Below, in pieces: positions 1 through 64,000 of a DNA stretch of 64,000 nt. Made by a program: the position numbers and the translations under genes. The number at the start of each line of letters is the position of its first letter. Within the stretch, counting starts at the first letter, position 1. Origin of the DNA: Nemertoderma westbladi (taxonomy: Eukaryota; Animalia; Xenacoelomorpha); contig JAUCBJ010007175.1 in the NCBI GenBank assembly GCA_032718475.1, positions 60,290 to 124,289 on the forward strand, in the 5' to 3' direction. Below the pieces are notes generated by a model. The model was not told where the DNA came from, did no database searches, and saw only the letters and a program-made list of their open reading frames with translations.

Positions 1-84
1 TTGAAGCCGAGGAGACACGGCTGAAAGTCTACGAAACACATCGGATTATTGATGACGTCATTGACCTCACTCTAGAAACACAAA
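1..84 (+). CDS. Host gene exon A (5'-truncated by the window), coiled-coil protein, probable laminin beta chain
   Basis: Open frame from nt 3 (EAEETRLKVYETHRIIDDVIDLTLETQ) ending at donor GTTAGT (85). Its phase 1 matches the next exon. Confidence 0.7.
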
Positions 85-527
85 GTTAGTCTGATTATAA
101 TTAGGCCGCGCTATTGATTTCCGGTTATATTTACTTTGAATCGAACATAATCGAAAAACATCGATAAAACCGTATGGTGTAAAAATATCGGGATTATAAA
201 CATTTGGTGAGTAGCTAGCCATGCATAGTGAAGTGCACAGAGAGCGCGAGCAGTTTTATTACATATATTTATCCCTTTAGTTAGAATATTATGTTGTAAT
301 TTACTAGCTTCAGCACGCAGTTGCAAAATAACTTGTCACTGTATTTCTCAACCCATATTATATATTTTATATAATATTATATTTCAAAACATAACAAATA
401 TTTACAGTATTTGCGATTTATTTACTTGATATATTTTTAACTTGTATTGTATATAGATACATATTGTCGCACAATGCTCATTTCTCCTTTGCACTAAAAA
501 TCGTAAATATCCGCCGAATTTTTGCAG

Positions 528-667
528 AACGAGTAGATGAGGATTTGGCTTCATTGAACGAAACATATAAGGAGATCACAAGGAGATTAAATCAACTTCA
601 GGGGGAAAAAATTACAGATTTAAAAAAGAAAATAGCATCTAATGAACAAAGGGCGGATGATGTAAAG
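528..667 (+). CDS. Host gene exon B, coiled-coil (probable laminin beta)
   Basis: Acceptor TTTTGCAG ending at 527 and donor AAG|GTCAGT at 668. Phase 1 in, phase 0 out. Heptad-like peptide RVDEDLASLNETYKEITRRLNQLQGEKITDLKKKIASNEQRADDVK. Confidence 0.8.
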
Positions 668-1004
668 GTCAGTTACTAAGGTTACTAATCTTTTGTAAAC
701 AACTCTGCCATGCAATGTGAAAAGTCACAACATATGTATAGTGTTACAAAGGAGAAAGACCGTGAGGGCAATACAAAAGACCGCAATTACTTAAACTTAT
801 GGAGAAAAACGTAAGTCAACAAAACTTGCGGTTTTTTGTCATTGCATATAATAATAAGAAAACGCACATACGGTTTTATTGAAATTTGTGTCTTTTGACT
901 TGCGGTTTTTTACAATTTGCAGAAAAGGCGCGAAATTCAAAATTGAAATTTCACCAAGTGACTTGCGGTGTTTTATCATCATGTCTGTATGCTACGGAGT
1001 TAGA

Positions 1005-1275
1005 GCAGAATTTAATGAGGATGTCAAATCTGAAAATTGCTTGGCGAGATCTGTTGGATGCATTTTCATTAATTACCTGAATAAGTCCTGATGGGAGAAA
1101 GCGAGATCGCTTTTAATTTTTGAGTTATCACTGTCTCTCCATGTCTGCCGGTCTGACCGTCAAAATTTAAGTTTAGACAGACAGCCAGAGACAGACCAAT
1201 AGTCAGACAGCCTATATTGTACCGAACATAAAAATTGACATTGGAGATTAAATCACGGACTTTGAATCCCAATTA
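1005..1275. repeat. Degenerate interspersed repeat, related to the copy at ~63388-63592 (possibly Helitron/Helentron-associated)
   Basis: Colinear shared blocks GAATTTAATGAGGAT..CAAATCT, GAGTTATCACTGT, GGTCTG.CCGTCAAA, and a GACA-rich tract. The family assignment is inference. Confidence 0.5.
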
Positions 1276-2049
1276 TTATGGCTCTGTGGGGTATTTCCCC
1301 GTTCCCAAGTTTTTTTGGTTATGCAACCTCTTTCGAGTTATTTACAAATAAAAAACCGCAGGGGTCGGGAGGTGGTCCCCTCCCTCCTTAATTAGTGAAT
1401 TAATTTACACAAATGCAAAAACACTGTAAGTACAAAAAATAACCCTGAAGTCAAAATATTAATGGAAAGTGAAAAATAATCACGTTGAAAAATTTCCCAA
1501 CCCAATTGCGTAGGGTTATAAAAAATTTGTAATTTACGGACATTTTAACCAACAATCTGAAGGAAAACAGTAATTTGCGTTTTACTCGAAATGACCTTGT
1601 TTTCACTTGCGGTCTTTTCACATTTCACTGCAGAACTTATATTTATCTTAGTTTATGTTTCGCTAACATTCAGTAGGTTAATGTAAGTGTGGTTTACAAT
1701 GTTGCTGTCACATGCAAATGTTCAAGTTTCAAGGTTAAATTCAGTTGTAACTTAAGCCTAATTTTTTTATCTCTACCCTATTATTAATTTTTAACACTGT
1801 AACTCAGCATTGAGTTACACCTAAGCGATTGGATCCATCGCAAGCCATAGTGATTATTCAAAAACCCCTCGACGTAATTCGACAACTAAACGGACAGTTT
1901 ACTCCCTAAAAATAGATTAATACTGCCAAAAATATGGCAGTATGTCTAACTTATTCATTAGGTTTGTGGCTTTTAAACCCCAATTTACGATAATATTTGA
2001 TAAAAGGTAATTATTATTATTGAAAATATAAGGGTTATATTTTTGAGTT

Positions 2050-5000
2050 TCATATACAGGAATATATTGATGTGTTTTATCGTATACAGGAATATATTTG
2101 TGTTTTATCATATACAGGAATATATTGATGTGTTTTATCGTATACAGGAATATATTGATGTGTTTTATCATATACAGGAATATATTTATGTGTTTTATCA
2201 TATACAGGAATATATTTATGTGTTTTATCATATACAGGAATATATTTATGTGTTTTATCATATACAGGAATATATTGATGTGTTTTATCGTATACAGGAA
2301 TATATTGATGTGTTTTATCATATACAGGAATATATTTATGTGTTTTATCATATACAGGAATATATTTATGTGTTTTATCATATACAGGAATATATTTATG
2401 TGTTTTATCATATACAGGAATATATTTATGTGTTTTATCATATACAGGAATATATTTATGTGTTTTATCATATACAGGAATATATTTATGTGTTTTATCA
2501 TATACAGGAATATATTTATGTGTTTTATCATATACAGGAATATATTTATGTGTTTTATCGTATACAGGAATATATTTGTGTTTTATCATATACAGGAATA
2601 TATTGATATGTTTTATCGTATACAGGAATATATTTATGTGTTTTATCATATACAGGAATATATTTATGTGTTTTATCATATACAGGAATATATTTATGTG
2701 TTTTATCATATACAGGAATATATTTATGTGTTTTATCATATACAGGAATATATTTATGTGTTTTATCATATACAGGAATATATTGATGTGTTTTATCGTA
2801 TACAGGAATATATTGATATGTTTTATCGTATACAGGAATATATTTGTGTTTTATCATATACAGGAATATATTGATATGTTTTATCGTATACAGGAATATA
2901 TTTATGTGTTTTATCATATACAGGAATATATTTATGTGTTTTATCATATACAGGAATATATTTATGTGTTTTATCATATACAGGAATATATTTATGTGTT
3001 TTATCATATACAGGAATATATTTATGTGTTTTATCATATACAGGAATATATTTATGTGTTTTATCATATACAGGAATATATTTATGTGTTTTATCATATA
3101 CAGGAATATATTTATGTGTTTTATCATATACAGGAATATATTGATATGTTTTATCGTATACAGGAATATATTTATGTGTTTTATCATATACAGGAATATA
3201 TTGATATGTTTTATCATATACAGGAATATATTTATGTGTTTTATCATATACAGGAATATATTGATGTGTTTTATCGTATACAGGAATATATTGATGTGTT
3301 TTATCATATACAGGAATATATTTATGTGTTTTATCATATACAGGAATATATTTATGTGTTTTATCATATACAGGAATATATTTATGTGTTTTATCATATA
3401 CAGGAATATATTTATGTGTTTTATCATATACAGGAATATATTTATGTGTTTTATCATATACAGGAATATATTTATGTGTTTTATCATATACAGGAATATA
3501 TTTATGTGTTTTATCATATACAGGAATATATTTATGTGTTTTATCATATACAGGAATATATTTATGTGTTTTATCATATACAGGAATATATTTATGTGTT
3601 TTATCATATACAGGAATATATTTATGTGTTTTATCATATACAGGAATATATTTATGTGTTTTATCATATACAGGAATATATTTATGTGTTTTATCATATA
3701 CAGGAATATATTTATGTGTTTTATCATATACAGGAATATATTTATGTGTTTTATCATATACAGGAATATATTTATGTGTTTTATCATATACAGGAATATA
3801 TTTATGTGTTTTATCATATACAGGAATATATTTATGTGTTTTATCGTATACAGGAATATATTTGTGTTTTATCATATACAGGAATATATTGATATGTTTT
3901 ATCGTATACAGGAATATATTTATGTGTTTTATCATATACAGGAATATATTTATGTGTTTTATCATATACAGGAATATATTTATGTGTTTTATCATATACA
4001 GGAATATATTTATGTGTTTTATCATATACAGGAATATATTTATGTGTTTTATCATATACAGGAATATATTGATGTGTTTTATCGTATACAGGAATATATT
4101 GATATGTTTTATCGTATACAGGAATATATTTGTGTTTTATCATATACAGGAATATATTGATATGTTTTATCGTATACAGGAATATATTTATGTGTTTTAT
4201 CATATACAGGAATATATTTATGTGTTTTATCATATACAGGAATATATTTATGTGTTTTATCATATACAGGAATATATTTATGTGTTTTATCATATACAGG
4301 AATATATTTATGTGTTTTATCATATACAGGAATATATTTATGTGTTTTATCATATACAGGAATATATTTATGTGTTTTATCATATACAGGAATATATTTA
4401 TGTGTTTTATCATATACAGGAATATATTGATATGTTTTATCGTATACAGGAATATATTTATGTGTTTTATCATATACAGGAATATATTGATATGTTTTAT
4501 CATATACAGGAATATATTTATGTGTTTTATCATATACAGGAATATATTGATGTGTTTTATCGTATACAGGAATATATTGATGTGTTTTATCGTATACAGG
4601 AATATATTGATATGTTTTATCGTATACAGGAATATATTGATATGTTTTATCGTATACAGGAATATATTTATGTGTTTTATCATATACAGTATACAGGAAT
4701 ATATTGATATGTTTTATCGTATACAGGAATATATTTATGTGTTTTATCATATACAGGAATATATTTATGTGTTTTATCATATACATGAATATATTTATGT
4801 GTTTTATCATATACAGGAATATATTTATGTGTTTTATCATATACAGGAATATATTTATGTGTTTTATCATATACAGGAATATATTTAGTGTTTTATCATA
4901 TACAGGAATATATTGATGTGTTTTATCATATACAGGAATATATTGCTATGTTTTATCGTATACAGGAATATATTTATGTGTTTTATCATATACAGGAATA

Positions 5001-8000
5001 TATTTATGTGTTTTATCATATACAGGAATATATTTATGTGTTTTATCATATACAGGAATATATTTATGTGTTTTATCATATACAGGAATATATTTATGTG
5101 TTTTATCATATACAGGAATATATTTATGTGTTTTATCATATACAGGAATATATTTATGTGTTTTATCATATACAGGAATATATTTATGTGTTTTATCGTA
5201 TACAGGAATATATTGATGTGTTTTATCGTATACAGGAATATATTGATATGTTTTATCGTATACAGGAATATATTGATATGTTTTATCGTATACAGGATTA
5301 TATTTATGTGTTTTATCATATACAGGAATATATTTATGTGTTTTATCATATACAGGAATATATTTATGTGTTTTATCATATACAGGAATATATTGATATG
5401 TTTTATCATATACAGGAATATATTTATGTGTTTTATCATATACAGGAATATATTGATGTGTTTTATCGTATACAGGAATATATTGATGTGTTTTATCGTA
5501 TACAGGAATATATTGATATGTTTTATCGTATACAGGAATATATTGATATGTTTTATCGTATACAGGAATATATTTATGTGTTTTATCATATACAGGAATA
5601 TATTTATGTGTTTTATCATATACAGGAATATATTGATGTGTTTTATCATATACAGGAATATATTGATATGTTTTATCGTATACAGGAATATATTTATGTG
5701 TTTTATCATATACAGGAATATATTTATGTGTTTTATCATATACAGGAATATATTTATGTGTTTTATCATATACAGGAATATATTTATGTGTTTTATCATA
5801 TACAGGAATATATTTATGTGTTTTATCATATACAGGAATATATTTATGTGTTTTATCATATACAGGAATATATTTATGTGTTTTATCATATACAGGAATA
5901 TATTTATGTGTTTTATCATATACAGGAATATATTGATATGTTTTATCGTATACAGGAATATATTTATGTGTTTTATCATATACAGGAATATATTTATGTG
6001 TTTTATCATATACAGGAATATATTTATGTGTTTTATCATATACAGGAATATATTGATGTGTTTTATCGTATACAGGAATATATTTATGTGTTTTATCATA
6101 TACAGGAATATATTTATGTGTTTTATCATATACAGGAATATATTGATATGTTTTATCGTATACAGGAATATATTTATGTGTTTTATCATATACAGGAATA
6201 TATTGATGTGTTTTATCGTATACAGGAATATATTGATATGTTTTATCGTATACAGGAATATATTGATATGTTTTATCGTATACAGGAATATATTTATGTG
6301 TTTTATCATATACAGGAATATATTTATGTGTTTTATCATATACAGGAATATATTGATGTGTTTTATCATATACAGGAATATATTGATATGTTTTATCGTA
6401 TACAGGAATATATTTATGTGTTTTATCATATACAGGAATATATTTATGTGTTTTATCATATACAGGAATATATTTATGTGTTTTATCATATACAGGAATA
6501 TATTTATGTGTTTTATCATATACAGGAATATATTTATGTGTTTTATCATATACAGGAATATATTTATGTGTTTTATCATATACAGGAATATATTTATGTG
6601 TTTTATCATATACAGGAATATATTTATGTGTTTTATCATATACAGGAATATATTGATATGTTTTATCGTATACAGGAATATATTTATGTGTTTTATCATA
6701 TACAGGAATATATTTATGTGTTTTATCATATACAGGAATATATTTATGTGTTTTATCATATACAGGAATATATTGATATGTTTTATCGTATACAGGAATA
6801 TATTGATGTGTTTTATCATATACAGGAATATATTGATATGTTTTATCGTATACAGGAATATATTTATGTGTTTTATCATATACAGGAATATATTTATGTG
6901 TTTTATCATATACAGGAATATATTTATGTGTTTTATCATATACAGGAATATATTTATGTGTTTTATCGTATACAGGAATATATTTATGTGTTTTATCATA
7001 TACAGGAATATATTTATGTGTTTTATCATATACAGGAATATATTTATGTGTTTTATCATATACAGGAATATATTTATGTGTTTTATCATATACAGGAATA
7101 TATTTATGTGTTTTATCATATACAGGAATATATTGATGTGTTTTATCATATACAGGAATATATTGATATGTTTTATCGTATACAGGAATATATTTATGTG
7201 TTTTATCATATACAGGAATATATTTATGTGTTTTATCATATACAGGAATATATTTATGTGTTTTATCATATACAGGAATATATTTATGTGTTTTATCATA
7301 TACAGGAATATATTTATGTGTTTTATCATATACAGGAATATATTTATGTGTTTTATCATATACAGGAATATATTTATGTGTTTTATCATATACAGGAATA
7401 TATTTATGTGTTTTATCATATACAGGAATATATTGATATGTTTTATCGTATACAGGAATATATTTATGTGTTTTATCATATACAGGAATATATTTATGTG
7501 TTTTATCATATACAGGAATATATTTATGTGTTTTATCATATACAGGAATATATTGATGTGTTTTATCGTATACAGGAATATATTTATGTGTTTTATCATA
7601 TACAGGAATATATTTATGTGTTTTATCATATACAGGAATATATTGATATGTTTTATCGTATACAGGAATATATTTATGTGTTTTATCATATACAGGAATA
7701 TATTGATGTGTTTTATCGTATACAGGAATATATTGATATGTTTTATCGTATACAGGAATATATTGATATGTTTTATCGTATACAGGAATATATTTATGTG
7801 TTTTATCATATACAGGAATATATTTATGTGTTTTATCATATACAGGAATATATTGATGTGTTTTATCATATACAGGAATATATTGATATGTTTTATCGTA
7901 TACAGGAATATATTTATGTGTTTTATCATATACAGGAATATATTTATGTGTTTTATCATATACAGGAATATATTTATGTGTTTTATCATATACAGGAATA

Positions 8001-11000
8001 TATTTATGTGTTTTATCATATACAGGAATATATTTATGTGTTTTATCATATACAGGAATATATTTATGTGTTTTATCATATACAGGAATATATTTATGTG
8101 TTTTATCATATACAGGAATATATTTATGTGTTTTATCATATACAGGAATATATTTATGTGTTTTATCATATACAGGAATATATTTATGTGTTTTATCATA
8201 TACAGGAATATATTTATGTGTTTTATCATATACAGGAATATATTTATGTGTTTTATCATATACAGGAATATATTTATGTGTTTTATCATATACAGGAATA
8301 TATTTATGTGTTTTATCATATACAGGAATATATTTATGTGTTTTATCATATACAGGAATATATTTATGTGTTTTATCATATACAGGAATATATTTATGTG
8401 TTTTATCATATACAGGAATATATTTATGTGTTTTATCATATACAGGAATATATTTATGTGTTTTATCATATACAGGAATATATTTATGTGTTTTATCATA
8501 TACAGGAATATATTTATGTGTTTTATCGTATACAGGAATATATTATGTGTTTTATCATATACAGGAATATATTGATATGTTTTATCGTATACAGGAATAT
8601 ATTTATGTGTTTTATCATATACAGGAATATATTTATGTGTTTTATCATATACAGGAATATATTTATGTGTTTTATCATATACAGGAATATATTTATGTGT
8701 TTTATCATATACAGGAATATATTTATGTGTTTTATCATATACAGGAATATATTGATGTGTTTTATCGTATACAGGAATATATTGATATGTTTTATCGTAT
8801 ACAGGAATATATTTGTGTTTTATCATATACAGGAATATATTGATATGTTTTATCGTATACAGGAATATATTTATGTGTTTTATCATATACAGGAATATAT
8901 TTATGTGTTTTATCATATACAGGAATATATTTATGTGTTTTATCATATACAGGAATATATTTATGTGTTTTATCATATACAGGAATATATTGATATGTTT
9001 TATCGTATACAGGAATATATTTATGTGTTTTATCATATACAGGAATATATTTATGTGTTTTATCATATACAGGAATATATTTATGTGTTTTATCATATAC
9101 AGGAATATATTGATGTGTTTTATCGTATACAGGAATATATTTATGTGTTTTATCATATACAGGAATATATTTATGTGTTTTATCATATACAGGAATATAT
9201 TGATATGTTTTATCGTATACAGGAATATATTTATGTGTTTTATCATATACAGGAATATATTGATGTGTTTTATCGTATACAGGAATATATTGATATGTTT
9301 TATCGTATACAGGAATATATTGATATGTTTTATCGTATACAGGAATATATTTATGTGTTTTATCATATACAGGAATATATTTATGTGTTTTATCATATAC
9401 AGGAATATATTGATGTGTTTTATCATATACAGGAATATATTGATATGTTTTATCGTATACAGGAATATATTTATGTGTTTTATCATATACAGGAATATAT
9501 TTATGTGTTTTATCATATACAGGAATATATTGATGTGTTTTATCATATACAGGAATATATTGATATGTTTTATCGTATACAGGAATATATTTATGTGTTT
9601 TATCATATACAGGAATATATTTATGTGTTTTATCATATACAGGAATATATTTATGTGTTTTATCATATACAGGAATATATTTATGTGTTTTATCATATAC
9701 AGGAATATATTTATGTGTTTTATCATATACAGGAATATATTTATGTGTTTTATCATATACAGGAATATATTTATGTGTTTTATCATATACAGGAATATAT
9801 TTATGTGTTTTATCATATACAGGAATATATTGATATGTTTTATCGTATACAGGAATATATTTATGTGTTTTATCATATACAGGAATATATTTATGTGTTT
9901 TATCATATACAGGAATATATTTATGTGTTTTATCATATACAGGAATATATTGATATGTTTTATCGTATACAGGAATATATTGATGTGTTTTATCATATAC
10001 AGGAATATATTGATATGTTTTATCGTATACAGGAATATATTTATGTGTTTTATCATATACAGGAATATATTTATGTGTTTTATCATATACAGGAATATAT
10101 TTATGTGTTTTATCATATACAGGAATATATTTATGTGTTTTATCGTATACAGGAATATATTTATGTGTTTTATCATATACAGGAATATATTTATGTGTTT
10201 TATCATATACAGGAATATATTTATGTGTTTTATCATATACAGGAATATATTTATGTGTTTTATCATATACAGGAATATATTTATGTGTTTTATCATATAC
10301 AGGAATATATTGATGTGTTTTATCATATACAGGAATATATTGATATGTTTTATCGTATACAGGAATATATTTATGTGTTTTATCATATACAGGAATATAT
10401 TTATGTGTTTTATCATATACAGGAATATATTTATGTGTTTTATCATATACAGGAATATATTTATGTGTTTTATCATATACAGGAATATATTTATGTGTTT
10501 TATCATATACAGGAATATATTTATGTGTTTTATCATATACAGGAATATATTTATGTGTTTTATCATATACAGGAATATATTTATGTGTTTTATCATATAC
10601 AGGAATATATTGATATGTTTTATCGTATACAGGAATATATTTATGTGTTTTATCATATACAGGAATATATTTATGTGTTTTATCATATACAGGAATATAT
10701 TTATGTGTTTTATCATATACAGGAATATATTGATGTGTTTTATCGTATACAGGAATATATTTATGTGTTTTATCATATACAGGAATATATTTATGTGTTT
10801 TATCATATACAGGAATATATTGATATGTTTTATCGTATACAGGAATATATTTATGTGTTTTATCATATACAGGAATATATTGATGTGTTTTATCGTATAC
10901 AGGAATATATTGATATGTTTTATCGTATACAGGAATATATTGATATGTTTTATCGTATACAGGAATATATTTATGTGTTTTATCATATACAGGAATATAT

Positions 11001-14000
11001 TTATGTGTTTTATCATATACAGGAATATATTGATGTGTTTTATCATATACAGGAATATATTGATATGTTTTATCGTATACAGGAATATATTTATGTGTTT
11101 TATCATATACAGGAATATATTTATGTGTTTTATCATATACAGGAATATATTTATGTGTTTTATCATATACAGGAATATATTTATGTGTTTTATCATATAC
11201 AGGAATATATTTATGTGTTTTATCATATACAGGAATATATTTATGTGTTTTATCATATACAGGAATATATTTATGTGTTTTATCATATACAGGAATATAT
11301 TTATGTGTTTTATCATATACAGGAATATATTTATGTGTTTTATCATATACAGGAATATATTTATGTGTTTTATCATATACAGGAATATATTTATGTGTTT
11401 TATCATATACAGGAATATATTTATGTGTTTTATCATATACAGGAATATATTTATGTGTTTTATCATATACAGGAATATATTTATGTGTTTTATCATATAC
11501 AGGAATATATTTATGTGTTTTATCATATACAGGAATATATTTATGTGTTTTATCATATACAGGAATATATTTATGTGTTTTATCATATACAGGAATATAT
11601 TTATGTGTTTTATCATATACAGGAATATATTTATGTGTTTTATCATATACAGGAATATATTTATGTGTTTTATCATATACAGGAATATATTTATGTGTTT
11701 TATCGTATACAGGAATATATTTGTGTTTTATCATATACAGGAATATATTGATATGTTTTATCGTATACAGGAATATATTTATGTGTTTTATCATATACAG
11801 GAATATATTTATGTGTTTTATCATATACAGGAATATATTTATGTGTTTTATCATATACAGGAATATATTTATGTGTTTTATCATATACAGGAATATATTT
11901 ATGTGTTTTATCATATACAGGAATATATTGATGTGTTTTATCGTATACAGGAATATATTGATATGTTTTATCGTATACAGGAATATATTTGTGTTTTATC
12001 ATATACAGGAATATATTGATATGTTTTATCGTATACAGGAATATATTTATGTGTTTTATCATATACAGGAATATATTTATGTGTTTTATCATATACAGGA
12101 ATATATTTATGTGTTTTATCATATACAGGAATATATTTATGTGTTTTATCATATACAGGAATATATTGATATGTTTTATCGTATACAGGAATATATTTAT
12201 GTGTTTTATCATATACAGGAATATATTTATGTGTTTTATCATATACAGGAATATATTTATGTGTTTTATCATATACAGGAATATATTGATGTGTTTTATC
12301 GTATACAGGAATATATTTATGTGTTTTATCATATACAGGAATATATTTATGTGTTTTATCATATACAGGAATATATTGATATGTTTTATCGTATACAGGA
12401 ATATATTTATGTGTTTTATCATATACAGGAATATATTGATGTGTTTTATCGTATACAGGAATATATTGATATGTTTTATCGTATACAGGAATATATTGAT
12501 ATGTTTTATCGTATACAGGAATATATTTATGTGTTTTATCATATACAGGAATATATTTATGTGTTTTATCATATACAGGAATATATTGATGTGTTTTATC
12601 ATATACAGGAATATATTGATATGTTTTATCGTATACAGGAATATATTTATGTGTTTTATCATATACAGGAATATATTTATGTGTTTTATCATATACAGGA
12701 ATATATTTATGTGTTTTATCATATACAGGAATATATTTATGTGTTTTATCATATACAGGAATATATTTATGTGTTTTATCATATACAGGAATATATTTAT
12801 GTGTTTTATCATATACAGGAATATATTGATATGTTTTATCGTATACAGGAATATATTGATGTGTTTTATCATATACAGGAATATATTGATATGTTTTATC
12901 GTATACAGGAATATATTTATGTGTTTTATCATATACAGGAATATATTTATGTGTTTTATCATATACAGGAATATATTTATGTGTTTTATCATATACAGGA
13001 ATATATTTATGTGTTTTATCGTATACAGGAATATATTTATGTGTTTTATCATATACAGGAATATATTTATGTGTTTTATCATATACAGGAATATATTTAT
13101 GTGTTTTATCATATACAGGAATATATTTATGTGTTTTATCATATACAGGAATATATTTATGTGTTTTATCATATACAGGAATATATTGATGTGTTTTATC
13201 ATATACAGGAATATATTGATATGTTTTATCGTATACAGGAATATATTTATGTGTTTTATCATATACAGGAATATATTTATGTGTTTTATCATATACAGGA
13301 ATATATTTATGTGTTTTATCATATACAGGAATATATTTATGTGTTTTATCATATACAGGAATATATTTATGTGTTTTATCATATACAGGAATATATTTAT
13401 GTGTTTTATCATATACAGGAATATATTTATGTGTTTTATCATATACAGGAATATATTTATGTGTTTTATCATATACAGGAATATATTGATATGTTTTATC
13501 GTATACAGGAATATATTTATGTGTTTTATCATATACAGGAATATATTTATGTGTTTTATCATATACAGGAATATATTTATGTGTTTTATCATATACAGGA
13601 ATATATTGATGTGTTTTATCGTATACAGGAATATATTTATGTGTTTTATCATATACAGGAATATATTTATGTGTTTTATCATATACAGGAATATATTGAT
13701 ATGTTTTATCGTATACAGGAATATATTTATGTGTTTTATCATATACAGGAATATATTGATGTGTTTTATCGTATACAGGAATATATTGATATGTTTTATC
13801 GTATACAGGAATATATTGATATGTTTTATCGTATACAGGAATATATTTATGTGTTTTATCATATACAGGAATATATTTATGTGTTTTATCATATACAGGA
13901 ATATATTGATGTGTTTTATCATATACAGGAATATATTGATATGTTTTATCGTATACAGGAATATATTTATGTGTTTTATCATATACAGGAATATATTTAT

Positions 14001-17000
14001 GTGTTTTATCATATACAGGAATATATTTATGTGTTTTATCATATACAGGAATATATTTATGTGTTTTATCATATACAGGAATATATTTATGTGTTTTATC
14101 ATATACAGGAATATATTTATGTGTTTTATCATATACAGGAATATATTTATGTGTTTTATCATATACAGGAATATATTTATGTGTTTTATCATATACAGGA
14201 ATATATTTATGTGTTTTATCATATACAGGAATATATTTATGTGTTTTATCATATACAGGAATATATTTATGTGTTTTATCATATACAGGAATATATTTAT
14301 GTGTTTTATCATATACAGGAATATATTTATGTGTTTTATCATATACAGGAATATATTTATGTGTTTTATCATATACAGGAATATATTTATGTGTTTTATC
14401 ATATACAGGAATATATTTATGTGTTTTATCATATACAGGAATATATTTATGTGTTTTATCATATACAGGAATATATTTATGTGTTTTATCATATACAGGA
14501 ATATATTTATGTGTTTTATCATATACAGGAATATATTTATGTGTTTTATCGTATACAGGAATATATTTATGTGTTTTATCATATACAGGAATATATTGAT
14601 ATGTTTTATCGTATACAGGAATATATTTATGTGTTTTATCATATACAGGAATATATTTATGTGTTTTATCATATACAGGAATATATTTATGTGTTTTATC
14701 ATATACAGGAATATATTGATGTGTTTTATCGTATACAGGAATATATTTATGTGTTTTATCATATACAGGAATATATTTATGTGTTTTATCATATACAGGA
14801 ATATATTGATATGTTTTATCGTATACAGGAATATATTTATGTGTTTTATCATATACAGGAATATATTGATGTGTTTTATCGTATACAGGAATATATTGAT
14901 ATGTTTTATCGTATACAGGAATATATTGATATGTTTTATCGTATACAGGAATATATTTATGTGTTTTATCATATACAGGAATATATTTATGTGTTTTATC
15001 ATATACAGGAATATATTGATGTGTTTTATCATATACAGGAATATATTGATATGTTTTATCGTATACAGGAATATATTTATGTGTTTTATCATATACAGGA
15101 ATATATTTATGTGTTTTATCATATACAGGAATATATTTATGTGTTTTATCATATACAGGAATATATTTATGTGTTTTATCATATACAGGAATATATTTAT
15201 GTGTTTTATCATATACAGGAATATATTTATGTGTTTTATCATATACAGGAATATATTGATGTGTTTTATCGTATACAGGAATATATTGATGTGTTTTATC
15301 GTATACAGGAATATATTGATATGTTTTATCGTATACAGGAATATATTGATATGTTTTATCGTATACAGGAATATATTTATGTGTTTTATCATATACAGTA
15401 TACAGGAATATATTGATATGTTTTATCGTATACAGGAATATATTTATGTGTTTTATCATATACAGGAATATATTTATGTGTTTTATCATATACATGAATA
15501 TATTTATGTGTTTTATCATATACAGGAATATATTTATGTGTTTTATCATATACAGGAATATATTTATGTGTTTTATCATATACAGGAATATATTTGTGTT
15601 TTATCATATACAGGAATATATTGATGTGTTTTATCATATACAGGAATATATTGATATGTTTTATCGTATACAGGAATATATTTATGTGTTTTATCATATA
15701 CAGGAATATATTTATGTGTTTTATCATATACAGGAATATATTTATGTGTTTTATCATATACAGGAATATATTTATGTGTTTTATCATATACAGGAATATA
15801 TTTATGTGTTTTATCATATACAGGAATATATTTATGTGTTTTATCATATACAGGAATATATTTATGTGTTTTATCATATACAGGAATATATTTATGTGTT
15901 TTATCGTATACAGGAATATATTGATGTGTTTTATCGTATACAGGAATATATTGATATGTTTTATCGTATACAGGAATATATTGATATGTTTTATCGTATA
16001 CAGGATTATATTTATGTGTTTTATCATATACAGGAATATATTTATGTGTTTTATCATATACAGGAATATATTTATGTGTTTTATCATATACAGGAATATA
16101 TTTATGTGTTTTATCATATACAGGAATATATTGATGTGTTTTATCATATACAGGAATATATTGATATGTTTTATCGTATACAGGAATATATTTATGTGTT
16201 TTATCATATACAGGAATATATTTATGTGTTTTATCATATACAGGAATATATTTATGTGTTTTATCATATACAGGAATATATTTATGTGTTTTATCATATA
16301 CAGGAATATATTTATGTGTTTTATCATATACAGGAATATATTTATGTGTTTTATCATATACAGGAATATATTGATATGTTTTATCGTATACAGGAATATA
16401 TTGATGTGTTTTATCATATACAGGAATATATTGATATGTTTTATCGTATACAGGAATATATTTATGTGTTTTATCATATACAGGAATATATTTATGTGTT
16501 TTATCATATACAGGAATATATTTATGTGTTTTATCATATACAGGAATATATTTATGTGTTTTATCGTATACAGGAATATATTGATGTGTTTTATCGTATA
16601 CAGGAATATATTGATGTGTTTTATCGTATACAGGAATATATTGATATGTTTTATCGTATACAGGAATATATTGATATGTTTTATCGTATACAGGAATATA
16701 TTGATATGTTTTATCGTATACAGGAATATATTTATGTGTTTTATCATATACAGGAATATATTGATGTGTTTTATCGTATACAGGAATATATTGATGTGTT
16801 TTATCATATACAGGAATATATTTATGTGTTTTATCATATACAGGAATATATTTATGTGTTTTATCATATACAGGAATATATTTATGTGTTTTATCATATA
16901 CAGGAATATATTTATGTGTTTTATCATATACAGGAATATATTTATGTGTTTTATCATATACAGGAATATATTTATGTGTTTTATCATATACAGGAATATA

Positions 17001-20000
17001 TTTATGTGTTTTATCATATACAGGAATATATTGATATGTTTTATCGTATACAGGAATATATTTATGTGTTTTATCATATACAGGAATATATTGATGTGTT
17101 TTATCATATACAGGAATATATTGATATGTTTTATCGTATACAGGAATATATTGATATGTTTTATCGTATACAGGAATATATTTATGTGTTTTATCATATA
17201 CAGGAATATATTTATGTGTTTTATCATATACAGGAATATATTTATGTGTTTTATCATATACAGGAATATATTTATGTGTTTTATCATATACAGGAATATA
17301 TTTATGTGTTTTATCATATACAGGAATATATTTATGTGTTTTATCATATACAGGAATATATTTATGTGTTTTATCATATACAGGAATATATTTATGTGTT
17401 TTATCATATACAGGAATATATTTATGTGTTTTATCATATACAGGAATATATTTATGTGTTTTATCATATACAGGAATATATTTATGTGTTTTATCATATA
17501 CAGGAATATATTTATGTGTTTTATCATATACAGGAATATATTGATGTGTTTTATCGTATACAGGAATATATTGATATGTTTTATCGTATACAGGAATATA
17601 TTGATATGTTTTATCGTATACAGGAATATATTTATGTGTTTTATCATATACAGGAATATATTTATGTGTTTTATCATATACAGGAATATATTGATGTGTT
17701 TTATCATATACAGGAATATATTGATATGTTTTATCGTATACAGGAATATATTTATGTGTTTTATCATATACAGGAATATATTTATGTGTTTTATCATATA
17801 CAGGAATATATTTATGTGTTTTATCATATACAGGAATATATTTATGTGTTTTATCATATACAGGAATATATTTATGTGTTTTATCATATACAGGAATATA
17901 TTTATGTGTTTTATCATATACAGGAATATATTGATATGTTTTATCGTATACAGGAATATATTGATGTGTTTTATCATATACAGGAATATATTGATATGTT
18001 TTATCGTATACAGGAATATATTTATGTGTTTTATCATATACAGGAATATATTTATGTGTTTTATCATATACAGGAATATATTTATGTGTTTTATCATATA
18101 CAGGAATATATTTATGTGTTTTATCGTATACAGGAATATATTGATGTGTTTTATCGTATACAGGAATATATTGATGTGTTTTATCGTATACAGGAATATA
18201 TTGATATGTTTTATCGTATACAGGAATATATTGATATGTTTTATCGTATACAGGAATATATTGATATGTTTTATCGTATACAGGAATATATTTATGTGTT
18301 TTATCATATACAGGAATATATTGATGTGTTTTATCGTATACAGGAATATATTGATGTGTTTTATCATTAATTATACAGGAATATATTTATGTGTTTTATC
18401 ATATACAGGAATATATTTATGTGTTTTATCATATACAGGAATATATTTATGTGTTTTATCATATACAGGAATATATTTATGTGTTTTATCATATACAGGA
18501 ATATATTTATGTGTTTTATCATATACAGGAATATATTTATGTGTTTTATCATATACAGGAATATATTTATGTGTTTTATCATATACAGGAATATATTTAT
18601 GTGTTTTATCATATACAGGAATATATTTATGTGTTTTATCATATACAGGAATATATTTATGTGTTTTATCATATACAGGAATATATTTATGTGTTTTATC
18701 ATATACAGGAATATATTGATATGTTTTATCGTATACAGGAATATATTTATGTGTTTTATCATATACAGGAATATATTTATGTGTTTTATCATATACAGGA
18801 ATATATTTATGTGTTTTATCATATACAGGAATATATTGATGTGTTTTATCGTATACAGGAATATATTTATGTGTTTTATCATATACAGGAATATATTTAT
18901 GTGTTTTATCATATACAGGAATATATTGATATGTTTTATCGTATACAGGAATATATTTATGTGTTTTATCATATACAGGAATATATTGATGTGTTTTATC
19001 GTATACAGGAATATATTGATATGTTTTATCGTATACAGGAATATATTGATATGTTTTATCGTATACAGGAATATATTTATGTGTTTTATCATATACAGGA
19101 ATATATTTATGTGTTTTATCATATACAGGAATATATTGATGTGTTTTATCATATACAGGAATATATTGATATGTTTTATCGTATACAGGAATATATTTAT
19201 GTGTTTTATCATATACAGGAATATATTTATGTGTTTTATCATATACAGGAATATATTTATGTGTTTTATCATATACAGGAATATATTTATGTGTTTTATC
19301 ATATACAGGAATATATTTATGTGTTTTATCATATACAGGAATATATTTATGTGTTTTATCATATACAGGAATATATTGATATGTTTTATCGTATACAGGA
19401 ATATATTGATGTGTTTTATCATATACAGGAATATATTGATATGTTTTATCGTATACAGGAATATATTTATGTATTTTATCATATACAGGAATATATTTAT
19501 GTGTTTTATCATATACAGGAATATATTTATGTGTTTTATCATATACAGGAATATATTTATGTGTTTTATCGTATACAGGAATATATTGATGTGTTTTATC
19601 GTATACAGGAATATATTGATGTGTTTTATCGTATACAGGAATATATTGATATGTTTTATCGTATACAGGAATATATTGATATGTTTTATCGTATACAGGA
19701 ATATATTGATATGTTTTATCGTATACAGGAATATATTTATGTGTTTTATCATATACAGGAATATATTGATGTGTTTTATCGTATACAGGAATATATTGAT
19801 GTGTTTTATCATATACAGGAATATATTTATGTGTTTTATCATATACAGGAATATATTTATGTGTTTTATCATATACAGGAATATATTTATGTGTTTTATC
19901 ATATACAGGAATATATTTATGTGTTTTATCATATACAGGAATATATTTATGTGTTTTATCATATACAGGAATATATTTATGTGTTTTATCATATACAGGA

Positions 20001-21210
20001 ATATATTTATGTGTTTTATCATATACAGGAATATATTGATATGTTTTATCGTATACAGGAATATATTTATGTGTTTTATCATATACAGGAATATATTGAT
20101 GTGTTTTATCATATACAGGAATATATTGATATGTTTTATCGTATACAGGAATATATTGATATGTTTTATCGTATACAGGAATATATTTATGTGTTTTATC
20201 ATATACAGGAATATATTTATGTGTTTTATCATATACAGGAATATATTGATGTGTTTTATCATATACAGGAATATATTGATATGTTTTATCGTATACAGGA
20301 ATATATTTATGTGTTTTATCATATACAGGAATATATTTATGTGTTTTATCATATACAGGAATATATTTATGTGTTTTATCATATACAGGAATATATTTAT
20401 GTGTTTTATCATATACAGGAATATATTTATGTGTTTTATCATATACAGGAATATATTTATGTGTTTTATCATATACAGGAATATATTTATGTGTTTTATC
20501 GTATACAGGAATATATTGATGTGTTTTATCATATACAGGAATATATTTATGTGTTTTATCATATACAGGAATATATTTATGTGTTTTATCATATACAGGA
20601 ATATATTTATGTGTTTTATCATATACAGGAATATATTTATGTGTTTTATCATATACAGGAATATATTTATGTGTTTTATCATATACAGGAATATATTTAT
20701 GTGTTTTATCATATACAGGAATATATTTATGTGTTTTATCGTATACAGGAATATATTGATGTGTTTTATCATATACAGGAATATATTTATGTGTTTTATC
20801 GTATACAGGAATATATTTATGTGTTTTATCATATACAGGAATATATTTATGTGTTTTATCATATACAGGAATATATTTATGTGTTTTATCGTATACAGGA
20901 ATATATTGATGTGTTTTATCGTATACAGGAATATATTGATATGTTTTATCGTATACAGGAATATATTGATGTGTTTTATCATATACAGGAATATATTTAT
21001 GTGTTTTATCATATACAGGAATATATTTATGTGTTTTATCGTATACAGGAATATATTTATGTGTTTTATCATATACAGGAATATATTTATGTGTTTTATC
21101 GTATACAGGAATATATTGATATGTTTTATCGTATACAGGAATATATTGATATGTTTTATCATATACAGGAATATATTTATGTGTTTTATCATATACAGGA
21201 ATATATTGAT
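2050..21210 (+). repeat. Intronic 30-bp minisatellite/satellite, ~640 units, consensus GAATATATT(T/G)AT(G/A)TGTTTTATC(A/G)TATACAG
   Basis: Directly visible tandem array with three polymorphic sites and rare indel units. The last unit runs straight into exon C. The long ORFs here arise from the 30-bp period. Confidence 0.98.
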
Positions 21211-21339
21211 GCTGCTATGAAAAATGTGAATGAATCGGTTGAGCCAGTTAATGAGTTAATAACTCGATTCAACAAGACGGAGGAACTTGTTGTAGAGAAG
21301 GCTGAGATTATAAATAAAGCCTATGCGAAAGCTGCTGAC
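21199..21339 (+). CDS. Host gene exon C, coiled-coil (probable laminin beta)
   Basis: Acceptor is the CAG of the last satellite unit (21196-21198) and the donor is GTGAGT at 21340. 141 nt, phase 0/0, matching both neighbours. Peptide EYIDAAMKNVNESVEPVNELITRFNKTEELVVEKAEIINKAYAKAAD. Confidence 0.8.
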
Positions 21340-21894
21340 GTGAGTAAATATTTTATGGTAATTTAAATAATTTATGTGTGGCAAACCAACCAATATAATT
21401 CTGAGACTTCTATATACTAAGAATAGTAAAGGAAAGTTACTCGACAAAGAAAATAATATAAATAAGAACTTTGTATCACCTAAAGTTAGTGAATGTTAAC
21501 GGTGTCCGGGCAATTGCGACCCATGATTTTATTAAATTTCCTGGGTCGAAATTGTACGGGTAGCTCAGCTACATTTAAATTACTGTAGCTACATTTTAAA
21601 ATAGCGACTACATTATTCGCAATGTTATATTCTGAAATGCTTTTTATATTAATTTTACTAATTGTATTATAATTACTGTAGCTACATTTAATTACAACAG
21701 CTACATTGGAACAAAAGGGAGGGTTGGCCATACATTATTTGCCATTAGATATTCTGGAATGCTTAGAATTAAAATTAATTGTTTTGGCATAACCTACGTA
21801 TATTGTTAACATTGTTCATGCGTCATTTTTTTTACTAGCTATTGATATAATATATTTATTCTATATAATGTTTTATGAGTTATTATTTATGATC

Positions 21895-22223
21895 GGGTCG
21901 CAATTGTTCCGGTCGCAATTGTCCGTGTCGCAATTGTCCGGGTCGCAATTGTTCCGGTCGCAATTGTCCGGGTCGCGATTGTCCGGGTCGTAATTGTCCG
22001 GGTCGCAATTGTCCGGGTCGCGATTGTCCGGGTCGTAATTGTCCGGGTCGCAATTGTCCGGGTCGCAATTGTCCGGGTCGCAATTGTCCGGGTCGCAATT
22101 GTCCGGGTCGCGATTGTCCGAGTCGCGATTGTCCGGGTCGCAATTGTCCGGGTCGTAATTGTCCGGGTCGCAATTGTCCGGGTCGCAATTGTCCGGGTCG
22201 TAATTGTCCGGGTCGCAATTGTT
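21895..22223. repeat. 15-bp tandem repeat GGGTCGCAATTGTCC (~22 units) in the intron
   Basis: Directly visible. An inverted copy of the unit (CCGGGCAATTGCGACCC) lies at ~21506-21522. Confidence 0.95.
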
Positions 22224-22386
22224 CTAACTTCAATTTTAACTAACCCGTCTTGAGTGAGTTTTGCACGGGTTTGCAGGTTTCGAACAGGAAGACAAAGGAA
22301 GCGATTGTTCTAATTTCCTTTACACAGAAGTAGTAAATAATTTTTAAACAAATCTTGTCACAAATCTCGTTCGTTTTTTTCTGTAG

Positions 22387-22602
22387 TTGAGGGAGGAAAC
22401 AAGGAAAGTGGAAGACGCAATAAACGACGATCAAATAGAATTAGATGAGTTGAGTAAGCGACATGATGAGAAGGCTAAAGGGCTGAAAGATATGGAAGAG
22501 GAACTCATTAGATTGAATAAGGAGCTTGAGAAGGAGGTCGCTGATATGATAGCCAAGGAGAAGTTCTACAGAACATGCGTATCTAAACCACCCATCGATT
22601 AA
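22387..22602 (+). CDS. Host gene terminal exon D, laminin beta-like C-terminus
   Basis: Acceptor TTTTTTTCTGTAG, phase 0, TAA stop. The coiled coil ends ...EVADMIAKEKFYRTC..., resembling the terminal Y-x-x-C motif of laminin beta chains. Family call is from motif recognition only. Confidence 0.7.
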   Translation: MREETRKVEDAINDDQIELDELSKRHDEKAKGLKDMEEELIRLNKELEKEVADMIAKEKFYRTCVSKPPID

Positions 22603-22807
22603 CTTAATTAAAACTTTTAGTAATTATTGTTCATTATTATTATTATTATTGTTATTTTCATTGAATTTTTAGTTGGCGGTCCCATTTTGACAAGTAGACA
22701 CATCTTATTCTTATCTTTAAATAATATTTTATGCATCGGAGATTATACTTTTTTTTTATAGAGTGTCTATTTGTTTAAATCTGTTAATCGGTTAATCTTG
22801 AACACAC

Positions 22808-23365
22808 TGTGACGGGATCCAAGGAGGATCCCGGTTTATCCGCGGTTATTATAAGTACGCGTCCCCGCCGTGTGAATGTGAAAAGAGTCTAAGAGTTCTG
22901 ATGTTATTGATTCTCCGATATATGTATAATGTAATGGGTATAGTATAAATGGATACAGTATAGATGGTTGAAGTACAAAGAGTTATTACGGTATGCACAG
23001 ATAAAATGGTGGTAGGTGAGGACGGTCTTAGAAGTCTCCGCTCTACCCTAGCTAACCGACTAATACAATGAGATAACTGATTACAGTAACATGGTACCTA
23101 ATAATATATATTGCACGGTTTGGCCGTCGTTACACCTAGCCGGTGCCTTCCCCCCATTGGCTAATATCCCTGTTGGCGCCCTTTGGAGTGTTTCCCCTCA
23201 CTCCTGCTATTCTCTCTCTGTCAGGGGTATGGCCCCTGACCCCTATTGTGCGTTTCTCCTTCCCACTTTGTTGGGGTGACACGAGGTTGGGTAATCAACC
23301 TCGTGTTCCCAATATTGCTTAATGGCTCACTTTATGGGGTGTTAGCGGAATTGGATAAGCTAACA
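22808..23365 (-). repeat. 3' LTR of the outer element (558 bp)
   Basis: TG...CA termini. Near-identical to 51787-52334, with about three substitutions and one 3-bp indel seen. Confidence 0.9.
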
Positions 23366-23374
23366 CTCCCCCCC
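23366..23374 (-). promoter_or_regulatory. Polypurine tract of the outer element
   Basis: GGGGGGGAG on the - strand immediately before the TG of the 3' LTR. Confidence 0.8.
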
Positions 23375-23899
23375 ATGCTATCTTCCCGGTGAGAAGATAG
23401 CATCCTCCTCAAGTGCGCTACAATTCCGCTGGATCCCGATCTAGTATCGGGTGTGGGGTGGAACTATTTTCTCTCGGAGCCGGCTTTCCAGGCCGACCCC
23501 TATGGGTATGATAATGCTACCCGGTTCGCCTGGCGTCCCATGTCGGGCCGATCGTGCGCTCCTCTCACACGACTTTTGTTTCCCCAGCACTTTCGCCACT
23601 CTAACTCTACTCTACTCTCACCCCAACTCTTACACTCTCGGACCTCTTCGTCCCTTAATCTGCCTCTTACTTCTCCCCCCCCCCCACACTTGAATTGCGC
23701 TCGCACTCTCTCTATACCCTAAGGCCCTAATCTCTAATGCTACCCCTGTGCTATCATACTATCTACCTACTACTTACTTGATAACTATCTAACTCTCTTA
23801 CTATCTACTAACTCTCCGACTCTAACTAGCTCTACTAAGTCTAACTAACTCCTAACTCTCTACTTCTACTAACTCCCTCTAACTCTTACCAACTCTTCT

Positions 23900-25430
23900 A
23901 ACTACGTGGCGCTTAGGGTGCCCACGACCCCTCTACTACTAACTCTAACTAAAACCCCCTAAGTCTACCAACTCTCTAGCCCTTTAACTAGAACTCTAAC
24001 TCTACCCACTCTTCTAACTACGTGGCGCTTGCGGTGCCCACAACCACTCTACTATCTGGCACCCTATGTGCCTGTCTCTACTACTCTACTACCTGGCACC
24101 CTATGTGCCCTCTCTACTATTCTACTCTCTGGCACCCTATGTGCCCTCTCTACTACTCTACTACCTCTAACTCTCTAACTCTACTACCTGGCACCCTATG
24201 TGCCCTCTCTACTACTCTACTCTCTGGCACCCTATGTGCCCTCTCTACTACTTCTAACACTCTAACTCTACTACTTGGCACCCTATGTGCCCTCTCTACT
24301 ACTCTACTCTATCTACATCTTACTCCCTTTCGTCTACTCGACTGCACGTGACGCTCTGAGTGCCGGCAGAGTGGGTACGTTAATTATGTGAACTACTACT
24401 AACTCTTACTAACTCTACTAACTCAACTAACTCTACTAACTCTCTACTAACTCAACTAACTCTACTACTAACTCTACTAACTCAACTAACTCTACTACTA
24501 ACTTCTTGTGCCCGGCACCTCTTGTGCCCGGCACCCACCCTAATTAACATACCCTGCTCTTACATCAAACACGTCATCACGTCCGTGCCCCACTAAGTTC
24601 AACGCATCCCCTACTAACTCTAACTACGTGGCGCTTGCGGTGCCCACAACCACTCTGCTTACTACTTCCTACGTGGCGCTTACGGTGCCCACAACCTCTA
24701 CTGAGGCTACTACTTTCTACGTGGCGCTTATGGTGCCCACAACCCTCTACTGCTCTACTAACTTTCTAACTAACGGTACTACGTACCCTCTTACTAACTA
24801 TACCCCTAACACTCCTAACTAACGGTACTACGTACCCTCTTACTAACTATACCTCTAACACTCCTAACTAACGGTACTACATACCCTCTTACTAACTCCT
24901 CTAACACTCCCTACTAACGGTACTACGTACCCTCTTACTAACTCTAACTGACTAACGGTACTACGTACCCTCTAACTAACTCCTCTAACACTCCCTACTA
25001 ACGGTACTACGTACCCTCTTACTAACTCTAACTGACTAACGGTACTACGTACCCTCTAACTAACTCTAACTAACTAACGGTACTACTCTCTTACTACCTA
25101 ACTTCTACCTACTAACGGTACTACGTACCCTCTCACTAACTTCTCTAACTCTCTCTACTAACTAATGGTACTACGTACCCTCTTACTAACTTCTAACTCC
25201 ACTAACTAACGGTACTACGTACCCTCTTACCAACTTCTCTAACTCTCTCTACTAACTAACGGTACTACGTACCCTCTTACTAACTTATCTAACTCTCTCT
25301 ACTAACTAACGGTACTACGTACCCTCTTACTAACTAACTAACCTCTCTAACTAACGGTACTACGTACCCTCTAACTCTTACTCTCTCTAACTAACGGTAC
25401 TACTCTCGTACTGCCTAACTTCTACCTACT
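23900..25430. repeat. Degenerate interspersed-tandem repeats in the 3' non-coding interior of the outer element
   Basis: Multiple copies of CTACGTGGCGCTT.CGGTGCCCACAAC, GGCACCCTATGTGCC and CTAACGGTACTACGTACCCTCT, separated by CTA-rich spacers. Confidence 0.85.
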
Positions 25431-25460
25431 TTATTATTTAATTATTTTTATTAATTTTAA

Positions 25461-26024
25461 TTAAATAATTATTTTCCGTGGGAAGGGCGTCTCGCCCTCA
25501 TTTCCACCCCCCTCAGTCCAAAACATTGGACGACTAAAAACTCTCAGGTGCCCCTTCTTCCAGTAGGCACTCTCCCACTGCCCTCCTATACGTCCTCTAA
25601 CTCTTCGCCACACTCTCTTCGATATTACCTCTGCTGGCCTCCCCTTTCGTATGTGCGCTGGCATTAAAGGCCTCGACGACCCCCGCTCGTACCTCGGTAT
25701 ACACGACGTCTGCCCATGTAATGCCCCCTCGCACTGTGTCAGTCCTGCGTGTGTATGCAACACGCCTCCTTCTACTTTCCCGTCTCCTTTATGTTTGCTC
25801 ATGGGCTTCTCTGCCCCTGGTCTAGTCCTTTCACATCCTCTCCCTTTCCAACACTCTCCGGATCTGTGTCCTTTCACCACACATCGATGACATAGTCCGT
25901 TTGCGTCTGTGTAGGCTACACGATCTCGTTTGGGCAACGCTTGCCAGTGCTTACAACTCCTGGTCTTATGGGTTCCGTCCCGATGTAATTGACATTCGAA
26001 TCCTGGATTATAGCGTTTCCTGTA
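25461..26024 (-). pseudogene. gag: Gag zinc-knuckle region of the outer element
   Basis: Reads ...ECQLHRDGTHKTRSC...DRVAY...GLCHRCVVKGHRSGEC, a BEL-type tandem knuckle arrangement. Cut upstream by the inner element. Confidence 0.7.
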
Positions 26025-26029
26025 TAGTC

Positions 26030-27264
26030 TGTTCGCGCTTTCAGACCTTTGGCAGTTTAACCCGCCAAATTAGGATGTCTTTTAGATAATAAATCACTTT
26101 TAGCCTATGACAAGTATTTGATTCACTACACTAGTCGAAACCAATCTGTGCGCGATCATTCACCCGCTGGATATACCCGGGAGATTGGGTTCGACGGCTT
26201 AATCTTATTGCTATGTAAGCCTAATGTATTATTCGACTGACAGTATTATATAATCTCTGACAATATTATTCACCTTCGGGAAATATTAACAGTTCCTTTA
26301 GGACGTGGCGCTCTATCTATATAAACAGAGTTATGACTTAAACTACTCACAACGATATGGCTTAGTTATAATTCACATATATGGCGCATTCTTTAGGAAA
26401 TGCTTCGTTATCAGTCTCACTCATACACAATGCTGCACAATACTGCACACTAATCTGCCGATCTTCACTGATTTTAGTCACATATAAAAGGAACACGGAC
26501 CGACTCATGTAGGGTCTATCAAATAACATTAGATTCACTTCAAACCACTTTAACATAAGTCACAATCGTTATATATAACCTTTCTCTCTTACCTTCGGTA
26601 TATCAAGAATATTGGGTTTCGGGGTTATTTATCGTTATTCCAAATATAATAATTCATCAACCATATTATGAAGGACCGACAGTAAATAGCAGTATAACAA
26701 TAGAATGTAAACACAGTGTTTGATTAGGTATGGTATGTTATGATTTGAGTTGAGTTGTTATGCAGTTTGCAGTCAGTGTTTGCAGTGAGATAACGGATAT
26801 ATGTCCTTATAATTAAGCCTACTAGTGTTAGGCTAAAAACAGAACAGCACAAAATATTTCCAAGCCGTTCTCTCCTGGCTCAGAACAGAATGTAAACACT
26901 GCACATAAAGCATTACGTGATTTCTAGGAAATTTCTCTACAAGAGCCATAAAAATGCTCTGATTGGCTGACTGAACTGAGAGACGCCGTAGAACAAAGAA
27001 AATCAACACATATGAATATCAGCTGTTAACCGTCGTCATAGTAACTACTGTTCAAGAGTAGCTATCACCTTTTGCGTCACGAATTGCCATAGAATCATCA
27101 ACTATGCCTTCCACAGTACACGTACGGAGGAAATAGCTCTTAGATCCTCTAAAAAACACCAATACAGTAATAATACGGTCTCTTACACTTATTAAATCAA
27201 CTACAGAGTATTTTAATGTAAAAGATAATAAAAATAACGGGGCAATTCAGCAAAGGCTTTTACA
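26030..27264 (-). repeat. 3' LTR of the inner BEL element
   Basis: TGTTCG...TTTACA. Matches 44925-48272 apart from the LINE insert; only one substitution noticed. A purine-rich GGGAGCGG (PPT) precedes it on the - strand at 27265-27272. Confidence 0.95.
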
Positions 27265-27342
27265 CCGCTCCCAGAAAATGGGATTTTCAGTCTATAAAAT
27301 ATAAAAATCACAGTTTCTAAAACCTAAAGATACTCTAAACAG

Positions 27343-30300
27343 TTAGTCTTTCTTACGCGGACGGCGTTTACGCAGTTTCGTGAGGCTAGCAAGAGTCCTT
27401 TTCTCTTTGGGGCGAGCCACTTTACGAGGAGGGCTGTAGCTCCTAGGCGAAGGGTGCAATTCAATTGCATCAGAAGGTGTAGGGTTACGATCGGTATACC
27501 CGCCGGTCGAAGTGCCTGGTTGATTAATATCAACCTCGGGGGAGCGAGGTCTAACGGCCTTTAGGGCGCGTCTCAGGACAGCAGCTCCTACGGGTCCTTG
27601 ACGGGTCGTCTGGACACTAGCAGTGGGTGGACCGTGAGTGTTGAGGAACTTTCTCGGTTTAATGGTTCTCTCCAGCTCGCGTTCTCGGGTTCGATATTCA
27701 TATGGTCGCCGAGATACTTCCTGTAGTTCAGGATGCGAGTTCACAAAGATGTCGCCATACTCGGGGTCCTGACGGATAAAATTGATCAGGTGATATGTGG
27801 TTATATCATTAGGGTTAACGTTTCTAAGGTATTTTCTGACAAACTTGGTGGAAATACACTCACCAACACGCTTCATTAACTCGTAACTTGGTACGCGTGT
27901 TTTCTGTTCAATCGACGCGAAGAGATAAGGATGGAACGCGTAAACTCCTTCGTAAGCTCGTCCAGGGTAATAGCGATGTCGAGATTCGCAATGTAAATCC
28001 GCGTTCGCTTCCCAAGCTCGGATGTATCGCAGGGTGATTATCTCGTCTACACTCTCTAAATCGCGATTAAAGGGACAATTGTAACTTTCATGTCCTTTGA
28101 GTTGACAGTAGTGACATTGAGTCATAAATTGTGGGCAGACGGCAAAGATATGAGAGTTATTAAGTCTGCAATAAGCACAATATATTTCCATCATCGGTTG
28201 TTCGAGGAAATAGGAACAAGGTACGCTCGAGTCTAGAGGGGTGAAGTGGTCTCTCGATGCGCATAATCGACAACGTTTTCGAGAAACGTAGTTGGCGTGT
28301 CGATAATCGTACGCTGTGAGACGTTGTGGACCTTGATACCACTCTATGACATAATCATTGTCACTGCTCCGGGAAGTTGTAGGCTGAATCGCTTCTGATT
28401 CCAAGCACACTGGTTCATCCTCCAGCTGTATAGACGAAGTGGGTGCGTCTGTTTCAGTAAGTGGATCCACTGTCTGTATTTCCACGACAGAATAACCTGT
28501 ACTACTACTACTACTAGGATCGGCATGCTGCATTGCAGCTGCATTTTTAAGAATGCTGTGCCGGCTTAACCTGTAGGTATTCGGGGTCTTTGTATAACAG
28601 ATGAATGTAAGTTCTGTATACAAACGTCTTGAAACACGGCAAATCCAGCGCTACTCAGTTTCTCCGCAGCTGAGTCTCTCAGACTGAGTTTGGTCAGCGC
28701 GCGATCCTTGAACTGACTATCGACGTTACGGAACGGAGTCAGAAAGCGCCGGAAACATTCGAAACGTATGAACTTATTATGTTCGTCTAACTTGGCGAGT
28801 TTAGTTCCAAGTATTAATGGATGAGCGCGTATGGTACGACTGCACACATCGGCTAGCCAACCGGCAAGTGCTGCGTTTTCAAAGATCGTGTATATAGCTA
28901 AGGAAGGGCGAAGTGGAACACTCATAAAGCTATATACGGCACCAGGCGCAGTTAATGGTCCATCAAAATATAAACGAGAGTAATGATCTCCATATACTTG
29001 CTGGTAATTGGTAGGATTTCCAACTTTGAAATTCCATCCATATTCTTGAAAGGCAAGATGTCCGATGGATGTCCGTTGTACCTTAGTAATGTCGCTGGGT
29101 GTATTGGCATACATAGTGCGAAAGAAACCTCGGCCTTCGGCCCAAGGAGCAATCAGCTGAGTATCAACGAAAGGGTATGGAATGTTTTCCATATTCCGGA
29201 AGTCGTTTTGGAGATCTCCATAAACAGCTGAGCCGATTTTTAGGATTCTTTCGTTAAACAACATTTCGAGCACGGGTTGGGGTAACATTGATCCGTCGAT
29301 ACCCATGGCCGGTTTGCGCTCGGTGTCGGTGACGTAACGCTGCGCGAGCTCGAATTGTCCATGTCGAAGTTTCTTTTGTGTCTCCGTAAGGGTTTCAAAA
29401 GAATAATCAATCACGTCGGAACACGCTCGAGTGAATACGTGGGTAGAACCAGCGAGTCCTCGTATATGTATCATTCGCGTAGTTCCTAGTTCTCCCACCG
29501 GAACGCTACCTTCGTTGTCATAAGTAACAACGCCATACATCTCGATAACGTTAAGAGTCTCGTTCCATTCTTTAGTGGCGTTTTCGAGAGTCATTCCCAC
29601 TGGATGCCACAAAGTAGCGCATTCGCTAGCATTGGGTAAATCTCTATACTTTAAGCATTGTGTAGTATAGGTTTCCACATCTCCATATCGTTTTATTCTT
29701 TCTTCCTCGAATAACACGTCAAGATTCCAGTGTACCAATCGAGTTTTAATGAATCCATCAAGATTGTACGGAGGTAATATTTCTTTCTCTATTCTGGAAA
29801 TATTATACGGTTTTCGAAATGAGTTTAGTTTAACCAGCTGATCTAGATGTTTTTGTAGTTGTTCGAGTTCGACGAGGTCGAGAGGATTGATCAATGGTAG
29901 AAACTTCAGACTATGCGTAGGATCTTCTGGTTTTACCATGTAATATTGCTTTAAATTGACGTAATAAGGATGATCCTTAATTCCATAAAATGAGTCCGGC
30001 AAAGGTCTAGCGCGTATGTTAACATCGTGTACCATGCGACGGACAAGATCCGCTCTATTGTCCGGAGGCTCAACAAGTACACCATCGACACGAGCAGCCG
30101 CTATGGGTGGACGTTGTATCATAGGAGCGTCAGCAATGAGCTCGTGAGATCTGAGATCAGTATTAACCGGTTGAGGCTGTACCGTAGCAAAGAGCTTGTC
30201 TTTAAACTGAGGAACCATCGAGGGGTGGAGGATCGTTTTGGAATAGAGATCCGTCACGAGAATTTGAGTTTCTGGTTGGGCTAAAGCAGCTTCTTCCCTC

Positions 30301-31670
30301 TCAGTCAGTTCTATATGTCTCTCCTCGAGCTGATTTTCCTCAGCTTGTTGTTGCAAGCGCTCGTCCAGGAATTCCTGTAAGGAGTAGGTTCGTCCACGTT
30401 CGATGTCCTCCTCTAGATTCTGTATTTCTCTATCGAACTGGGGCAAAGCTAGTTCTTTCACCGCTTGGACTTGTTGTTGCAATTTACGTTTCTCCAAGCA
30501 ATCGTAAGTTCCTTTTCCGATTTTCTGCCGAATAGCGTCCAATGCATTTCGTATCACGCTCTCTTCGACTTCTGTTACAGGTTGTATCGGAGGGAGGCCA
30601 GGACGGTTGTAGGGGTTAAACGGTGATATTAGATGACCGCGTCCTAGTCCAGCGAGGTAAGGTTGGCGAATATCTAACGAACCCACTACCGGAGTGCCAC
30701 CAATCAACTGTTCAGGTAACACTAGATCTTTGAACAGTGAGTATAGCTCGGGAGGATCCGTAATACTATTAGGATCGAGAGTTTGAGGTATCACTTGGGA
30801 ATGAGGAGGTCTGACCGAGTATTCCGGAACTCTGATCATGGGTTTGTTCAATGATCGTTTAAGGCGCGCGACCGTAGGTGATACGTCGAAAAGGTTTCGC
30901 TCGAAACTCCCATAAGTATATCGCGTAAAACTGTGTTTAGCGCAACGTCTCCGCGGATGTTTATGCCTTTCGATCTGCTGGTTAGGTCTAGGGCATTCGT
31001 CACAGTAATACCAAAGACGCACGTCTTGAAGGGGAAACGCGGGTGATCGCTCTCCAGTTTTACAATATTCCTCCATCTGTTCGAAGCTATCTGGAACGAC
31101 AGGGAGTGGTCGATCGGCGGTAAGATACATCATCGTAAAATAGAGCCGTTTGAGTTCCATCATAGGATCTGGATGTATACCTTGAGGATATCGAGTTTCG
31201 AGGTTTTGTTGACTAGCAACATTGAGATAGGTCTCTCTTAGGAATTCTAGATATTCGTTGAAGCTGCTACGTTTATCAGGTTCTTCAACGTCTTCTCTTT
31301 CGAGTTTATTTCGAATAGAGTTCTCGTGTTCTATTCTCGATTTGTCGTTTCGACTCCGCTGGGTATGATATTTAAATAAAACCATTTCCCTTTCGGTGTC
31401 GACATCGTCGGTATCGTGTAAATCAATAGGATGACCAGTAGTCAGGAAGTCCATATACGTACCATTACGATGCGTATAGCGAGCAGTGAATTTTCTATAG
31501 TCCAATTCACGCGTAAGTTGCTCCTGGGACATGGGCGGTTCGATATAACGACCATCGTCCTCCGTAGTAGTTGGATCAGCGTCGCCGCGTATTAAGCTAT
31601 CGACAAACGCTTGTAAAGGTAGAGTATATCTCTCCCTGATACCAAGATCATCTTCTATTAATTCAGTCAT
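27343..31670 (-). CDS. Accessory ORF3 of the inner BEL element: ~1417 aa when reconstructed, with a DEDDy (WRN/Mut-7/RNase D-like) 3'-5' exonuclease-like domain and three zinc knuckles. Disrupted in this copy.
   Basis: ORFs 28566-31670 and 27343-28623 fuse in frame (RIPTG-YSVVEIQ) once 74 bp (LINE tail + TSD) is removed. Motifs VVTYDNEG, LPQPVLEMLFNERILKIGSAVYGD, PFVDTQLIA and PLRPSLAIYTIFE. Knuckles include CHYCQLKGHESYNC. Confidence 0.75.
28502..28566 (-). mobile_element. 65-bp 3'-terminal fragment of the RTE-like LINE with a (TAG)n tail
   Basis: Identical to 45407-45460 (CTAGGATCGGCATGC...CCGGCTTA) plus a CTA-repeat tail. TSD TAACCTGTA at 28493-28501 and 28567-28575. Confidence 0.92.
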
Positions 31671-33315
31671 ATCTGCTATACGAGTTCACCAATATTATAA
31701 TGAGTTTATATATTTATTAGGCGAGCGGGCGTCGCTGCCTACTTCTCCCTTGCCCCCGGACAGTGTGATTCTCAGCGCCGATGTACCGCTGTCGCTGTAC
31801 TTTCGCCAACGACGTAGCCGTACAACGACAACGATAACCGGCACAAGTCACTCCACTGTCCGTCCCAAAGGCTTAGATGTACTTCAGGTTTCCTTGGAGA
31901 GTTAGGTTACTTTCACGATTGCGACTAGCTACTGTAAACACACTTTAGCAGTAACATTCACCTATAAACTCACAAATACCACACAACTGGTCACAACTAC
32001 GCACATTCGGGCCATTTGTCCGTTAGTCAATGCCTTCCAGAATGTCACTGTATTATTATGTATCCTTGGATACTAGCAGTGCGCTATTTATTCCCTATGC
32101 TATTCAATGGGACAAGCTTTCTATTGTTCTTTTAACTCAATTCTAATTCTAGCGTGGTTGTTGCTATGGTGACATTATGCAAAGCTAGCGGTAGAATTAG
32201 GGTAATTCCAATGCATACAGATCTGGGATGTTATTTAATAGTAATTCTTTAATGGTCAATGTCCTGTTTTATATATGGCTTTATGAATTTTATCGGCTAT
32301 TGACTATGTTTGGGAGACTTTCGCACATTCATACGCATAATAAGATAATCTCCGCTCCCTTGATCTATTAATTAATGGAATTTTGGGAATGTTATAAATT
32401 GCGCAAAATGGCAATTTATTAAATTCATTAAAAGGCATGAATTTAAATTTATTCCCTGAAATTTTATTATTTGATAATTAAATTGACATGTTTTGATTCT
32501 AGAACATGTCTGGGGACACAAGATCCTTAATTCTATGAAAATTGTCTTTTTAAGAATATCGGTAAATGCTACGATGTCTTAATTGACTAGAATTGTTGAA
32601 GGATCTGAATTTTACAGATTTTGATTTATTAGATTTGCAAATATTAAATAATTAATATTTGAGATGGGCACCGATTTATTCCAGAACTTGTCTGGGGACG
32701 TTAACCACTGATTCTAGAATTTGTCTTTCAAGTATATCGGTGGGTGCCGCGATATCTTAATCGACTAGAATTACAGATGGTCAAAAGGTTTAACAGATTT
32801 ATTTGCGTTTCACGCTACTGTTAGAAGGACATCACGCTACTATATGTATTATTTAATATACGGTATGAGAGCAATATCGCACGAAGCAATGTCAGTGTGA
32901 AGAGGCAAGTCGTTTCCAAGGTCTACCCAGAGCTTGGTTTAGCCGAGACACGAGGATCTGAACTTTGCATTCCTAATACTCTGCCTACCAATAATACTTG
33001 AATATAGTAGTGGCTTTATTGTACTTTAATAAGTACGGACATTTCATCTTACTGTAGTTACGTATTTATAATATAATACGGACAGTAAGGAAAGAGAAAA
33101 ACACTTGTTTCTCACCGTCGCACTAAATATAATATAAGTAATTACGTACGCAATAAACACGAACATATTGCACTATTCTACTAAATAATCGCTAAATAAT
33201 ATTCTACTAAATTAAATAAAACGATTATAATAAAATTACATAGTAATACATACATAAATATAAAAATAATAAAATAATATAAAATAATAGAGTCACACGC
33301 CCACTCCGAACGATA

Positions 33316-36300
33316 TTAAGTTGGGGAGTCCCTAGATGTGGGTTGGATTAGGGAAGTGGTCGTGGGAAGAGTTTCTTGCCTTCCATAGTTTCCGGAGAGC
33401 TCTCTGTCTCTTTCCAGTAAACATAAACGACCCACTGGGCGATTGAGCTGTTGAGTCTCAAAGACTATCCCTGGTTTCTTAAAGTTACGCCGCATGACGA
33501 CGAGTTCTACTGATCGCACCAAACCATCGCTCGAGATATGAGTCTCGATGATACGTCCTGTTTGCCATCGCTTACGTGGGAGATCGGGGTCCACAATAAG
33601 CACCATGTCTCCAGCGCTGACGTTTTCCTGCTGCGCAAACCACTTAGTTCGAAGTTGTAGAGTGGGCAGGTAATGTTTCTCGAAATGGTCAGCGAAACGA
33701 CGGGATAGCAACTGCATAAGTTGCCAGGTTCGACGGCAGTACTCGTCTCCGTCTGTGATCTCCGATCGTGGGAGCATGGCTACGGGTTTCTTCAGTAGAA
33801 AGTGCGCGGGTGTTAGCGCTTCCAGGGAATCAGGACTTGAAGAGACTGGCATAAGCGGTCTTTCGTTGAGGTAGGCGGCGATTTCCTCCATTAACGTCCG
33901 CAATAGTTCGTCGGTGAGATAAGCGCGACAAGGCACAATAAAGTGGAACGCAGTCTTCACGCTCCTAATCAATCTCTCCCAACTTCCTCCCCACCAAGGG
34001 GCGTCGGCGGCGTTGAAGGTCCAGCTAGACGCTGTTATCCTTAGCTGATCGTCCACCTGTCTTTTGTTCCAGTCCTTTACGTAAGCTTGAATTTCGTTGT
34101 TGGCGCCAATGAAGTTCGTTCCCTTATCCGATCTCATCGTGTTACTGGTTCCGAAGCGAGCGATCTGTCGTCGTAAACTCAACACGAAGCTGTTGGTGGA
34201 TAGATCGTTTACCATATCGAGATGGATAGCTCTACAAGTCATACAAACGAAGATGACACACCATCTCTTGACTATAGTCCGGGCACGATATACTTCAATA
34301 GGGCCAAATAAATCCACACCGGTATTAGTAAAGGGTGGTTCATAGAAGCTTACTCTTTCCCTAGGTAATTCTGCCTCTCGCTGTGTCAAAGGCCTACTGA
34401 ATGCTTTCCTACAGGGTATGCAGTTCCTAAGGACTTGGTTCAGAGCCCTACGGGGTTTATAAAAATAGTAGCGAGTTCGAATTTCGCTCAGAACTCGTTC
34501 TCTTCCAGCATGGTACAGTTTGCTATGAACATCTACAATCATCTTGATTTGTATGTCAAGATTTCTAATGAGTATGGGAAATTTAGTGTCAAAGGATAAT
34601 GGGGCGTTGGTGAGCCTGCCTCCAACACGTATTAACCCATCTATCATGGTACTAGAGAAGCGATCCCTTAAGCGCATCTGCGGATTTCTTAACAACAGGA
34701 AATACTTATCGGGATCCTCATAGCATTGTAGGAGTCTCAGCATCTGTTTGTTGGTTTCATCATGCTCCTGGTAACTGATCTTCTCCTTTAGAAACCTGTC
34801 GGATACCTTGTATTGGGGAAGATCTTTAACAACATGGACTCGTGCAGATGTTGATGGAGCATCATCACTATGGGTCTTTGTCCCGGAGTAACGATGATGA
34901 AAACATCGTTTTAAATAGGTGACGGCTTTACAGAGCCGATTCCAGGAGCTGTAGTGACGTATCGCTCTCTGCAAGAGGGGTGAGAGTCCTTGCGCGATAT
35001 CTGGTATTCCAGATTTCCAATCCTTGTCACGGATTTCCAAGACTTCTTTAGTCGTGGCGGTGGGTTTCGGATCCAAAGCATCCTCTCCGGAAGTAAATAA
35101 TACAGATAGATCAACCGCAGGTTTAAACAACTTCGATTTACTCGCTCGAGTTTTGGGTTTAACTTTCTCCGCTCCCTTGGCCTGTCTGATCTCTGCTGTT
35201 GTGAGATGGGGAGGCCATTCTTCTTCTTCTTTGTAGAGAAAGTCGGGTCCACCTAACCATTCGGGAGTATTTACCAATTCCTTTGGAGTCGCTCCTCGGG
35301 AAGCGATGTCTGCTGGATTAATCGTTCCGGGGCAATGTCTCCATTGGTCCATCGTCGTGCGACTAAGTATGATGGCTACCCTGTTGGTAACGAAGACGCT
35401 GAACTGACAGACTTCATTGGTTATATACTCTAACACGAGTAAAGCGTCGGTCCAATAGACAGTTTTCTCTAATGGATAGTCAATCTGTTCGGTTACATTC
35501 CGGCCGATGGCTGTAGCGTATAGAGCCGCTTTTAACTCCGCTCGAGGAACTTTCAACTTGTTGTTGATTAATGCCTTAGAAGTAACCAAGGCGACTTTGA
35601 TTCCATCCGGAGTTTCCACTCTTAGATAGGCTACTATACCTATTCCCATATCGCTGGCGTCTCCAAACACATGGAGTTGATAGGAATACGTAGGGAGAAC
35701 ATGACCAAAATATGAACGGGAAATTATAAAATCCTCGATAGCCGGCAGAGAATCTTCCCATTTCATCCACTTCTTCAATAATTCTCCCTTAAGTGGATCG
35801 TCCCATGAGTGGTTTTCAAGCCACATTTGTTGTACCAAACTACGAGCAATCAAGATAACTGGGCTAATAAATCCCAATGGATCGAAATAAGTGCTCAGTA
35901 TACTTAAGCAAATCCGTTTGGTTCGAACTGGATTATCTCGCTGTTTTAGCTGGAAAAACAGGATATCTCGCTCTGTGTCCCATTTCAAGCCGAGTGTCTT
36001 GGTTTCTGGCAGATCATCTTTGATCAAATCTAGATCTTTCGCCCCTCGATCTTCCGCAGGGATCGACTCCAGAAACTCACGGGAGTTGCTGGTGAATTTC
36101 GTTAATCGAAACCCACCTCTTTTTAAGCACTCTACCGTTCCTTTAGCGACCTCAATGGCTTCCTCAACTGATGGAAGGGACTTCAGATTGTCGTCCATGT
36201 ATATGTCTCGCTTGATGTTGTCGATCACTTCCTTAGAGAAGGCCTCTCGGTTGTCCTCTGCAGTGGTACGCACTACCGAACAGGCGTTGGAAGGGCTTGA

Positions 36301-36900
36301 GATTATCCCAAAGGCCTGGATGGTCATCCAGTACTCCACCGGTTTCTGGTTGAGGTCTCCTTCGGGCCACCACAGAAATCGTAGACTATCTCGATCCCTA
36401 TCTAACACCTTGACTTGTAAGAACATGCCTTCTATATCGGAGGCGAAAGCAATCGAATATTGTCTCAATCTTAAAAGAATTCCCAACAAAGATTGAAGCA
36501 AGTTGGGTCCGGGTAACAATTCAGAGTTAAGGGATTGACCCATGTAAAGAGCGGAGCCATCAAACACTACTCTCACTTCATGTGGCTTACCGGGTTTAGG
36601 AACGTAATGGTGAGTTAAGTAATACGTTCTTTCAGTCACAGGTGTTTCTTCCGGTACTCTCTCCGCGTATCCCTTACTAATAAATTTCTCCAGCTGTGTT
36701 TGATACATTGCTTTAGCTGAAGAATTAGCCGTAAGGCGTCGATGGAGTTGCGCGATTCTTTTTTCCGCCAAGGGTCTGTTATTGATGAACTTCGGTTCTC
36801 TCTTGCGGAAAGGTAGACCGACTTCATACCTACCTTGATCTTTGAGGAAACGTGTAGTTGTCTCTTGGATCTGCTTGGCCCTTTCCTCTTCCACTGACAA
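33316..36900 (-). CDS. pol: BEL/Pao Pol: reverse transcriptase, RNase H, integrase
   Basis: RVVFDGS, GPNLL, YMDD, LGLKWD, LHVFGDAS, NPADIASRG, HHCC (HSKLYH...CIPC), and integrase DDE (GVDLFGP / SDKGTNF / WERLIRSVK). Confidence 0.97.
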   Translation of the reverse strand: MSVEEERAKQIQETTTRFLKDQGRYEVGLPFRKREPKFINNRPLAEKRIAQLHRRLTANSSAKAMYQTQLEKFISKGYAERVPEETPVTERTYYLTHHYVPKPGKPHEVRVVFDGSALYMGQSLNSELLPGPNLLQSLLGILLRLRQYSIAFASDIEGMFLQVKVLDRDRDSLRFLWWPEGDLNQKPVEYWMTIQAFGIISSPSNACSVVRTTAEDNREAFSKEVIDNIKRDIYMDDNLKSLPSVEEAIEVAKGTVECLKRGGFRLTKFTSNSREFLESIPAEDRGAKDLDLIKDDLPETKTLGLKWDTERDILFFQLKQRDNPVRTKRICLSILSTYFDPLGFISPVILIARSLVQQMWLENHSWDDPLKGELLKKWMKWEDSLPAIEDFIISRSYFGHVLPTYSYQLHVFGDASDMGIGIVAYLRVETPDGIKVALVTSKALINNKLKVPRAELKAALYATAIGRNVTEQIDYPLEKTVYWTDALLVLEYITNEVCQFSVFVTNRVAIILSRTTMDQWRHCPGTINPADIASRGATPKELVNTPEWLGGPDFLYKEEEEWPPHLTTAEIRQAKGAEKVKPKTRASKSKLFKPAVDLSVLFTSGEDALDPKPTATTKEVLEIRDKDWKSGIPDIAQGLSPLLQRAIRHYSSWNRLCKAVTYLKRCFHHRYSGTKTHSDDAPSTSARVHVVKDLPQYKVSDRFLKEKISYQEHDETNKQMLRLLQCYEDPDKYFLLLRNPQMRLRDRFSSTMIDGLIRVGGRLTNAPLSFDTKFPILIRNLDIQIKMIVDVHSKLYHAGRERVLSEIRTRYYFYKPRRALNQVLRNCIPCRKAFSRPLTQREAELPRERVSFYEPPFTNTGVDLFGPIEVYRARTIVKRWCVIFVCMTCRAIHLDMVNDLSTNSFVLSLRRQIARFGTSNTMRSDKGTNFIGANNEIQAYVKDWNKRQVDDQLRITASSWTFNAADAPWWGGSWERLIRSVKTAFHFIVPCRAYLTDELLRTLMEEIAAYLNERPLMPVSSSPDSLEALTPAHFLLKKPVAMLPRSEITDGDEYCRRTWQLMQLLSRRFADHFEKHYLPTLQLRTKWFAQQENVSAGDMVLIVDPDLPRKRWQTGRIIETHISSDGLVRSVELVVMRRNFKKPGIVFETQQLNRPVGRLCLLERDRELSGNYGRQETLPTTTSLIQPTSRDSPT

Positions 36901-36923
36901 GGCTTTATCGTAGGAATTGGGCT

Positions 36924-39299
36924 CTACCGCCTCTTGCGTAAAGAATCGTACGGCGCATCTCGAGTCTTGGCATTACAACGCTCAATGACGTCATTTAACT
37001 CGTCGTTATAAGCTTCTCGTTCAGTTGGATAAAGAAGTTGACATAAGTTCACTTGGTTTTGCCAAGCCTCGTTTTCCTTAAGGAGGTCGATGGTATTCTC
37101 CTCATCAAAAAGCTGGTGCACGTCGTCGTTATCTGAGGAGTATGGGGTTCCCTCAGTTAAATCGTCTCCCTCACTAGTATCATCTTCCCATTCACTCACC
37201 TGGTAGACGCGCTCTTGCTCTTGCTGGGAAGGGCCAGTAAAGTACCAACCTACTCTAGTTCTTACCGCATAGGTCTGTAGTGGCTGCGGTTGAGCAGGCC
37301 GTTTCTCCAATGTCTCCAGCGCCTCATGCGCGTTTTGGCCGAGGAGTATTTGCACTCCAGGATAATCAGTCTGGAATCGAGGTATCTTAAGATGTTGGAT
37401 GCTCTCATCCTCGTCCCAATTATAAAGGTCTGCTTGAGTAGTAGCGAAGTTCTTTATAGCCACCAATTTCACTGACCTTATGCTATGTTCTCCTAGTTCG
37501 TCTTGTGGGGTGGACAACGCGCCTACATAATAATCAGCTGTTACTGTAGATTTCCAAACTTGTATAATGCCTGACATATTTAGCTTGGTTCGGAACTTAG
37601 GTTGTCCAGCGAAGATGTCTTCGGCTAGTTCTTTATCAATGAATGTTCCTGTGCTGCCGGAGTCCAGGAGGGCGTTCACTATATAGCTTTTCTGAGGTCC
37701 ATGGACCCGTAACTGGACTACAGGAAATTCTCGGATTCCTACATTGGAAGTTGGTGCTTTCCACGATGGTTGTCGCTCAGAAGTAGTTAGAGTGAAGTCG
37801 CTGTCTGTATCTTTTTCATATGTGAGTGCTCGATACACTGCGGTATTTATCATGTAACAGGATTCGTTTTCGTCGGAGAACTCGTCCGTATAGAATCCTT
37901 CCATCTCAGATTGATCAGTGTCGTTCACATCACTGAATTGGACATGTAGTTCGGAATCACTTACCTGATTAGGACTATTTCGATCGAATTCAGCGTGCAA
38001 CAAGATATGATGTTTCGCACCACACTTTGCACACCTTATGTCTGAGTAACAGGTTCGCCGTTGATGTCCTTGTCTGAGGCAATTATAACACAACCGCTTG
38101 TCCCACATGACTTCACGTCTCTCAGTTAATGATTTCTTTAGAAGTTCATCACACATATTCAAGCGATGGGTCCCATCACATAGCGCACATTTTGGTTTGA
38201 TGTTACTCGCCTTAATCTGAGTCACATTGTGCACACTCACCTTTTCTTCGGGCTTTCTCACCTGAATTCTCTTGGGAGACGTAGGAGGAGTTTTTCTTAC
38301 CTGTTCTCTCCTGTCATTTGTTCGAGACTTGAATTTACTTACCTGATCTTTAGGCATTTTATTTACGTAATAAGATCTCTCAGTGTCCTTCCCGCTATCT
38401 TCTCCTTGAGAAGTCTGGTTTTCGCCGTCGTCTGTATAACACACTGGTGTTACCTTTCTCCTAGAGACGGGTTTTTCACTTACCTTGTTTTCCGGTGTCT
38501 TCTCTCTGGACAGTTTCAGGAGCTGTAATTTCACTTCTCCATCTAGGAATGACATGAGATCAGCCATGGTAGGGTCTCGTCGTTGTTGTTCCATCATATA
38601 TAACACTTTCTTATCCCAGCGTGTACCTACTCCACCCTTCGGTAAAGTAGAAGCCACTGCTCTAATAACCATAGTGTTCTGATACTCATGAGACTTACCT
38701 AGCCAATCTAATTGTCTGCAGATCTCCTGGATCTCATCGGAAAACTCGATAATCCCGCTGCTAATAAACTTTCGGGGCGCTACCAACTTTGCATACAAAT
38801 ACCCAGCGATGTTATTCCTATTACCATACCTGATGTTTAGTGTATCCCAAACTTGTCTTAATCCGTCTGGATGTCCAATAAACTTTAACGCCATTAACTT
38901 GGGAGATCCTTCCAAGCACTCGATGAGGTATCTAAGTTTTTCTCCATTAGATAGTACAGAGTTCTGTATATTATCTTTGTAATATTCATTAAAGGGTAAC
39001 CATTTCATCTCATCTCCATTGAACTTGACGATCTCTCCCACCTTTACCGCTTGCCGGGCTTCGGTTCTAGCCATTTGACGCGTAAAACTTTCTTTGGCCA
39101 TCGTATTATTTAATATCGAGTTATCGGTATATAAATTTCTTAGATTATGATCAGTTCTATAGGGAATGTCATTATCAACAGGTCTATAATTACCCTTAAT
39201 AGGGTTCACTATAGGAGTTTCTACTTCGCTAGCAGTATATATGCGTGTAGGCTCCACACCTTGCGCATGAGATACTTCAGACCTAACAGGTTGACACAT
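36924..39299 (-). CDS. gag: BEL/Pao Gag plus aspartic protease
   Basis: KFNGD..W..F capsid-type motif and EKLRYL. Three knuckles (CALCDGTHRLNMC, CYNCLRQGHQRRTC, CAKCGAKHHILLH). Protease motif ALLDSGS. Pol follows in the -1 frame. Confidence 0.93.
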   Translation of the reverse strand: MCQPVRSEVSHAQGVEPTRIYTASEVETPIVNPIKGNYRPVDNDIPYRTDHNLRNLYTDNSILNNTMAKESFTRQMARTEARQAVKVGEIVKFNGDEMKWLPFNEYYKDNIQNSVLSNGEKLRYLIECLEGSPKLMALKFIGHPDGLRQVWDTLNIRYGNRNNIAGYLYAKLVAPRKFISSGIIEFSDEIQEICRQLDWLGKSHEYQNTMVIRAVASTLPKGGVGTRWDKKVLYMMEQQRRDPTMADLMSFLDGEVKLQLLKLSREKTPENKVSEKPVSRRKVTPVCYTDDGENQTSQGEDSGKDTERSYYVNKMPKDQVSKFKSRTNDRREQVRKTPPTSPKRIQVRKPEEKVSVHNVTQIKASNIKPKCALCDGTHRLNMCDELLKKSLTERREVMWDKRLCYNCLRQGHQRRTCYSDIRCAKCGAKHHILLHAEFDRNSPNQVSDSELHVQFSDVNDTDQSEMEGFYTDEFSDENESCYMINTAVYRALTYEKDTDSDFTLTTSERQPSWKAPTSNVGIREFPVVQLRVHGPQKSYIVNALLDSGSTGTFIDKELAEDIFAGQPKFRTKLNMSGIIQVWKSTVTADYYVGALSTPQDELGEHSIRSVKLVAIKNFATTQADLYNWDEDESIQHLKIPRFQTDYPGVQILLGQNAHEALETLEKRPAQPQPLQTYAVRTRVGWYFTGPSQQEQERVYQVSEWEDDTSEGDDLTEGTPYSSDNDDVHQLFDEENTIDLLKENEAWQNQVNLCQLLYPTEREAYNDELNDVIERCNAKTRDAPYDSLRKRR

Positions 39300-40532
39300 T
39301 GTTACCGAGGGTGGTGGTATACCCCTTTGAGTATTTACTAATTTCGCTTACGTCCTTCTGGGCTCCTCCCCGAGGCGCACCCACGAGGCGGACGCTTTTC
39401 CACTTCCCTTGGGGCCAGTCCGACTCCGTTTTTATCAGACCGGGCCGGAGGGTAGCCCGATGCTTCCTGGGTTCAATTTTCAATCCCCCGATCACACCGG
39501 CACAGCTCGTCGTGTGTAGCCGAACGGCGACTCAAAGTTCGCCTACTGTCAACTTACTGTGGCCTGACTGTACATTGAGCCAACTCAGAGAGTCAACCGG
39601 CGGGTGGACCAGTCGATAGCGATCGAGCATCAAGGTCGCCCTTGAGCCAAACCGACGGTCTTGTCCCATGTGGGCTTGCGCTACCCAACATGGAAGGAAT
39701 ATTGACCGTTTTCACCCGCCTCGCCGGCAGTATTGAGGGGAAGTCGGTTCCGCCAACAATACTGACTAGCTTAAAAGCTAAGAACAAGTCACCACTTACC
39801 AGTCACTGTACACGTGTACTCAATAGATGCTCACGAAATCAAGTACACAATGGTAAACACAAAATTGGACACATACCATGCACACACAGAAGACATAATC
39901 GGGAAAGACAAAATCGGTGACAAAATCAGAGGGGACAAAATTGTATCGACTAATAAAAGAGCCGAGAGTACCTTATTTTGCCGTCAGGGCAAAATAACTT
40001 TGTGTGCACAAAGTATGCTGGGGCGCAGTAAAGATATGGTCCTACTAATAACCGGCGGCGACTGAACCAACCGGCAAGGTTTCCCACACTCACTCGCAGT
40101 GGCCATACACGCACTCACGTATACCACGTACACACACAAACCACAGATTCCAGAGTATCATTCACTCGGACCACACTACAACACTAACCCCTCCTTGCAG
40201 CCGATATTCCGGGTGCCACCTCCATTCCAATAGTAGTACCAACAGAATCATCAGAAACCTGTCCATTCCGATGCAACACCTCCATTCCAATAGTGCTACC
40301 CTGGGAAAAGACACGTTTTGGCAACCGATCGGAGACAGTAAAGAGTCTGGTCAACTCATACATACCAAACATAGACCTACCACATAGACCACATAAACCA
40401 CAGATCACACTAAGCCACCACCCCTACCGTGTACAGGACTGGCAGTACGGCAACAGGCCGACTAGACGGTACCACGGCACCATGTTAATTCATGGTTCGC
40501 GAGACACGAGGGCCTTCAGTAACTCCCCTGCA

Positions 40533-42635
40533 CTATATAGAGTATTTAACGTGCCCCCAGACCCTCACGAGTCCGCCGCCGCCTGTTCGTGACACCCCTA
40601 TAGAGACCTCACCTCTTTGGGTATCGCGTTCTAGCGCGATACTTTGCTGCACTTCTTGCAACTTTAGCCTACTTTCCCTTACTGTGCCCTTGAATTGCTG
40701 GACAGTCTCCTGCATCTGCCCGAGCAGGAGATCCATCCCCCGCCGTCTCTCGTCCACCCATTCGACCGCCGAAGCGGGAGTCGCCAACGTTGTAGCGGGC
40801 GGACGAGGGACCACGGGCGACAAATCAGGAATATTTCGCTCGGGATCCAGGACCTGAACTGTCTCCTGGGCAGTTCTACTGGGCACAGGTAGCTTAGTGC
40901 TATGTAGAGGGAATTTAGAGTTAGCTTCAGGGAGCACAGGTGTGTCTATCACCGAAGGGGTGATTTCAAAAACAGGCCTAATTATTTCAGGCTCATCTAC
41001 TATAGTAGGGAGTCTTTCTATTTTAATTATTTGGTCTGTGGGTTCTGTACTACCTAAGTTGGTGTTATTTAGTTGCCTTCTAACAGCTGGAGGCAAATCA
41101 GGCAATTTCTGACGGTGGAATGTTCTTTTACGTCTGCTTAGACGAGATCTATTTCCTTTGCCTTCAGTATCGGTGGTATCGCCTTCCTCAGATGATGTAT
41201 ATCCCTGTCTTTTGGGAGTAGATCGATTCATCATCTGCATATTACTAGCTGTTAACTGTTTATTTATGCAGTCTTGATTCTCCTGAATATTTTCCAATTC
41301 TAATTGGGTGGTTTCTTCAGCCGCTTTCCGTTCTGCTTCTGCCACTGCCTCTGCCGCCTTTCTTTCCGCTTTTGCCGCTGCCATTGCCGCCTTTCTTTCT
41401 GCTTCTGCCGCTTTTGCCTCTGCCGCTGCCTCTGCTTCTGCAGCTACCACTGCTGCTTTCTTTCTGTCTTCTATACGTTTTTTCTTTACTTGTTCTTCTT
41501 GGACTCGTGTCAGGCGGAGTTGTTCATCAAATTTAGCCTGATTCGCAGCCCTCATTTCCACATCGATGGCATCCAACACACGCTGAGTTCCTTCGCTATT
41601 AGGGCTAAGTCCATCTAACCTTCTCCTCAACTCGTCATCACCTAAAAAACGTTGATAGTCTGACAGATAGATGTCAATGGCATCCCTCTTATGCGGTTTC
41701 TCTGCCGTCGCTTCACTTTCCACTTGGGAAAAAGTAGCGTCTGTTGATTCTCCATGGGTTGAGCGCTCCTCCAGCTGAGCTTTCCACTGAGCTGTTCCTT
41801 GAACCTGGCGACTCACCCGTTGAAACCAAGTCTTTACGGCAACTTGCAACGACGTGTCTTGTCTTCTTTTAGAAGCCTCTTCAAAGGCTGATAATATTAG
41901 CCTGATTCGCAGAATTCTTTCTCTAACTTGATAGAGCAGTTGTCCCTGCTCTTGAGGTCCTTGAGGTTGTTGTAACAGTTGTTTTTCTACTCGCTCCATA
42001 GAGCTGAAGAATCCCTGTGCGTATCCGGCTGCGGACCTCTTCCACACAGCTGGATCGATGGTTTCCTTGGCTACTCCCATCCGGTGTATGTCTTCCCAGG
42101 CAGCTTCTGATAAATCAAACGGGAGTCCGGGTCCGAGGAAGTTCCATTGCGACTCGACCATGGACTTCAGTTCTTCCCTTGTGTATCCCGCATAACTATC
42201 TTTAGTTGAGCGCTTACTTCTCGCCCAATCGATCTGGTGTTCTTCCACAGCGATCAATAACCTAGTGAGTACGGCTGCAGGAAGGATGAGAAGGGGATCC
42301 GAATAAACCGCATCCGTCATCCTTGCTCCGCGCTCGGGTGTCAGTTCTACAGTATCTTCACTACTGGAGCTGTCGGGCCACTGAGAAATAATTTCTTGGC
42401 TCACGGGTTGTTGCTGTTCCGCTGCTTCTTGGTCCCGCTTGACCTGAGCTCGAGTGCCTATGATAGACCTACGATGTTGGACCAGCCTAGGTTCTGTTAT
42501 TACTACAGGAGGGATGACCTTCCTCACAGTGGGAGGTGAACTGAACTTACGACTAGACGGTTCTACGCCTCTATCTGAGTCGCAGATAGTTACATCTAAT
42601 AAACTGTCTGACAGGTTCTGCTTAGTATCAGACAT
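40533..42635 (-). CDS. Upstream ORF0 of the inner element, 700 aa, coiled-coil/low-complexity, function unknown
   Basis: Long ATG-initiated ORF on the element's sense strand, with an AEAK/AERK-rich helical tract and no recognisable catalytic motif. Confidence 0.7.
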   Translation of the reverse strand: MSDTKQNLSDSLLDVTICDSDRGVEPSSRKFSSPPTVRKVIPPVVITEPRLVQHRRSIIGTRAQVKRDQEAAEQQQPVSQEIISQWPDSSSSEDTVELTPERGARMTDAVYSDPLLILPAAVLTRLLIAVEEHQIDWARSKRSTKDSYAGYTREELKSMVESQWNFLGPGLPFDLSEAAWEDIHRMGVAKETIDPAVWKRSAAGYAQGFFSSMERVEKQLLQQPQGPQEQGQLLYQVRERILRIRLILSAFEEASKRRQDTSLQVAVKTWFQRVSRQVQGTAQWKAQLEERSTHGESTDATFSQVESEATAEKPHKRDAIDIYLSDYQRFLGDDELRRRLDGLSPNSEGTQRVLDAIDVEMRAANQAKFDEQLRLTRVQEEQVKKKRIEDRKKAAVVAAEAEAAAEAKAAEAERKAAMAAAKAERKAAEAVAEAERKAAEETTQLELENIQENQDCINKQLTASNMQMMNRSTPKRQGYTSSEEGDTTDTEGKGNRSRLSRRKRTFHRQKLPDLPPAVRRQLNNTNLGSTEPTDQIIKIERLPTIVDEPEIIRPVFEITPSVIDTPVLPEANSKFPLHSTKLPVPSRTAQETVQVLDPERNIPDLSPVVPRPPATTLATPASAVEWVDERRRGMDLLLGQMQETVQQFKGTVRESRLKLQEVQQSIALERDTQRGEVSIGVSRTGGGGLVRVWGHVKYSI

Positions 42636-44078
42636 GTTTATGTGTACAGTTGAATGTCTACTGCTGTATTACAGTCTGAGCAAGTCTAGTAACTCAGTAT
42701 TAACTGCTAGCCTAGTAATTAATTACCTATACTGCTACTCAGTGTAGCGTGATATATATATTATATTAGAATACCGGTATGCTTATAGTATATATAACTA
42801 TATAAGTATTATTACAGACTAGGTTTATCACAGAATACCGGTATAATTTTAGCACAAATATATATAAATATATAATAGGCCTATCGGGAATACCGGTATA
42901 CAGCTTACAGTTTGTAGTATATATAATTCTGGACTAGAATTAATTACAAGTACCGGTATAATTTCAGCCTAAATTTATAGAAATAAAGATAATAGGCCTA
43001 TCGTAAATACCGGTATGCAGTTTACACTTATAGTGTATATATATAAGTATAATTACAAACTAGAATTAATTACAGAATACCGGTATGATTTCAACCTAAA
43101 ATTTATAGAAATAAATATAATAAGCCTATTGTAAATACCGGTATATCAATTATTTTAAATAACTGAATTTCTGAATTTTAAGGGTTACTTGGTTACCTTA
43201 ACTTACTTTATTGCCGTTATTTAAGCAGTAGTCCAACTGATATTGAGACCTAATTGTTGTATGGCAGGCCTACTATTTATAAATCGTTTGAGTTGATTTA
43301 TAATATATATATACCAGTTTAATGGGTTTTGTCAATGTTGAAATAAATGTTATTATTTCTGGGGAGTAATCACTACACAAAGCGGTGCGCTTTCAGTGAA
43401 GTGTTACTTATAGGACACTAAAACAAATAATGCTAATTTACCTAAGTTACTTAATACTACAAATTACGTACAATTCGGGTGAGATTACAATCTCTAAATA
43501 AACACAAAAATTTACAAAAACACAAAATACGAATTTTCAGGGTAATTTTACAAGATGTCTACAAACCAGCCTAACAAAGGGTTAGAATCTGGTTATTACA
43601 ACGGACAGGGTACTACGGTATTTGAAAATAATAAGTAGTAGTAAATACACTGCGTTGTCCAGATAGGAAAATACCACCGCCTGACGACCTATAGCCGTAT
43701 CGCTATAGGTACTACTTTATGTATCACGGAGTGTTCCTACCTAGAAGTTAATAGAGCTAATCGAACGTGCCTATCAACCACTTTACAACACAAATATAAT
43801 GCCTACACTAATTACTTTCGGAAAGCACTGTACACTAAACCCTAAATTAGGTACGAGTACTTGTACAACAGATAATCAGTAGTTAAATATACTTGAACAG
43901 CTAAAAGAACCACGGCATCTGCTGGAGTGACCGATGCACAAAATCATGGGGAATGAATGTTGCGAATAATCGCATAAACTCTGAATAATAAATATTACGC
44001 TACACGTACAAACCACTCAAACAAAATGCAGACCAAATACTGACAGACTACCATCAAGCCGAAACAAACTACGGTATA

Positions 44079-44560
44079 TGCAGACTCCGAAATGATTAGG
44101 TAGTATGCGTTCTAACCCAGTAGTACGACTTATTCTTTAGTTGGGGGTTTACCTTACAGCAATGGCTGCCCCTACTTCCTAACCGTTCTTTATCGGACAG
44201 ATGCTTTACACACACCGAAATCCGTTCAGACCTAATAACAGCCAGACAACTATCCAGCCTACAAATTATCTAAATAAATATTATACGCTACCTGTACAGA
44301 CTACACAAACAAAGTACAGACTAAACAATGGCAGAGTACTCTCAAGCCTAAATAAACTACAGGACATGCAGACTACGAAATGATTAGGTAGTATGCGTTC
44401 TAACCCAGTAGTACGACTTATTCTTTAGTTGGGGGTTTACCTTACAGCAATGGCTGCCCCTACTTCCTAACCGTTCTTTATCGGACAAGTGATCTACACA
44501 CACTGCAATCCGTTCAGACTTAACAGCAATCAGACAACAGCTCAGCCTACAAATTGTCTG
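44079..44560. repeat. Tandem duplication (period ~290 bp) in the 5' leader of the inner element
   Basis: The block GAAATGATTAGG...TTTATCGGACA (~110 bp) is identical at ~44089 and ~44377, with diverged flanks. Confidence 0.9.
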
Positions 44561-44912
44561 TACAATATGATCAGGCTTACACGCCTTCTGTTCAATACTG
44601 GCCTACAAATAAATAAAACTGACAGAAATAAGTAAGCTCCAAAAGAAACAAGGGGTGTACAGTCCCTAATCTCTTAAACAGCCTACCGGTATACCACAAT
44701 CAAATCGAATAATACTAATGTACTTATACGGGAAGTACCGGTTAGGACAGTTAGGCCTACGGACCTACAGAAGTACCTGTTCTGGCAGTTGGACCTACGG
44801 ACCTACGGCAGTACCGGTTCTGGCAGTTGGGCCTACTGACCTACAGATGTACCGTTCAGGTTTACCGGTTGACCGGTACTTTCAACTTTATTGCTTACTG
44901 CAATAAAGAAGC

Positions 44913-44924
44913 TATATCCGTTAT
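44913..44924 (-). promoter_or_regulatory. Non-tRNA primer-binding site of the inner element (ATAACGGATATA), complementary to its own LTR
   Basis: Abuts the 5' LTR and lacks TGG. Exact reverse complement of LTR segment 47798-47809 (= 26790-26801). Confidence 0.7.
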
Positions 44925-45406
44925 TGTTCGCGCTTTCAGACCTTTGGCAGTTTAACCCGCCAAATTAGGATGTCTTTTAGATAATAAATCACTTTTAGCC
45001 TATGACAAGTATTTGATTCACTACACTAGTCGAAACCAATCTGTGCGCGATCATTCACCCGCTGGATATACCCGGGAGATTGGGTTCGACGGCTTAATCT
45101 TATTGCTATGTAAGCCTAATGTATTATTCGACTGACAGTATTATATAATCTCTGACAATATTATTCACCTTCGGGAAATATTAACAGTTCCTTTAGGACG
45201 TGGCGCTCTATCTATATAAACAGAGTTATGACTTAAACTACTCACAACGATATGGCTTAGTTATAATTCACATATATGGCGCATTCTTTAGGAAATGCTT
45301 CGTTATCAGTCTCACTCATACACAATGCTGCACAATACTGCACACTAATCTGCCGATCTTCACTGATTTTAGTCACATATAAAAGGAACACGGACCGACT
45401 CATGTA

Positions 45407-47507
45407 CTAGGATCGGCATGCTGCATTGCAGCTGCATTTTTAAGAATGCTGTGCCGGCTTATCGACAAAATCGCACCGCCACAACTCCCTATCACCCATG
45501 ACATTTGCTAGATCATCCGCATCTTCAAGGCCAGTGTCCTTTAAGATGCGTCTCAAGAAAGTCATGGGTTGTCCACCATGCTTATTCACTCCATGAGGCT
45601 GCCAAAGTACAAGATTATGCACTGGCTGGTCCTCACGGCGAAAGCAATGTCCTGCAAAGCGGAGCCGATTTTGTTCTAGTGTCAAGCTTGGGGGAACCAA
45701 TGAGACACCTCCAATGTTATATAGTGTCTGGTTGGAGATGTGTGCATTGTACTTGACACAATGTACCCGGCGTAGCATTCTTGTGAATGTGCCATCCAGA
45801 GATTTGGTGTCCTCAGCAGTTAGAGCCCAGCATGGACTCCCGTAGAGGAGTACTGGAACTACTGCTGCTCTAAATAATCGGACCTTAAGTTTCCGATTAA
45901 TTCTAGGTGACTTCCAAATCCTAGAAAGCCTATTCAAGGCTGCCCATGCCTTTCCCTTACGTATTCGAAGGTCCTCACCTGACTTCCGGATCCATGATCC
46001 CAGGTAACAGAAGTCGTCCACATGCTCAAGCATACCATCCTTTGAGCTTATGCTCATCCGATCAGAGACTTGCTGAGGACTTTCAAAGTTAACTGTCAGA
46101 ATTTTGGTCTTTCTGGAGTTAATAAAAAGACCAACACTAGAAGCAGCATGTTCTAATGAGCTGAGGAGCCGCTGGGCTCCCTCTAATGATTCTGAGAGTA
46201 CTCCTAAGTCATCAGCAAAGTCTAGATCAGTTAGGTACTTGGCAGGATTTCCTCGACTTCTGGAGCCAGTAGGTGGAGTTATCATCACCCCATCATCATT
46301 ATGATGATCTAAGGACATGCGTAGAACATAGTCAACCACAATAATGAACAAGAATGGTGCAAGTGTGTCTCCTTGGAGGACGCCCCATAACACTTCAAAT
46401 GGTTCTGTGTCACCGTCAACAGTAGACACAAATGTTGTTGAACCATCGTATACTGATCTGATTGCTGCAATAATTTCATCAGGAATCCCATATAATGAAA
46501 GTATGCTGAACATACGTGAGCGAGAGACTGAATCAAAGGCCTTGAAGAAGTCAACAAAGATAACAGCCAGATGCCTGTCTTTCTTTTTTGATAACTCTTC
46601 AATTATCCTTCTAAGTGCCAAAATGGGCTCCATGGTCCCACGACCTTTACGGAACCCATTCTGATTTCCACGTAGCAGTCTCTCAATGGGATCCCTGATG
46701 CGATTTAATAGAATTCTATTGTATAGTTTTGCAGCAATCGAGATCAATGAGATTCCCCGAAAAGAACCATAGAGTGTTAGGTTGCCTTTCTTGGGAACTG
46801 GCACCAACTTATTTGTTTTCATTTCTTGTGGGACTCTTGTTGTACGGTACATGTCTACTATGATGGGATAGATGAGCTTTAAACACTCAGGTATTTTAAA
46901 GACCTCAGGGGGAACACCATCTACTCCACTGGCACGATTGGTCTTAATGCTCTTTGCAGCAGCATTCACTTCTGCAAAGGAGATATCGCCAATGGGAATA
47001 TCTGGGAGTACAGACTCAGACACTTTTACTTCTATAAAGTTATCAGGCAATACCCTGTCATTATTGAGGAGCTTTTCAAAGTGGGCTTTCCAACCATTGA
47101 GGCGATCGGCTGGTGATTCAGCCTTAACCTTGGTGGTTGGTTGGCTTTTCCGCCCAGTAAGCAGATTGATCGATTTCCATGCCTGGGATGATTGCCTGCT
47201 GTCGTCAGCATCATTGATGGCATCAACCTGTTGGTTTATTAGCTCCTGTAGATTAACAGAGTACTGCCTGTTCAGGGACCTAGATGCAGCTTTAACTGCA
47301 TTCTTGGCCGCTGTAGTCTGTTTGAGTCGGGACTCTTTCTGCGCCTTATGAAGGTCATTTCGGCACTTCTGAATTTTGTTGTCAGTCCAGGGGGCCCTTT
47401 TCCTGTTTCGAGGGTATACAGGAACTGTTTCTGCAGCTGCTAACTTAACTGCTTCTGTAAAGGCAGTATAGCCCTCACAGTGATCTGCCGCCTCAGAGGC
47501 AAGACTG
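45407..47507 (-). mobile_element. 5'-truncated non-LTR retrotransposon (RTE-like LINE), 2.1 kb
   Basis: 12-bp TSD CCGACTCATGTA (45395-45406 and 47508-47519). Contains an RT ORF and a very short 3' UTR. No endonuclease domain retained. Confidence 0.93.
45440..47050 (-). CDS. LINE reverse transcriptase domain (partial ORF)
   Basis: PKKGNL..FRGISL, QNGFRKGR, FVDFFKAFDSV, GVLQGDTLAPFLF, LDFADD, FCYLGS, and the RTE-type C-terminal RLRFAGHCFR. Confidence 0.95.
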   Translation of the reverse strand: MPDNFIEVKVSESVLPDIPIGDISFAEVNAAAKSIKTNRASGVDGVPPEVFKIPECLKLIYPIIVDMYRTTRVPQEMKTNKLVPVPKKGNLTLYGSFRGISLISIAAKLYNRILLNRIRDPIERLLRGNQNGFRKGRGTMEPILALRRIIEELSKKKDRHLAVIFVDFFKAFDSVSRSRMFSILSLYGIPDEIIAAIRSVYDGSTTFVSTVDGDTEPFEVLWGVLQGDTLAPFLFIIVVDYVLRMSLDHHNDDGVMITPPTGSRSRGNPAKYLTDLDFADDLGVLSESLEGAQRLLSSLEHAASSVGLFINSRKTKILTVNFESPQQVSDRMSISSKDGMLEHVDDFCYLGSWIRKSGEDLRIRKGKAWAALNRLSRIWKSPRINRKLKVRLFRAAVVPVLLYGSPCWALTAEDTKSLDGTFTRMLRRVHCVKYNAHISNQTLYNIGGVSLVPPSLTLEQNRLRFAGHCFRREDQPVHNLVLWQPHGVNKHGGQPMTFLRRILKDTGLEDADDLANVMGDRELWRCDFVDKPAQHS

Positions 47508-49743
47508 CCGACTCATGTAGGGTCTATCAAATAACATTAGATTCACTTCAAACCACTTTAACATAAGTCACAATCGTTATATATAACCTTTCTCTCTTAC
47601 CTTCGGTATATCAAGAATATTGGGTTTCGGGGTTATTTATCGTTATTCCAAATATAATAATTCATCAACCATATTATGAAGGACCGACAGTAAATAGCAG
47701 TATAACAATAGAATGTAAACACAGTGTTTGATTAGGTATGGTATGTTATGATTTGAGTTGAGTTGTTATGCAGTTTGCAGTCAGTGTTTGCAGTGAGATA
47801 ACGGATATATGTCCTTATAATTAAGCCTACTAGTGTTAGGCTAAAAACAGAACAGCACAAAATATTTCCAAGCCGTTCTCTCCTGGCTCAGAACAGAATG
47901 TAAACACTGCACATAAAGCATTACGTGATTTCTAGGAAATTTCTCTACAAGAGCCATAAAAATGCTCTGATTGGCTGACTGAACTGAGAGACGCCGTAGA
48001 ACAAAGAAAATCAACACGTATGAATATCAGCTGTTAACCGTCGTCATAGTAACTACTGTTCAAGAGTAGCTATCACCTTTTGCGTCACGAATTGCCATAG
48101 AATCATCAACTATGCCTTCCACAGTACACGTACGGAGGAAATAGCTCTTAGATCCTCTAAAAAACACCAATACAGTAATAATACGGTCTCTTACACTTAT
48201 TAAATCAACTACAGAGTATTTTAATGTAAAAGATAATAAAAATAACGGGGCAATTCAGCAAAGGCTTTTACATAGTCCTTCACGTATCGCGCGTAGGTTT
48301 ATATGAAATAAATTGGAGATGAGCTGTTGCAACTGTAATTAAAGGTGTAATATTATGGGTTTGTTCAGAAGGGTTTATATGTACCGATTTAGTGTTTCGA
48401 TTGCCTAGACTCGGCCTACTGGGTATATTGGGATTGTGTTTATTTTTGGTGTTATTTTCTTTCTGTCCCTGCCACGGTGTGGCCCTGCTACCAGCTAGCT
48501 GTGGACTAGCAGTCCCCTGTATGGCCGCGTGTGGTAGCGACTGTCCGCACGACCTGTTCTCGTCCAGGGAGTTCGATGTTCCTGCTCCTATTGGGGTATA
48601 TTGTCGATATTGTGATGGGGGAATGTCACCCTGTCCCCCCCCGGCAGGTATGTTTGGTACTGGGGTTGATGTTAATATATTGGGGCCCATACATCTATCT
48701 CCAATAACTCTCCCCTCCCCTGGATATATGTTATGTCCCTGTGTATTATAGTCATGCTGCTGTACCGATATAGGCCTACCCACTTCCTGCCTACCTACCG
48801 GTATGTACTCCGCGGCTTCCGGGTTTAATCCCGTTGTTCGCGCTACCCTATCGCCTACTCTACCTCTCCCAGCATGGCCTATAATAGTATGTGCAGTAAG
48901 GCCTACAGTATGTCCTGCAGTCTGCATGTGCCCTTTTGAACCGAAGTTTAATCTTCTCGAATCTCCCCGCGACTACCGCACTCTCGATCGGCAGCTATAT
49001 CCCGTCGGGAAGCTTCTCTTCGATCCCCTCTCCTGTTCTCGACTTTGTATTGGTACGTCCTGTACCCCTCTCTTGGCGTGCGGTGCGTTTCTCAGGGGCG
49101 ACGGCAATCTCCCGAAGTTCGACCCCACTGACTCCCTGACTCCATCTCTACTATCGACGGTCCGTTATCCGTCCTCGCACTCCTATCGTTCGTGGCGACA
49201 CTTTTTCTACTATCTCCTCTTCTTCTCTTTTCAGTGCAGTATTCCGGCTCGTGAGATCTCTCGTCGACCTCCCGGTTAAACTCCATTGTTCTTCTTCCCT
49301 CTTCTAATCGGGCTCGACGCTTCGTCTGCCCTCTCGCGACGTCAACCTGCCTCTCTCTGCTCGATCGCACGCCAATGGGGATACTCGCAATCCCCCTATT
49401 ATTCTCCATCGCCGGGTGTTGCGGTTTACCTAATTCGGCCCGCGCATTATCCGCCGAAGCCTGTGGGACACTCTCTGCCCCCCCCCCCCTCTCTCTACTA
49501 ATCTCTCACGGTGGGGTGTCCGTAGCCCCCCCCCCCCCCCCACCCGCCACTTATAACTTCACTATCTCTTACTACACTTCTGCGTCCCTCTTGTCGGACA
49601 TTCTCTACCTCCCCCCTCTCGCCACTAATCTTCCGTGGTGGGGCGCCCGTAGCCCCCCCCCACCCGCTACTTCTAACTTCACTACCTCCTACTACACCTC
49701 TACACCCCTCTTGTGGGGCATTCTCTCCCCCCCTCTCTCACCA

Positions 49744-51747
49744 CTAATCTTCTGTGGTGGGGCGCCTGTTGCCCCCCCCCCCCCCCCGCTCGCCACATCT
49801 AACTTCACTATCTCTTACTTTACTACTACACCCCTCTCTAGTCGACGCACTGTCTCTACTACGGCTGGGTCTATTCACCCCCGCCTCTCTCTCTACTACT
49901 GCGTGGCCTATCAGGCCCACCTCGGGTTGGCTCAACCCCGCTACCTCCTGCCTACCAACTACGTGGCCTACCAGGCCGCCGTCGGGTTGGCTTAACCCCG
50001 CCACTTCCTGCCTACTAACTACGTGGCCTACCAGGCCGCCGTCTGCCGGGCTATACACGTCTGACACGTTCACATTAATAGCACCATTCCCAATATTATT
50101 TGTTAAATCAATTAAATTATTAGAATTTGAAACGGGATTATTATTTAAATTAGAATTATTATTATTTTCAAAATTTAAATTATTATTCGAATTATTTGAA
50201 TTATTCTGAATATTTGAATTAATGTTATTATTTGAATTTAAATTTAAATTACTACTGCCAGGTAAAATATTATTTGCTGCAATAAAGGGATTAGGGTTAT
50301 CTACTACGGTACTATTAATGTTAACTATTTCTAACGTACTACTATTACCCCCCCCCCCCCCCCTGCCTGTACAGCTACACCAGTTCTGGTTCTCTCGCCC
50401 GGTGTCTGTAAGTGGGGTCTCACTCTCTGATAGTTCCAACCGCGCCAGTTCTAGTCGGCGCCGCTCCAGTTTGGCTTGATATTGCGCAAGCCTCCCTAGC
50501 CGGGCACGCAAATCATCCCGTTCATGCTTGGTATATTTTGGCACTGTAACGTACCGGTAACAGTACCCCCAGTAGCAGGTACACTACTAAAGTATGTATA
50601 TGCTGTACTGCTGTACTACCAGCCTACTAACTGCACTGTAACGTACCGGTAACAGTACCAAAATATACCAATGCTCTGCCTCTATCTCTCTCTCTCTGCA
50701 CTCTCGTAAACTTCGCTCGGCCAACTCGGTATCTCTCGCAACCATCTCAAACCGCCTCGCCGACTCGCTCTCTACTTCCATCTCCCGCTCTCTACACTCC
50801 TCGGCTCTCTCTCTACACACCTCGACTCTCTCTCTATCCTTCCTTGCCCACTCTCTTTCTCTCTCCAACCATGCGGTTTCCTGACTCACTTGCCTCTCTA
50901 ATTCTTTCTGCTCTGTCGCCACCATCGCTAATTCGTACGTCAGATTTATCTCCAGCACCCTTCTTTCTTTTGCGGAGGATGTAGCAGACTTATCGGTTGC
51001 GACGGACTCCCGTCGCCCCTCCGTCCCACCAACTATCCCCCGCCTCCCGGAACTTCTTCCGACCGACGAGACCGAATCCTCGGGGCTAACCTCGGATTCG
51101 CCCTCCTCAGGTCTCTTCCAACCCACTAATTTTGCTCCCCGGGCATCGACTAAGTATGGCCCTATGTACACTACACTAGGTTGCATACCCCTACACTCCC
51201 ATAGTTCAATCAGTTCGCTGGCAACCCCTCTCGCTCTCTCGCTGGCTAGTTCTTCCTGCCCAAAACGCTTTAAATGGTCAAAATGTCCGTTCGACTCACC
51301 TAACAGTCTCTTCAACTTTACCTCATCTATCTTCGCCCCTCCTTTGGCTGCTCTTAACTGCTGCCGGGTCGCGGCGTAGGCTCGTCGGAGCCGGCTGCTG
51401 ACCCCGACGTCCTCGTCGCCGACATCTCCTCCATCTCTCCGGGTCTGGCGTCGTACCGTCGGCCCTACCGTTGCTGTTCCGGTGTGCCGTCCGTCGCCCT
51501 CGGCCTGTGGCTGGCCGGCAACATCGGCACGTCGACCGCCGCTGTGTGTCGACTCGTCTCCTTCTCCTCCCGACTCGCTTTCTCCTTCTCTCGACTCGAC
51601 TTCTGGTTCCAGGCGGCCCCCCTCATCCTGGACTGCCGGATGGCCCGTTACCGATGGGTCCGGCGTCGTGGGCCTATACCGTCTGGTCGCGGCCTCGCGG
51701 ATCGTTAGTTCTTCTTCCGGGGTCCGCGTTGGCGTTACGTCGCTCAT
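49744..51747 (-). pseudogene. gag: Gag-like N-terminal region of the outer element, split by a MITE
   Basis: The ATG is 40 nt inside the 5' LTR boundary. Contains SPEDSVSSVG and an E/R-rich coil typical of BEL gag N-termini. ORFs 50587-51747 and 49744-50544 share a frame and fuse (EIEAEH-ERDDLRARL) on removing 147 bp. Confidence 0.65.
50528..50671. mobile_element. 144-bp MITE-like insertion
   Basis: Terminal inverted repeats TTGGTATATTTTGG(C/T)ACTGT. TGC is duplicated at 50525-50527 and 50672-50674. Removal restores the gag frame. Confidence 0.8.
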
Positions 51748-51777
51748 CTTTTACTTTAGATCGGTAGCTGGCTGGAA

Positions 51778-51786
51778 TTCTAAGAC
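51778..51786 (-). promoter_or_regulatory. Non-tRNA primer-binding site of the outer element (GTCTTAGAA), complementary to its own LTR
   Basis: Abuts the 5' LTR and lacks TGG. Exact reverse complement of LTR segment 52004-52012 (= 23025-23033). Confidence 0.6.
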
Positions 51787-52334
51787 TGTGACGGGATCCA
51801 AGGAGGATCCCGGTTTATCCGCGGTTATTATAAGTACGCGTCCCCGCCGTGTGAATGTGAAAAGAGTCTAAGAGTTCTGATGTTATTGATTCTCCGATAT
51901 ATGTATAATGTAATGGGTATAGTATAAATGGATACAGTATAGATGGTTGAAGTACAAAGAGTTATTACGGTATGCACAGATAAAATGGTGGTAGGTGAGG
52001 ACGGTCTTAGAAGTCTCCGCTCTACCCTAGCTAACCGACTAATACAATGAGATAACTGATTACAGTAACATGGTACCTAATAATATATATTGCACGGTTT
52101 GGCCGTCGTTACACTACCTAGCCGGTGCCTTCCCCCCATTGGCTAATATCCCTGTTGGCGCCCTTTGGAGTGTTTCCCCTCACTCCTGTTATTCTCTCTC
52201 TGTCAGGGCTATGGCCCCTGACCCCTATTGTGCGTTTCTCCTTCCCACTTTGTTGGGGTGACACTAGGTTGGGTAATCAACCTCGTGTTCCCAATATTGC
52301 TTAATGGCTCACTTTATGGGGTGTTAGCGGAATT
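51787..52334 (-). repeat. 5' LTR of the outer element, missing its outermost 13 bp
   Basis: Matches 22808-23352, then breaks into AGTTAG(CGGA)n. On the - strand a TATATA is followed ~30 nt later by an Inr-like TCAGTT (~52055-52092). Confidence 0.9.
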
Positions 52335-52340
52335 AGTTAG

Positions 52341-52629
52341 CGGACGGACGGACGGACGGACGGACGGACGGACGGACGGACGGACGGACGGACGGACGGA
52401 CGGACGGACGGACGGACGGACGGACGGACGGACGGACGGACGGACGGACGGACGGACGGACGGACGGACGGACGGACGGACGGACGGACGGACGGACGGA
52501 CGGACGGACGGACGGACGGACGGACGGACGGACGGACGGACGGACGGACGGACGGACGGACGGACGGTCGGACGGACGGACGGACGGACGGACGGACGGA
52601 CGGACGGACGGACGGACGGACGGACGGAC
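52341..52629. repeat. (CGGA)n microsatellite, ~72 units
   Basis: Directly visible, with one interrupted unit near 52567. Confidence 0.99.
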
Positions 52630-55600
52630 CATCAAACACATAGATAGAGTTCTACAGTTACACCATCCATCAAACACATATAGAGATTATAAAGTTACAC
52701 CATCCATCAAACACATAGATAGAGTTCTACAGTTACACCTTCCATCAAACACATAGACAGAGTTCTACAGTTACACCATCCATCAAACAAATAGATAGAG
52801 ATTATAAAGTTACACCATCCATCAAACACATAGATAGAGTTCTACAGTTACACCTTCCATCAAACACATAGACAGAGTTCTACGGTTACACCATCCATCA
52901 AACACATAGATAGAGTTCTAAAGTTACACCATCCATCAAACACATAGATAGAGTTCTACAGTTACACCTTCCATCAAACACATAGATAGAGTTCTACAGT
53001 TACACCATCCATCAAACACATAGATAGAGATCTACAGTTACACCATCCATCAAACACATACAGTAAATAAAGTTCTACAGTTACACCATCCATCAAACAC
53101 ATACAGTAGATAGAGATATAAAGTTACACCATCCATCAAACACATAGATAGAGTTCTACAGTTACACCATCCATCAAACACATAGATAGAGATTATAAAG
53201 TTACACCATCCATCAAACACATAGATAGAGTTCTAAAGTTACACCATCCATCAAACACATAGATAGAGTTCTAAAGTTACACCATCCATCAAACACATAG
53301 ATAGAGTTCTACAGTTACACCATCCATCAAACACATAGATAGAGATTATAAAGTTACACCATCCATCAAACACATAGATAGAGTTCTAAAGTTACACCAT
53401 CCATCAAACACATAGATAGAGTTCTACAGTTACACCATCCATCAAACACATAGATAGAGTTCTAAAGTTACACCATCCATCAAACACATAGATAGAGTTC
53501 TACAGTTACACCATCCATCAAACACATAGATAGAGTTCTACAGTTACACCATCCATCAAACACATAGATAGAGTTCTACAGTTACACCATCCATCAAACA
53601 CATAGATAGAGTTCTAAAGTTACACCATCCATCAAACACATAGATAGAGTTCTACAGTTACACCATCCATCAAACACATAGATAGAGATTATAAAGTTAC
53701 ACCATCCATCAAACACATAGATAGAGTTCTAAAGTTACACCATCCATCAAACACATAGATAGAGTTCTACAGTTACACCATCCATCAAACACATAGATAG
53801 AGTTCTACAGTTACACCATCCATCAAACACATAGATAGAGATTATAAAGTTACACCATCCATCAAACACATAGATAGAGTTCTACAGTTACACCATCCAT
53901 CAAACACATACAGTAAATAAAGTTCTACAGTTACACCATCCATCAAACACATACAGTAGATAGAGATATAAAGTTACACCATCCATCAAACACATAGATA
54001 GAGTTCTACAGTTACACCATCCATCAAACACATAGATAGAGATTATAAAGTTACACCATCCATCAAACACATAGATAGAGTTCTACAGTTACACCATCCA
54101 TCAAACACATACAGTAAATAAAGTTCTACAGTTACACCATCCATCAAACACATACAGTAGATAGAGATATAAAGTTACACCATCCATCAAACACATAGAT
54201 AGAGATATAAAGTTACACCATCCATCAAACACATAGATAAAGTTCTACAGTTACACCATCCATCAAACACATACAGTAGATAGAGATTATAAAGTTACAC
54301 CATCCATCAAACACATAGATAGAGTTCTACAGTTACACCATCCATCAAACACATAGATAGAGATTATAAAGTTACACCATCCATCAAACACATAGATAGA
54401 GTTCTACAGTTACACCATCCATCAAACACATAGATAGAGATTATAAAGTTACACCATCCATCAAACACATAGATAGAGTTCTAAGTTACACCATCCATCA
54501 AACACATAGATAGAGTTTAAGACACCATCCATCAAACACATAGATAGAGTTCTACAGTTACACCATCCATCAAACACATAGATAGAGATTATAAAGTTAC
54601 ACCATCCATCAAACACATAGATAGAGTTCTACAGTTACACCATCCATCAAACACATAGATAGAGTTCTACAGTTACACCATCCATCAAACACATAGATAG
54701 AGATTATAAAGTTACACCATCCATCAAACACATAGATAGAGTTCTACAGTTACACCATCCATCAAACACATAGATAGAGTTCTACAGTTACACCATCCAT
54801 CAAACACATAGATAGAGTTCTACAGTTACACCATCCATCAAACACATAGATAGAGTTCTACAGTTACACCATCCATCAAACACATAGATAGAGTTCTACA
54901 GTTACACCATCCATCAAACACATAGATAGAGTTCTACAGTTACACCATCCATCAAACACATAGATAAAGTTCTACAGTTACACCATCCATCAAACACATA
55001 CGTATAGAGATATAAAGTTACACCATCCATCAAACACATAGATAGAGTTCTACAGTTACACCATCCATCAAACACATAGATAGAGATTATAAAGTTACAC
55101 CATCCATCAAACACATAGATAGAGTTCTAAAGTTACACCATCCATCAAACACATAGATAGAGTTCTAAAGTTACACCATCCATCAAACACATAGATAGAG
55201 TTCTACAGTTACACCATCCATCAAACACATAGATAGAGATTATAAAGTTACACCATCCATCAAACACATAGATAGAGTTCTACAGTTACACCATCCATCA
55301 AACACATAGATAGAGTTCTACAGTTACACCATCCATCAAACACATAGATAGAGTTCTACAGTTACACCATCCATCAAACACATAGATAGAGTTCTACAGT
55401 TACACCATCCATCAAACACATAGATAGAGTTCTAAAGTTACACCATCCATCAAACACATAGATAGAGTTCTAAAGTTACACCATCCATCAAACACATAGA
55501 TAGAGATTATAAAGTTACACCATCCATCAAACACATAGATAGAGTTCTAAAGTTACACCATCCATCAAACACATAGATAGAGTTCTACAGTTACACCATC

Positions 55601-58600
55601 CATCAAACACATAGATAGAGTTCTACAGTTACACCATCCATCAAACACATAGATAGAGATTATAAAGTTACACCATCCATCAAACACATAGATAGAGTTC
55701 TACAGTTACACCATCCATCAAACACATACAGTAATAAAGTTCTACAGTTACACCATCCATCAAACACATACAGTAGATAGAGATATAAAGTTACACCATC
55801 CATCAAACACATAGATAGAGTTCTACAGTTACACCATCCATCAAACACATAGATAGAGATTATAAAGTTACACCATCCATCAAACACATAGATAGAGTTC
55901 TACAGTTACACCATCCATCAAACACATAGATAAAGTTCTACAGTTACACCATCCATCAAACACATACAGTAGATAGAGATATAAAGTTACACCATCCATC
56001 AAACACATAGATAGAGATTATAAAGTTACACCATCCATCAAACACATAGATAGAGTTCTACAGTTACACCATCCATCAAACACATCAGTGATAGAGATAT
56101 AAAGTTACACCATCCATCAAACACATAGATAGAGTTCTACAGTTACACCATCCATCAAACACATAGATAGAGATTATAAAGTTACACCATCCATCAAACA
56201 CATAGATAGAGTTCTACAGTTACACCATCCATCAAACACATAGATAGAGATTATAAAGTTACACCATCCATCAAACACATAGATAGAGTTCTAAAGTTAC
56301 ACCATCCATCAAACACATAGATAGAGTTATAAAGTTACACCATCCATCAAACACATAGATAGAGTTCTACAGTTACACCATCCATCAAACACATAGATAG
56401 AGATTATAAAGTTACACCATCCATCAAACACATAGATAGAGTTCTAAAGTTACACCATCCATCAAACACATAGATAGAGTTCTACAGTTACACCATCCAT
56501 CAAACACATAGATAGAGTTCTACAGTTACACCATCCATCAAACACATAGATAGAGTTCTACAGTTACACCATCCATCAAACACATAGATAGAGTTCTAAA
56601 GTTACACCATCCATCAAACACATAGATAGAGTTCTACAGTTACACCATCCATCAAACACATAGATAGAGATTATAAAGTTACACCATCCATCAAACACAT
56701 AGATAGAGTTCTAAAGTTACACCATCCATCAAACACATAGATAGAGTTCTACAGTTACACCATCCATCAAACACATAGATAGAGTTCTACAGTTACACCA
56801 TCCATCAAACACATAGATAGAGATTATAAAGTTACACCATCCATCAAACACATAGATAGAGTTCTACAGTTACACCATCCATCAAACACATACAGTAAAT
56901 AAAGTTCTACAGTTACACCATCCATCAAACACATACAGTAGATAGAGATATAAAGTTACACCATCCATCAAACACATAGATAGAGATATAAAGTTACACC
57001 ATCCATCAAACACATAGATAGAGTTCTACAGTTACACCATCCATCAAACACATAGATAGAGATTATAAAGTTACACCATCCATCAAACACATAGATAGAG
57101 TTCTACAGTTACACCATCCATCAAACACATAGATAGAGTTCTACAGTTACACCATCCATCAAACACATAGATAGAGATATAAAGTTACACCATCCATCAA
57201 ACACATAGATAGAGTTCTACAGTTACACCATCCATCAAACACATAGATAGAGATTATAAAGTTACACCATCCATCAAACACATAGATAGAGTTCTACAGT
57301 TACACCATCCATCAAACACATACAGTAAATAAAGTTCTACAGTTACACCATCCATCAAACACATACAGTAGATAGAGATATAAAGTTACACCATCCATCA
57401 AACACATAGATAGAGATATAAAGTTACACCATCCATCAAACACATAGATAGAGTTCTACAGTTACACCATCCATCAAACACATACAGTAGATAGAGATAT
57501 AAAGTTACACCATCCATCAAACACATAGATAGAGATTATAAAGTTACACCATCCATCAAACACATAGATAGAGTTCTACAGTTACACCATCCATCAAACA
57601 CATAGATAGAGATTATAAAGTTACACCATCCATCAAACACATAGATAGAGTTCTACAGTTACACCATCCATCAAACACATAGATAGAGATATAAAGTTAC
57701 ACCATCCATCAAACACATAGATAGAGTTCTACAGTTACACCATCCATCAAACACATACTGATAGAGATTATAAAGTTACACCATCCATCAAACACATATA
57801 TAGAGATTATAAAGTTACACCATCCATCAAACACATAGATAGAGTTCTACAGTTACACCATCCATCAAACACATAGATAGAGATATAAAGTTACACCATC
57901 CATCAAACACATAGATAGAGATTATAAAGTTACACCATCCATCAAACACATAGATAGAGTTCTACAGTTACACCATCCATCAAACACATAGATAGAGATA
58001 TAAAGTTACACCATCCATCAAACACATAGATAAAGTTCTACAGTTACACCATCCATCAAACACATACAGTAGATAGAGATTATAAAGTTACACCATCCAT
58101 CAAACACATAGATAGAGTTCTACAGTTACACCATCCATCAAACACATATATAGAGATTATAAAGTTACACCATCCATCAAACACATAGATAGAGTTCTAC
58201 AGTTACACCATCCATCAAACACATAGATAGAGATTATAAAGTTACACCATCCATCAAACACATAGATAGAGTTCTACAGTTACACCATCCATCAAACACA
58301 TAGATAGAGATTATAAAGTTACACCATCCATCAAACACATAGATAAAGTTCTACAGTTACACCATCCATCAAACACATACAGTAGATAGAGATTATAAAG
58401 TTACACCATCCATCAAACACATAGATAGAGTTCTACAGTTACACCATCCATCAAACACATATATAGAGATTATAAAGTTACACCATCCATCAAACACATA
58501 GATAGAGTTCTACAGTTACACCATCCATCAAACACATAGATAGAGTTCTACAGTTACACCATCCATCAAACACATAGATAGAGATTATAAAGTTACACCA

Positions 58601-61482
58601 TCCATCAAACACATAGATAGAGTTCTACAGTTACACCATCCATCAAACACATAGATAGAGTTCTACAGTTACACCATCCATCAAACACATAGATAGAGAT
58701 ATAAAGTTACACCATCCATCAAACACATAGATAGAGTTCTACAGTTACACCATCCATCAAACACATATATAGAGATTATAAAGTTACACCATCCATCAAA
58801 CACATAGATAGAGTTCTACAGTTACACCATCCATCAAACACATAGATAGAGTTCTACAGTTACACCATCCATCAAACACATAGATAGAGATATAAAGTTA
58901 CACCATCCATCAAACACATAGATAGAGTTCTACAGTTACACCATCCATCAAACACATATATAGAGATTATAAAGTTACACCATCCATCAAACACATAGAT
59001 AGAGTTCTACAGTTACACCATCCATCAAACACATATATAGAGATTATAAAGTTACACCATCCATCAAACACATAGATAGAGTTCTACAGTTACACCATCC
59101 ATCAAACACATAGATAGAGTTCTAAAGTTACACCATCCATCAAACACATAGATAGAGTTCTACAGTTACACCATCCATCAAACACATAGATAGAGATTAT
59201 AAAGTTACACCATCCATCAAACACATAGATAGAGTTCTACAGTTACACCATCCATCAAACACATACAGTAGATAGAGATTATAAAGTTACACCATCCATC
59301 AAACACATAGATAGAGTTCTACAGTTACACCATCCATCAAACACATAGATAGAGATTATAAAGTTACACCATCCATCAAACACATAGATAGAGTTCTACA
59401 GTTACACCATCCATCAAACACATAGATAGAGTTCTAAAGTTACACCATCCATCAAACACATAGATAGAGTTCTACAGTTACACCATCCATCAAACACATA
59501 GATAGAGATTATAAAGTTACACCATCCATCAAACACATAGATAGAGTTCTACAGTTACACCATCCATCAAACACATACGATAGAGATTATAAAGTTACAC
59601 CATCCATCAAACACATAGATAGAGTTCTACAGTTACACCATCCATCAAACACATATATAGAGATTATAAAGTTACACCATCCATCAAACACATAGATAGA
59701 GTTCTAAAGTTACACCATCCATCAAACACATAGATAGAGTTCTACAGTTACACCATCCATCAAACACATAGATAGAGATTATAAAGTTACACCATCCATC
59801 AAACACATAGATAGAGTTCTACAGTTACACCATCCATCAAACACATATATAGAGATTATAAAGTTACACCATCCATCAAACACATAGATAGAGTTCTAAA
59901 GTTACACCATCCATCAAACACATAGATAGAGTTCTACAGTTACACCATCCATCAAACACATAGATAGAGATTATAAAGTTACACCATCCATCAAACACAT
60001 AGATAGAGTTCTACAGTTACACCATCCATCAAACACATACAGTAAATAAAGTTCTACAGTTACACCATCCATCAAACACATACAGTAGATAGAGATATAA
60101 AGTTACACCATCCATCAAACACATAGATAGAGATATAAAGTTACACCATCCATCAAACACATAGATAGAGTTCTACAGTTACACCATCCATCAAACACAT
60201 AGATAGAGATATAAAGTTACACCATCCATCAAACACATAGATAGAGATTATAAAGTTACACCATCCATCAAACACATAGATAGAGTTCTAAAGTTACACC
60301 ATCCATCAAACACATAGATAGAGTTATAAAGTTACACCATCCATCAAACACATAGATAGAGTTCTACAGTTACACCATCCATCAAACACATAGATAGAGA
60401 TATAAAGTTACACCATCCATCAAACACATAGATAGAGTTCTACAGTTACACCATCCATCAAACACATATATAGAGATTATAAAGTTACACCATCCATCAA
60501 ACACATAGATAGAGTTCTACAGTTACACCATCCATCAAACACATAGATAGAGTTCTACAGTTACACCATCCATCAAACACATAGATAGAGATATAAAGTT
60601 ACACCATCCATCAAACACATAGATAGAGATATAAAGTTACACCATCCATCAAACACATAGATAGAGTTCTACAGTTACACCATCCATCAAACACATAGAT
60701 AGAGATATAAAGTTACACCATCCATCAAACACATAGATAGAGATATAAAGTTACACCATCCATCAAACACATAGATAGAGTTCTACAGTTACACCATCCA
60801 TCAAACACATAGATAGAGTTATAAAGTTACACCATCCATCAAACACATAGATAGAGATTATAAAGTTACACCATCCATCAAACACATAGATAGAGTTCTA
60901 CAGTTACACCATCCATCAAACACATATATAGAGATTATAAAGTTACACCATCCATCAAACACATAGATAGAGTTCTACAGTTACACCATCCATCAAACAC
61001 ATAGATAGAGATTATAAAGTTACACCATCCATCAAACACATAGATAGAGTTCTACAGTTACACCATCCATCAAACACATACAGTAAATAAAGTTCTACAG
61101 TTACACCATCCATCAAACACATACAGTAGATAGAGATATAAAGTTACACCATCCATCAAACACATAGATAGAGATATAAAGTTACACCATCCATCAAACA
61201 CATAGATAGAGTTCTACAGTTACACCATCCATCAAACACATAGATAGAGATTATAAAGTTACACCATCCATCAAACACATAGATAGAGATATAAAGTTAC
61301 ACCATCCATCAAACACATAGATAGAGATTATAAAGTTACACCATCCATCAAACACATAGATAGAGTTCTACAGTTACACCATCCATCAAACACATAGATA
61401 GAGATATAAAGTTACACCATCCATCAAACACATAGATAGAGATCTACAGTTACACCATCCATCAAACACATAGACGGAGATA
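52630..61482. repeat. 38-42-bp satellite, consensus CATCAAACACATAGATAGAG(TTCTAC/ATTATAA)AGTTACACCATC, ~8.9 kb
   Basis: Directly visible tandem array with several alternating unit variants. Confidence 0.98.
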
Positions 61483-62134
61483 CACCACAACCACAACCAC
61501 AACCACAACCACAACCACAACCACAACCACAACCTCAACCACAACCACAACCTCAACCACAACCTCAACCACAACCACAACCACAACCTCAACCACAACC
61601 ACAACCACAACCACAACCACAACCACAACCACAACCACAACCACAACCTCAACCTCGACCACAACCACAACCACAACCTCAACCACAACCACAACCTCAA
61701 CCACAACCACAACGTCAACCACAACCACAACCACAACCACAACCACAACCACAACCACAACCACAACCTCAACCACAACCTCAACCACAACCTCAACCAC
61801 AACCACAACCACAACCACAACCTCAACCACAACCACAACCACAACCATCAACCACAACCACAACCACAACGTCAACCACAGCCACAACCACAACCACAAC
61901 CACAACCTCAACCACAACCACAACCACAACCACAACCACAACCACAACCACAACCACAACCACAACCACAACCTCAACCACAACCACAACCACAACCACA
62001 ACGTCAACCACAACCACAACCTCAACCACAACCTCAACCACAACCACAACCACAACCACAACCACAACCACAACCACAACCTCAACCACAACCACAACCA
62101 CAACCTCAACCACAACCTCAACCACAACCACAAC
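61483..62134. repeat. (ACAACC)n hexamer array with TCAACC variants
   Basis: Directly visible. Confidence 0.98.
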
Positions 62135-62351
62135 CCATCAAAAACGTAGAGTTGGAACAACCAAAATTGTGGGAGAGAGTTAAATTAATTGTTTTCATGT
62201 AATTGAAATAGTAACATGATTTTATTTAATGTATTTTATGATAAAATGATCTCGAGGGATGACAGGCTAGCAGGTAATTAATTATTGACTATTAGAAGCT
62301 GACCTACTGTACCCATAGCCCACACCCACACCCACACAAAGTTGCTGATAG

Positions 62352-63014
62352 TTAATTTAAACCAATAGCAATTGCTACTGCCAACACAACAGCTGTAACA
62401 GCTCCATTGATACGATTTGCCCAACTTGTAGTCGTGTGTGTTTCAGCTGTAGTCGAAGGTTCTGTTGTGGTTGTAGTCGTTGTAGTTGTAACCGGATCAA
62501 ATGCGGGATCGTTCCAATCAACTTCTCCATTGGCATCCAGGTAGTCGGTTTCCCAGACTCGGTCTCTTCCTATTTTGTTGCACATGTCTGTTCCATTGCA
62601 GCAAACTTGCTGACAACTTAGATGTCTGGGATCCAACCTGTCTTCGTCAGCCGGCGCGTATTCCCCAGAAGCAATCCATGCTTCCATGCAATCATCTTCA
62701 TTGATTTTTTCTACACAAGCCGTTGGTTCGCAAATCTCTACCCTTGTATACATCAAACCTTTGGCATCTACGTTGTTGATAGTCCCTGTGGCTGTCGCTT
62801 GCATGAAGAATATGCGACATCCTGCACAATCCGTTGTAACGACACCTTCCTTTTCGAGGAACCATGGAGCATCGGCGAATATGTCTGGGCGCGATGACTT
62901 ATAAGTAATCATGGTGTACTCGTCCATACAAGAAATACCTGTTACCCGTATAACCTCTTCTGTAACGATTGAAATAACAATGAGTAGTATGATATTGACA
63001 TGTTCAATATTCAT
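62352..63014 (-). CDS. Secreted/GPI-anchored Cys-rich protein, Ly6/uPAR three-finger (quiver-like) type, 220 aa, intronless
   Basis: N-terminal hydrophobic signal, Cys-rich domain ending CCNGTDMCN, Thr-rich stalk, and a hydrophobic C-terminal tail with no cytoplasmic segment. Confidence 0.75.
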   Translation of the reverse strand: MNIEHVNIILLIVISIVTEEVIRVTGISCMDEYTMITYKSSRPDIFADAPWFLEKEGVVTTDCAGCRIFFMQATATGTINNVDAKGLMYTRVEICEPTACVEKINEDDCMEAWIASGEYAPADEDRLDPRHLSCQQVCCNGTDMCNKIGRDRVWETDYLDANGEVDWNDPAFDPVTTTTTTTTTEPSTTAETHTTTSWANRINGAVTAVVLAVAIAIGLN

Positions 63015-63387
63015 GTTGCTTTATTGTGGACGAATTGAATATTATTACTAATACTATTGAATGATGATAGTGTTTATAATTTTTATAATTAATAATAATT
63101 TATACTTTATACAATATGAATTAATATGGTTATAATACAATAATACAGGAAGAACTTCCCACGGGTGGCACTTTAAGATCTTTGTAAACCAAACTTCAAC
63201 TCCATTCCACGAAATTTGTTGTAAGTATTGCGGACAACGGTTCCACGTGCGCCATTGCACCGAGGTATCACCACTGTCACACTTAGCACGAACTTATGGC
63301 GGGGGGGGGGGGGGTTTATTCCCCCCTCAGGTACAATTTTCAAATATTTGATTCACCTAGTACGAATCACCTTTATTTCACCTAGAA

Positions 63388-63592
63388 CAGAATTTAATGA
63401 GGATTACAAATCTAAAAACCGCATAATGTGACCTCTTTCCGTTCTCGAGTTATCACTGTTTTTCCGTGTGAAGGTCTGTCCGTCAAATTGTAAGAAAGAC
63501 AGAAGACCGAAAGACAGACAGATAGACTAGATTCCACCAAAAATTAAAACTGACTTCGGAAATGAAATCAGCGACCCAAAAACCCCAGTAAA
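63388..63592. repeat. Degenerate interspersed repeat related to 1005-1275
   Basis: Shares colinear blocks and a GACA-rich tract with the copy at the start of the window. Confidence 0.5.
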
Positions 63593-64000
63593 GAACATTT
63601 TAGCTCGTTGGTGTGCATCCTTCGTGCCAGAAATAATTAACCAACCAGAACATAGACAGTCAATTTTGGCGGGGCGGTTTAAACTTTGAAGGGCATTTTC
63701 TTGGAATGAAATGAAATTCATTTTCAAATTACTACTCCTCCGTCATTTTTCAATAAATTTTCTTCGTTTTTGGCTCATATGGAATTTTGATAAATATTAC
63801 TATTTTTTCTAATTAGCCAATTTTAATTAAAAGTATGATAATTTATTAATTAAATTAATTAATTACAATAAAAATTGCTAATTAAAAATTATTATTAAAT
63901 TATAAATTATTTTGTAGAGTCGATGACGCTGAGTCCAAAAAAGTTAGTCTCAAGAAATTTGGACTAAAATTGAGGAATTAGTAGCAATTTAAGTGAAATC

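Follow-up and report, generated by a model that had tools for sequence, protein, structure and literature searches.

A mirage of about 640 acceptor copies in one intron, with the last copy as the likely working 3' splice site

How is one acceptor found when some 640 near-copies of it lie between the donor and the exon? The question is raised by a gene at the left end of the window, by which we mean the whole stretch of 64,000 nucleotides of Nemertoderma westbladi DNA that was analysed. An initial annotation had described here a satellite of about 640 copies of the gene's own 3' splice site, with a unit of 30 bp, and TRF bears this out, reporting a tandem array on the forward strand at 2050-21211 with a period of 30, 638.8 copies and 96% matches. 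The array crosses the acceptor and stops at position +13 of the following exon (exon C, 21199-21339), so that its units run head to tail across an exon-intron boundary of the host, as in the junction repeats of amphioxus known as mirages. The array end given earlier, 21339, has to be moved to 21211, since the former coordinate includes exon C. We propose that the array is a mirage of about 640 acceptors and that 638 of them are decoys, which are likely skipped since only the last copy precedes exon sequence and a donor.

Four exons of the host gene were placed on the forward strand of the window and they share one reading frame. The window starts inside exon A (1-84), which has the donor AAA/GTTAGT (the slash marks the splice junction) and continues in an open frame into exon B (528-667, 140 nt). 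Exon B ends at 667 with the phase-0 donor AAG/GTCAGT. The intron that follows (668-21198) has 20,531 nt, of which the array makes up 93%, and its unique part contains high-copy repeats. Exon C, 141 nt long, starts at the last acceptor of the array and has the donor GAC/GTGAGT. The donor AAG/GTCAGT and the 141-nt exon confirm the phases of 0/0 that had been proposed for splicing from 667 to 21199. Exon D (22387-22602) encodes 71 aa and a stop and is likely the last coding exon; its junction with exon C is predicted from the GT/AG ends and the phase.

The host gene likely encodes a laminin beta chain. The best PDB matches of exon D are to laminin beta-1 (E-values of 0.0019 and 0.043; they head a list of 12 matches with E up to 10), the alignments extend to the last, C-terminal residue, and the predicted protein has the C-terminal coiled coil ending in a Tyr-x-x-Cys motif by which laminin beta can be recognized. 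The LN, EGF-like and L4 domains of such a laminin would be encoded upstream of the window. With the host protein, Pfam gave sub-threshold coiled-coil families only and nothing specific, and an Atlas search gave generic coiled-coil clusters only (0.90-0.91, with low recognition). Exon D had no relatives among 108 candidates and no match among 1.84 billion representatives, and an orthologous locus free of the array was not found in these protein searches (108 candidates, 1.84 billion representatives and Atlas). The junction pattern was found in metagenome contigs as two single matches, which we rejected as chance because their flanks were unrelated and tblastn gave no match to exons B, C or D.

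The units of the array have kept the splice signal, as those of a mirage do. The unit contains an A at -20 within a branch-point-like TT(G/T)AT and a run of four T, and the T tract and CAG/G were present as first described. The array has 639 CAG acceptors and 637 CAG/G junctions, with the first exon-like base at 2060 and the last at 21199, and the AG is lost in only 2 of 638 units and retained in 636. The commonest unit, GAATATATTTATGTGTTTTATCATATACAG, accounts for 410 of the 638 units, and the next four types for 108, 43, 34 and 19. It contains TTTAT where the exon's own copy has TTGAT, and it differs from the start of exon C at +10. The unit had been described as the intron end plus the first 12 nucleotides of exon C; this is correct in substance, but the exact 12 exon bases follow only 191 of the 641 AGs, and the first 13 follow 79. 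The 30-bp unit is absent from the rest of the window on both strands, and the sequence from +14 of exon C onward occurs once in the window, in agreement with the earlier statement that only the last unit enters unique coding sequence. An open frame of 1003 codons at 18355-21366 was considered as a gene and rejected, as it arises from the repetition of a unit without stops.

At the left edge the picture has changed. The acceptor at about 2059 had been called native-looking, but the stretch 2026-2049 aligns with the unit in register, with a score that was reached by 7 of 2000 shuffles and by none of 502 AT-matched windows (the stretch having been picked post hoc). It may therefore be a decayed unit at the edge of the array and not an ancestral site, and from the sequence we regard it as either a degenerate unit or the ancestral intron end. 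Further to the left, decayed units were not supported before 2026 (for 2004-2029, 1747 of 2000 shuffles were equally good).

Use of the decoys would have different consequences along the array. Translation from the first acceptor confirmed the predicted peptide, followed by a stop, and altogether 544 of the 638 decoys carry a stop. The 94 decoys nearest to exon C (18379-21169) are in frame with it and stop-free, and the stretch that they open (18379-21198, forward strand) would add 10 residues per unit. NMD can therefore not hide their use. NMD had been put forward as the key control; the decoys that are best placed to compete are these 94, and they lie outside its reach.

Which acceptor is joined to the donor at 667 can be read from one assembled contig. 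The run search comprised 6 runs (4 with matches; 3 studies), and all four matching runs were labelled 'DNA?' and none as RNA. These are X1 from sample S1, X2 and X3 from S2, and X4 from S3. A contig of X4, 2498 nt long and with a depth of 364, covers 1-84 and 528-668 without any other letters and has a GT..AG joint from 84 to 528, which is why we take X4 to be likely RNA despite the label of the run. The contig leaves the window at 668 and its next 30 letters are those of 21200-21229. This 30-mer is unique in the window, and its last 18 bases belong to the part of the exon that the decoys lack; the donor at 667 is therefore likely joined to the last acceptor. Splicing from 667 to 21199, which the initial annotation had proposed, was thus seen when the transcript check was run on assembled contigs, in one RNA-like contig of one run. 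This contig comes from other animals (S3), which may or may not carry the array. Beyond the junction it continues unbroken at a depth of 364 for 499 more letters, which would end near 22745 if they comprised exons C and D followed by part of the 3' UTR. X4 coverage was absent over the array bins 1989-2125, and also over 21105-21742 and 22207-22830, where exons C and D lie. Such gaps prove nothing by themselves, but the missing cover on exons C and D sits uneasily with the splice read from the contig. We regard the array as a genuine mirage that is transcribed and apparently tolerated.

The preference for the last copy is not easily explained by the acceptor as such. The 30 bases upstream of it are common to 412 of the 641 AGs, the real one included. 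From -30 to +13 the sequence is identical in 48 of 641 AGs, which leaves 47 decoys identical to the real site over this range, and from -60 to +13 it is identical in 4, again with the real one included; with +14 it is found in one only. Decoys can match the real site as far as +13, so what settles the choice is likely the exon sequence together with the donor downstream. In our view, exon definition is the likeliest reason why the last copy is chosen: the acceptor, with its tract of four T, would be weak alone and would be activated only across the exon, and the spliceosome would skip the 638 decoys because only after the last copy does true exon sequence follow, with a good donor 141 bases further on. 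Activation would come from U1 at 21340 and from purine-rich elements of the exon, acting on the nearest upstream AG. The sequence is consistent with this. The T run of four compares with runs of five and seven at the gene's two other acceptors in the window, and the pyrimidine tract of the unit is the weakest of the three. Exon C has a GC content of 0.38, 12 GAR words and 5 words of the GAAG type, against 0.21, 5 and 0 in 141 bases of decoy sequence.

Exon definition alone would be insufficient, since the nearest decoys would yield exons of 171, 201, 231 nt and so on (171-291 nt), which are of ordinary size. A short-range effect of the enhancers must therefore be assumed. In work in vitro ascribed to Reed and Maniatis (1986), duplicated acceptors followed by truncated exon sequence were reportedly skipped, and enhancers are said to weaken with distance. 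A role of the array as a sink for U2AF or U2, which the initial annotation had raised, is unlikely because of the weak tract and the single locus.

Instead of being skipped, the decoys could be used to an appreciable extent. The 544 products with a stop would then be lost to NMD or nuclear decay and the 94 stop-free, in-frame decoys would give minor isoforms, that is, laminin whose coiled coil is longer by 10, 20 or more residues. Leakage of this kind has been described in the available part of a study on human donor-side repeats, where the genes 6-16 and CBS (intron 13) leak to the nearest pseudo-sites, using the two nearest pseudo-donors (PMC1557585). Rare forms would be invisible in contigs: assembly loses them, and minor use of decoys could escape the X4 contig. 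Against this, the X4 contig is unbroken for 499 letters past the junction at a depth of 364, which fits one dominant form, and an insert of 10 residues rich in aromatics would probably put the coiled coil out of its heptad register. We therefore consider appreciable leakage unlikely, and skipping of the decoys the better reading. A related possibility, to which we give little weight, is that the array acts as a rheostat, in which the working acceptor is no fixed inheritance but whichever unit is currently the last, turnover swaps one unit for another, and the array length tunes the amount of laminin beta with 10-residue inserts from the 94 in-frame decoys. If true, this would be a case of splicing control driven by a satellite, and the largest natural series of decoy acceptors on record.

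The skipping of 638 decoys also presupposes that the array is as long as assembled and is present where the RNA was made. It could be shorter or more variable, or the animals that supplied the RNA could have few copies or none; X4 is indeed from a different sample (S3). Estimates of the number of units from read depth, scaled by simulation, were about 270-310 for X1, 340-520 for X2 and 50-60 for X3, all below 639, and those of the two runs of S2 lie 6- to 8-fold apart, so that depth is unreliable as a measure of copy number. On the other hand, both DNA samples pass from the left flank into the letters of the array: contigs of X1 and X2 span 1634-2079 and a contig of X3 spans 1566-2099, with X3 alone satisfying the rule of 31 letters bridging into the array. 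A de Bruijn simulation of the window predicted a break at 2079, where the contigs of X1 and X2 end. A branch at +13, as expected of an allele without the array, was not found in the X1-X3 contigs of the two DNA samples. Furthermore, two of the three DNA runs indicate hundreds of units, and patterned higher-order blocks and recurring rare variants in the array fit a real array that was resolved by the assembly. Hundreds of copies are thus plausible, the length of 19 kb being taken from the assembly alone, and an array so short or so variable as to remove the problem of choice seems to us a slim chance.

The DNA runs hold one more hint on the working acceptor of the mirage. On the right side, 21192 is the first base of the contigs from X1 and X2, 10 bases past the simulated start at 21182, and it directly follows the variable A/G base of the unit at -8. 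Contig starts at this place in both S1 and S2 suggest two variants of the terminal unit, and the working acceptor possibly has two alleles, with A or G at -8. X2 contigs differ from the window in places. One of them has 37 extra letters at 498-499, about 30 bases before the acceptor of exon B, perhaps an intron polymorphism of sample S2. A 15-bp tandem repeat of 22 copies (21894-22222), located in the intron that follows exon C, has a very high summed depth in the DNA runs and joints to 21530, and is therefore likely part of a dispersed repeat.

The decoys could also be masked, either by a silencer within the U/A-rich unit or by RNA structure, with the palindrome AATATATT pairing adjacent units. 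When 21049-21260 was folded, the minimum-energy structure did pair unit with unit across each acceptor, but it is not stabler than shuffles (z of -0.94; 32 of 200 did equally well), and the real acceptor lies within the same hairpin. We rejected RNA structure as a discriminator on these grounds and consider masking very improbable. Recursive splicing, in which the intron of 20.5 kb would be removed stepwise via its many acceptors with the last one as the final step, is hardly credible and its sites were rejected, since an AG followed by a strong GT donor is missing (no CAG/GT in the array; CAG is followed by GA in 637 of 639 cases, by TA in 2 and by GT in none), neither GTAAG nor GTGAG occurs anywhere in the array, and the GT contexts that do occur are poor donors.

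The origin of the mirage may lie in the junction itself. A near-repeat TATATT(T/G)ATG is present once at the intron end, as TATATTTATG, and once at the exon start, as TATATTGATG, spaced 30 bases apart and in the register of the unit. Slippage or unequal exchange between the two could have copied the junction and would account for both main unit types. Growth seems to have proceeded through duplication of whole blocks, the largest comprising at least 76 units: the longest repeated run has 76 units (at 6256 and 9433), and in 200 shuffles the mean was 14.5 and the maximum 24. These blocks and the degenerate unit at the left edge agree with the concerted turnover and divergent boundary units of a mirage. 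The array may have been retained because it is nearly harmless, in a part of the genome where long arrays abound, and most likely it has no function of its own. Long arrays appear to be common here, as the window holds a second array of 8.8 kb and several shorter ones.

Minisatellites that span a splice junction form a class that has been described before (PMC3087553, PMC1557585, as far as the available parts of these papers go), and what is new here is the scale. In amphioxus, splicing is reportedly undisturbed by mirages (available parts of PMC3087553 and PMC3902484). They occur in the globin genes BflGb6 and BflGb9; in BflGb6, the 3' end of an intron and the beginning of the next exon are repeated in tandem, with 6 and 3 units, length instability and divergent boundary units (PMC3087553, in part); further amphioxus mirages are those of Adh3 (Canestro 2002, as cited in the same part) and of troponin C and PGBD5 (PMC3902484, in part). 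As far as these sources go, the present array resembles them in the type of copy, in a splice signal that is mostly kept, and in concerted evolution with divergent boundary units, and normal mRNA is made in amphioxus. BflGb6 has 3-6 units of 150-160 bp with 81-100% identity in the portion available, whereas the array described here has 638 extra units of 30 bp. It differs further in taking up 93% of a 20.5-kb intron, in the AG kept by 636 of 638 units, in its higher-order blocks and in its 94 in-frame decoys.

Human minisatellites have been described on the donor side, with 5-9 copies in F7 intron 7, 25 pseudo-sites in 6-16, 15-20 copies in CBS intron 13, 10-15 in LMNB2 and 16-18 in PDGF (PMC1557585, available part). 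Here as there, identical splice sites lie in an intron and the exon-adjacent copy is used mainly or only. In the human arrays, as far as described in that part, these are donors and the first copy wins, whereas here an acceptor is repeated and it is the last copy that prevails, with 19 kb of transcribed decoys ahead of it; the copy number is about 25 times that of the largest human case (638 decoys against at most 25). In CBS 844ins68, too, an intron/exon junction is present twice; splicing strongly prefers the distal copy and yields normal mRNA (PMC2630376, in part). The CBS case shares duplication and distal use with the present case and differs, in the part of the paper available, in having two copies of 68 bp, a linked point change and no satellite. 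The Drosophila genes kl-3 and kl-5 have gigantic introns filled with satellites (PMC6508621, PMC11207136). They share with our gene an intron made mostly of tandem repeats and differ in their megabase scale, and the available parts of these papers make no mention of satellites that copy the gene's own splice site. An acceptor-side array of hundreds of copies was not found in the literature searched, which mostly excluded subscription papers.

The mirage is an extreme natural control for the choice of a 3' splice site, since hundreds of acceptors have an identical branch point, pyrimidine tract and AG. The decoys are transcribed before the site that is used, which implies that first-come scanning from the donor is not the rule, if the RNA result holds in carriers of the array. 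As 94 decoys are stop-free, error rates could be plotted as a function of distance to the exon, free of bias from NMD.

Elsewhere in the window, three arrays abut at 52341-62135, namely (CGGA) in 72 copies, a 38-bp satellite in 228 copies (8.8 kb) and (ACCACA) in 108 copies. Long ORFs of 1218, 807 and 711 aa lie on the reverse strand at 33316-42668, and their motifs resemble those of a BEL/Pao retrotransposon; a 690-aa ORF on the same strand (45440-47512) resembles a LINE reverse transcriptase. Two overlapping ORFs of 435 and 1039 aa, the first rich in Cys and His, are also found on the reverse strand at 27343-31685. An intronless ORF of 222 codons (62352-63020, reverse strand) encodes a product rich in Cys that has hydrophobic termini and a stalk rich in Thr; it had no relative among 166 candidates, and its sequence suggests a secreted or GPI-anchored protein. 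Lastly, a cluster of short tandem repeats rich in C, T and A, with a strong GC skew, lies just downstream of the host gene at 23900-25400.

Follow-up and report, generated by a model that had tools for sequence, protein, structure and literature searches.

A BEL/Pao LTR retrotransposon with a selected third gene, very probably encoding a protein of the RNase D-type exonuclease family, in the env position

In the window (the whole 64,000-nucleotide stretch of Nemertoderma westbladi DNA that was analysed), an LTR retrotransposon carries an intronless third gene, ORF3, between pol and the 3' LTR, where env would sit. What does this gene encode, and what might it do for the element? The host element comprises the following parts.

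26030..48272, minus strand: whole BEL/Pao LTR retrotransposon, 22,243 bp, or 20,130 bp not counting the LINE in its 5' LTR
44925..48272, minus strand: 5' LTR, interrupted by a 5'-truncated LINE
40533..42635, minus strand: 700-codon frame in the gag reading frame, without a significant Pfam match
39343..40622, no strand assigned: 1.28-kb segment without an open reading frame on either strand
36924..39347, minus strand: gag–protease frame with DUF1759, three BEL-type knuckles and an aspartic protease motif
33316..36972, minus strand: pol frame with RT (YMDD), the Pao RNase H region (PF05380), integrase zinc finger and core, and DUF5641
26030..27264, minus strand: 3' LTR, 1235 bp

The element ends are TG...CA, the target duplication is 5 bp (GACTA), and the purine-rich tract GGGAGCGG lies directly before the 3' LTR. 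The pol frame overlaps gag in a different reading frame, and its domain order is PR-RT-RH-IN, of the Pao type, with PF05380 and DUF5641; the Pfam matches to DUF1759, PF05380 and DUF5641 have E values of 8e-12, 6e-36 and 8e-20, respectively. By domain content and order, together with the LTR features, the host element is a BEL/Pao LTR retrotransposon. The two LTRs differ by 1 mismatch in 1235 bases, and the element is young; the LINE within the 5' LTR spans 2.1 kb (approximately 45395–47507, with an RT frame at 45440–47512) and is flanked by a 12-bp duplication. Other copies, seen as short contigs of four runs, indicate that the family is multi-copy and diverse. The contigs of three of the four runs skip the segment 39343..40622 (joints 39343–40622 and 39329–40624), and in other copies the 700-codon frame likely supplies Gag's N-terminal portion. 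The gag/pol frame change, which may be programmed or a mutation of this copy, was not among the indels listed in the run contigs (12 of 202).

ORF3 appears as two open frames on the minus strand (28566–31685 and 27343–28650), which a sequence-only reading of this DNA had taken to be one gene split by a 74-bp LINE scar.

28566..31670, minus strand: ORF3 upstream frame, 1034 aa, with a nuclease-like domain after approximately 650 N-terminal residues
28493..28575, minus strand: LINE 3'-tail insertion with its 9-nt target duplication, shifting the ORF3 frame in this copy
27343..28500, minus strand: ORF3 downstream frame, 385 aa, with three Cys/His knuckles (28272–28075) followed by a basic, proline-rich tail

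Several observations bear this out. Copies of the 9-nt direct duplication lie at 28575 and 28501, 74 nt apart; the 57 nt inside are 100% identical to the LINE 3' end at 45405–45461 and precede a (TAG)n tail; the insert length equals the offset between the two frames; and contigs of runs X1, X3, and X5 (three of four) join 28492 to 28567 without the 74 nt. Arithmetic on the coordinates gives a reconstructed gene of 1417 codons, of which residues 400–470, in the upstream frame, are rich in Glu and Gln. Contigs of other copies confirm that ORF3 occurs elsewhere in the family. The insert was rejected as an ordinary intron: it has one GT..AG register, but also the LINE-tail identity and the target duplication, and it has no pyrimidine tract. 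Rare splicing of it may occur. Some copies have deleted both the nuclease and the knuckles (contig joints 27487–30309 and 28371–31296), which counts against the accessory role proposed below, although such copies may get help in trans.

As a retroviral-type envelope, ORF3 was rejected, in agreement with the sequence-only reading. Its Kyte–Doolittle hydropathy over 19-residue windows peaks at 1.19 and 0.59, and its N-terminus is acidic, so neither a membrane anchor nor a signal peptide is evident, and a Pfam search found no fusion-protein family match. The three predicted Cys/His knuckles were found at the expected place, starting at 28272, 28179, and 28116; only the third has the canonical CX2CX4HX4C pattern, the first being CX2CX4HX9C and the second CX2CX5HX4C. 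The knuckles likely bind RNA. A PDB sequence search with the downstream frame returned nothing significant.

The upstream frame contains the part of ORF3 that the sequence-only reading had assigned to the DEDDy nucleases.

28850..29560, minus strand: RNase D-like DEDDy domain with candidate metal ligands D718, E720, D819, and E931, and Y927

The strings on which that assignment was based are present: the ExoI-like VVTYDNEG at 29531–29508, the ExoII-like ILKIGSAVYGD at 29246–29214, and the ExoIII-like YTIFE at 28892–28878. The candidate ligand codons are at 29519 (D718), 29513 (E720), 29216 (D819), and 28880 (E931), with Y927 at 28892, and E720 and D819 are separated by 99 residues and D819 and E931 by 112. 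Kinship with RNase D-related proteins (PF01612) emerged from several searches. A blind search of 61 bacterial genomes with a two-sequence profile (E <= 1) gave 24 matches, 20 of them, including the ten best, in PF01612 domains. The best match among 18,950 NCBIfam models was RNase D (E = 0.004), and the first ESM Atlas matches were PF01612 clusters (0.93). When hhalign was run against a 12-sequence RNase D profile, the probability was 88.7% (E = 2.5e-6, score 46), whereas none of 60 column shuffles scored above 23 and the reversed control scored 11. Other searches were negative or weak: Pfam gave no match for the nuclease frame, PDB sequence searches with the nuclease region returned nothing significant, and PHROGs gave weak matches only (exonuclease phrog_1674, E = 0.31). 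AlphaFold models of the region reached pLDDT values of 31.8 (one sequence) and 27.4 (two sequences), lending no structural support to the predicted DnaQ/RNase H-like fold.

The sequence signal for this kinship comes mainly from ExoII. In a motif comparison with reference nucleases, grouped by similarity as for hhalign, the ExoII Asp block was the top-scoring site both in ORF3 and in its one detected homologue, P0004, a score reached by 1 and 0 of 100 shuffles, respectively, with some reference blocks mis-extracted by the pattern used. ExoI and ExoIII are placed by motif order and by this homologue. The ExoI D-x-E is present, is common to P0004 and is aligned by hhalign to the RNase D ExoI; as a single motif it ranks third in ORF3 and does not exceed shuffles. 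The ExoIII site is Y-x3-E in both proteins, with Glu as the fourth ligand in place of the strict Asp (Y-x3-D). As a single motif it likewise does not exceed shuffles and is missed by a pooled matrix, but, at low scores, it is the best site for the two proteins taken jointly with three of the four reference groups, namely RNase D, WRN-like and, with a register shift of one residue, Pol I. The fourth, short RNase D-like, group favours another, non-acidic site. We found no paper on an Asp-to-Glu change at the fourth DEDDy ligand. With the RNase D/Rrp6/WRN/EXD/Mut-7 family (PF01612, TIGR01388), ORF3 shares, in this order, a candidate ExoI D-x-E after a hydrophobic strand, an ExoII of the form K-x7-D with a D-T-Q block behind it, and a candidate ExoIII of the form P-L-x6-Y-x3-acid. 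It differs in scoring below all curated cut-offs, in having Glu as the last ligand and insertions between motifs, and in having CCHC-type knuckles downstream and no detected HRDC domain. We judge that the domain very probably belongs to the RNase D-type DEDDy exonuclease family and is probably catalytically active.

P0004 comes from an ENA contig of 9.4 kb and shows 30% identity to the ORF3 nuclease (E = 1.3e-5; 28–30% across comparisons). It carries D62, E64, D130, Y229, and E233, the same four acids and Tyr, so the conservation of acidic residues that the sequence-only reading predicted is seen in the one homologue found. Its architecture is also similar, with the Y-x3-E nuclease variant, a linker, and three knuckles in the same single ORF; its knuckles give matches to retroviral nucleocapsids and a weak one to Air2. 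However, P0004 has 648 aa without the 650-residue N-terminal part of ORF3, and it is not known to lie in a retrotransposon. A homologue search of the 50% protein library gave P0004 only, and further searches returned P0004 itself; no homologue of the nuclease domain was found among proteins of 568–1810 aa or in viral contigs, metagenome contigs, or phages, and plasmids gave one chance match.

Comparison of the copies of the family reveals strong purifying selection on the nuclease region. Of 40 listed differences, 35 are silent, against 12.2 expected (P = 1e-14), and the dN/dS comparison proposed in the sequence-only reading gives a rough value of 0.06; no small indels occur among the differences listed in the 841-nt domain across the four runs. 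This bears on whether the gene might be a passenger, that is, a captured host gene or chance frame useless to the element, or a non-DEDDy domain. The absence of significant Pfam and PDB matches for the domain favours such a reading, but ORF3 has no introns, is placed after pol and before the 3' LTR and is strongly selected across copies, and three kinds of search converge on the same clan. The passenger reading is largely refuted by the selection and the blind search, and we regard it as very improbable. Alternatively, the domain may be catalytically weak or dead, retaining its fold and serving, in the manner of EXD1 or Maelstrom, as a scaffold that binds RNA. This would fit the replacement of the ExoIII Asp by Glu and the insertions that widen the motif spacing; moreover, the Q-x2-Y at residue 893, should it be the real ExoIII, has no acid after it. 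Against this, the four acids and Tyr are identical in P0004 despite the low overall identity, and the only listed change in a candidate ligand codon, that of D718, is silent. We regard a scaffold as improbable.

If the domain is active, its substrate could be DNA or RNA. A DNA 3'–5' exonuclease might proofread for the reverse transcriptase or trim cDNA ends, aiding the copying of the 19-kb RNA, by analogy with ExoN, which aids the copying of large nidovirus genomes. WRN and the Pol I proofreading domain are DEDDy enzymes, and 3 of the 20 PF01612 matches of the blind search lie in Pol I-sized frames. Without its LINE piece, the element, at 20.1 kb, is also outside, and about twice, the 4–10 kb given for BEL/Pao in the ICTV profile (PMC8742986). 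However, this size is not unique to the element, because a supplement to an automated survey includes BEL/Pao elements of up to 22.8 kb (PMC3118150, supplement 9). Moreover, the probability of the profile match falls from 88.7% for RNase D to 21% for the stand-alone WRN-like group and 3.2% for Pol I, and the copies of the element are diverse. We consider a DNA substrate unlikely.

The element's own RNA is another candidate, and the primer site bears on it.

44913..44924, minus strand: primer-site position, 12 bases directly after the LTR end, without TGG, an exact complement of an LTR segment
26790..26801, minus strand: complementary LTR segment, the candidate self-primer (LTR positions 464–475; also 47809–47798 in the 5' LTR)

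The ICTV profile describes an 18-nt primer site for tRNA-Arg or tRNA-Gly (PMC8742986), and none of this type follows the LTR here; the 64-kb window contains no tRNA genes. The 12-base self-complement has a null P of 0.0004, and such a complement occurs for 0 of 2189 leader 12-mers. A tRNA fragment may nevertheless serve as primer. As described in PMC4600332, PMC6317226, and PMC5006619, the self-priming elements Tf1/sushi, Tj1, Tcn1, and TAR, all of the gypsy or copia type and using the 5' end of their own RNA as primer, likewise have no tRNA site, and the bases after their 5' LTR are complementary to an intra-LTR segment, with the same priming geometry. The present host differs in being BEL/Pao, and its primer could stem from either end of its RNA. 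Our literature search found no paper on self-priming in BEL/Pao; most subscription journals and the Repbase reports were outside its scope.

A primer site that lacks the usual tRNA signature and is complementary to the element's own LTR raises the possibility that the ORF3 enzyme finishes the element's own RNA ends. We tentatively propose that ORF3 is a selected accessory gene whose product, a likely active RNase D-type 3'–5' exoribonuclease with likely RNA-binding knuckles, trims the 3' ends of the element's RNA; that this RNA is the target has, in our judgement, a little less than an even chance. The knuckles would hold the enzyme on the element's RNA, while the nuclease, like RNase D, would chew single-stranded 3' ends and halt at a duplex, and such trimming would mature or tidy the RNA ends required for reverse transcription. 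In its boldest form, trimming would free a paired 3'-OH at the primer site: the LTR segment would pair with the primer site, and the exonuclease would remove the 3' overhang as far as the duplex, so that the family makes its own primer. We consider this last version a long shot. In the consulted part of PMC5408684, 3'-end processing of element RNA is named as a possible role of the rotifer DEDDy ORF3s.

The same enzyme could instead act in counter-defence. Whether active or a decoy, the nuclease would in that case resemble a rogue Nibbler, Mut-7, or EXD1, destroying the precursors of host piRNAs or siRNAs or trimming them wrongly. Host relatives of the fold act in small-RNA pathways (mut-7, EXD1, Maelstrom), according to the consulted part of PMC5408684. 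The family is multi-copy, diverse, and young, the long N-terminal part of ORF3 could bind host factors, and the ESM Atlas shows an EXD1-like cluster for P0004, at 0.77 only. On the other hand, the sequence kinship of ORF3 is to RNase D in general. Mature piRNAs, furthermore, are 3'-methylated and PIWI-bound, which shields them from 3' trimming. Counter-defence appears rather unlikely, and the primer site points at least as strongly to the processing of the element's own RNA as to anti-silencing.

DEDDy genes in other retroelements place this proposal in context. A 2000 paper on nematode Cer elements may mention an RNase D-like domain. The rotifer precedent named in the sequence-only reading for gypsy-type elements is in print: the bdelloid Juno and Vesta LTR retrotransposons and the Terminons carry a DEDDy ORF3 (PMC5408684, consulted in part). 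Nematode Cer1, which the sequence-only reading named as well, is not mentioned in the text of PMC5408684, nor is a nuclease in the Cer1 paper PMC3315495. As in N. westbladi, the rotifer ORF3 is described as an RNase D-like DEDDy gene after pol that replaces env; it has no membrane segments, its acidic motif departs from the standard one, and its activity is predicted. However, its hosts are gypsy-like or Penelope-like, whereas the host here is BEL/Pao; its motif, compared by published description, is DEED rather than D-E-D-E; and the domain here lies within a 1417-codon gene with three knuckles. The consulted part of PMC5408684 reports no clear departure from neutrality for the rotifer ORF3s, in contrast to the strong selection in the BEL/Pao gene. 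BEL/Pao elements (Belpaoviridae) with env-like third genes, as described in PMC8742986 and PMC13524379, share with the present element a three-knuckle Gag, PR-RT-RH-IN, 1.2-kb LTRs, and a third gene before the 3' LTR, but the third product here resembles a soluble nuclease rather than a fusion protein. The sequence-only reading knew of no DEDDy ORF in BEL/Pao, and a literature search with the scope given above likewise found no paper on an exonuclease gene in this group.

As far as the consulted sources go, the published DEDDy cargo of rotifer gypsy-like and Penelope-like elements has neither a function nor a sign of selection. That a BEL/Pao family keeps such a nuclease under strong selection implies that such genes are found repeatedly among the LTR superfamilies and benefit the element. 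Because the nuclease domain is whole in one open frame, its role, whether RNA finishing, small-RNA counteraction, or proofreading, is open to a simple assay, for which the self-complementary primer site offers one sharp, testable substrate. If the nuclease does make the primer, DEDDy nucleases carried by retrotransposons would gain their first defined function, and priming would follow a route unlike the RNase H cut of Tf1.

The third gene, ORF3, belongs to an LTR retrotransposon whose DUF1759, protease motif, Peptidase_A17, integrase zinc finger, and DUF5641 identify it as a BEL/Pao element. Its parts are arranged as follows.

48272-44925, minus strand: 5' LTR, interrupted by a 2.1-kb LINE piece (window self-comparison)
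39347-36924, minus strand: gag-protease frame with DUF1759 and protease motif (Pfam)
36972-33316, minus strand: pol frame with Peptidase_A17, integrase zinc finger, and DUF5641 (Pfam)
31670-28566, minus strand: upstream frame of ORF3, 1034 aa, downstream of pol
28650-27343, minus strand: downstream frame of ORF3
27264-26030, minus strand: 3' LTR (window self-comparison)

Both LTRs are 1235 bp long with TG...CA termini and differ at one base, and a 5-bp target duplication (GACTA) lies on either side of the element. At 22,243 bp, or 20,130 bp without the LINE, the element exceeds the 4-10 kb of the ICTV profile for the BEL/Pao family (PMC8742986), whereas it falls within the range of an automated survey, which lists BEL/Pao elements of up to 22.8 kb, with 7.4 kb as the median (PMC3118150). 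Upstream of gag, a frame of 700 codons (40533-42635) shares the reading frame of gag, and the 1278 nt between the two (39343-40622) are skipped by other copies; the Gag of this family probably runs to about 1,480 residues and would include a coiled stretch rich in Ala, Glu, and Lys. Contig joints at 27487-30309, 33445-35162, 27264-33878, and 41714-42594 point to derivatives with internal deletions, some of which lack the nuclease or part of pol. The A+T-rich, 1.6-kb spacer between pol and ORF3 (31700-33315) holds an imperfect 130-nt repeat (32493-32621 and 32675-32800); an AG immediately precedes the ORF3 ATG, and ORF3 could be expressed from its own promoter or by splicing. The element was inserted into a sequence (25461-26069, minus strand) with a frame weakly similar to zinc knuckles, perhaps an older retroelement. 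The region is flanked by a 19-kb array of 30-bp units (1912-21220) and by a long stretch of strongly skewed composition, probably repetitive (~53000-62000).

The sequence-only reading, that the two ORF3 frames are one gene split by a 74-nt LINE scar, was borne out by several observations. The frame junction carries a 9-nt duplication with copies 74 nt apart; the insert contains 57 nt with full identity to the 3' end of the LINE inside the 5' LTR, and then a (TAG)n tail; the 74 nt are skipped exactly in contigs of three of four runs; and the single homologue found, an unnamed 648-aa protein from an ENA contig (P0004), matches both halves and carries the nuclease-like domain together with three knuckles in a single ORF. 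The 74-nt offset is consistent with the shift between the two frames, and by its coordinates the rejoined gene has 1417 codons. The LINE itself (45395-47507, minus strand) is 5'-truncated, has an open RT frame, and is present in the 5' LTR only; because its family also left the scar, this copy was hit twice. The insert (28497-28570, minus strand) reads GT..AG in one register, which stems from AGGT within the target duplication, and its splice signals are weak. Hydropathy revealed no envelope-type hydrophobic segment in ORF3, in agreement with the earlier statement that it is not an envelope. A Cys/His cluster in the N-terminal part (31004-30935, minus strand; CDECP...H-x-H...C..H) may form an additional zinc site.

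ORF3 is a real accessory gene under selection. When the 841-nt nuclease region was compared among 2226, 1101, 12, and 38 contigs from four runs, identity ranged from <90% to >99%, and no small indels were listed. Among the 40 best-supported of 182 differences, 35 were silent, where the same base changes predict 12.2 (P = 1e-14); the corresponding dN/dS of 0.06 is rough, each difference being scored singly against the window copy and the contigs being a mixture of copies and alleles. Of eight ORF3 differences listed in a separate comparison of contigs with the element, all six in the upstream frame were silent and both in the downstream frame changed a residue. That ORF3 is a mere passenger is highly improbable.

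Pfam and PDB sequence searches gave no significant match to the nuclease-like domain, and AlphaFold gave no usable model from one- or two-sequence input. ESM Atlas placed the domain with giant-virus clusters of PF01612, the RNase D-type DEDDy exonuclease domain (0.92-0.93; PF01612 on 28-51% of cluster members), and its best NCBIfam match was RNase D (E = 0.004). A search of 61 bacterial genomes with a two-sequence profile of the domain and P0004 produced 24 matches at E <= 1, of which 20, including all ten best, lay inside independently mapped PF01612 domains. In hhalign comparisons with 60 reference domains, the RNase D group had a probability of 88.7%, stand-alone WRN-like proteins 21%, Pol I 3%, and short RNase D-like proteins 1%; scores of 46-47 stood against <=23 in 60 shuffles. 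The agreement of these four weaker approaches, together with the four acids (D718, E720, D819, and E931) and Tyr shared with P0004, makes kinship with DEDDy nucleases well supported. Most of this signal came from the ExoII block, whereas ExoI (D718, E720) aligned to its RNase D counterpart and was not significant alone. ExoIII was assigned to Y927-x3-E931 from W-x-K-P-L-x3-Q-x2-Y-x3-E at the same site of P0004, which an RNase D matrix ranked first of 235 positions in P0004 and second of 267 in the window protein, but one reference group favours a non-acidic site 34 residues earlier. The domain is likely to be catalytically active, and a dead RNA binder is improbable. The P0004 knuckles match nucleocapsids (E = 1e-4) and Air2 (E = 0.06).

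The 5' LTR is not followed by TGG, in contrast to the tRNA primer site of the ICTV profile (PMC8742986). Instead, the next 12 bases (44913-44924, minus strand) are exactly complementary to LTR positions 464-475 (26790-26801, minus strand; first-order null P = 0.0004), and none of 2189 other leader 12-mers has a complement in the LTR. In a predicted fold of the LTR and leader, the 12 pairs form at probabilities of 0.75-1.0. The pairing brings the segment's 3' end beside the LTR end, the geometry required of a primer. TATAA lies just 10 nt upstream of the LTR segment, and an initiator-like TCAGTT occurs at LTR position 286. In this self-complementarity the element resembles Tf1/sushi, Tj1, Tcn1, and TAR elements, for which the literature describes self-priming; our literature search found no paper on self-priming in BEL/Pao.

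Enzymes of the RNase D type remove nucleotides from single-stranded 3' ends until they meet structure, and CCHC knuckles are RNA-binding modules. For a soluble nuclease with knuckles, retained by selection inside an element, the element's own RNA is the simplest target, and we give slightly less than an even chance that the ORF3 product acts on it. Should the RNA start downstream of the LTR segment, the segment would occur only near the RNA 3' end, and a primer would arise when trimming reached the duplex; should the RNA start at the segment, trimming could complete a Tf1-like cut. An anti-silencing function is possible although unlikely, and DNA proofreading or end trimming is rather doubtful.

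An RNase D-like domain may have been reported in nematode Cer elements. As the sequence-only reading stated, DEDDy extra ORFs of bdelloid rotifer elements are in print: PMC5408684 describes such ORF3s in Juno and Vesta elements and Terminons, two reviews restate them (PMC6431247, PMC5718144), and an opinion paper counts DnaQ-like domains among the well-known accessory domains found in LTR elements (PMC6338049). The accessible portions of PMC13524379, PMC3118150, PMC3315495, and PMC2774666 mention no exonuclease, and no exonuclease gene in BEL/Pao was found in the literature searched, which excludes older subscription papers and Repbase. DEDDy cargo is already known in kind, and we found no earlier report for the BEL/Pao superfamily. 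With its tRNA-less primer site alongside the nuclease gene, this element offers a concrete candidate substrate.

Follow-up and report, generated by a model that had tools for sequence, protein, structure and literature searches.

The sequence of a 64,000-nt window of DNA from Nemertoderma westbladi points to Tf1-like self-priming of reverse transcription by a BEL/Pao LTR retrotransposon (26030–48272), a reading to which we assign a probability of roughly 0.78. We favor it because a PBS at offset 0 is complementary to a segment of the element's own LTR, because the PBS lacks TGG, because the sequence shared by family copies ends sharply behind that segment, and because the same pairing occurs in an enclosing element and in distant relatives. 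The initial annotation had proposed that this lineage primes from its own RNA, and the proposal is now supported by pairing across families with different letters and by variation that starts behind the 12-mer. Self-priming has so far been described for other retrotransposon groups. All features described here lie on the minus strand.

Structure and lineage of the element

The element is 22,243 bp long (20,130 bp without a LINE insert and its TSD), with TG...CA ends on its LTR pair and the 5-bp TSD GACTA at both edges. The 3' LTR (26030–27264) is uninterrupted at 1235 bp and is adjoined by the polypurine tract GGGAGCGG (27265–27272). The 5' LTR (44925–48272) matches it over 765 + 482 bp with one difference, and the element is young. 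The 5' LTR is split, between the 12-mer and the PBS described below, by a 5'-truncated non-LTR (LINE) insert of 2,101 bp (45407–47507) with an RVT_1 match and a 12-bp TSD. Relatives of this insert are about 1,000 aa long and have an endonuclease, and its joined empty site is present in public DNA runs. The insert was not mentioned in the initial annotation.

A gag-protease ORF (36924–39347; DUF1759, three Cys/His motifs) and a pol ORF (33316–36972; RT, RNase H region, integrase, DUF5641) contain the LLDSG, YMDD and integrase motifs. The proteins match PF03564, PF05380, PF17921 and PF18701, and both PF05380 and PF18701 occur in all of the 120 relatives listed. The Gag-PR-RT-RH-IN order, the BEL-specific families and the BEL best matches indicate BEL/Pao membership by protein lineage, and the structural features of the superfamily (TG...CA LTRs, a short TSD, a PPT before the 3' LTR) are all present. 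Three extra frames flank gag-pol: a 700-aa ORF upstream of gag (40533–42635), a 1,034-aa ORF after pol (28566–31670) that lacks a strong hydrophobic stretch, and a 435-aa frame (27343–28650) with zinc-knuckle-like motifs (zf-CCHC_3, E 0.0097, below the cut-off). None of them gave a Pfam match over the cut-off, and searches for relatives of the 700-aa and 1,034-aa ORFs found none. The short 3' end of a LINE lies between the 435-aa frame and the 1,034-aa ORF.

The BEL/Pao element is nested inside a second LTR element. The 5' LTR of this enclosing element (51787–52334), whose first bases have been lost to a CGGA array, is 98.9% identical to its 3' LTR (22808–23365), which is preceded by the PPT GGGGGGGAG.

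Pairing between the PBS and the LTR

The 5' LTR of the BEL/Pao element ends GCGAACA at 44925 and is followed with no spacer by the 12-nt PBS ATAACGGATATA (44924–44913); TGG is absent from the first 30 nt after the LTR. The exact complement, TATATCCGTTAT, occupies LTR positions 464–475 of 1235 and occurs at 47809–47798 in the 5' LTR, where it is the candidate self-primer, and at 26801–26790 in the 3' LTR. Pairing ends at the LTR edge, the best match at offset −1 being only 8 nt long and located elsewhere. The initial annotation had all of its coordinates right. It had also placed a 9-bp hairpin directly after the PBS (44908–44886), which folds as claimed, but the loop it quoted is that of the plus strand; the sense strand reads AGTAA.

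Dinucleotide shuffling of the LTR produced a match of at least 12 nt at offsets 0–3 in 13 of 20,000 cases, and 12-nt complements in the LTR exist for 3 of 17,660 internal positions, including the PBS site. The match is unlikely locally, yet not decisive within a genome-wide scan, and we therefore place weight on comparative data. Were the match due to chance, the 12-mer would belong to a conserved core promoter and the tract behind it would be low-complexity sequence at the start site. The 12-mer overlaps words that we take to be Myb-like and GATA-like, 12-nt LTR complements also exist for 2 of the 17,659 remaining internal positions, and scanning many windows would yield such cases. Against this, the match is located at offset 0, the place that a primer has to occupy, in an element that has no other primer site; with the comparative data below, we consider a chance match very improbable.

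Duplex folding predicts seven more pairs (one G-U) between 47812–47818, which lies 5' of the 12-mer beyond a 2x3 loop, and 44909–44903. The extended duplex (−19.4 kcal/mol) is predicted to be the element's best site, ahead of a runner-up at −18.2. Since 12 of 300 shuffled PBS reached the same energy, the predicted extension would be weak evidence on its own, and the 9-bp hairpin competes with it. Folding also predicts a U5 stem whose end coincides with the PBS edge. For the two flanking duplexes of the three-duplex Tf1 'pretzel' no clear candidates emerged: the best partners of the leader and U5 end, all more than 300 nt away from the primer, were bettered in 1, 8 and 1 of 20 shuffles. A spliced primer was sought in the element's LTR and none was found.

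The enclosing element has the same PBS-to-LTR arrangement in other letters. Its 9-nt PBS position, at offset 0 and without TGG (51778–51786), has its complement at 52004–52012 in its own LTR (also at 23033–23025). Five of 500 controls were as good as this match, the predicted pair probability is 0.75–0.9 in the natural contiguous stretch, and a long pairing is predicted on the 5' side (−30.4 kcal/mol). Because TATATA and an initiator-like TCAGTT sit 77 and 47 nt upstream of this primer segment, the segment is likely transcribed. Cross-tests of PBS against LTR between the enclosing and nested elements gave only 5 and 7 nt; such a second, unrelated pair argues against chance.

Twelve distant BEL relatives had a fixed LTR end. 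Nine of them (5 of 7 in a first set, 4 of 5 in a later second set) show own-LTR pairing of 11–15 nt; the other three have TGG sites. No non-self PBS/LTR pair reached 11 nt among 110 in the first set, a further argument against chance. The match spans a splice junction in eight relatives (L012, L017, L041, L056, L068, L070, L073, L075), of which L073 has a repeat ending in AA and L075 matches only with the 400-nt intron limit lifted and has no shuffle control. The first set was drawn from 10 loci, with L050, L063 and L064 left out for repeats short of the CA end (a TGG-type site was later found in L050), and the second from seven loci with an internal repeat end, with L079 and L084 left out as non-LTR repeats. 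In a blind CA-anchored scan, 10 of 44 loci gave a match, as did 248 of 1,892 cross pairs, so matches lacking a fixed LTR end (L015, L024, L030, L034, L042, L044, L053, L055, L078) are weaker. Matches in L007, L018, L021, L029, L071 and L085 were discounted as probably fortuitous or due to local hairpins. Viral contigs yielded one locus, without LTR context.

Covariation, which the initial annotation had put forward as a check, is present between families, where the enclosing element and the nine relatives pair with different letters; within the family no compensatory change was found. Both pairing sides change together in the sister pairs L034/L042 (98) and L070/L087 (97). On an unrooted tree of 21 typed rows from a quick search, a single change of PBS type suffices (support 89) and the nested element falls on the self side. 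On a first tree, where L029, L039 and L057 carried loose tRNA labels, PBS type did not cluster. The relatives are not close, since the element's branch is long (2.06) and the best of them reach 37–39% over pol.

The variable letters also bear on a host primer. The pairing could be a genuine RNA structure with a role in circularisation, packaging or PBS protection. In that case the primer would be supplied by the host, for example as an unusual tRNA fragment, or would be a tRNA-like RNA with its gene elsewhere. A nematode BEL element reportedly encodes its own tRNA-like primer, for which a literature search gave no confirming paper. Half-tRNA primers exist in Ty1/copia lineages, according to the accessible part of PMC6317226. 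The PBS, however, has neither TGG nor, in its first 8 offsets, the anticodon-loop pattern (pyrimidine, three bases, A, purine); no tRNA gene was found in the window, and an Rfam search of 25500–49000 gave no match. Moreover, the PBS letters vary freely between families yet match each family's own LTR, which a fixed pool of host RNAs would preclude. We regard a host primer as improbable.

Variation behind the 12-mer and a proposed mechanism

Family copies were compared in contigs assembled from four public DNA runs (X1–X4) of three studies, X1 and X2 being one sample and possibly the window's own source. A depth plateau and contig ends in the four runs delimit a 51-nt block common to the copies (47796–47846), which contains an acceptor-like TTTTAG, a small predicted hairpin, TATAAGG and the 12-mer, and which stops 1–2 nt past the 12-mer. 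Summed depth, which is not equivalent to copy number, is 1e5–5.7e5 at 47796–47849 in X1–X3 versus 0–5e3 below 47796, and is 0 at 47766–47783 in X1, X3 and X4. Nine of the 32 contig pieces listed end at 47796–47799 and two at 47792. No substitutions are listed inside the block, a weak observation because contigs under-report differences near aligned ends. A further run, X5, is possibly DNA and has thin coverage over the 12-mer site.

Directly 3' of the 12-mer, joints and the drop in depth mark a copy-variable, G-poor tract of short repeats that start with C (47749–47797). Four joints depart from the reference 0–3 nt behind the 12-mer and return to it at 47749–47758, and a fifth departs at 47791 and returns at 47707; these joints are compatible with gain as well as loss of tract units. 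No other 70-nt window of the LTR is as repetitive or as poor in G, and the tract's repeat score, the highest in the LTR, was equalled in 0–1 of 1000 shuffles. Such a tract is not general. The enclosing element is not repeat-rich behind its primer (935 and 83 of 1000 shuffles). Among the relatives a repeat-rich tract occurs in L034, L075 and L087 (in the last as an 8-nt prefix repeat), is weak in L024, and is absent in the other 11 of 13 with spliced primers. That the tract might be confined to intron-less primers was ruled out by L075.

We interpret the tract as a probable strand-transfer scar. In this view the 12-nt LTR segment would form a duplex with its complement beside the 5' LTR, and cutting at the segment's 3' end would yield a primer from the element's own RNA. 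Transcription would start upstream of the 12-mer, and the element's RNase H would cut between 47798 and 47797, analogous to the Tf1 cut after base 11. RT would then copy the LTR remainder (760 nt from 12-mer end to LTR end in the uninterrupted 3' LTR) up to the cut 5' end, from which the cDNA would jump to the 3' LTR. Imprecise jumps would add short units, giving rise to the copy-variable tract, and the new junction would pass to both LTRs, so that the two LTRs of one copy would be identical in the tract. Variation between copies starting 1–2 nt behind the 12-mer is only an indirect sign of the RNase H cut.

TATAAGG (47819–47813) and an initiator-like TCACTG (47796–47791) could instead place the transcription start just 3' of the 12-mer, at odds with this mechanism. 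The 12-mer would then lie at the U3 end, near the 3' end of the RNA, and that 3' end would prime from the 3' LTR copy, with an R of about zero and an end-to-end jump. The placement of TATAAGG 12 nt before the 12-mer, with the initiator-like motif just after, suits such a start; the A-ending tract units could be poly(A) remnants, and the duplicated prefixes that follow the primer in L034 and L087 suit end-to-end joining. TATA elements usually lie 28–32 nt from the start, whereas the spacing from TATA to the junction is only 23–25 nt here, TATAAGG may be accounted for by its predicted RNA pairing with the leader, and the TATA and initiator motifs of the enclosing element both precede its primer. 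The composition of the tract also opposes a capped start. In HIV-1 minus-strand transfer, according to the accessible part of PMC12172438, errors cluster at the template 5' end and a capped end leaves G. The tract is G-poor and its units start with C, so by this analogy a cut end appears to fit better than a capped start. Priming from the 3' copy therefore seems unlikely to us.

If self-priming by a cut internal segment is correct, the scar behind the primer allows both the cut and the strand-transfer point to be located from DNA alone, and an RNA 5' end at exactly 47797 is predicted. A broader scenario is tentative: a large marine BEL/Pao lineage may have swapped tRNA priming for self-priming, switching between spliced and contiguous primers, with an imprecise jump in the family of the nested element writing a new 4–8-nt unit behind the primer each round and the LTR forming an ordered tape of rounds, newest first. 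If so, the genealogy of copies would be readable from the LTR.

Comparison with known systems

In the parts of PMC7175516, PMC4600332 and bioRxiv 2022.12.06.519325 that were accessible, Tf1/Tf2, Tj1, Tosmo and the Tf1/sushi group have a PBS beside the LTR CA that complements an 11–12-nt segment of their own LTR, and no tRNA site. The element resembles this described arrangement, with a PBS at the LTR CA, a complement in its own LTR and no tRNA site. It is not a member of that group of Ty3/gypsy chromoviruses, since its pol is BEL/Pao. Tf1 primes with the initial 11 nt of its RNA, whereas the element's candidate primer lies 760 nt from the PBS. Tf1 forms two flanking duplexes with LTR sequence 3' of the primer, while the extra pairing predicted in the element lies 5' of it; the copy-variable tract is likewise unlike Tf1. 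For plant TAR/Houba/Osr-1 Ty1/copia elements and for Tcn1, the accessible part of PMC6317226 predicts self-priming from a complement of at least 10 nt starting 0–5 nt after the LTR. The element conforms to this rule, also that of Tf1-type PBS, with 12 nt at offset 0. Those elements belong to other superfamilies and hosts, and in that text self-priming is a prediction there too.

BEL/Pao replication is poorly understood and is tRNA-primed according to the ICTV profile of Belpaoviridae (Semotivirus), which lists a PBS of 18 nt that pairs with the host tRNA-Arg or -Gly 3' end, a length of 4.2–10 kb and one to three genes (PMC8742986). The element shares with BEL/Pao the three Cys/His motifs of Gag, the PR-RT-RH-IN order, DUF1759, Peptidase_A17, DUF5641, TG...CA LTRs and a PPT. 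Unlike the profile, it has no tRNA site and, at 20,130 bp without the LINE, carries extra ORFs on both sides of gag-pol. Because it departs from the tRNA-PBS criterion of the profile, we file it in BEL/Pao by protein lineage only, as a variant. A literature search, with most subscription papers, Repbase and GyDB outside it, returned no paper on BEL/Pao self-priming; the accessible parts of PMC3118150 and PMC554778 contain no passage on PBS or tRNA.

If the self-priming reading is true, a third LTR superfamily has evolved self-priming, and one branch of BEL/Pao uses it commonly. Self-priming would account for BEL elements whose PBS escapes detection and which PBS-based annotation can miss, and would release them from dependence on tRNA supply and from tRNA-fragment silencing. 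The BEL/Pao loci with splice-junction matches are the most similar cases in the same superfamily, with no TGG and an 11–15-nt match to their own LTR; their match appears only after removal of a GT-AG intron from the LTR, whereas that of the element is contiguous.

A divergent BEL/Pao element whose primer-binding site matches its own LTR

The main element, a BEL/Pao retrotransposon on the minus strand (26030–48272), has LTRs of 1,235 bp that end in TG...CA and differ by 1 base. It is bounded on either flank by GACTA, a 5-bp duplication, and its 3' LTR is directly preceded by a polypurine tract. Its gag-protease and pol contain DUF1759, three Cys/His motifs, LLDSG, YMDD, Peptidase_A17, integrase and DUF5641; pol is only 37–39% identical to its best relatives. 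Three extra long reading frames (40533–42635, 28566–31670 and 27343–28650), for which no relatives were found and none of which resembles an envelope protein by hydrophobicity, raise the element to 20 kb, twice the 4.2–10 kb size range in the ICTV profile of Belpaoviridae (PMC8742986). Because the element departs from two characters of that profile, the tRNA site and the size, we file it by protein lineage only.

A truncated LINE of 2,101 bp (45407–47507, 12-bp TSD) interrupts the 5' LTR of this copy, and the LINE-free site is joined in 3 sequencing runs. A short 3' end of the same LINE family, with a GTA-repeat tail, lies at ~28502–28569, making two insertions in a young element. Two repeats lie in the long 5' leader: a tandem duplication of 286 bp (87%) at 43987–44559, and an AT-rich one of 128 bp at 42769–43145.

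At the 5' end of the element, the initial annotation described a primer-binding site (PBS) that follows the LTR CA with no spacer, lacks TGG, and is complementary to the LTR itself. The description is exact: 12 nt of the PBS (44924–44913) pair with LTR positions 464–475 (the 12-mer, 47809–47798 in the 5' LTR). The pairing does end at the LTR edge, and the hairpin reported behind the PBS folds as claimed in fold prediction. A match as good at offsets 0–3 arose in 13 of 20,000 LTR shuffles, and an equally long complement in the LTR exists for 2 of the 17,659 other internal positions. The PBS is predicted to be mostly unpaired locally, and 7 further pairs could form 5' of the 12-mer, with an energy reached by 12 of 300 shuffled sites. 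No tRNA genes or Rfam families were found near the PBS or the element, nor does the PBS show the anticodon-loop pattern expected for a half-tRNA primer. A predicted intron-like piece of 77 nt (GTAAGA...TAG, 47600–47524) lies in the LTR 3' of the primer; an acceptor-like TTTTAG occurs at 47846–47841, with a possible donor near 47924.

The enclosing element

The main element is contained in a second LTR element (22808–52334) with 558-bp LTRs that are 98.9% alike. Its gag-like frames match a BEL polyprotein (E 8e-9); a pol was looked for within it and not found. Its PBS, at offset 0 and without TGG, has 9 nt paired to position 333 of its own LTR (5 of 500 controls), and cross-tests between the two elements gave 5 and 7 nt only. 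The pairing is predicted to extend on the 5' side (−30.4 kcal/mol), with a modeled primer-PBS pair probability of 0.75–0.9 in the natural contiguous stretch. Upstream of the primer segment are TATATA, at 77 nt, and TCAGTT, at 47 nt, so the segment is likely to be inside the transcript. The tract 3' of this primer is G-poor and not repeat-rich. Satellite arrays with units of 30, 4, 38/77 and 6 bp (2050–21207, 52341–52629, 52629–61474 and 61484–62135) flank the nested elements, and where the outer 5' LTR should begin there is a CGGA array instead.

The boundary behind the 12-mer

The stretch is present in 5 public sequencing runs (X1–X5), and we compared 47730–47880 in 4 runs from 3 studies, X1 and X2 being one sample. 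Contigs stack on a 51-nt block (47796–47846) with a summed depth, not equal to copy number, of 1e5–5.7e5 in X1–X3. Below 47796 the depth is 0–5e3, falling to zero at 47766–47783 in three runs; sequence sharing among copies thus ends 1–2 nt behind the 12-mer. Four joints, listed from contigs in which differences near aligned ends are under-listed, depart from the reference 0–3 nt behind the 12-mer and come back to it at 47749–47758. On the sense strand they pass from the primer into deeper layers of this copy's tract, the G-poor repeats directly 3' of the 12-mer (47749–47797); in two of the four joints a single different 5-nt unit comes first. For a fifth joint the point of departure is 47791 and the point of return 47707, and an X4 contig carries head-to-tail repeats of its own at the point behind the 12-mer. 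Among the 70-nt windows of the LTR, the tract ranks highest in repetitiveness and lowest in G (0–1 of 1000 shuffles). The two LTRs of this copy show no difference in the tract, whose units may have been gained or lost among copies.

A variation hot spot with one constant and one ragged edge is the pattern expected from a strand-transfer junction. Passages of published reports describe errors collecting at the template 5' end in HIV-1, with the cap copied as G (PMC12172438), non-templated base addition by Tf1 RT (PMC3185545), and a Tf1 cut between bases 11 and 12 (PMC7175516). The C-starting, G-poor tract units agree with a 5' end produced by cleavage at 47797, the place where a Tf1-type cut would fall. 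We infer, with a probability of roughly 0.78, that the main element is self-primed: its RNA would begin upstream of the 12-mer, the 12-mer would base-pair with the PBS, RNase H would cleave directly behind it, and RT would prime there and copy 760 nt up to the cut end, from which transfer to the 3' LTR would leave a scar. In the main alternative, transcription would start just behind the 12-mer via TATAAGG at 47819, and the 3' copy would supply the primer; this is unlikely given how short the spacing is, how little G the tract contains and where the promoter lies in the enclosing element.

We regard the observation as real. Self-priming is established in Tf1 and predicted in the Tf1/sushi group, Tcn1 and TAR copia (PMC6317226, PMC4600332, bioRxiv 2022.12.06.519325). 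The main element would work like these without being a member: its BEL/Pao pol sets it apart from Tf1-type self-primers, and the Tf1 three-duplex structure is not clearly found. Literature searches, whose coverage left out most subscription journals, found no paper on BEL self-priming, nor do passages of PMC3601003, PMC6934838, PMC3118150 and PMC554778 report it.

Covariation among distant relatives

Three scans yielded 1, 67 and 23 BEL loci, the last (L069–L091) within prokaryote genome records and presumably animal host DNA in bins. In the first set the repeat end lay inside the contig in 10 loci, with a CA end in 7. Five of these 7 pair with their own LTR over 11–15 nt across a GT-AG junction (0–1 of 200 controls), while the remaining 2 carry TGG sites; none of 110 non-self PBS-LTR pairs reached 11 nt. 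The second set was run later under an unchanged rule, and 5 of its 7 repeats are LTRs: L070 (11 nt, spliced), L073 (14 nt, spliced) and L087 (11 nt, contiguous) self-pair, each with 0 of 100 controls, L075 has an 11-nt match only with a 697-nt intron, and L081 has a TGG site. Together (n = 12), 9 are self-pairing and 3 have TGG.

The initial annotation had proposed compensatory change in related families as a check, and this is what we observed at the level of families: pairing is kept with changed letters in 9 of 12 relatives and in the enclosing element. A host RNA acting as primer does not explain such free letter change with pairing kept, and is improbable; a chance match, which leaves the same pattern unexplained, is more improbable still.

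In L012, L017, L041, L056, L068, L070, L073 and L075 the PBS pairs over 11–15 nt with the junction that removal of a GT-AG intron from the element's own LTR would create. A quick tree, built from 21 typed rows, has one change of PBS label (support 89), with the main element on the self side on a long branch. Contiguous primers are sister to spliced ones in L034/L042 and L087/L070, both sides being altered in a matched way. Tandem repeats start directly behind the predicted primer in L034 (122–180), L087 (6301–6335) and L075 (46–123); they are weak in L024 and absent from the other 11 of 13 spliced rows. An indel 6 nt behind the predicted primer distinguishes the two LTR copies of L034.
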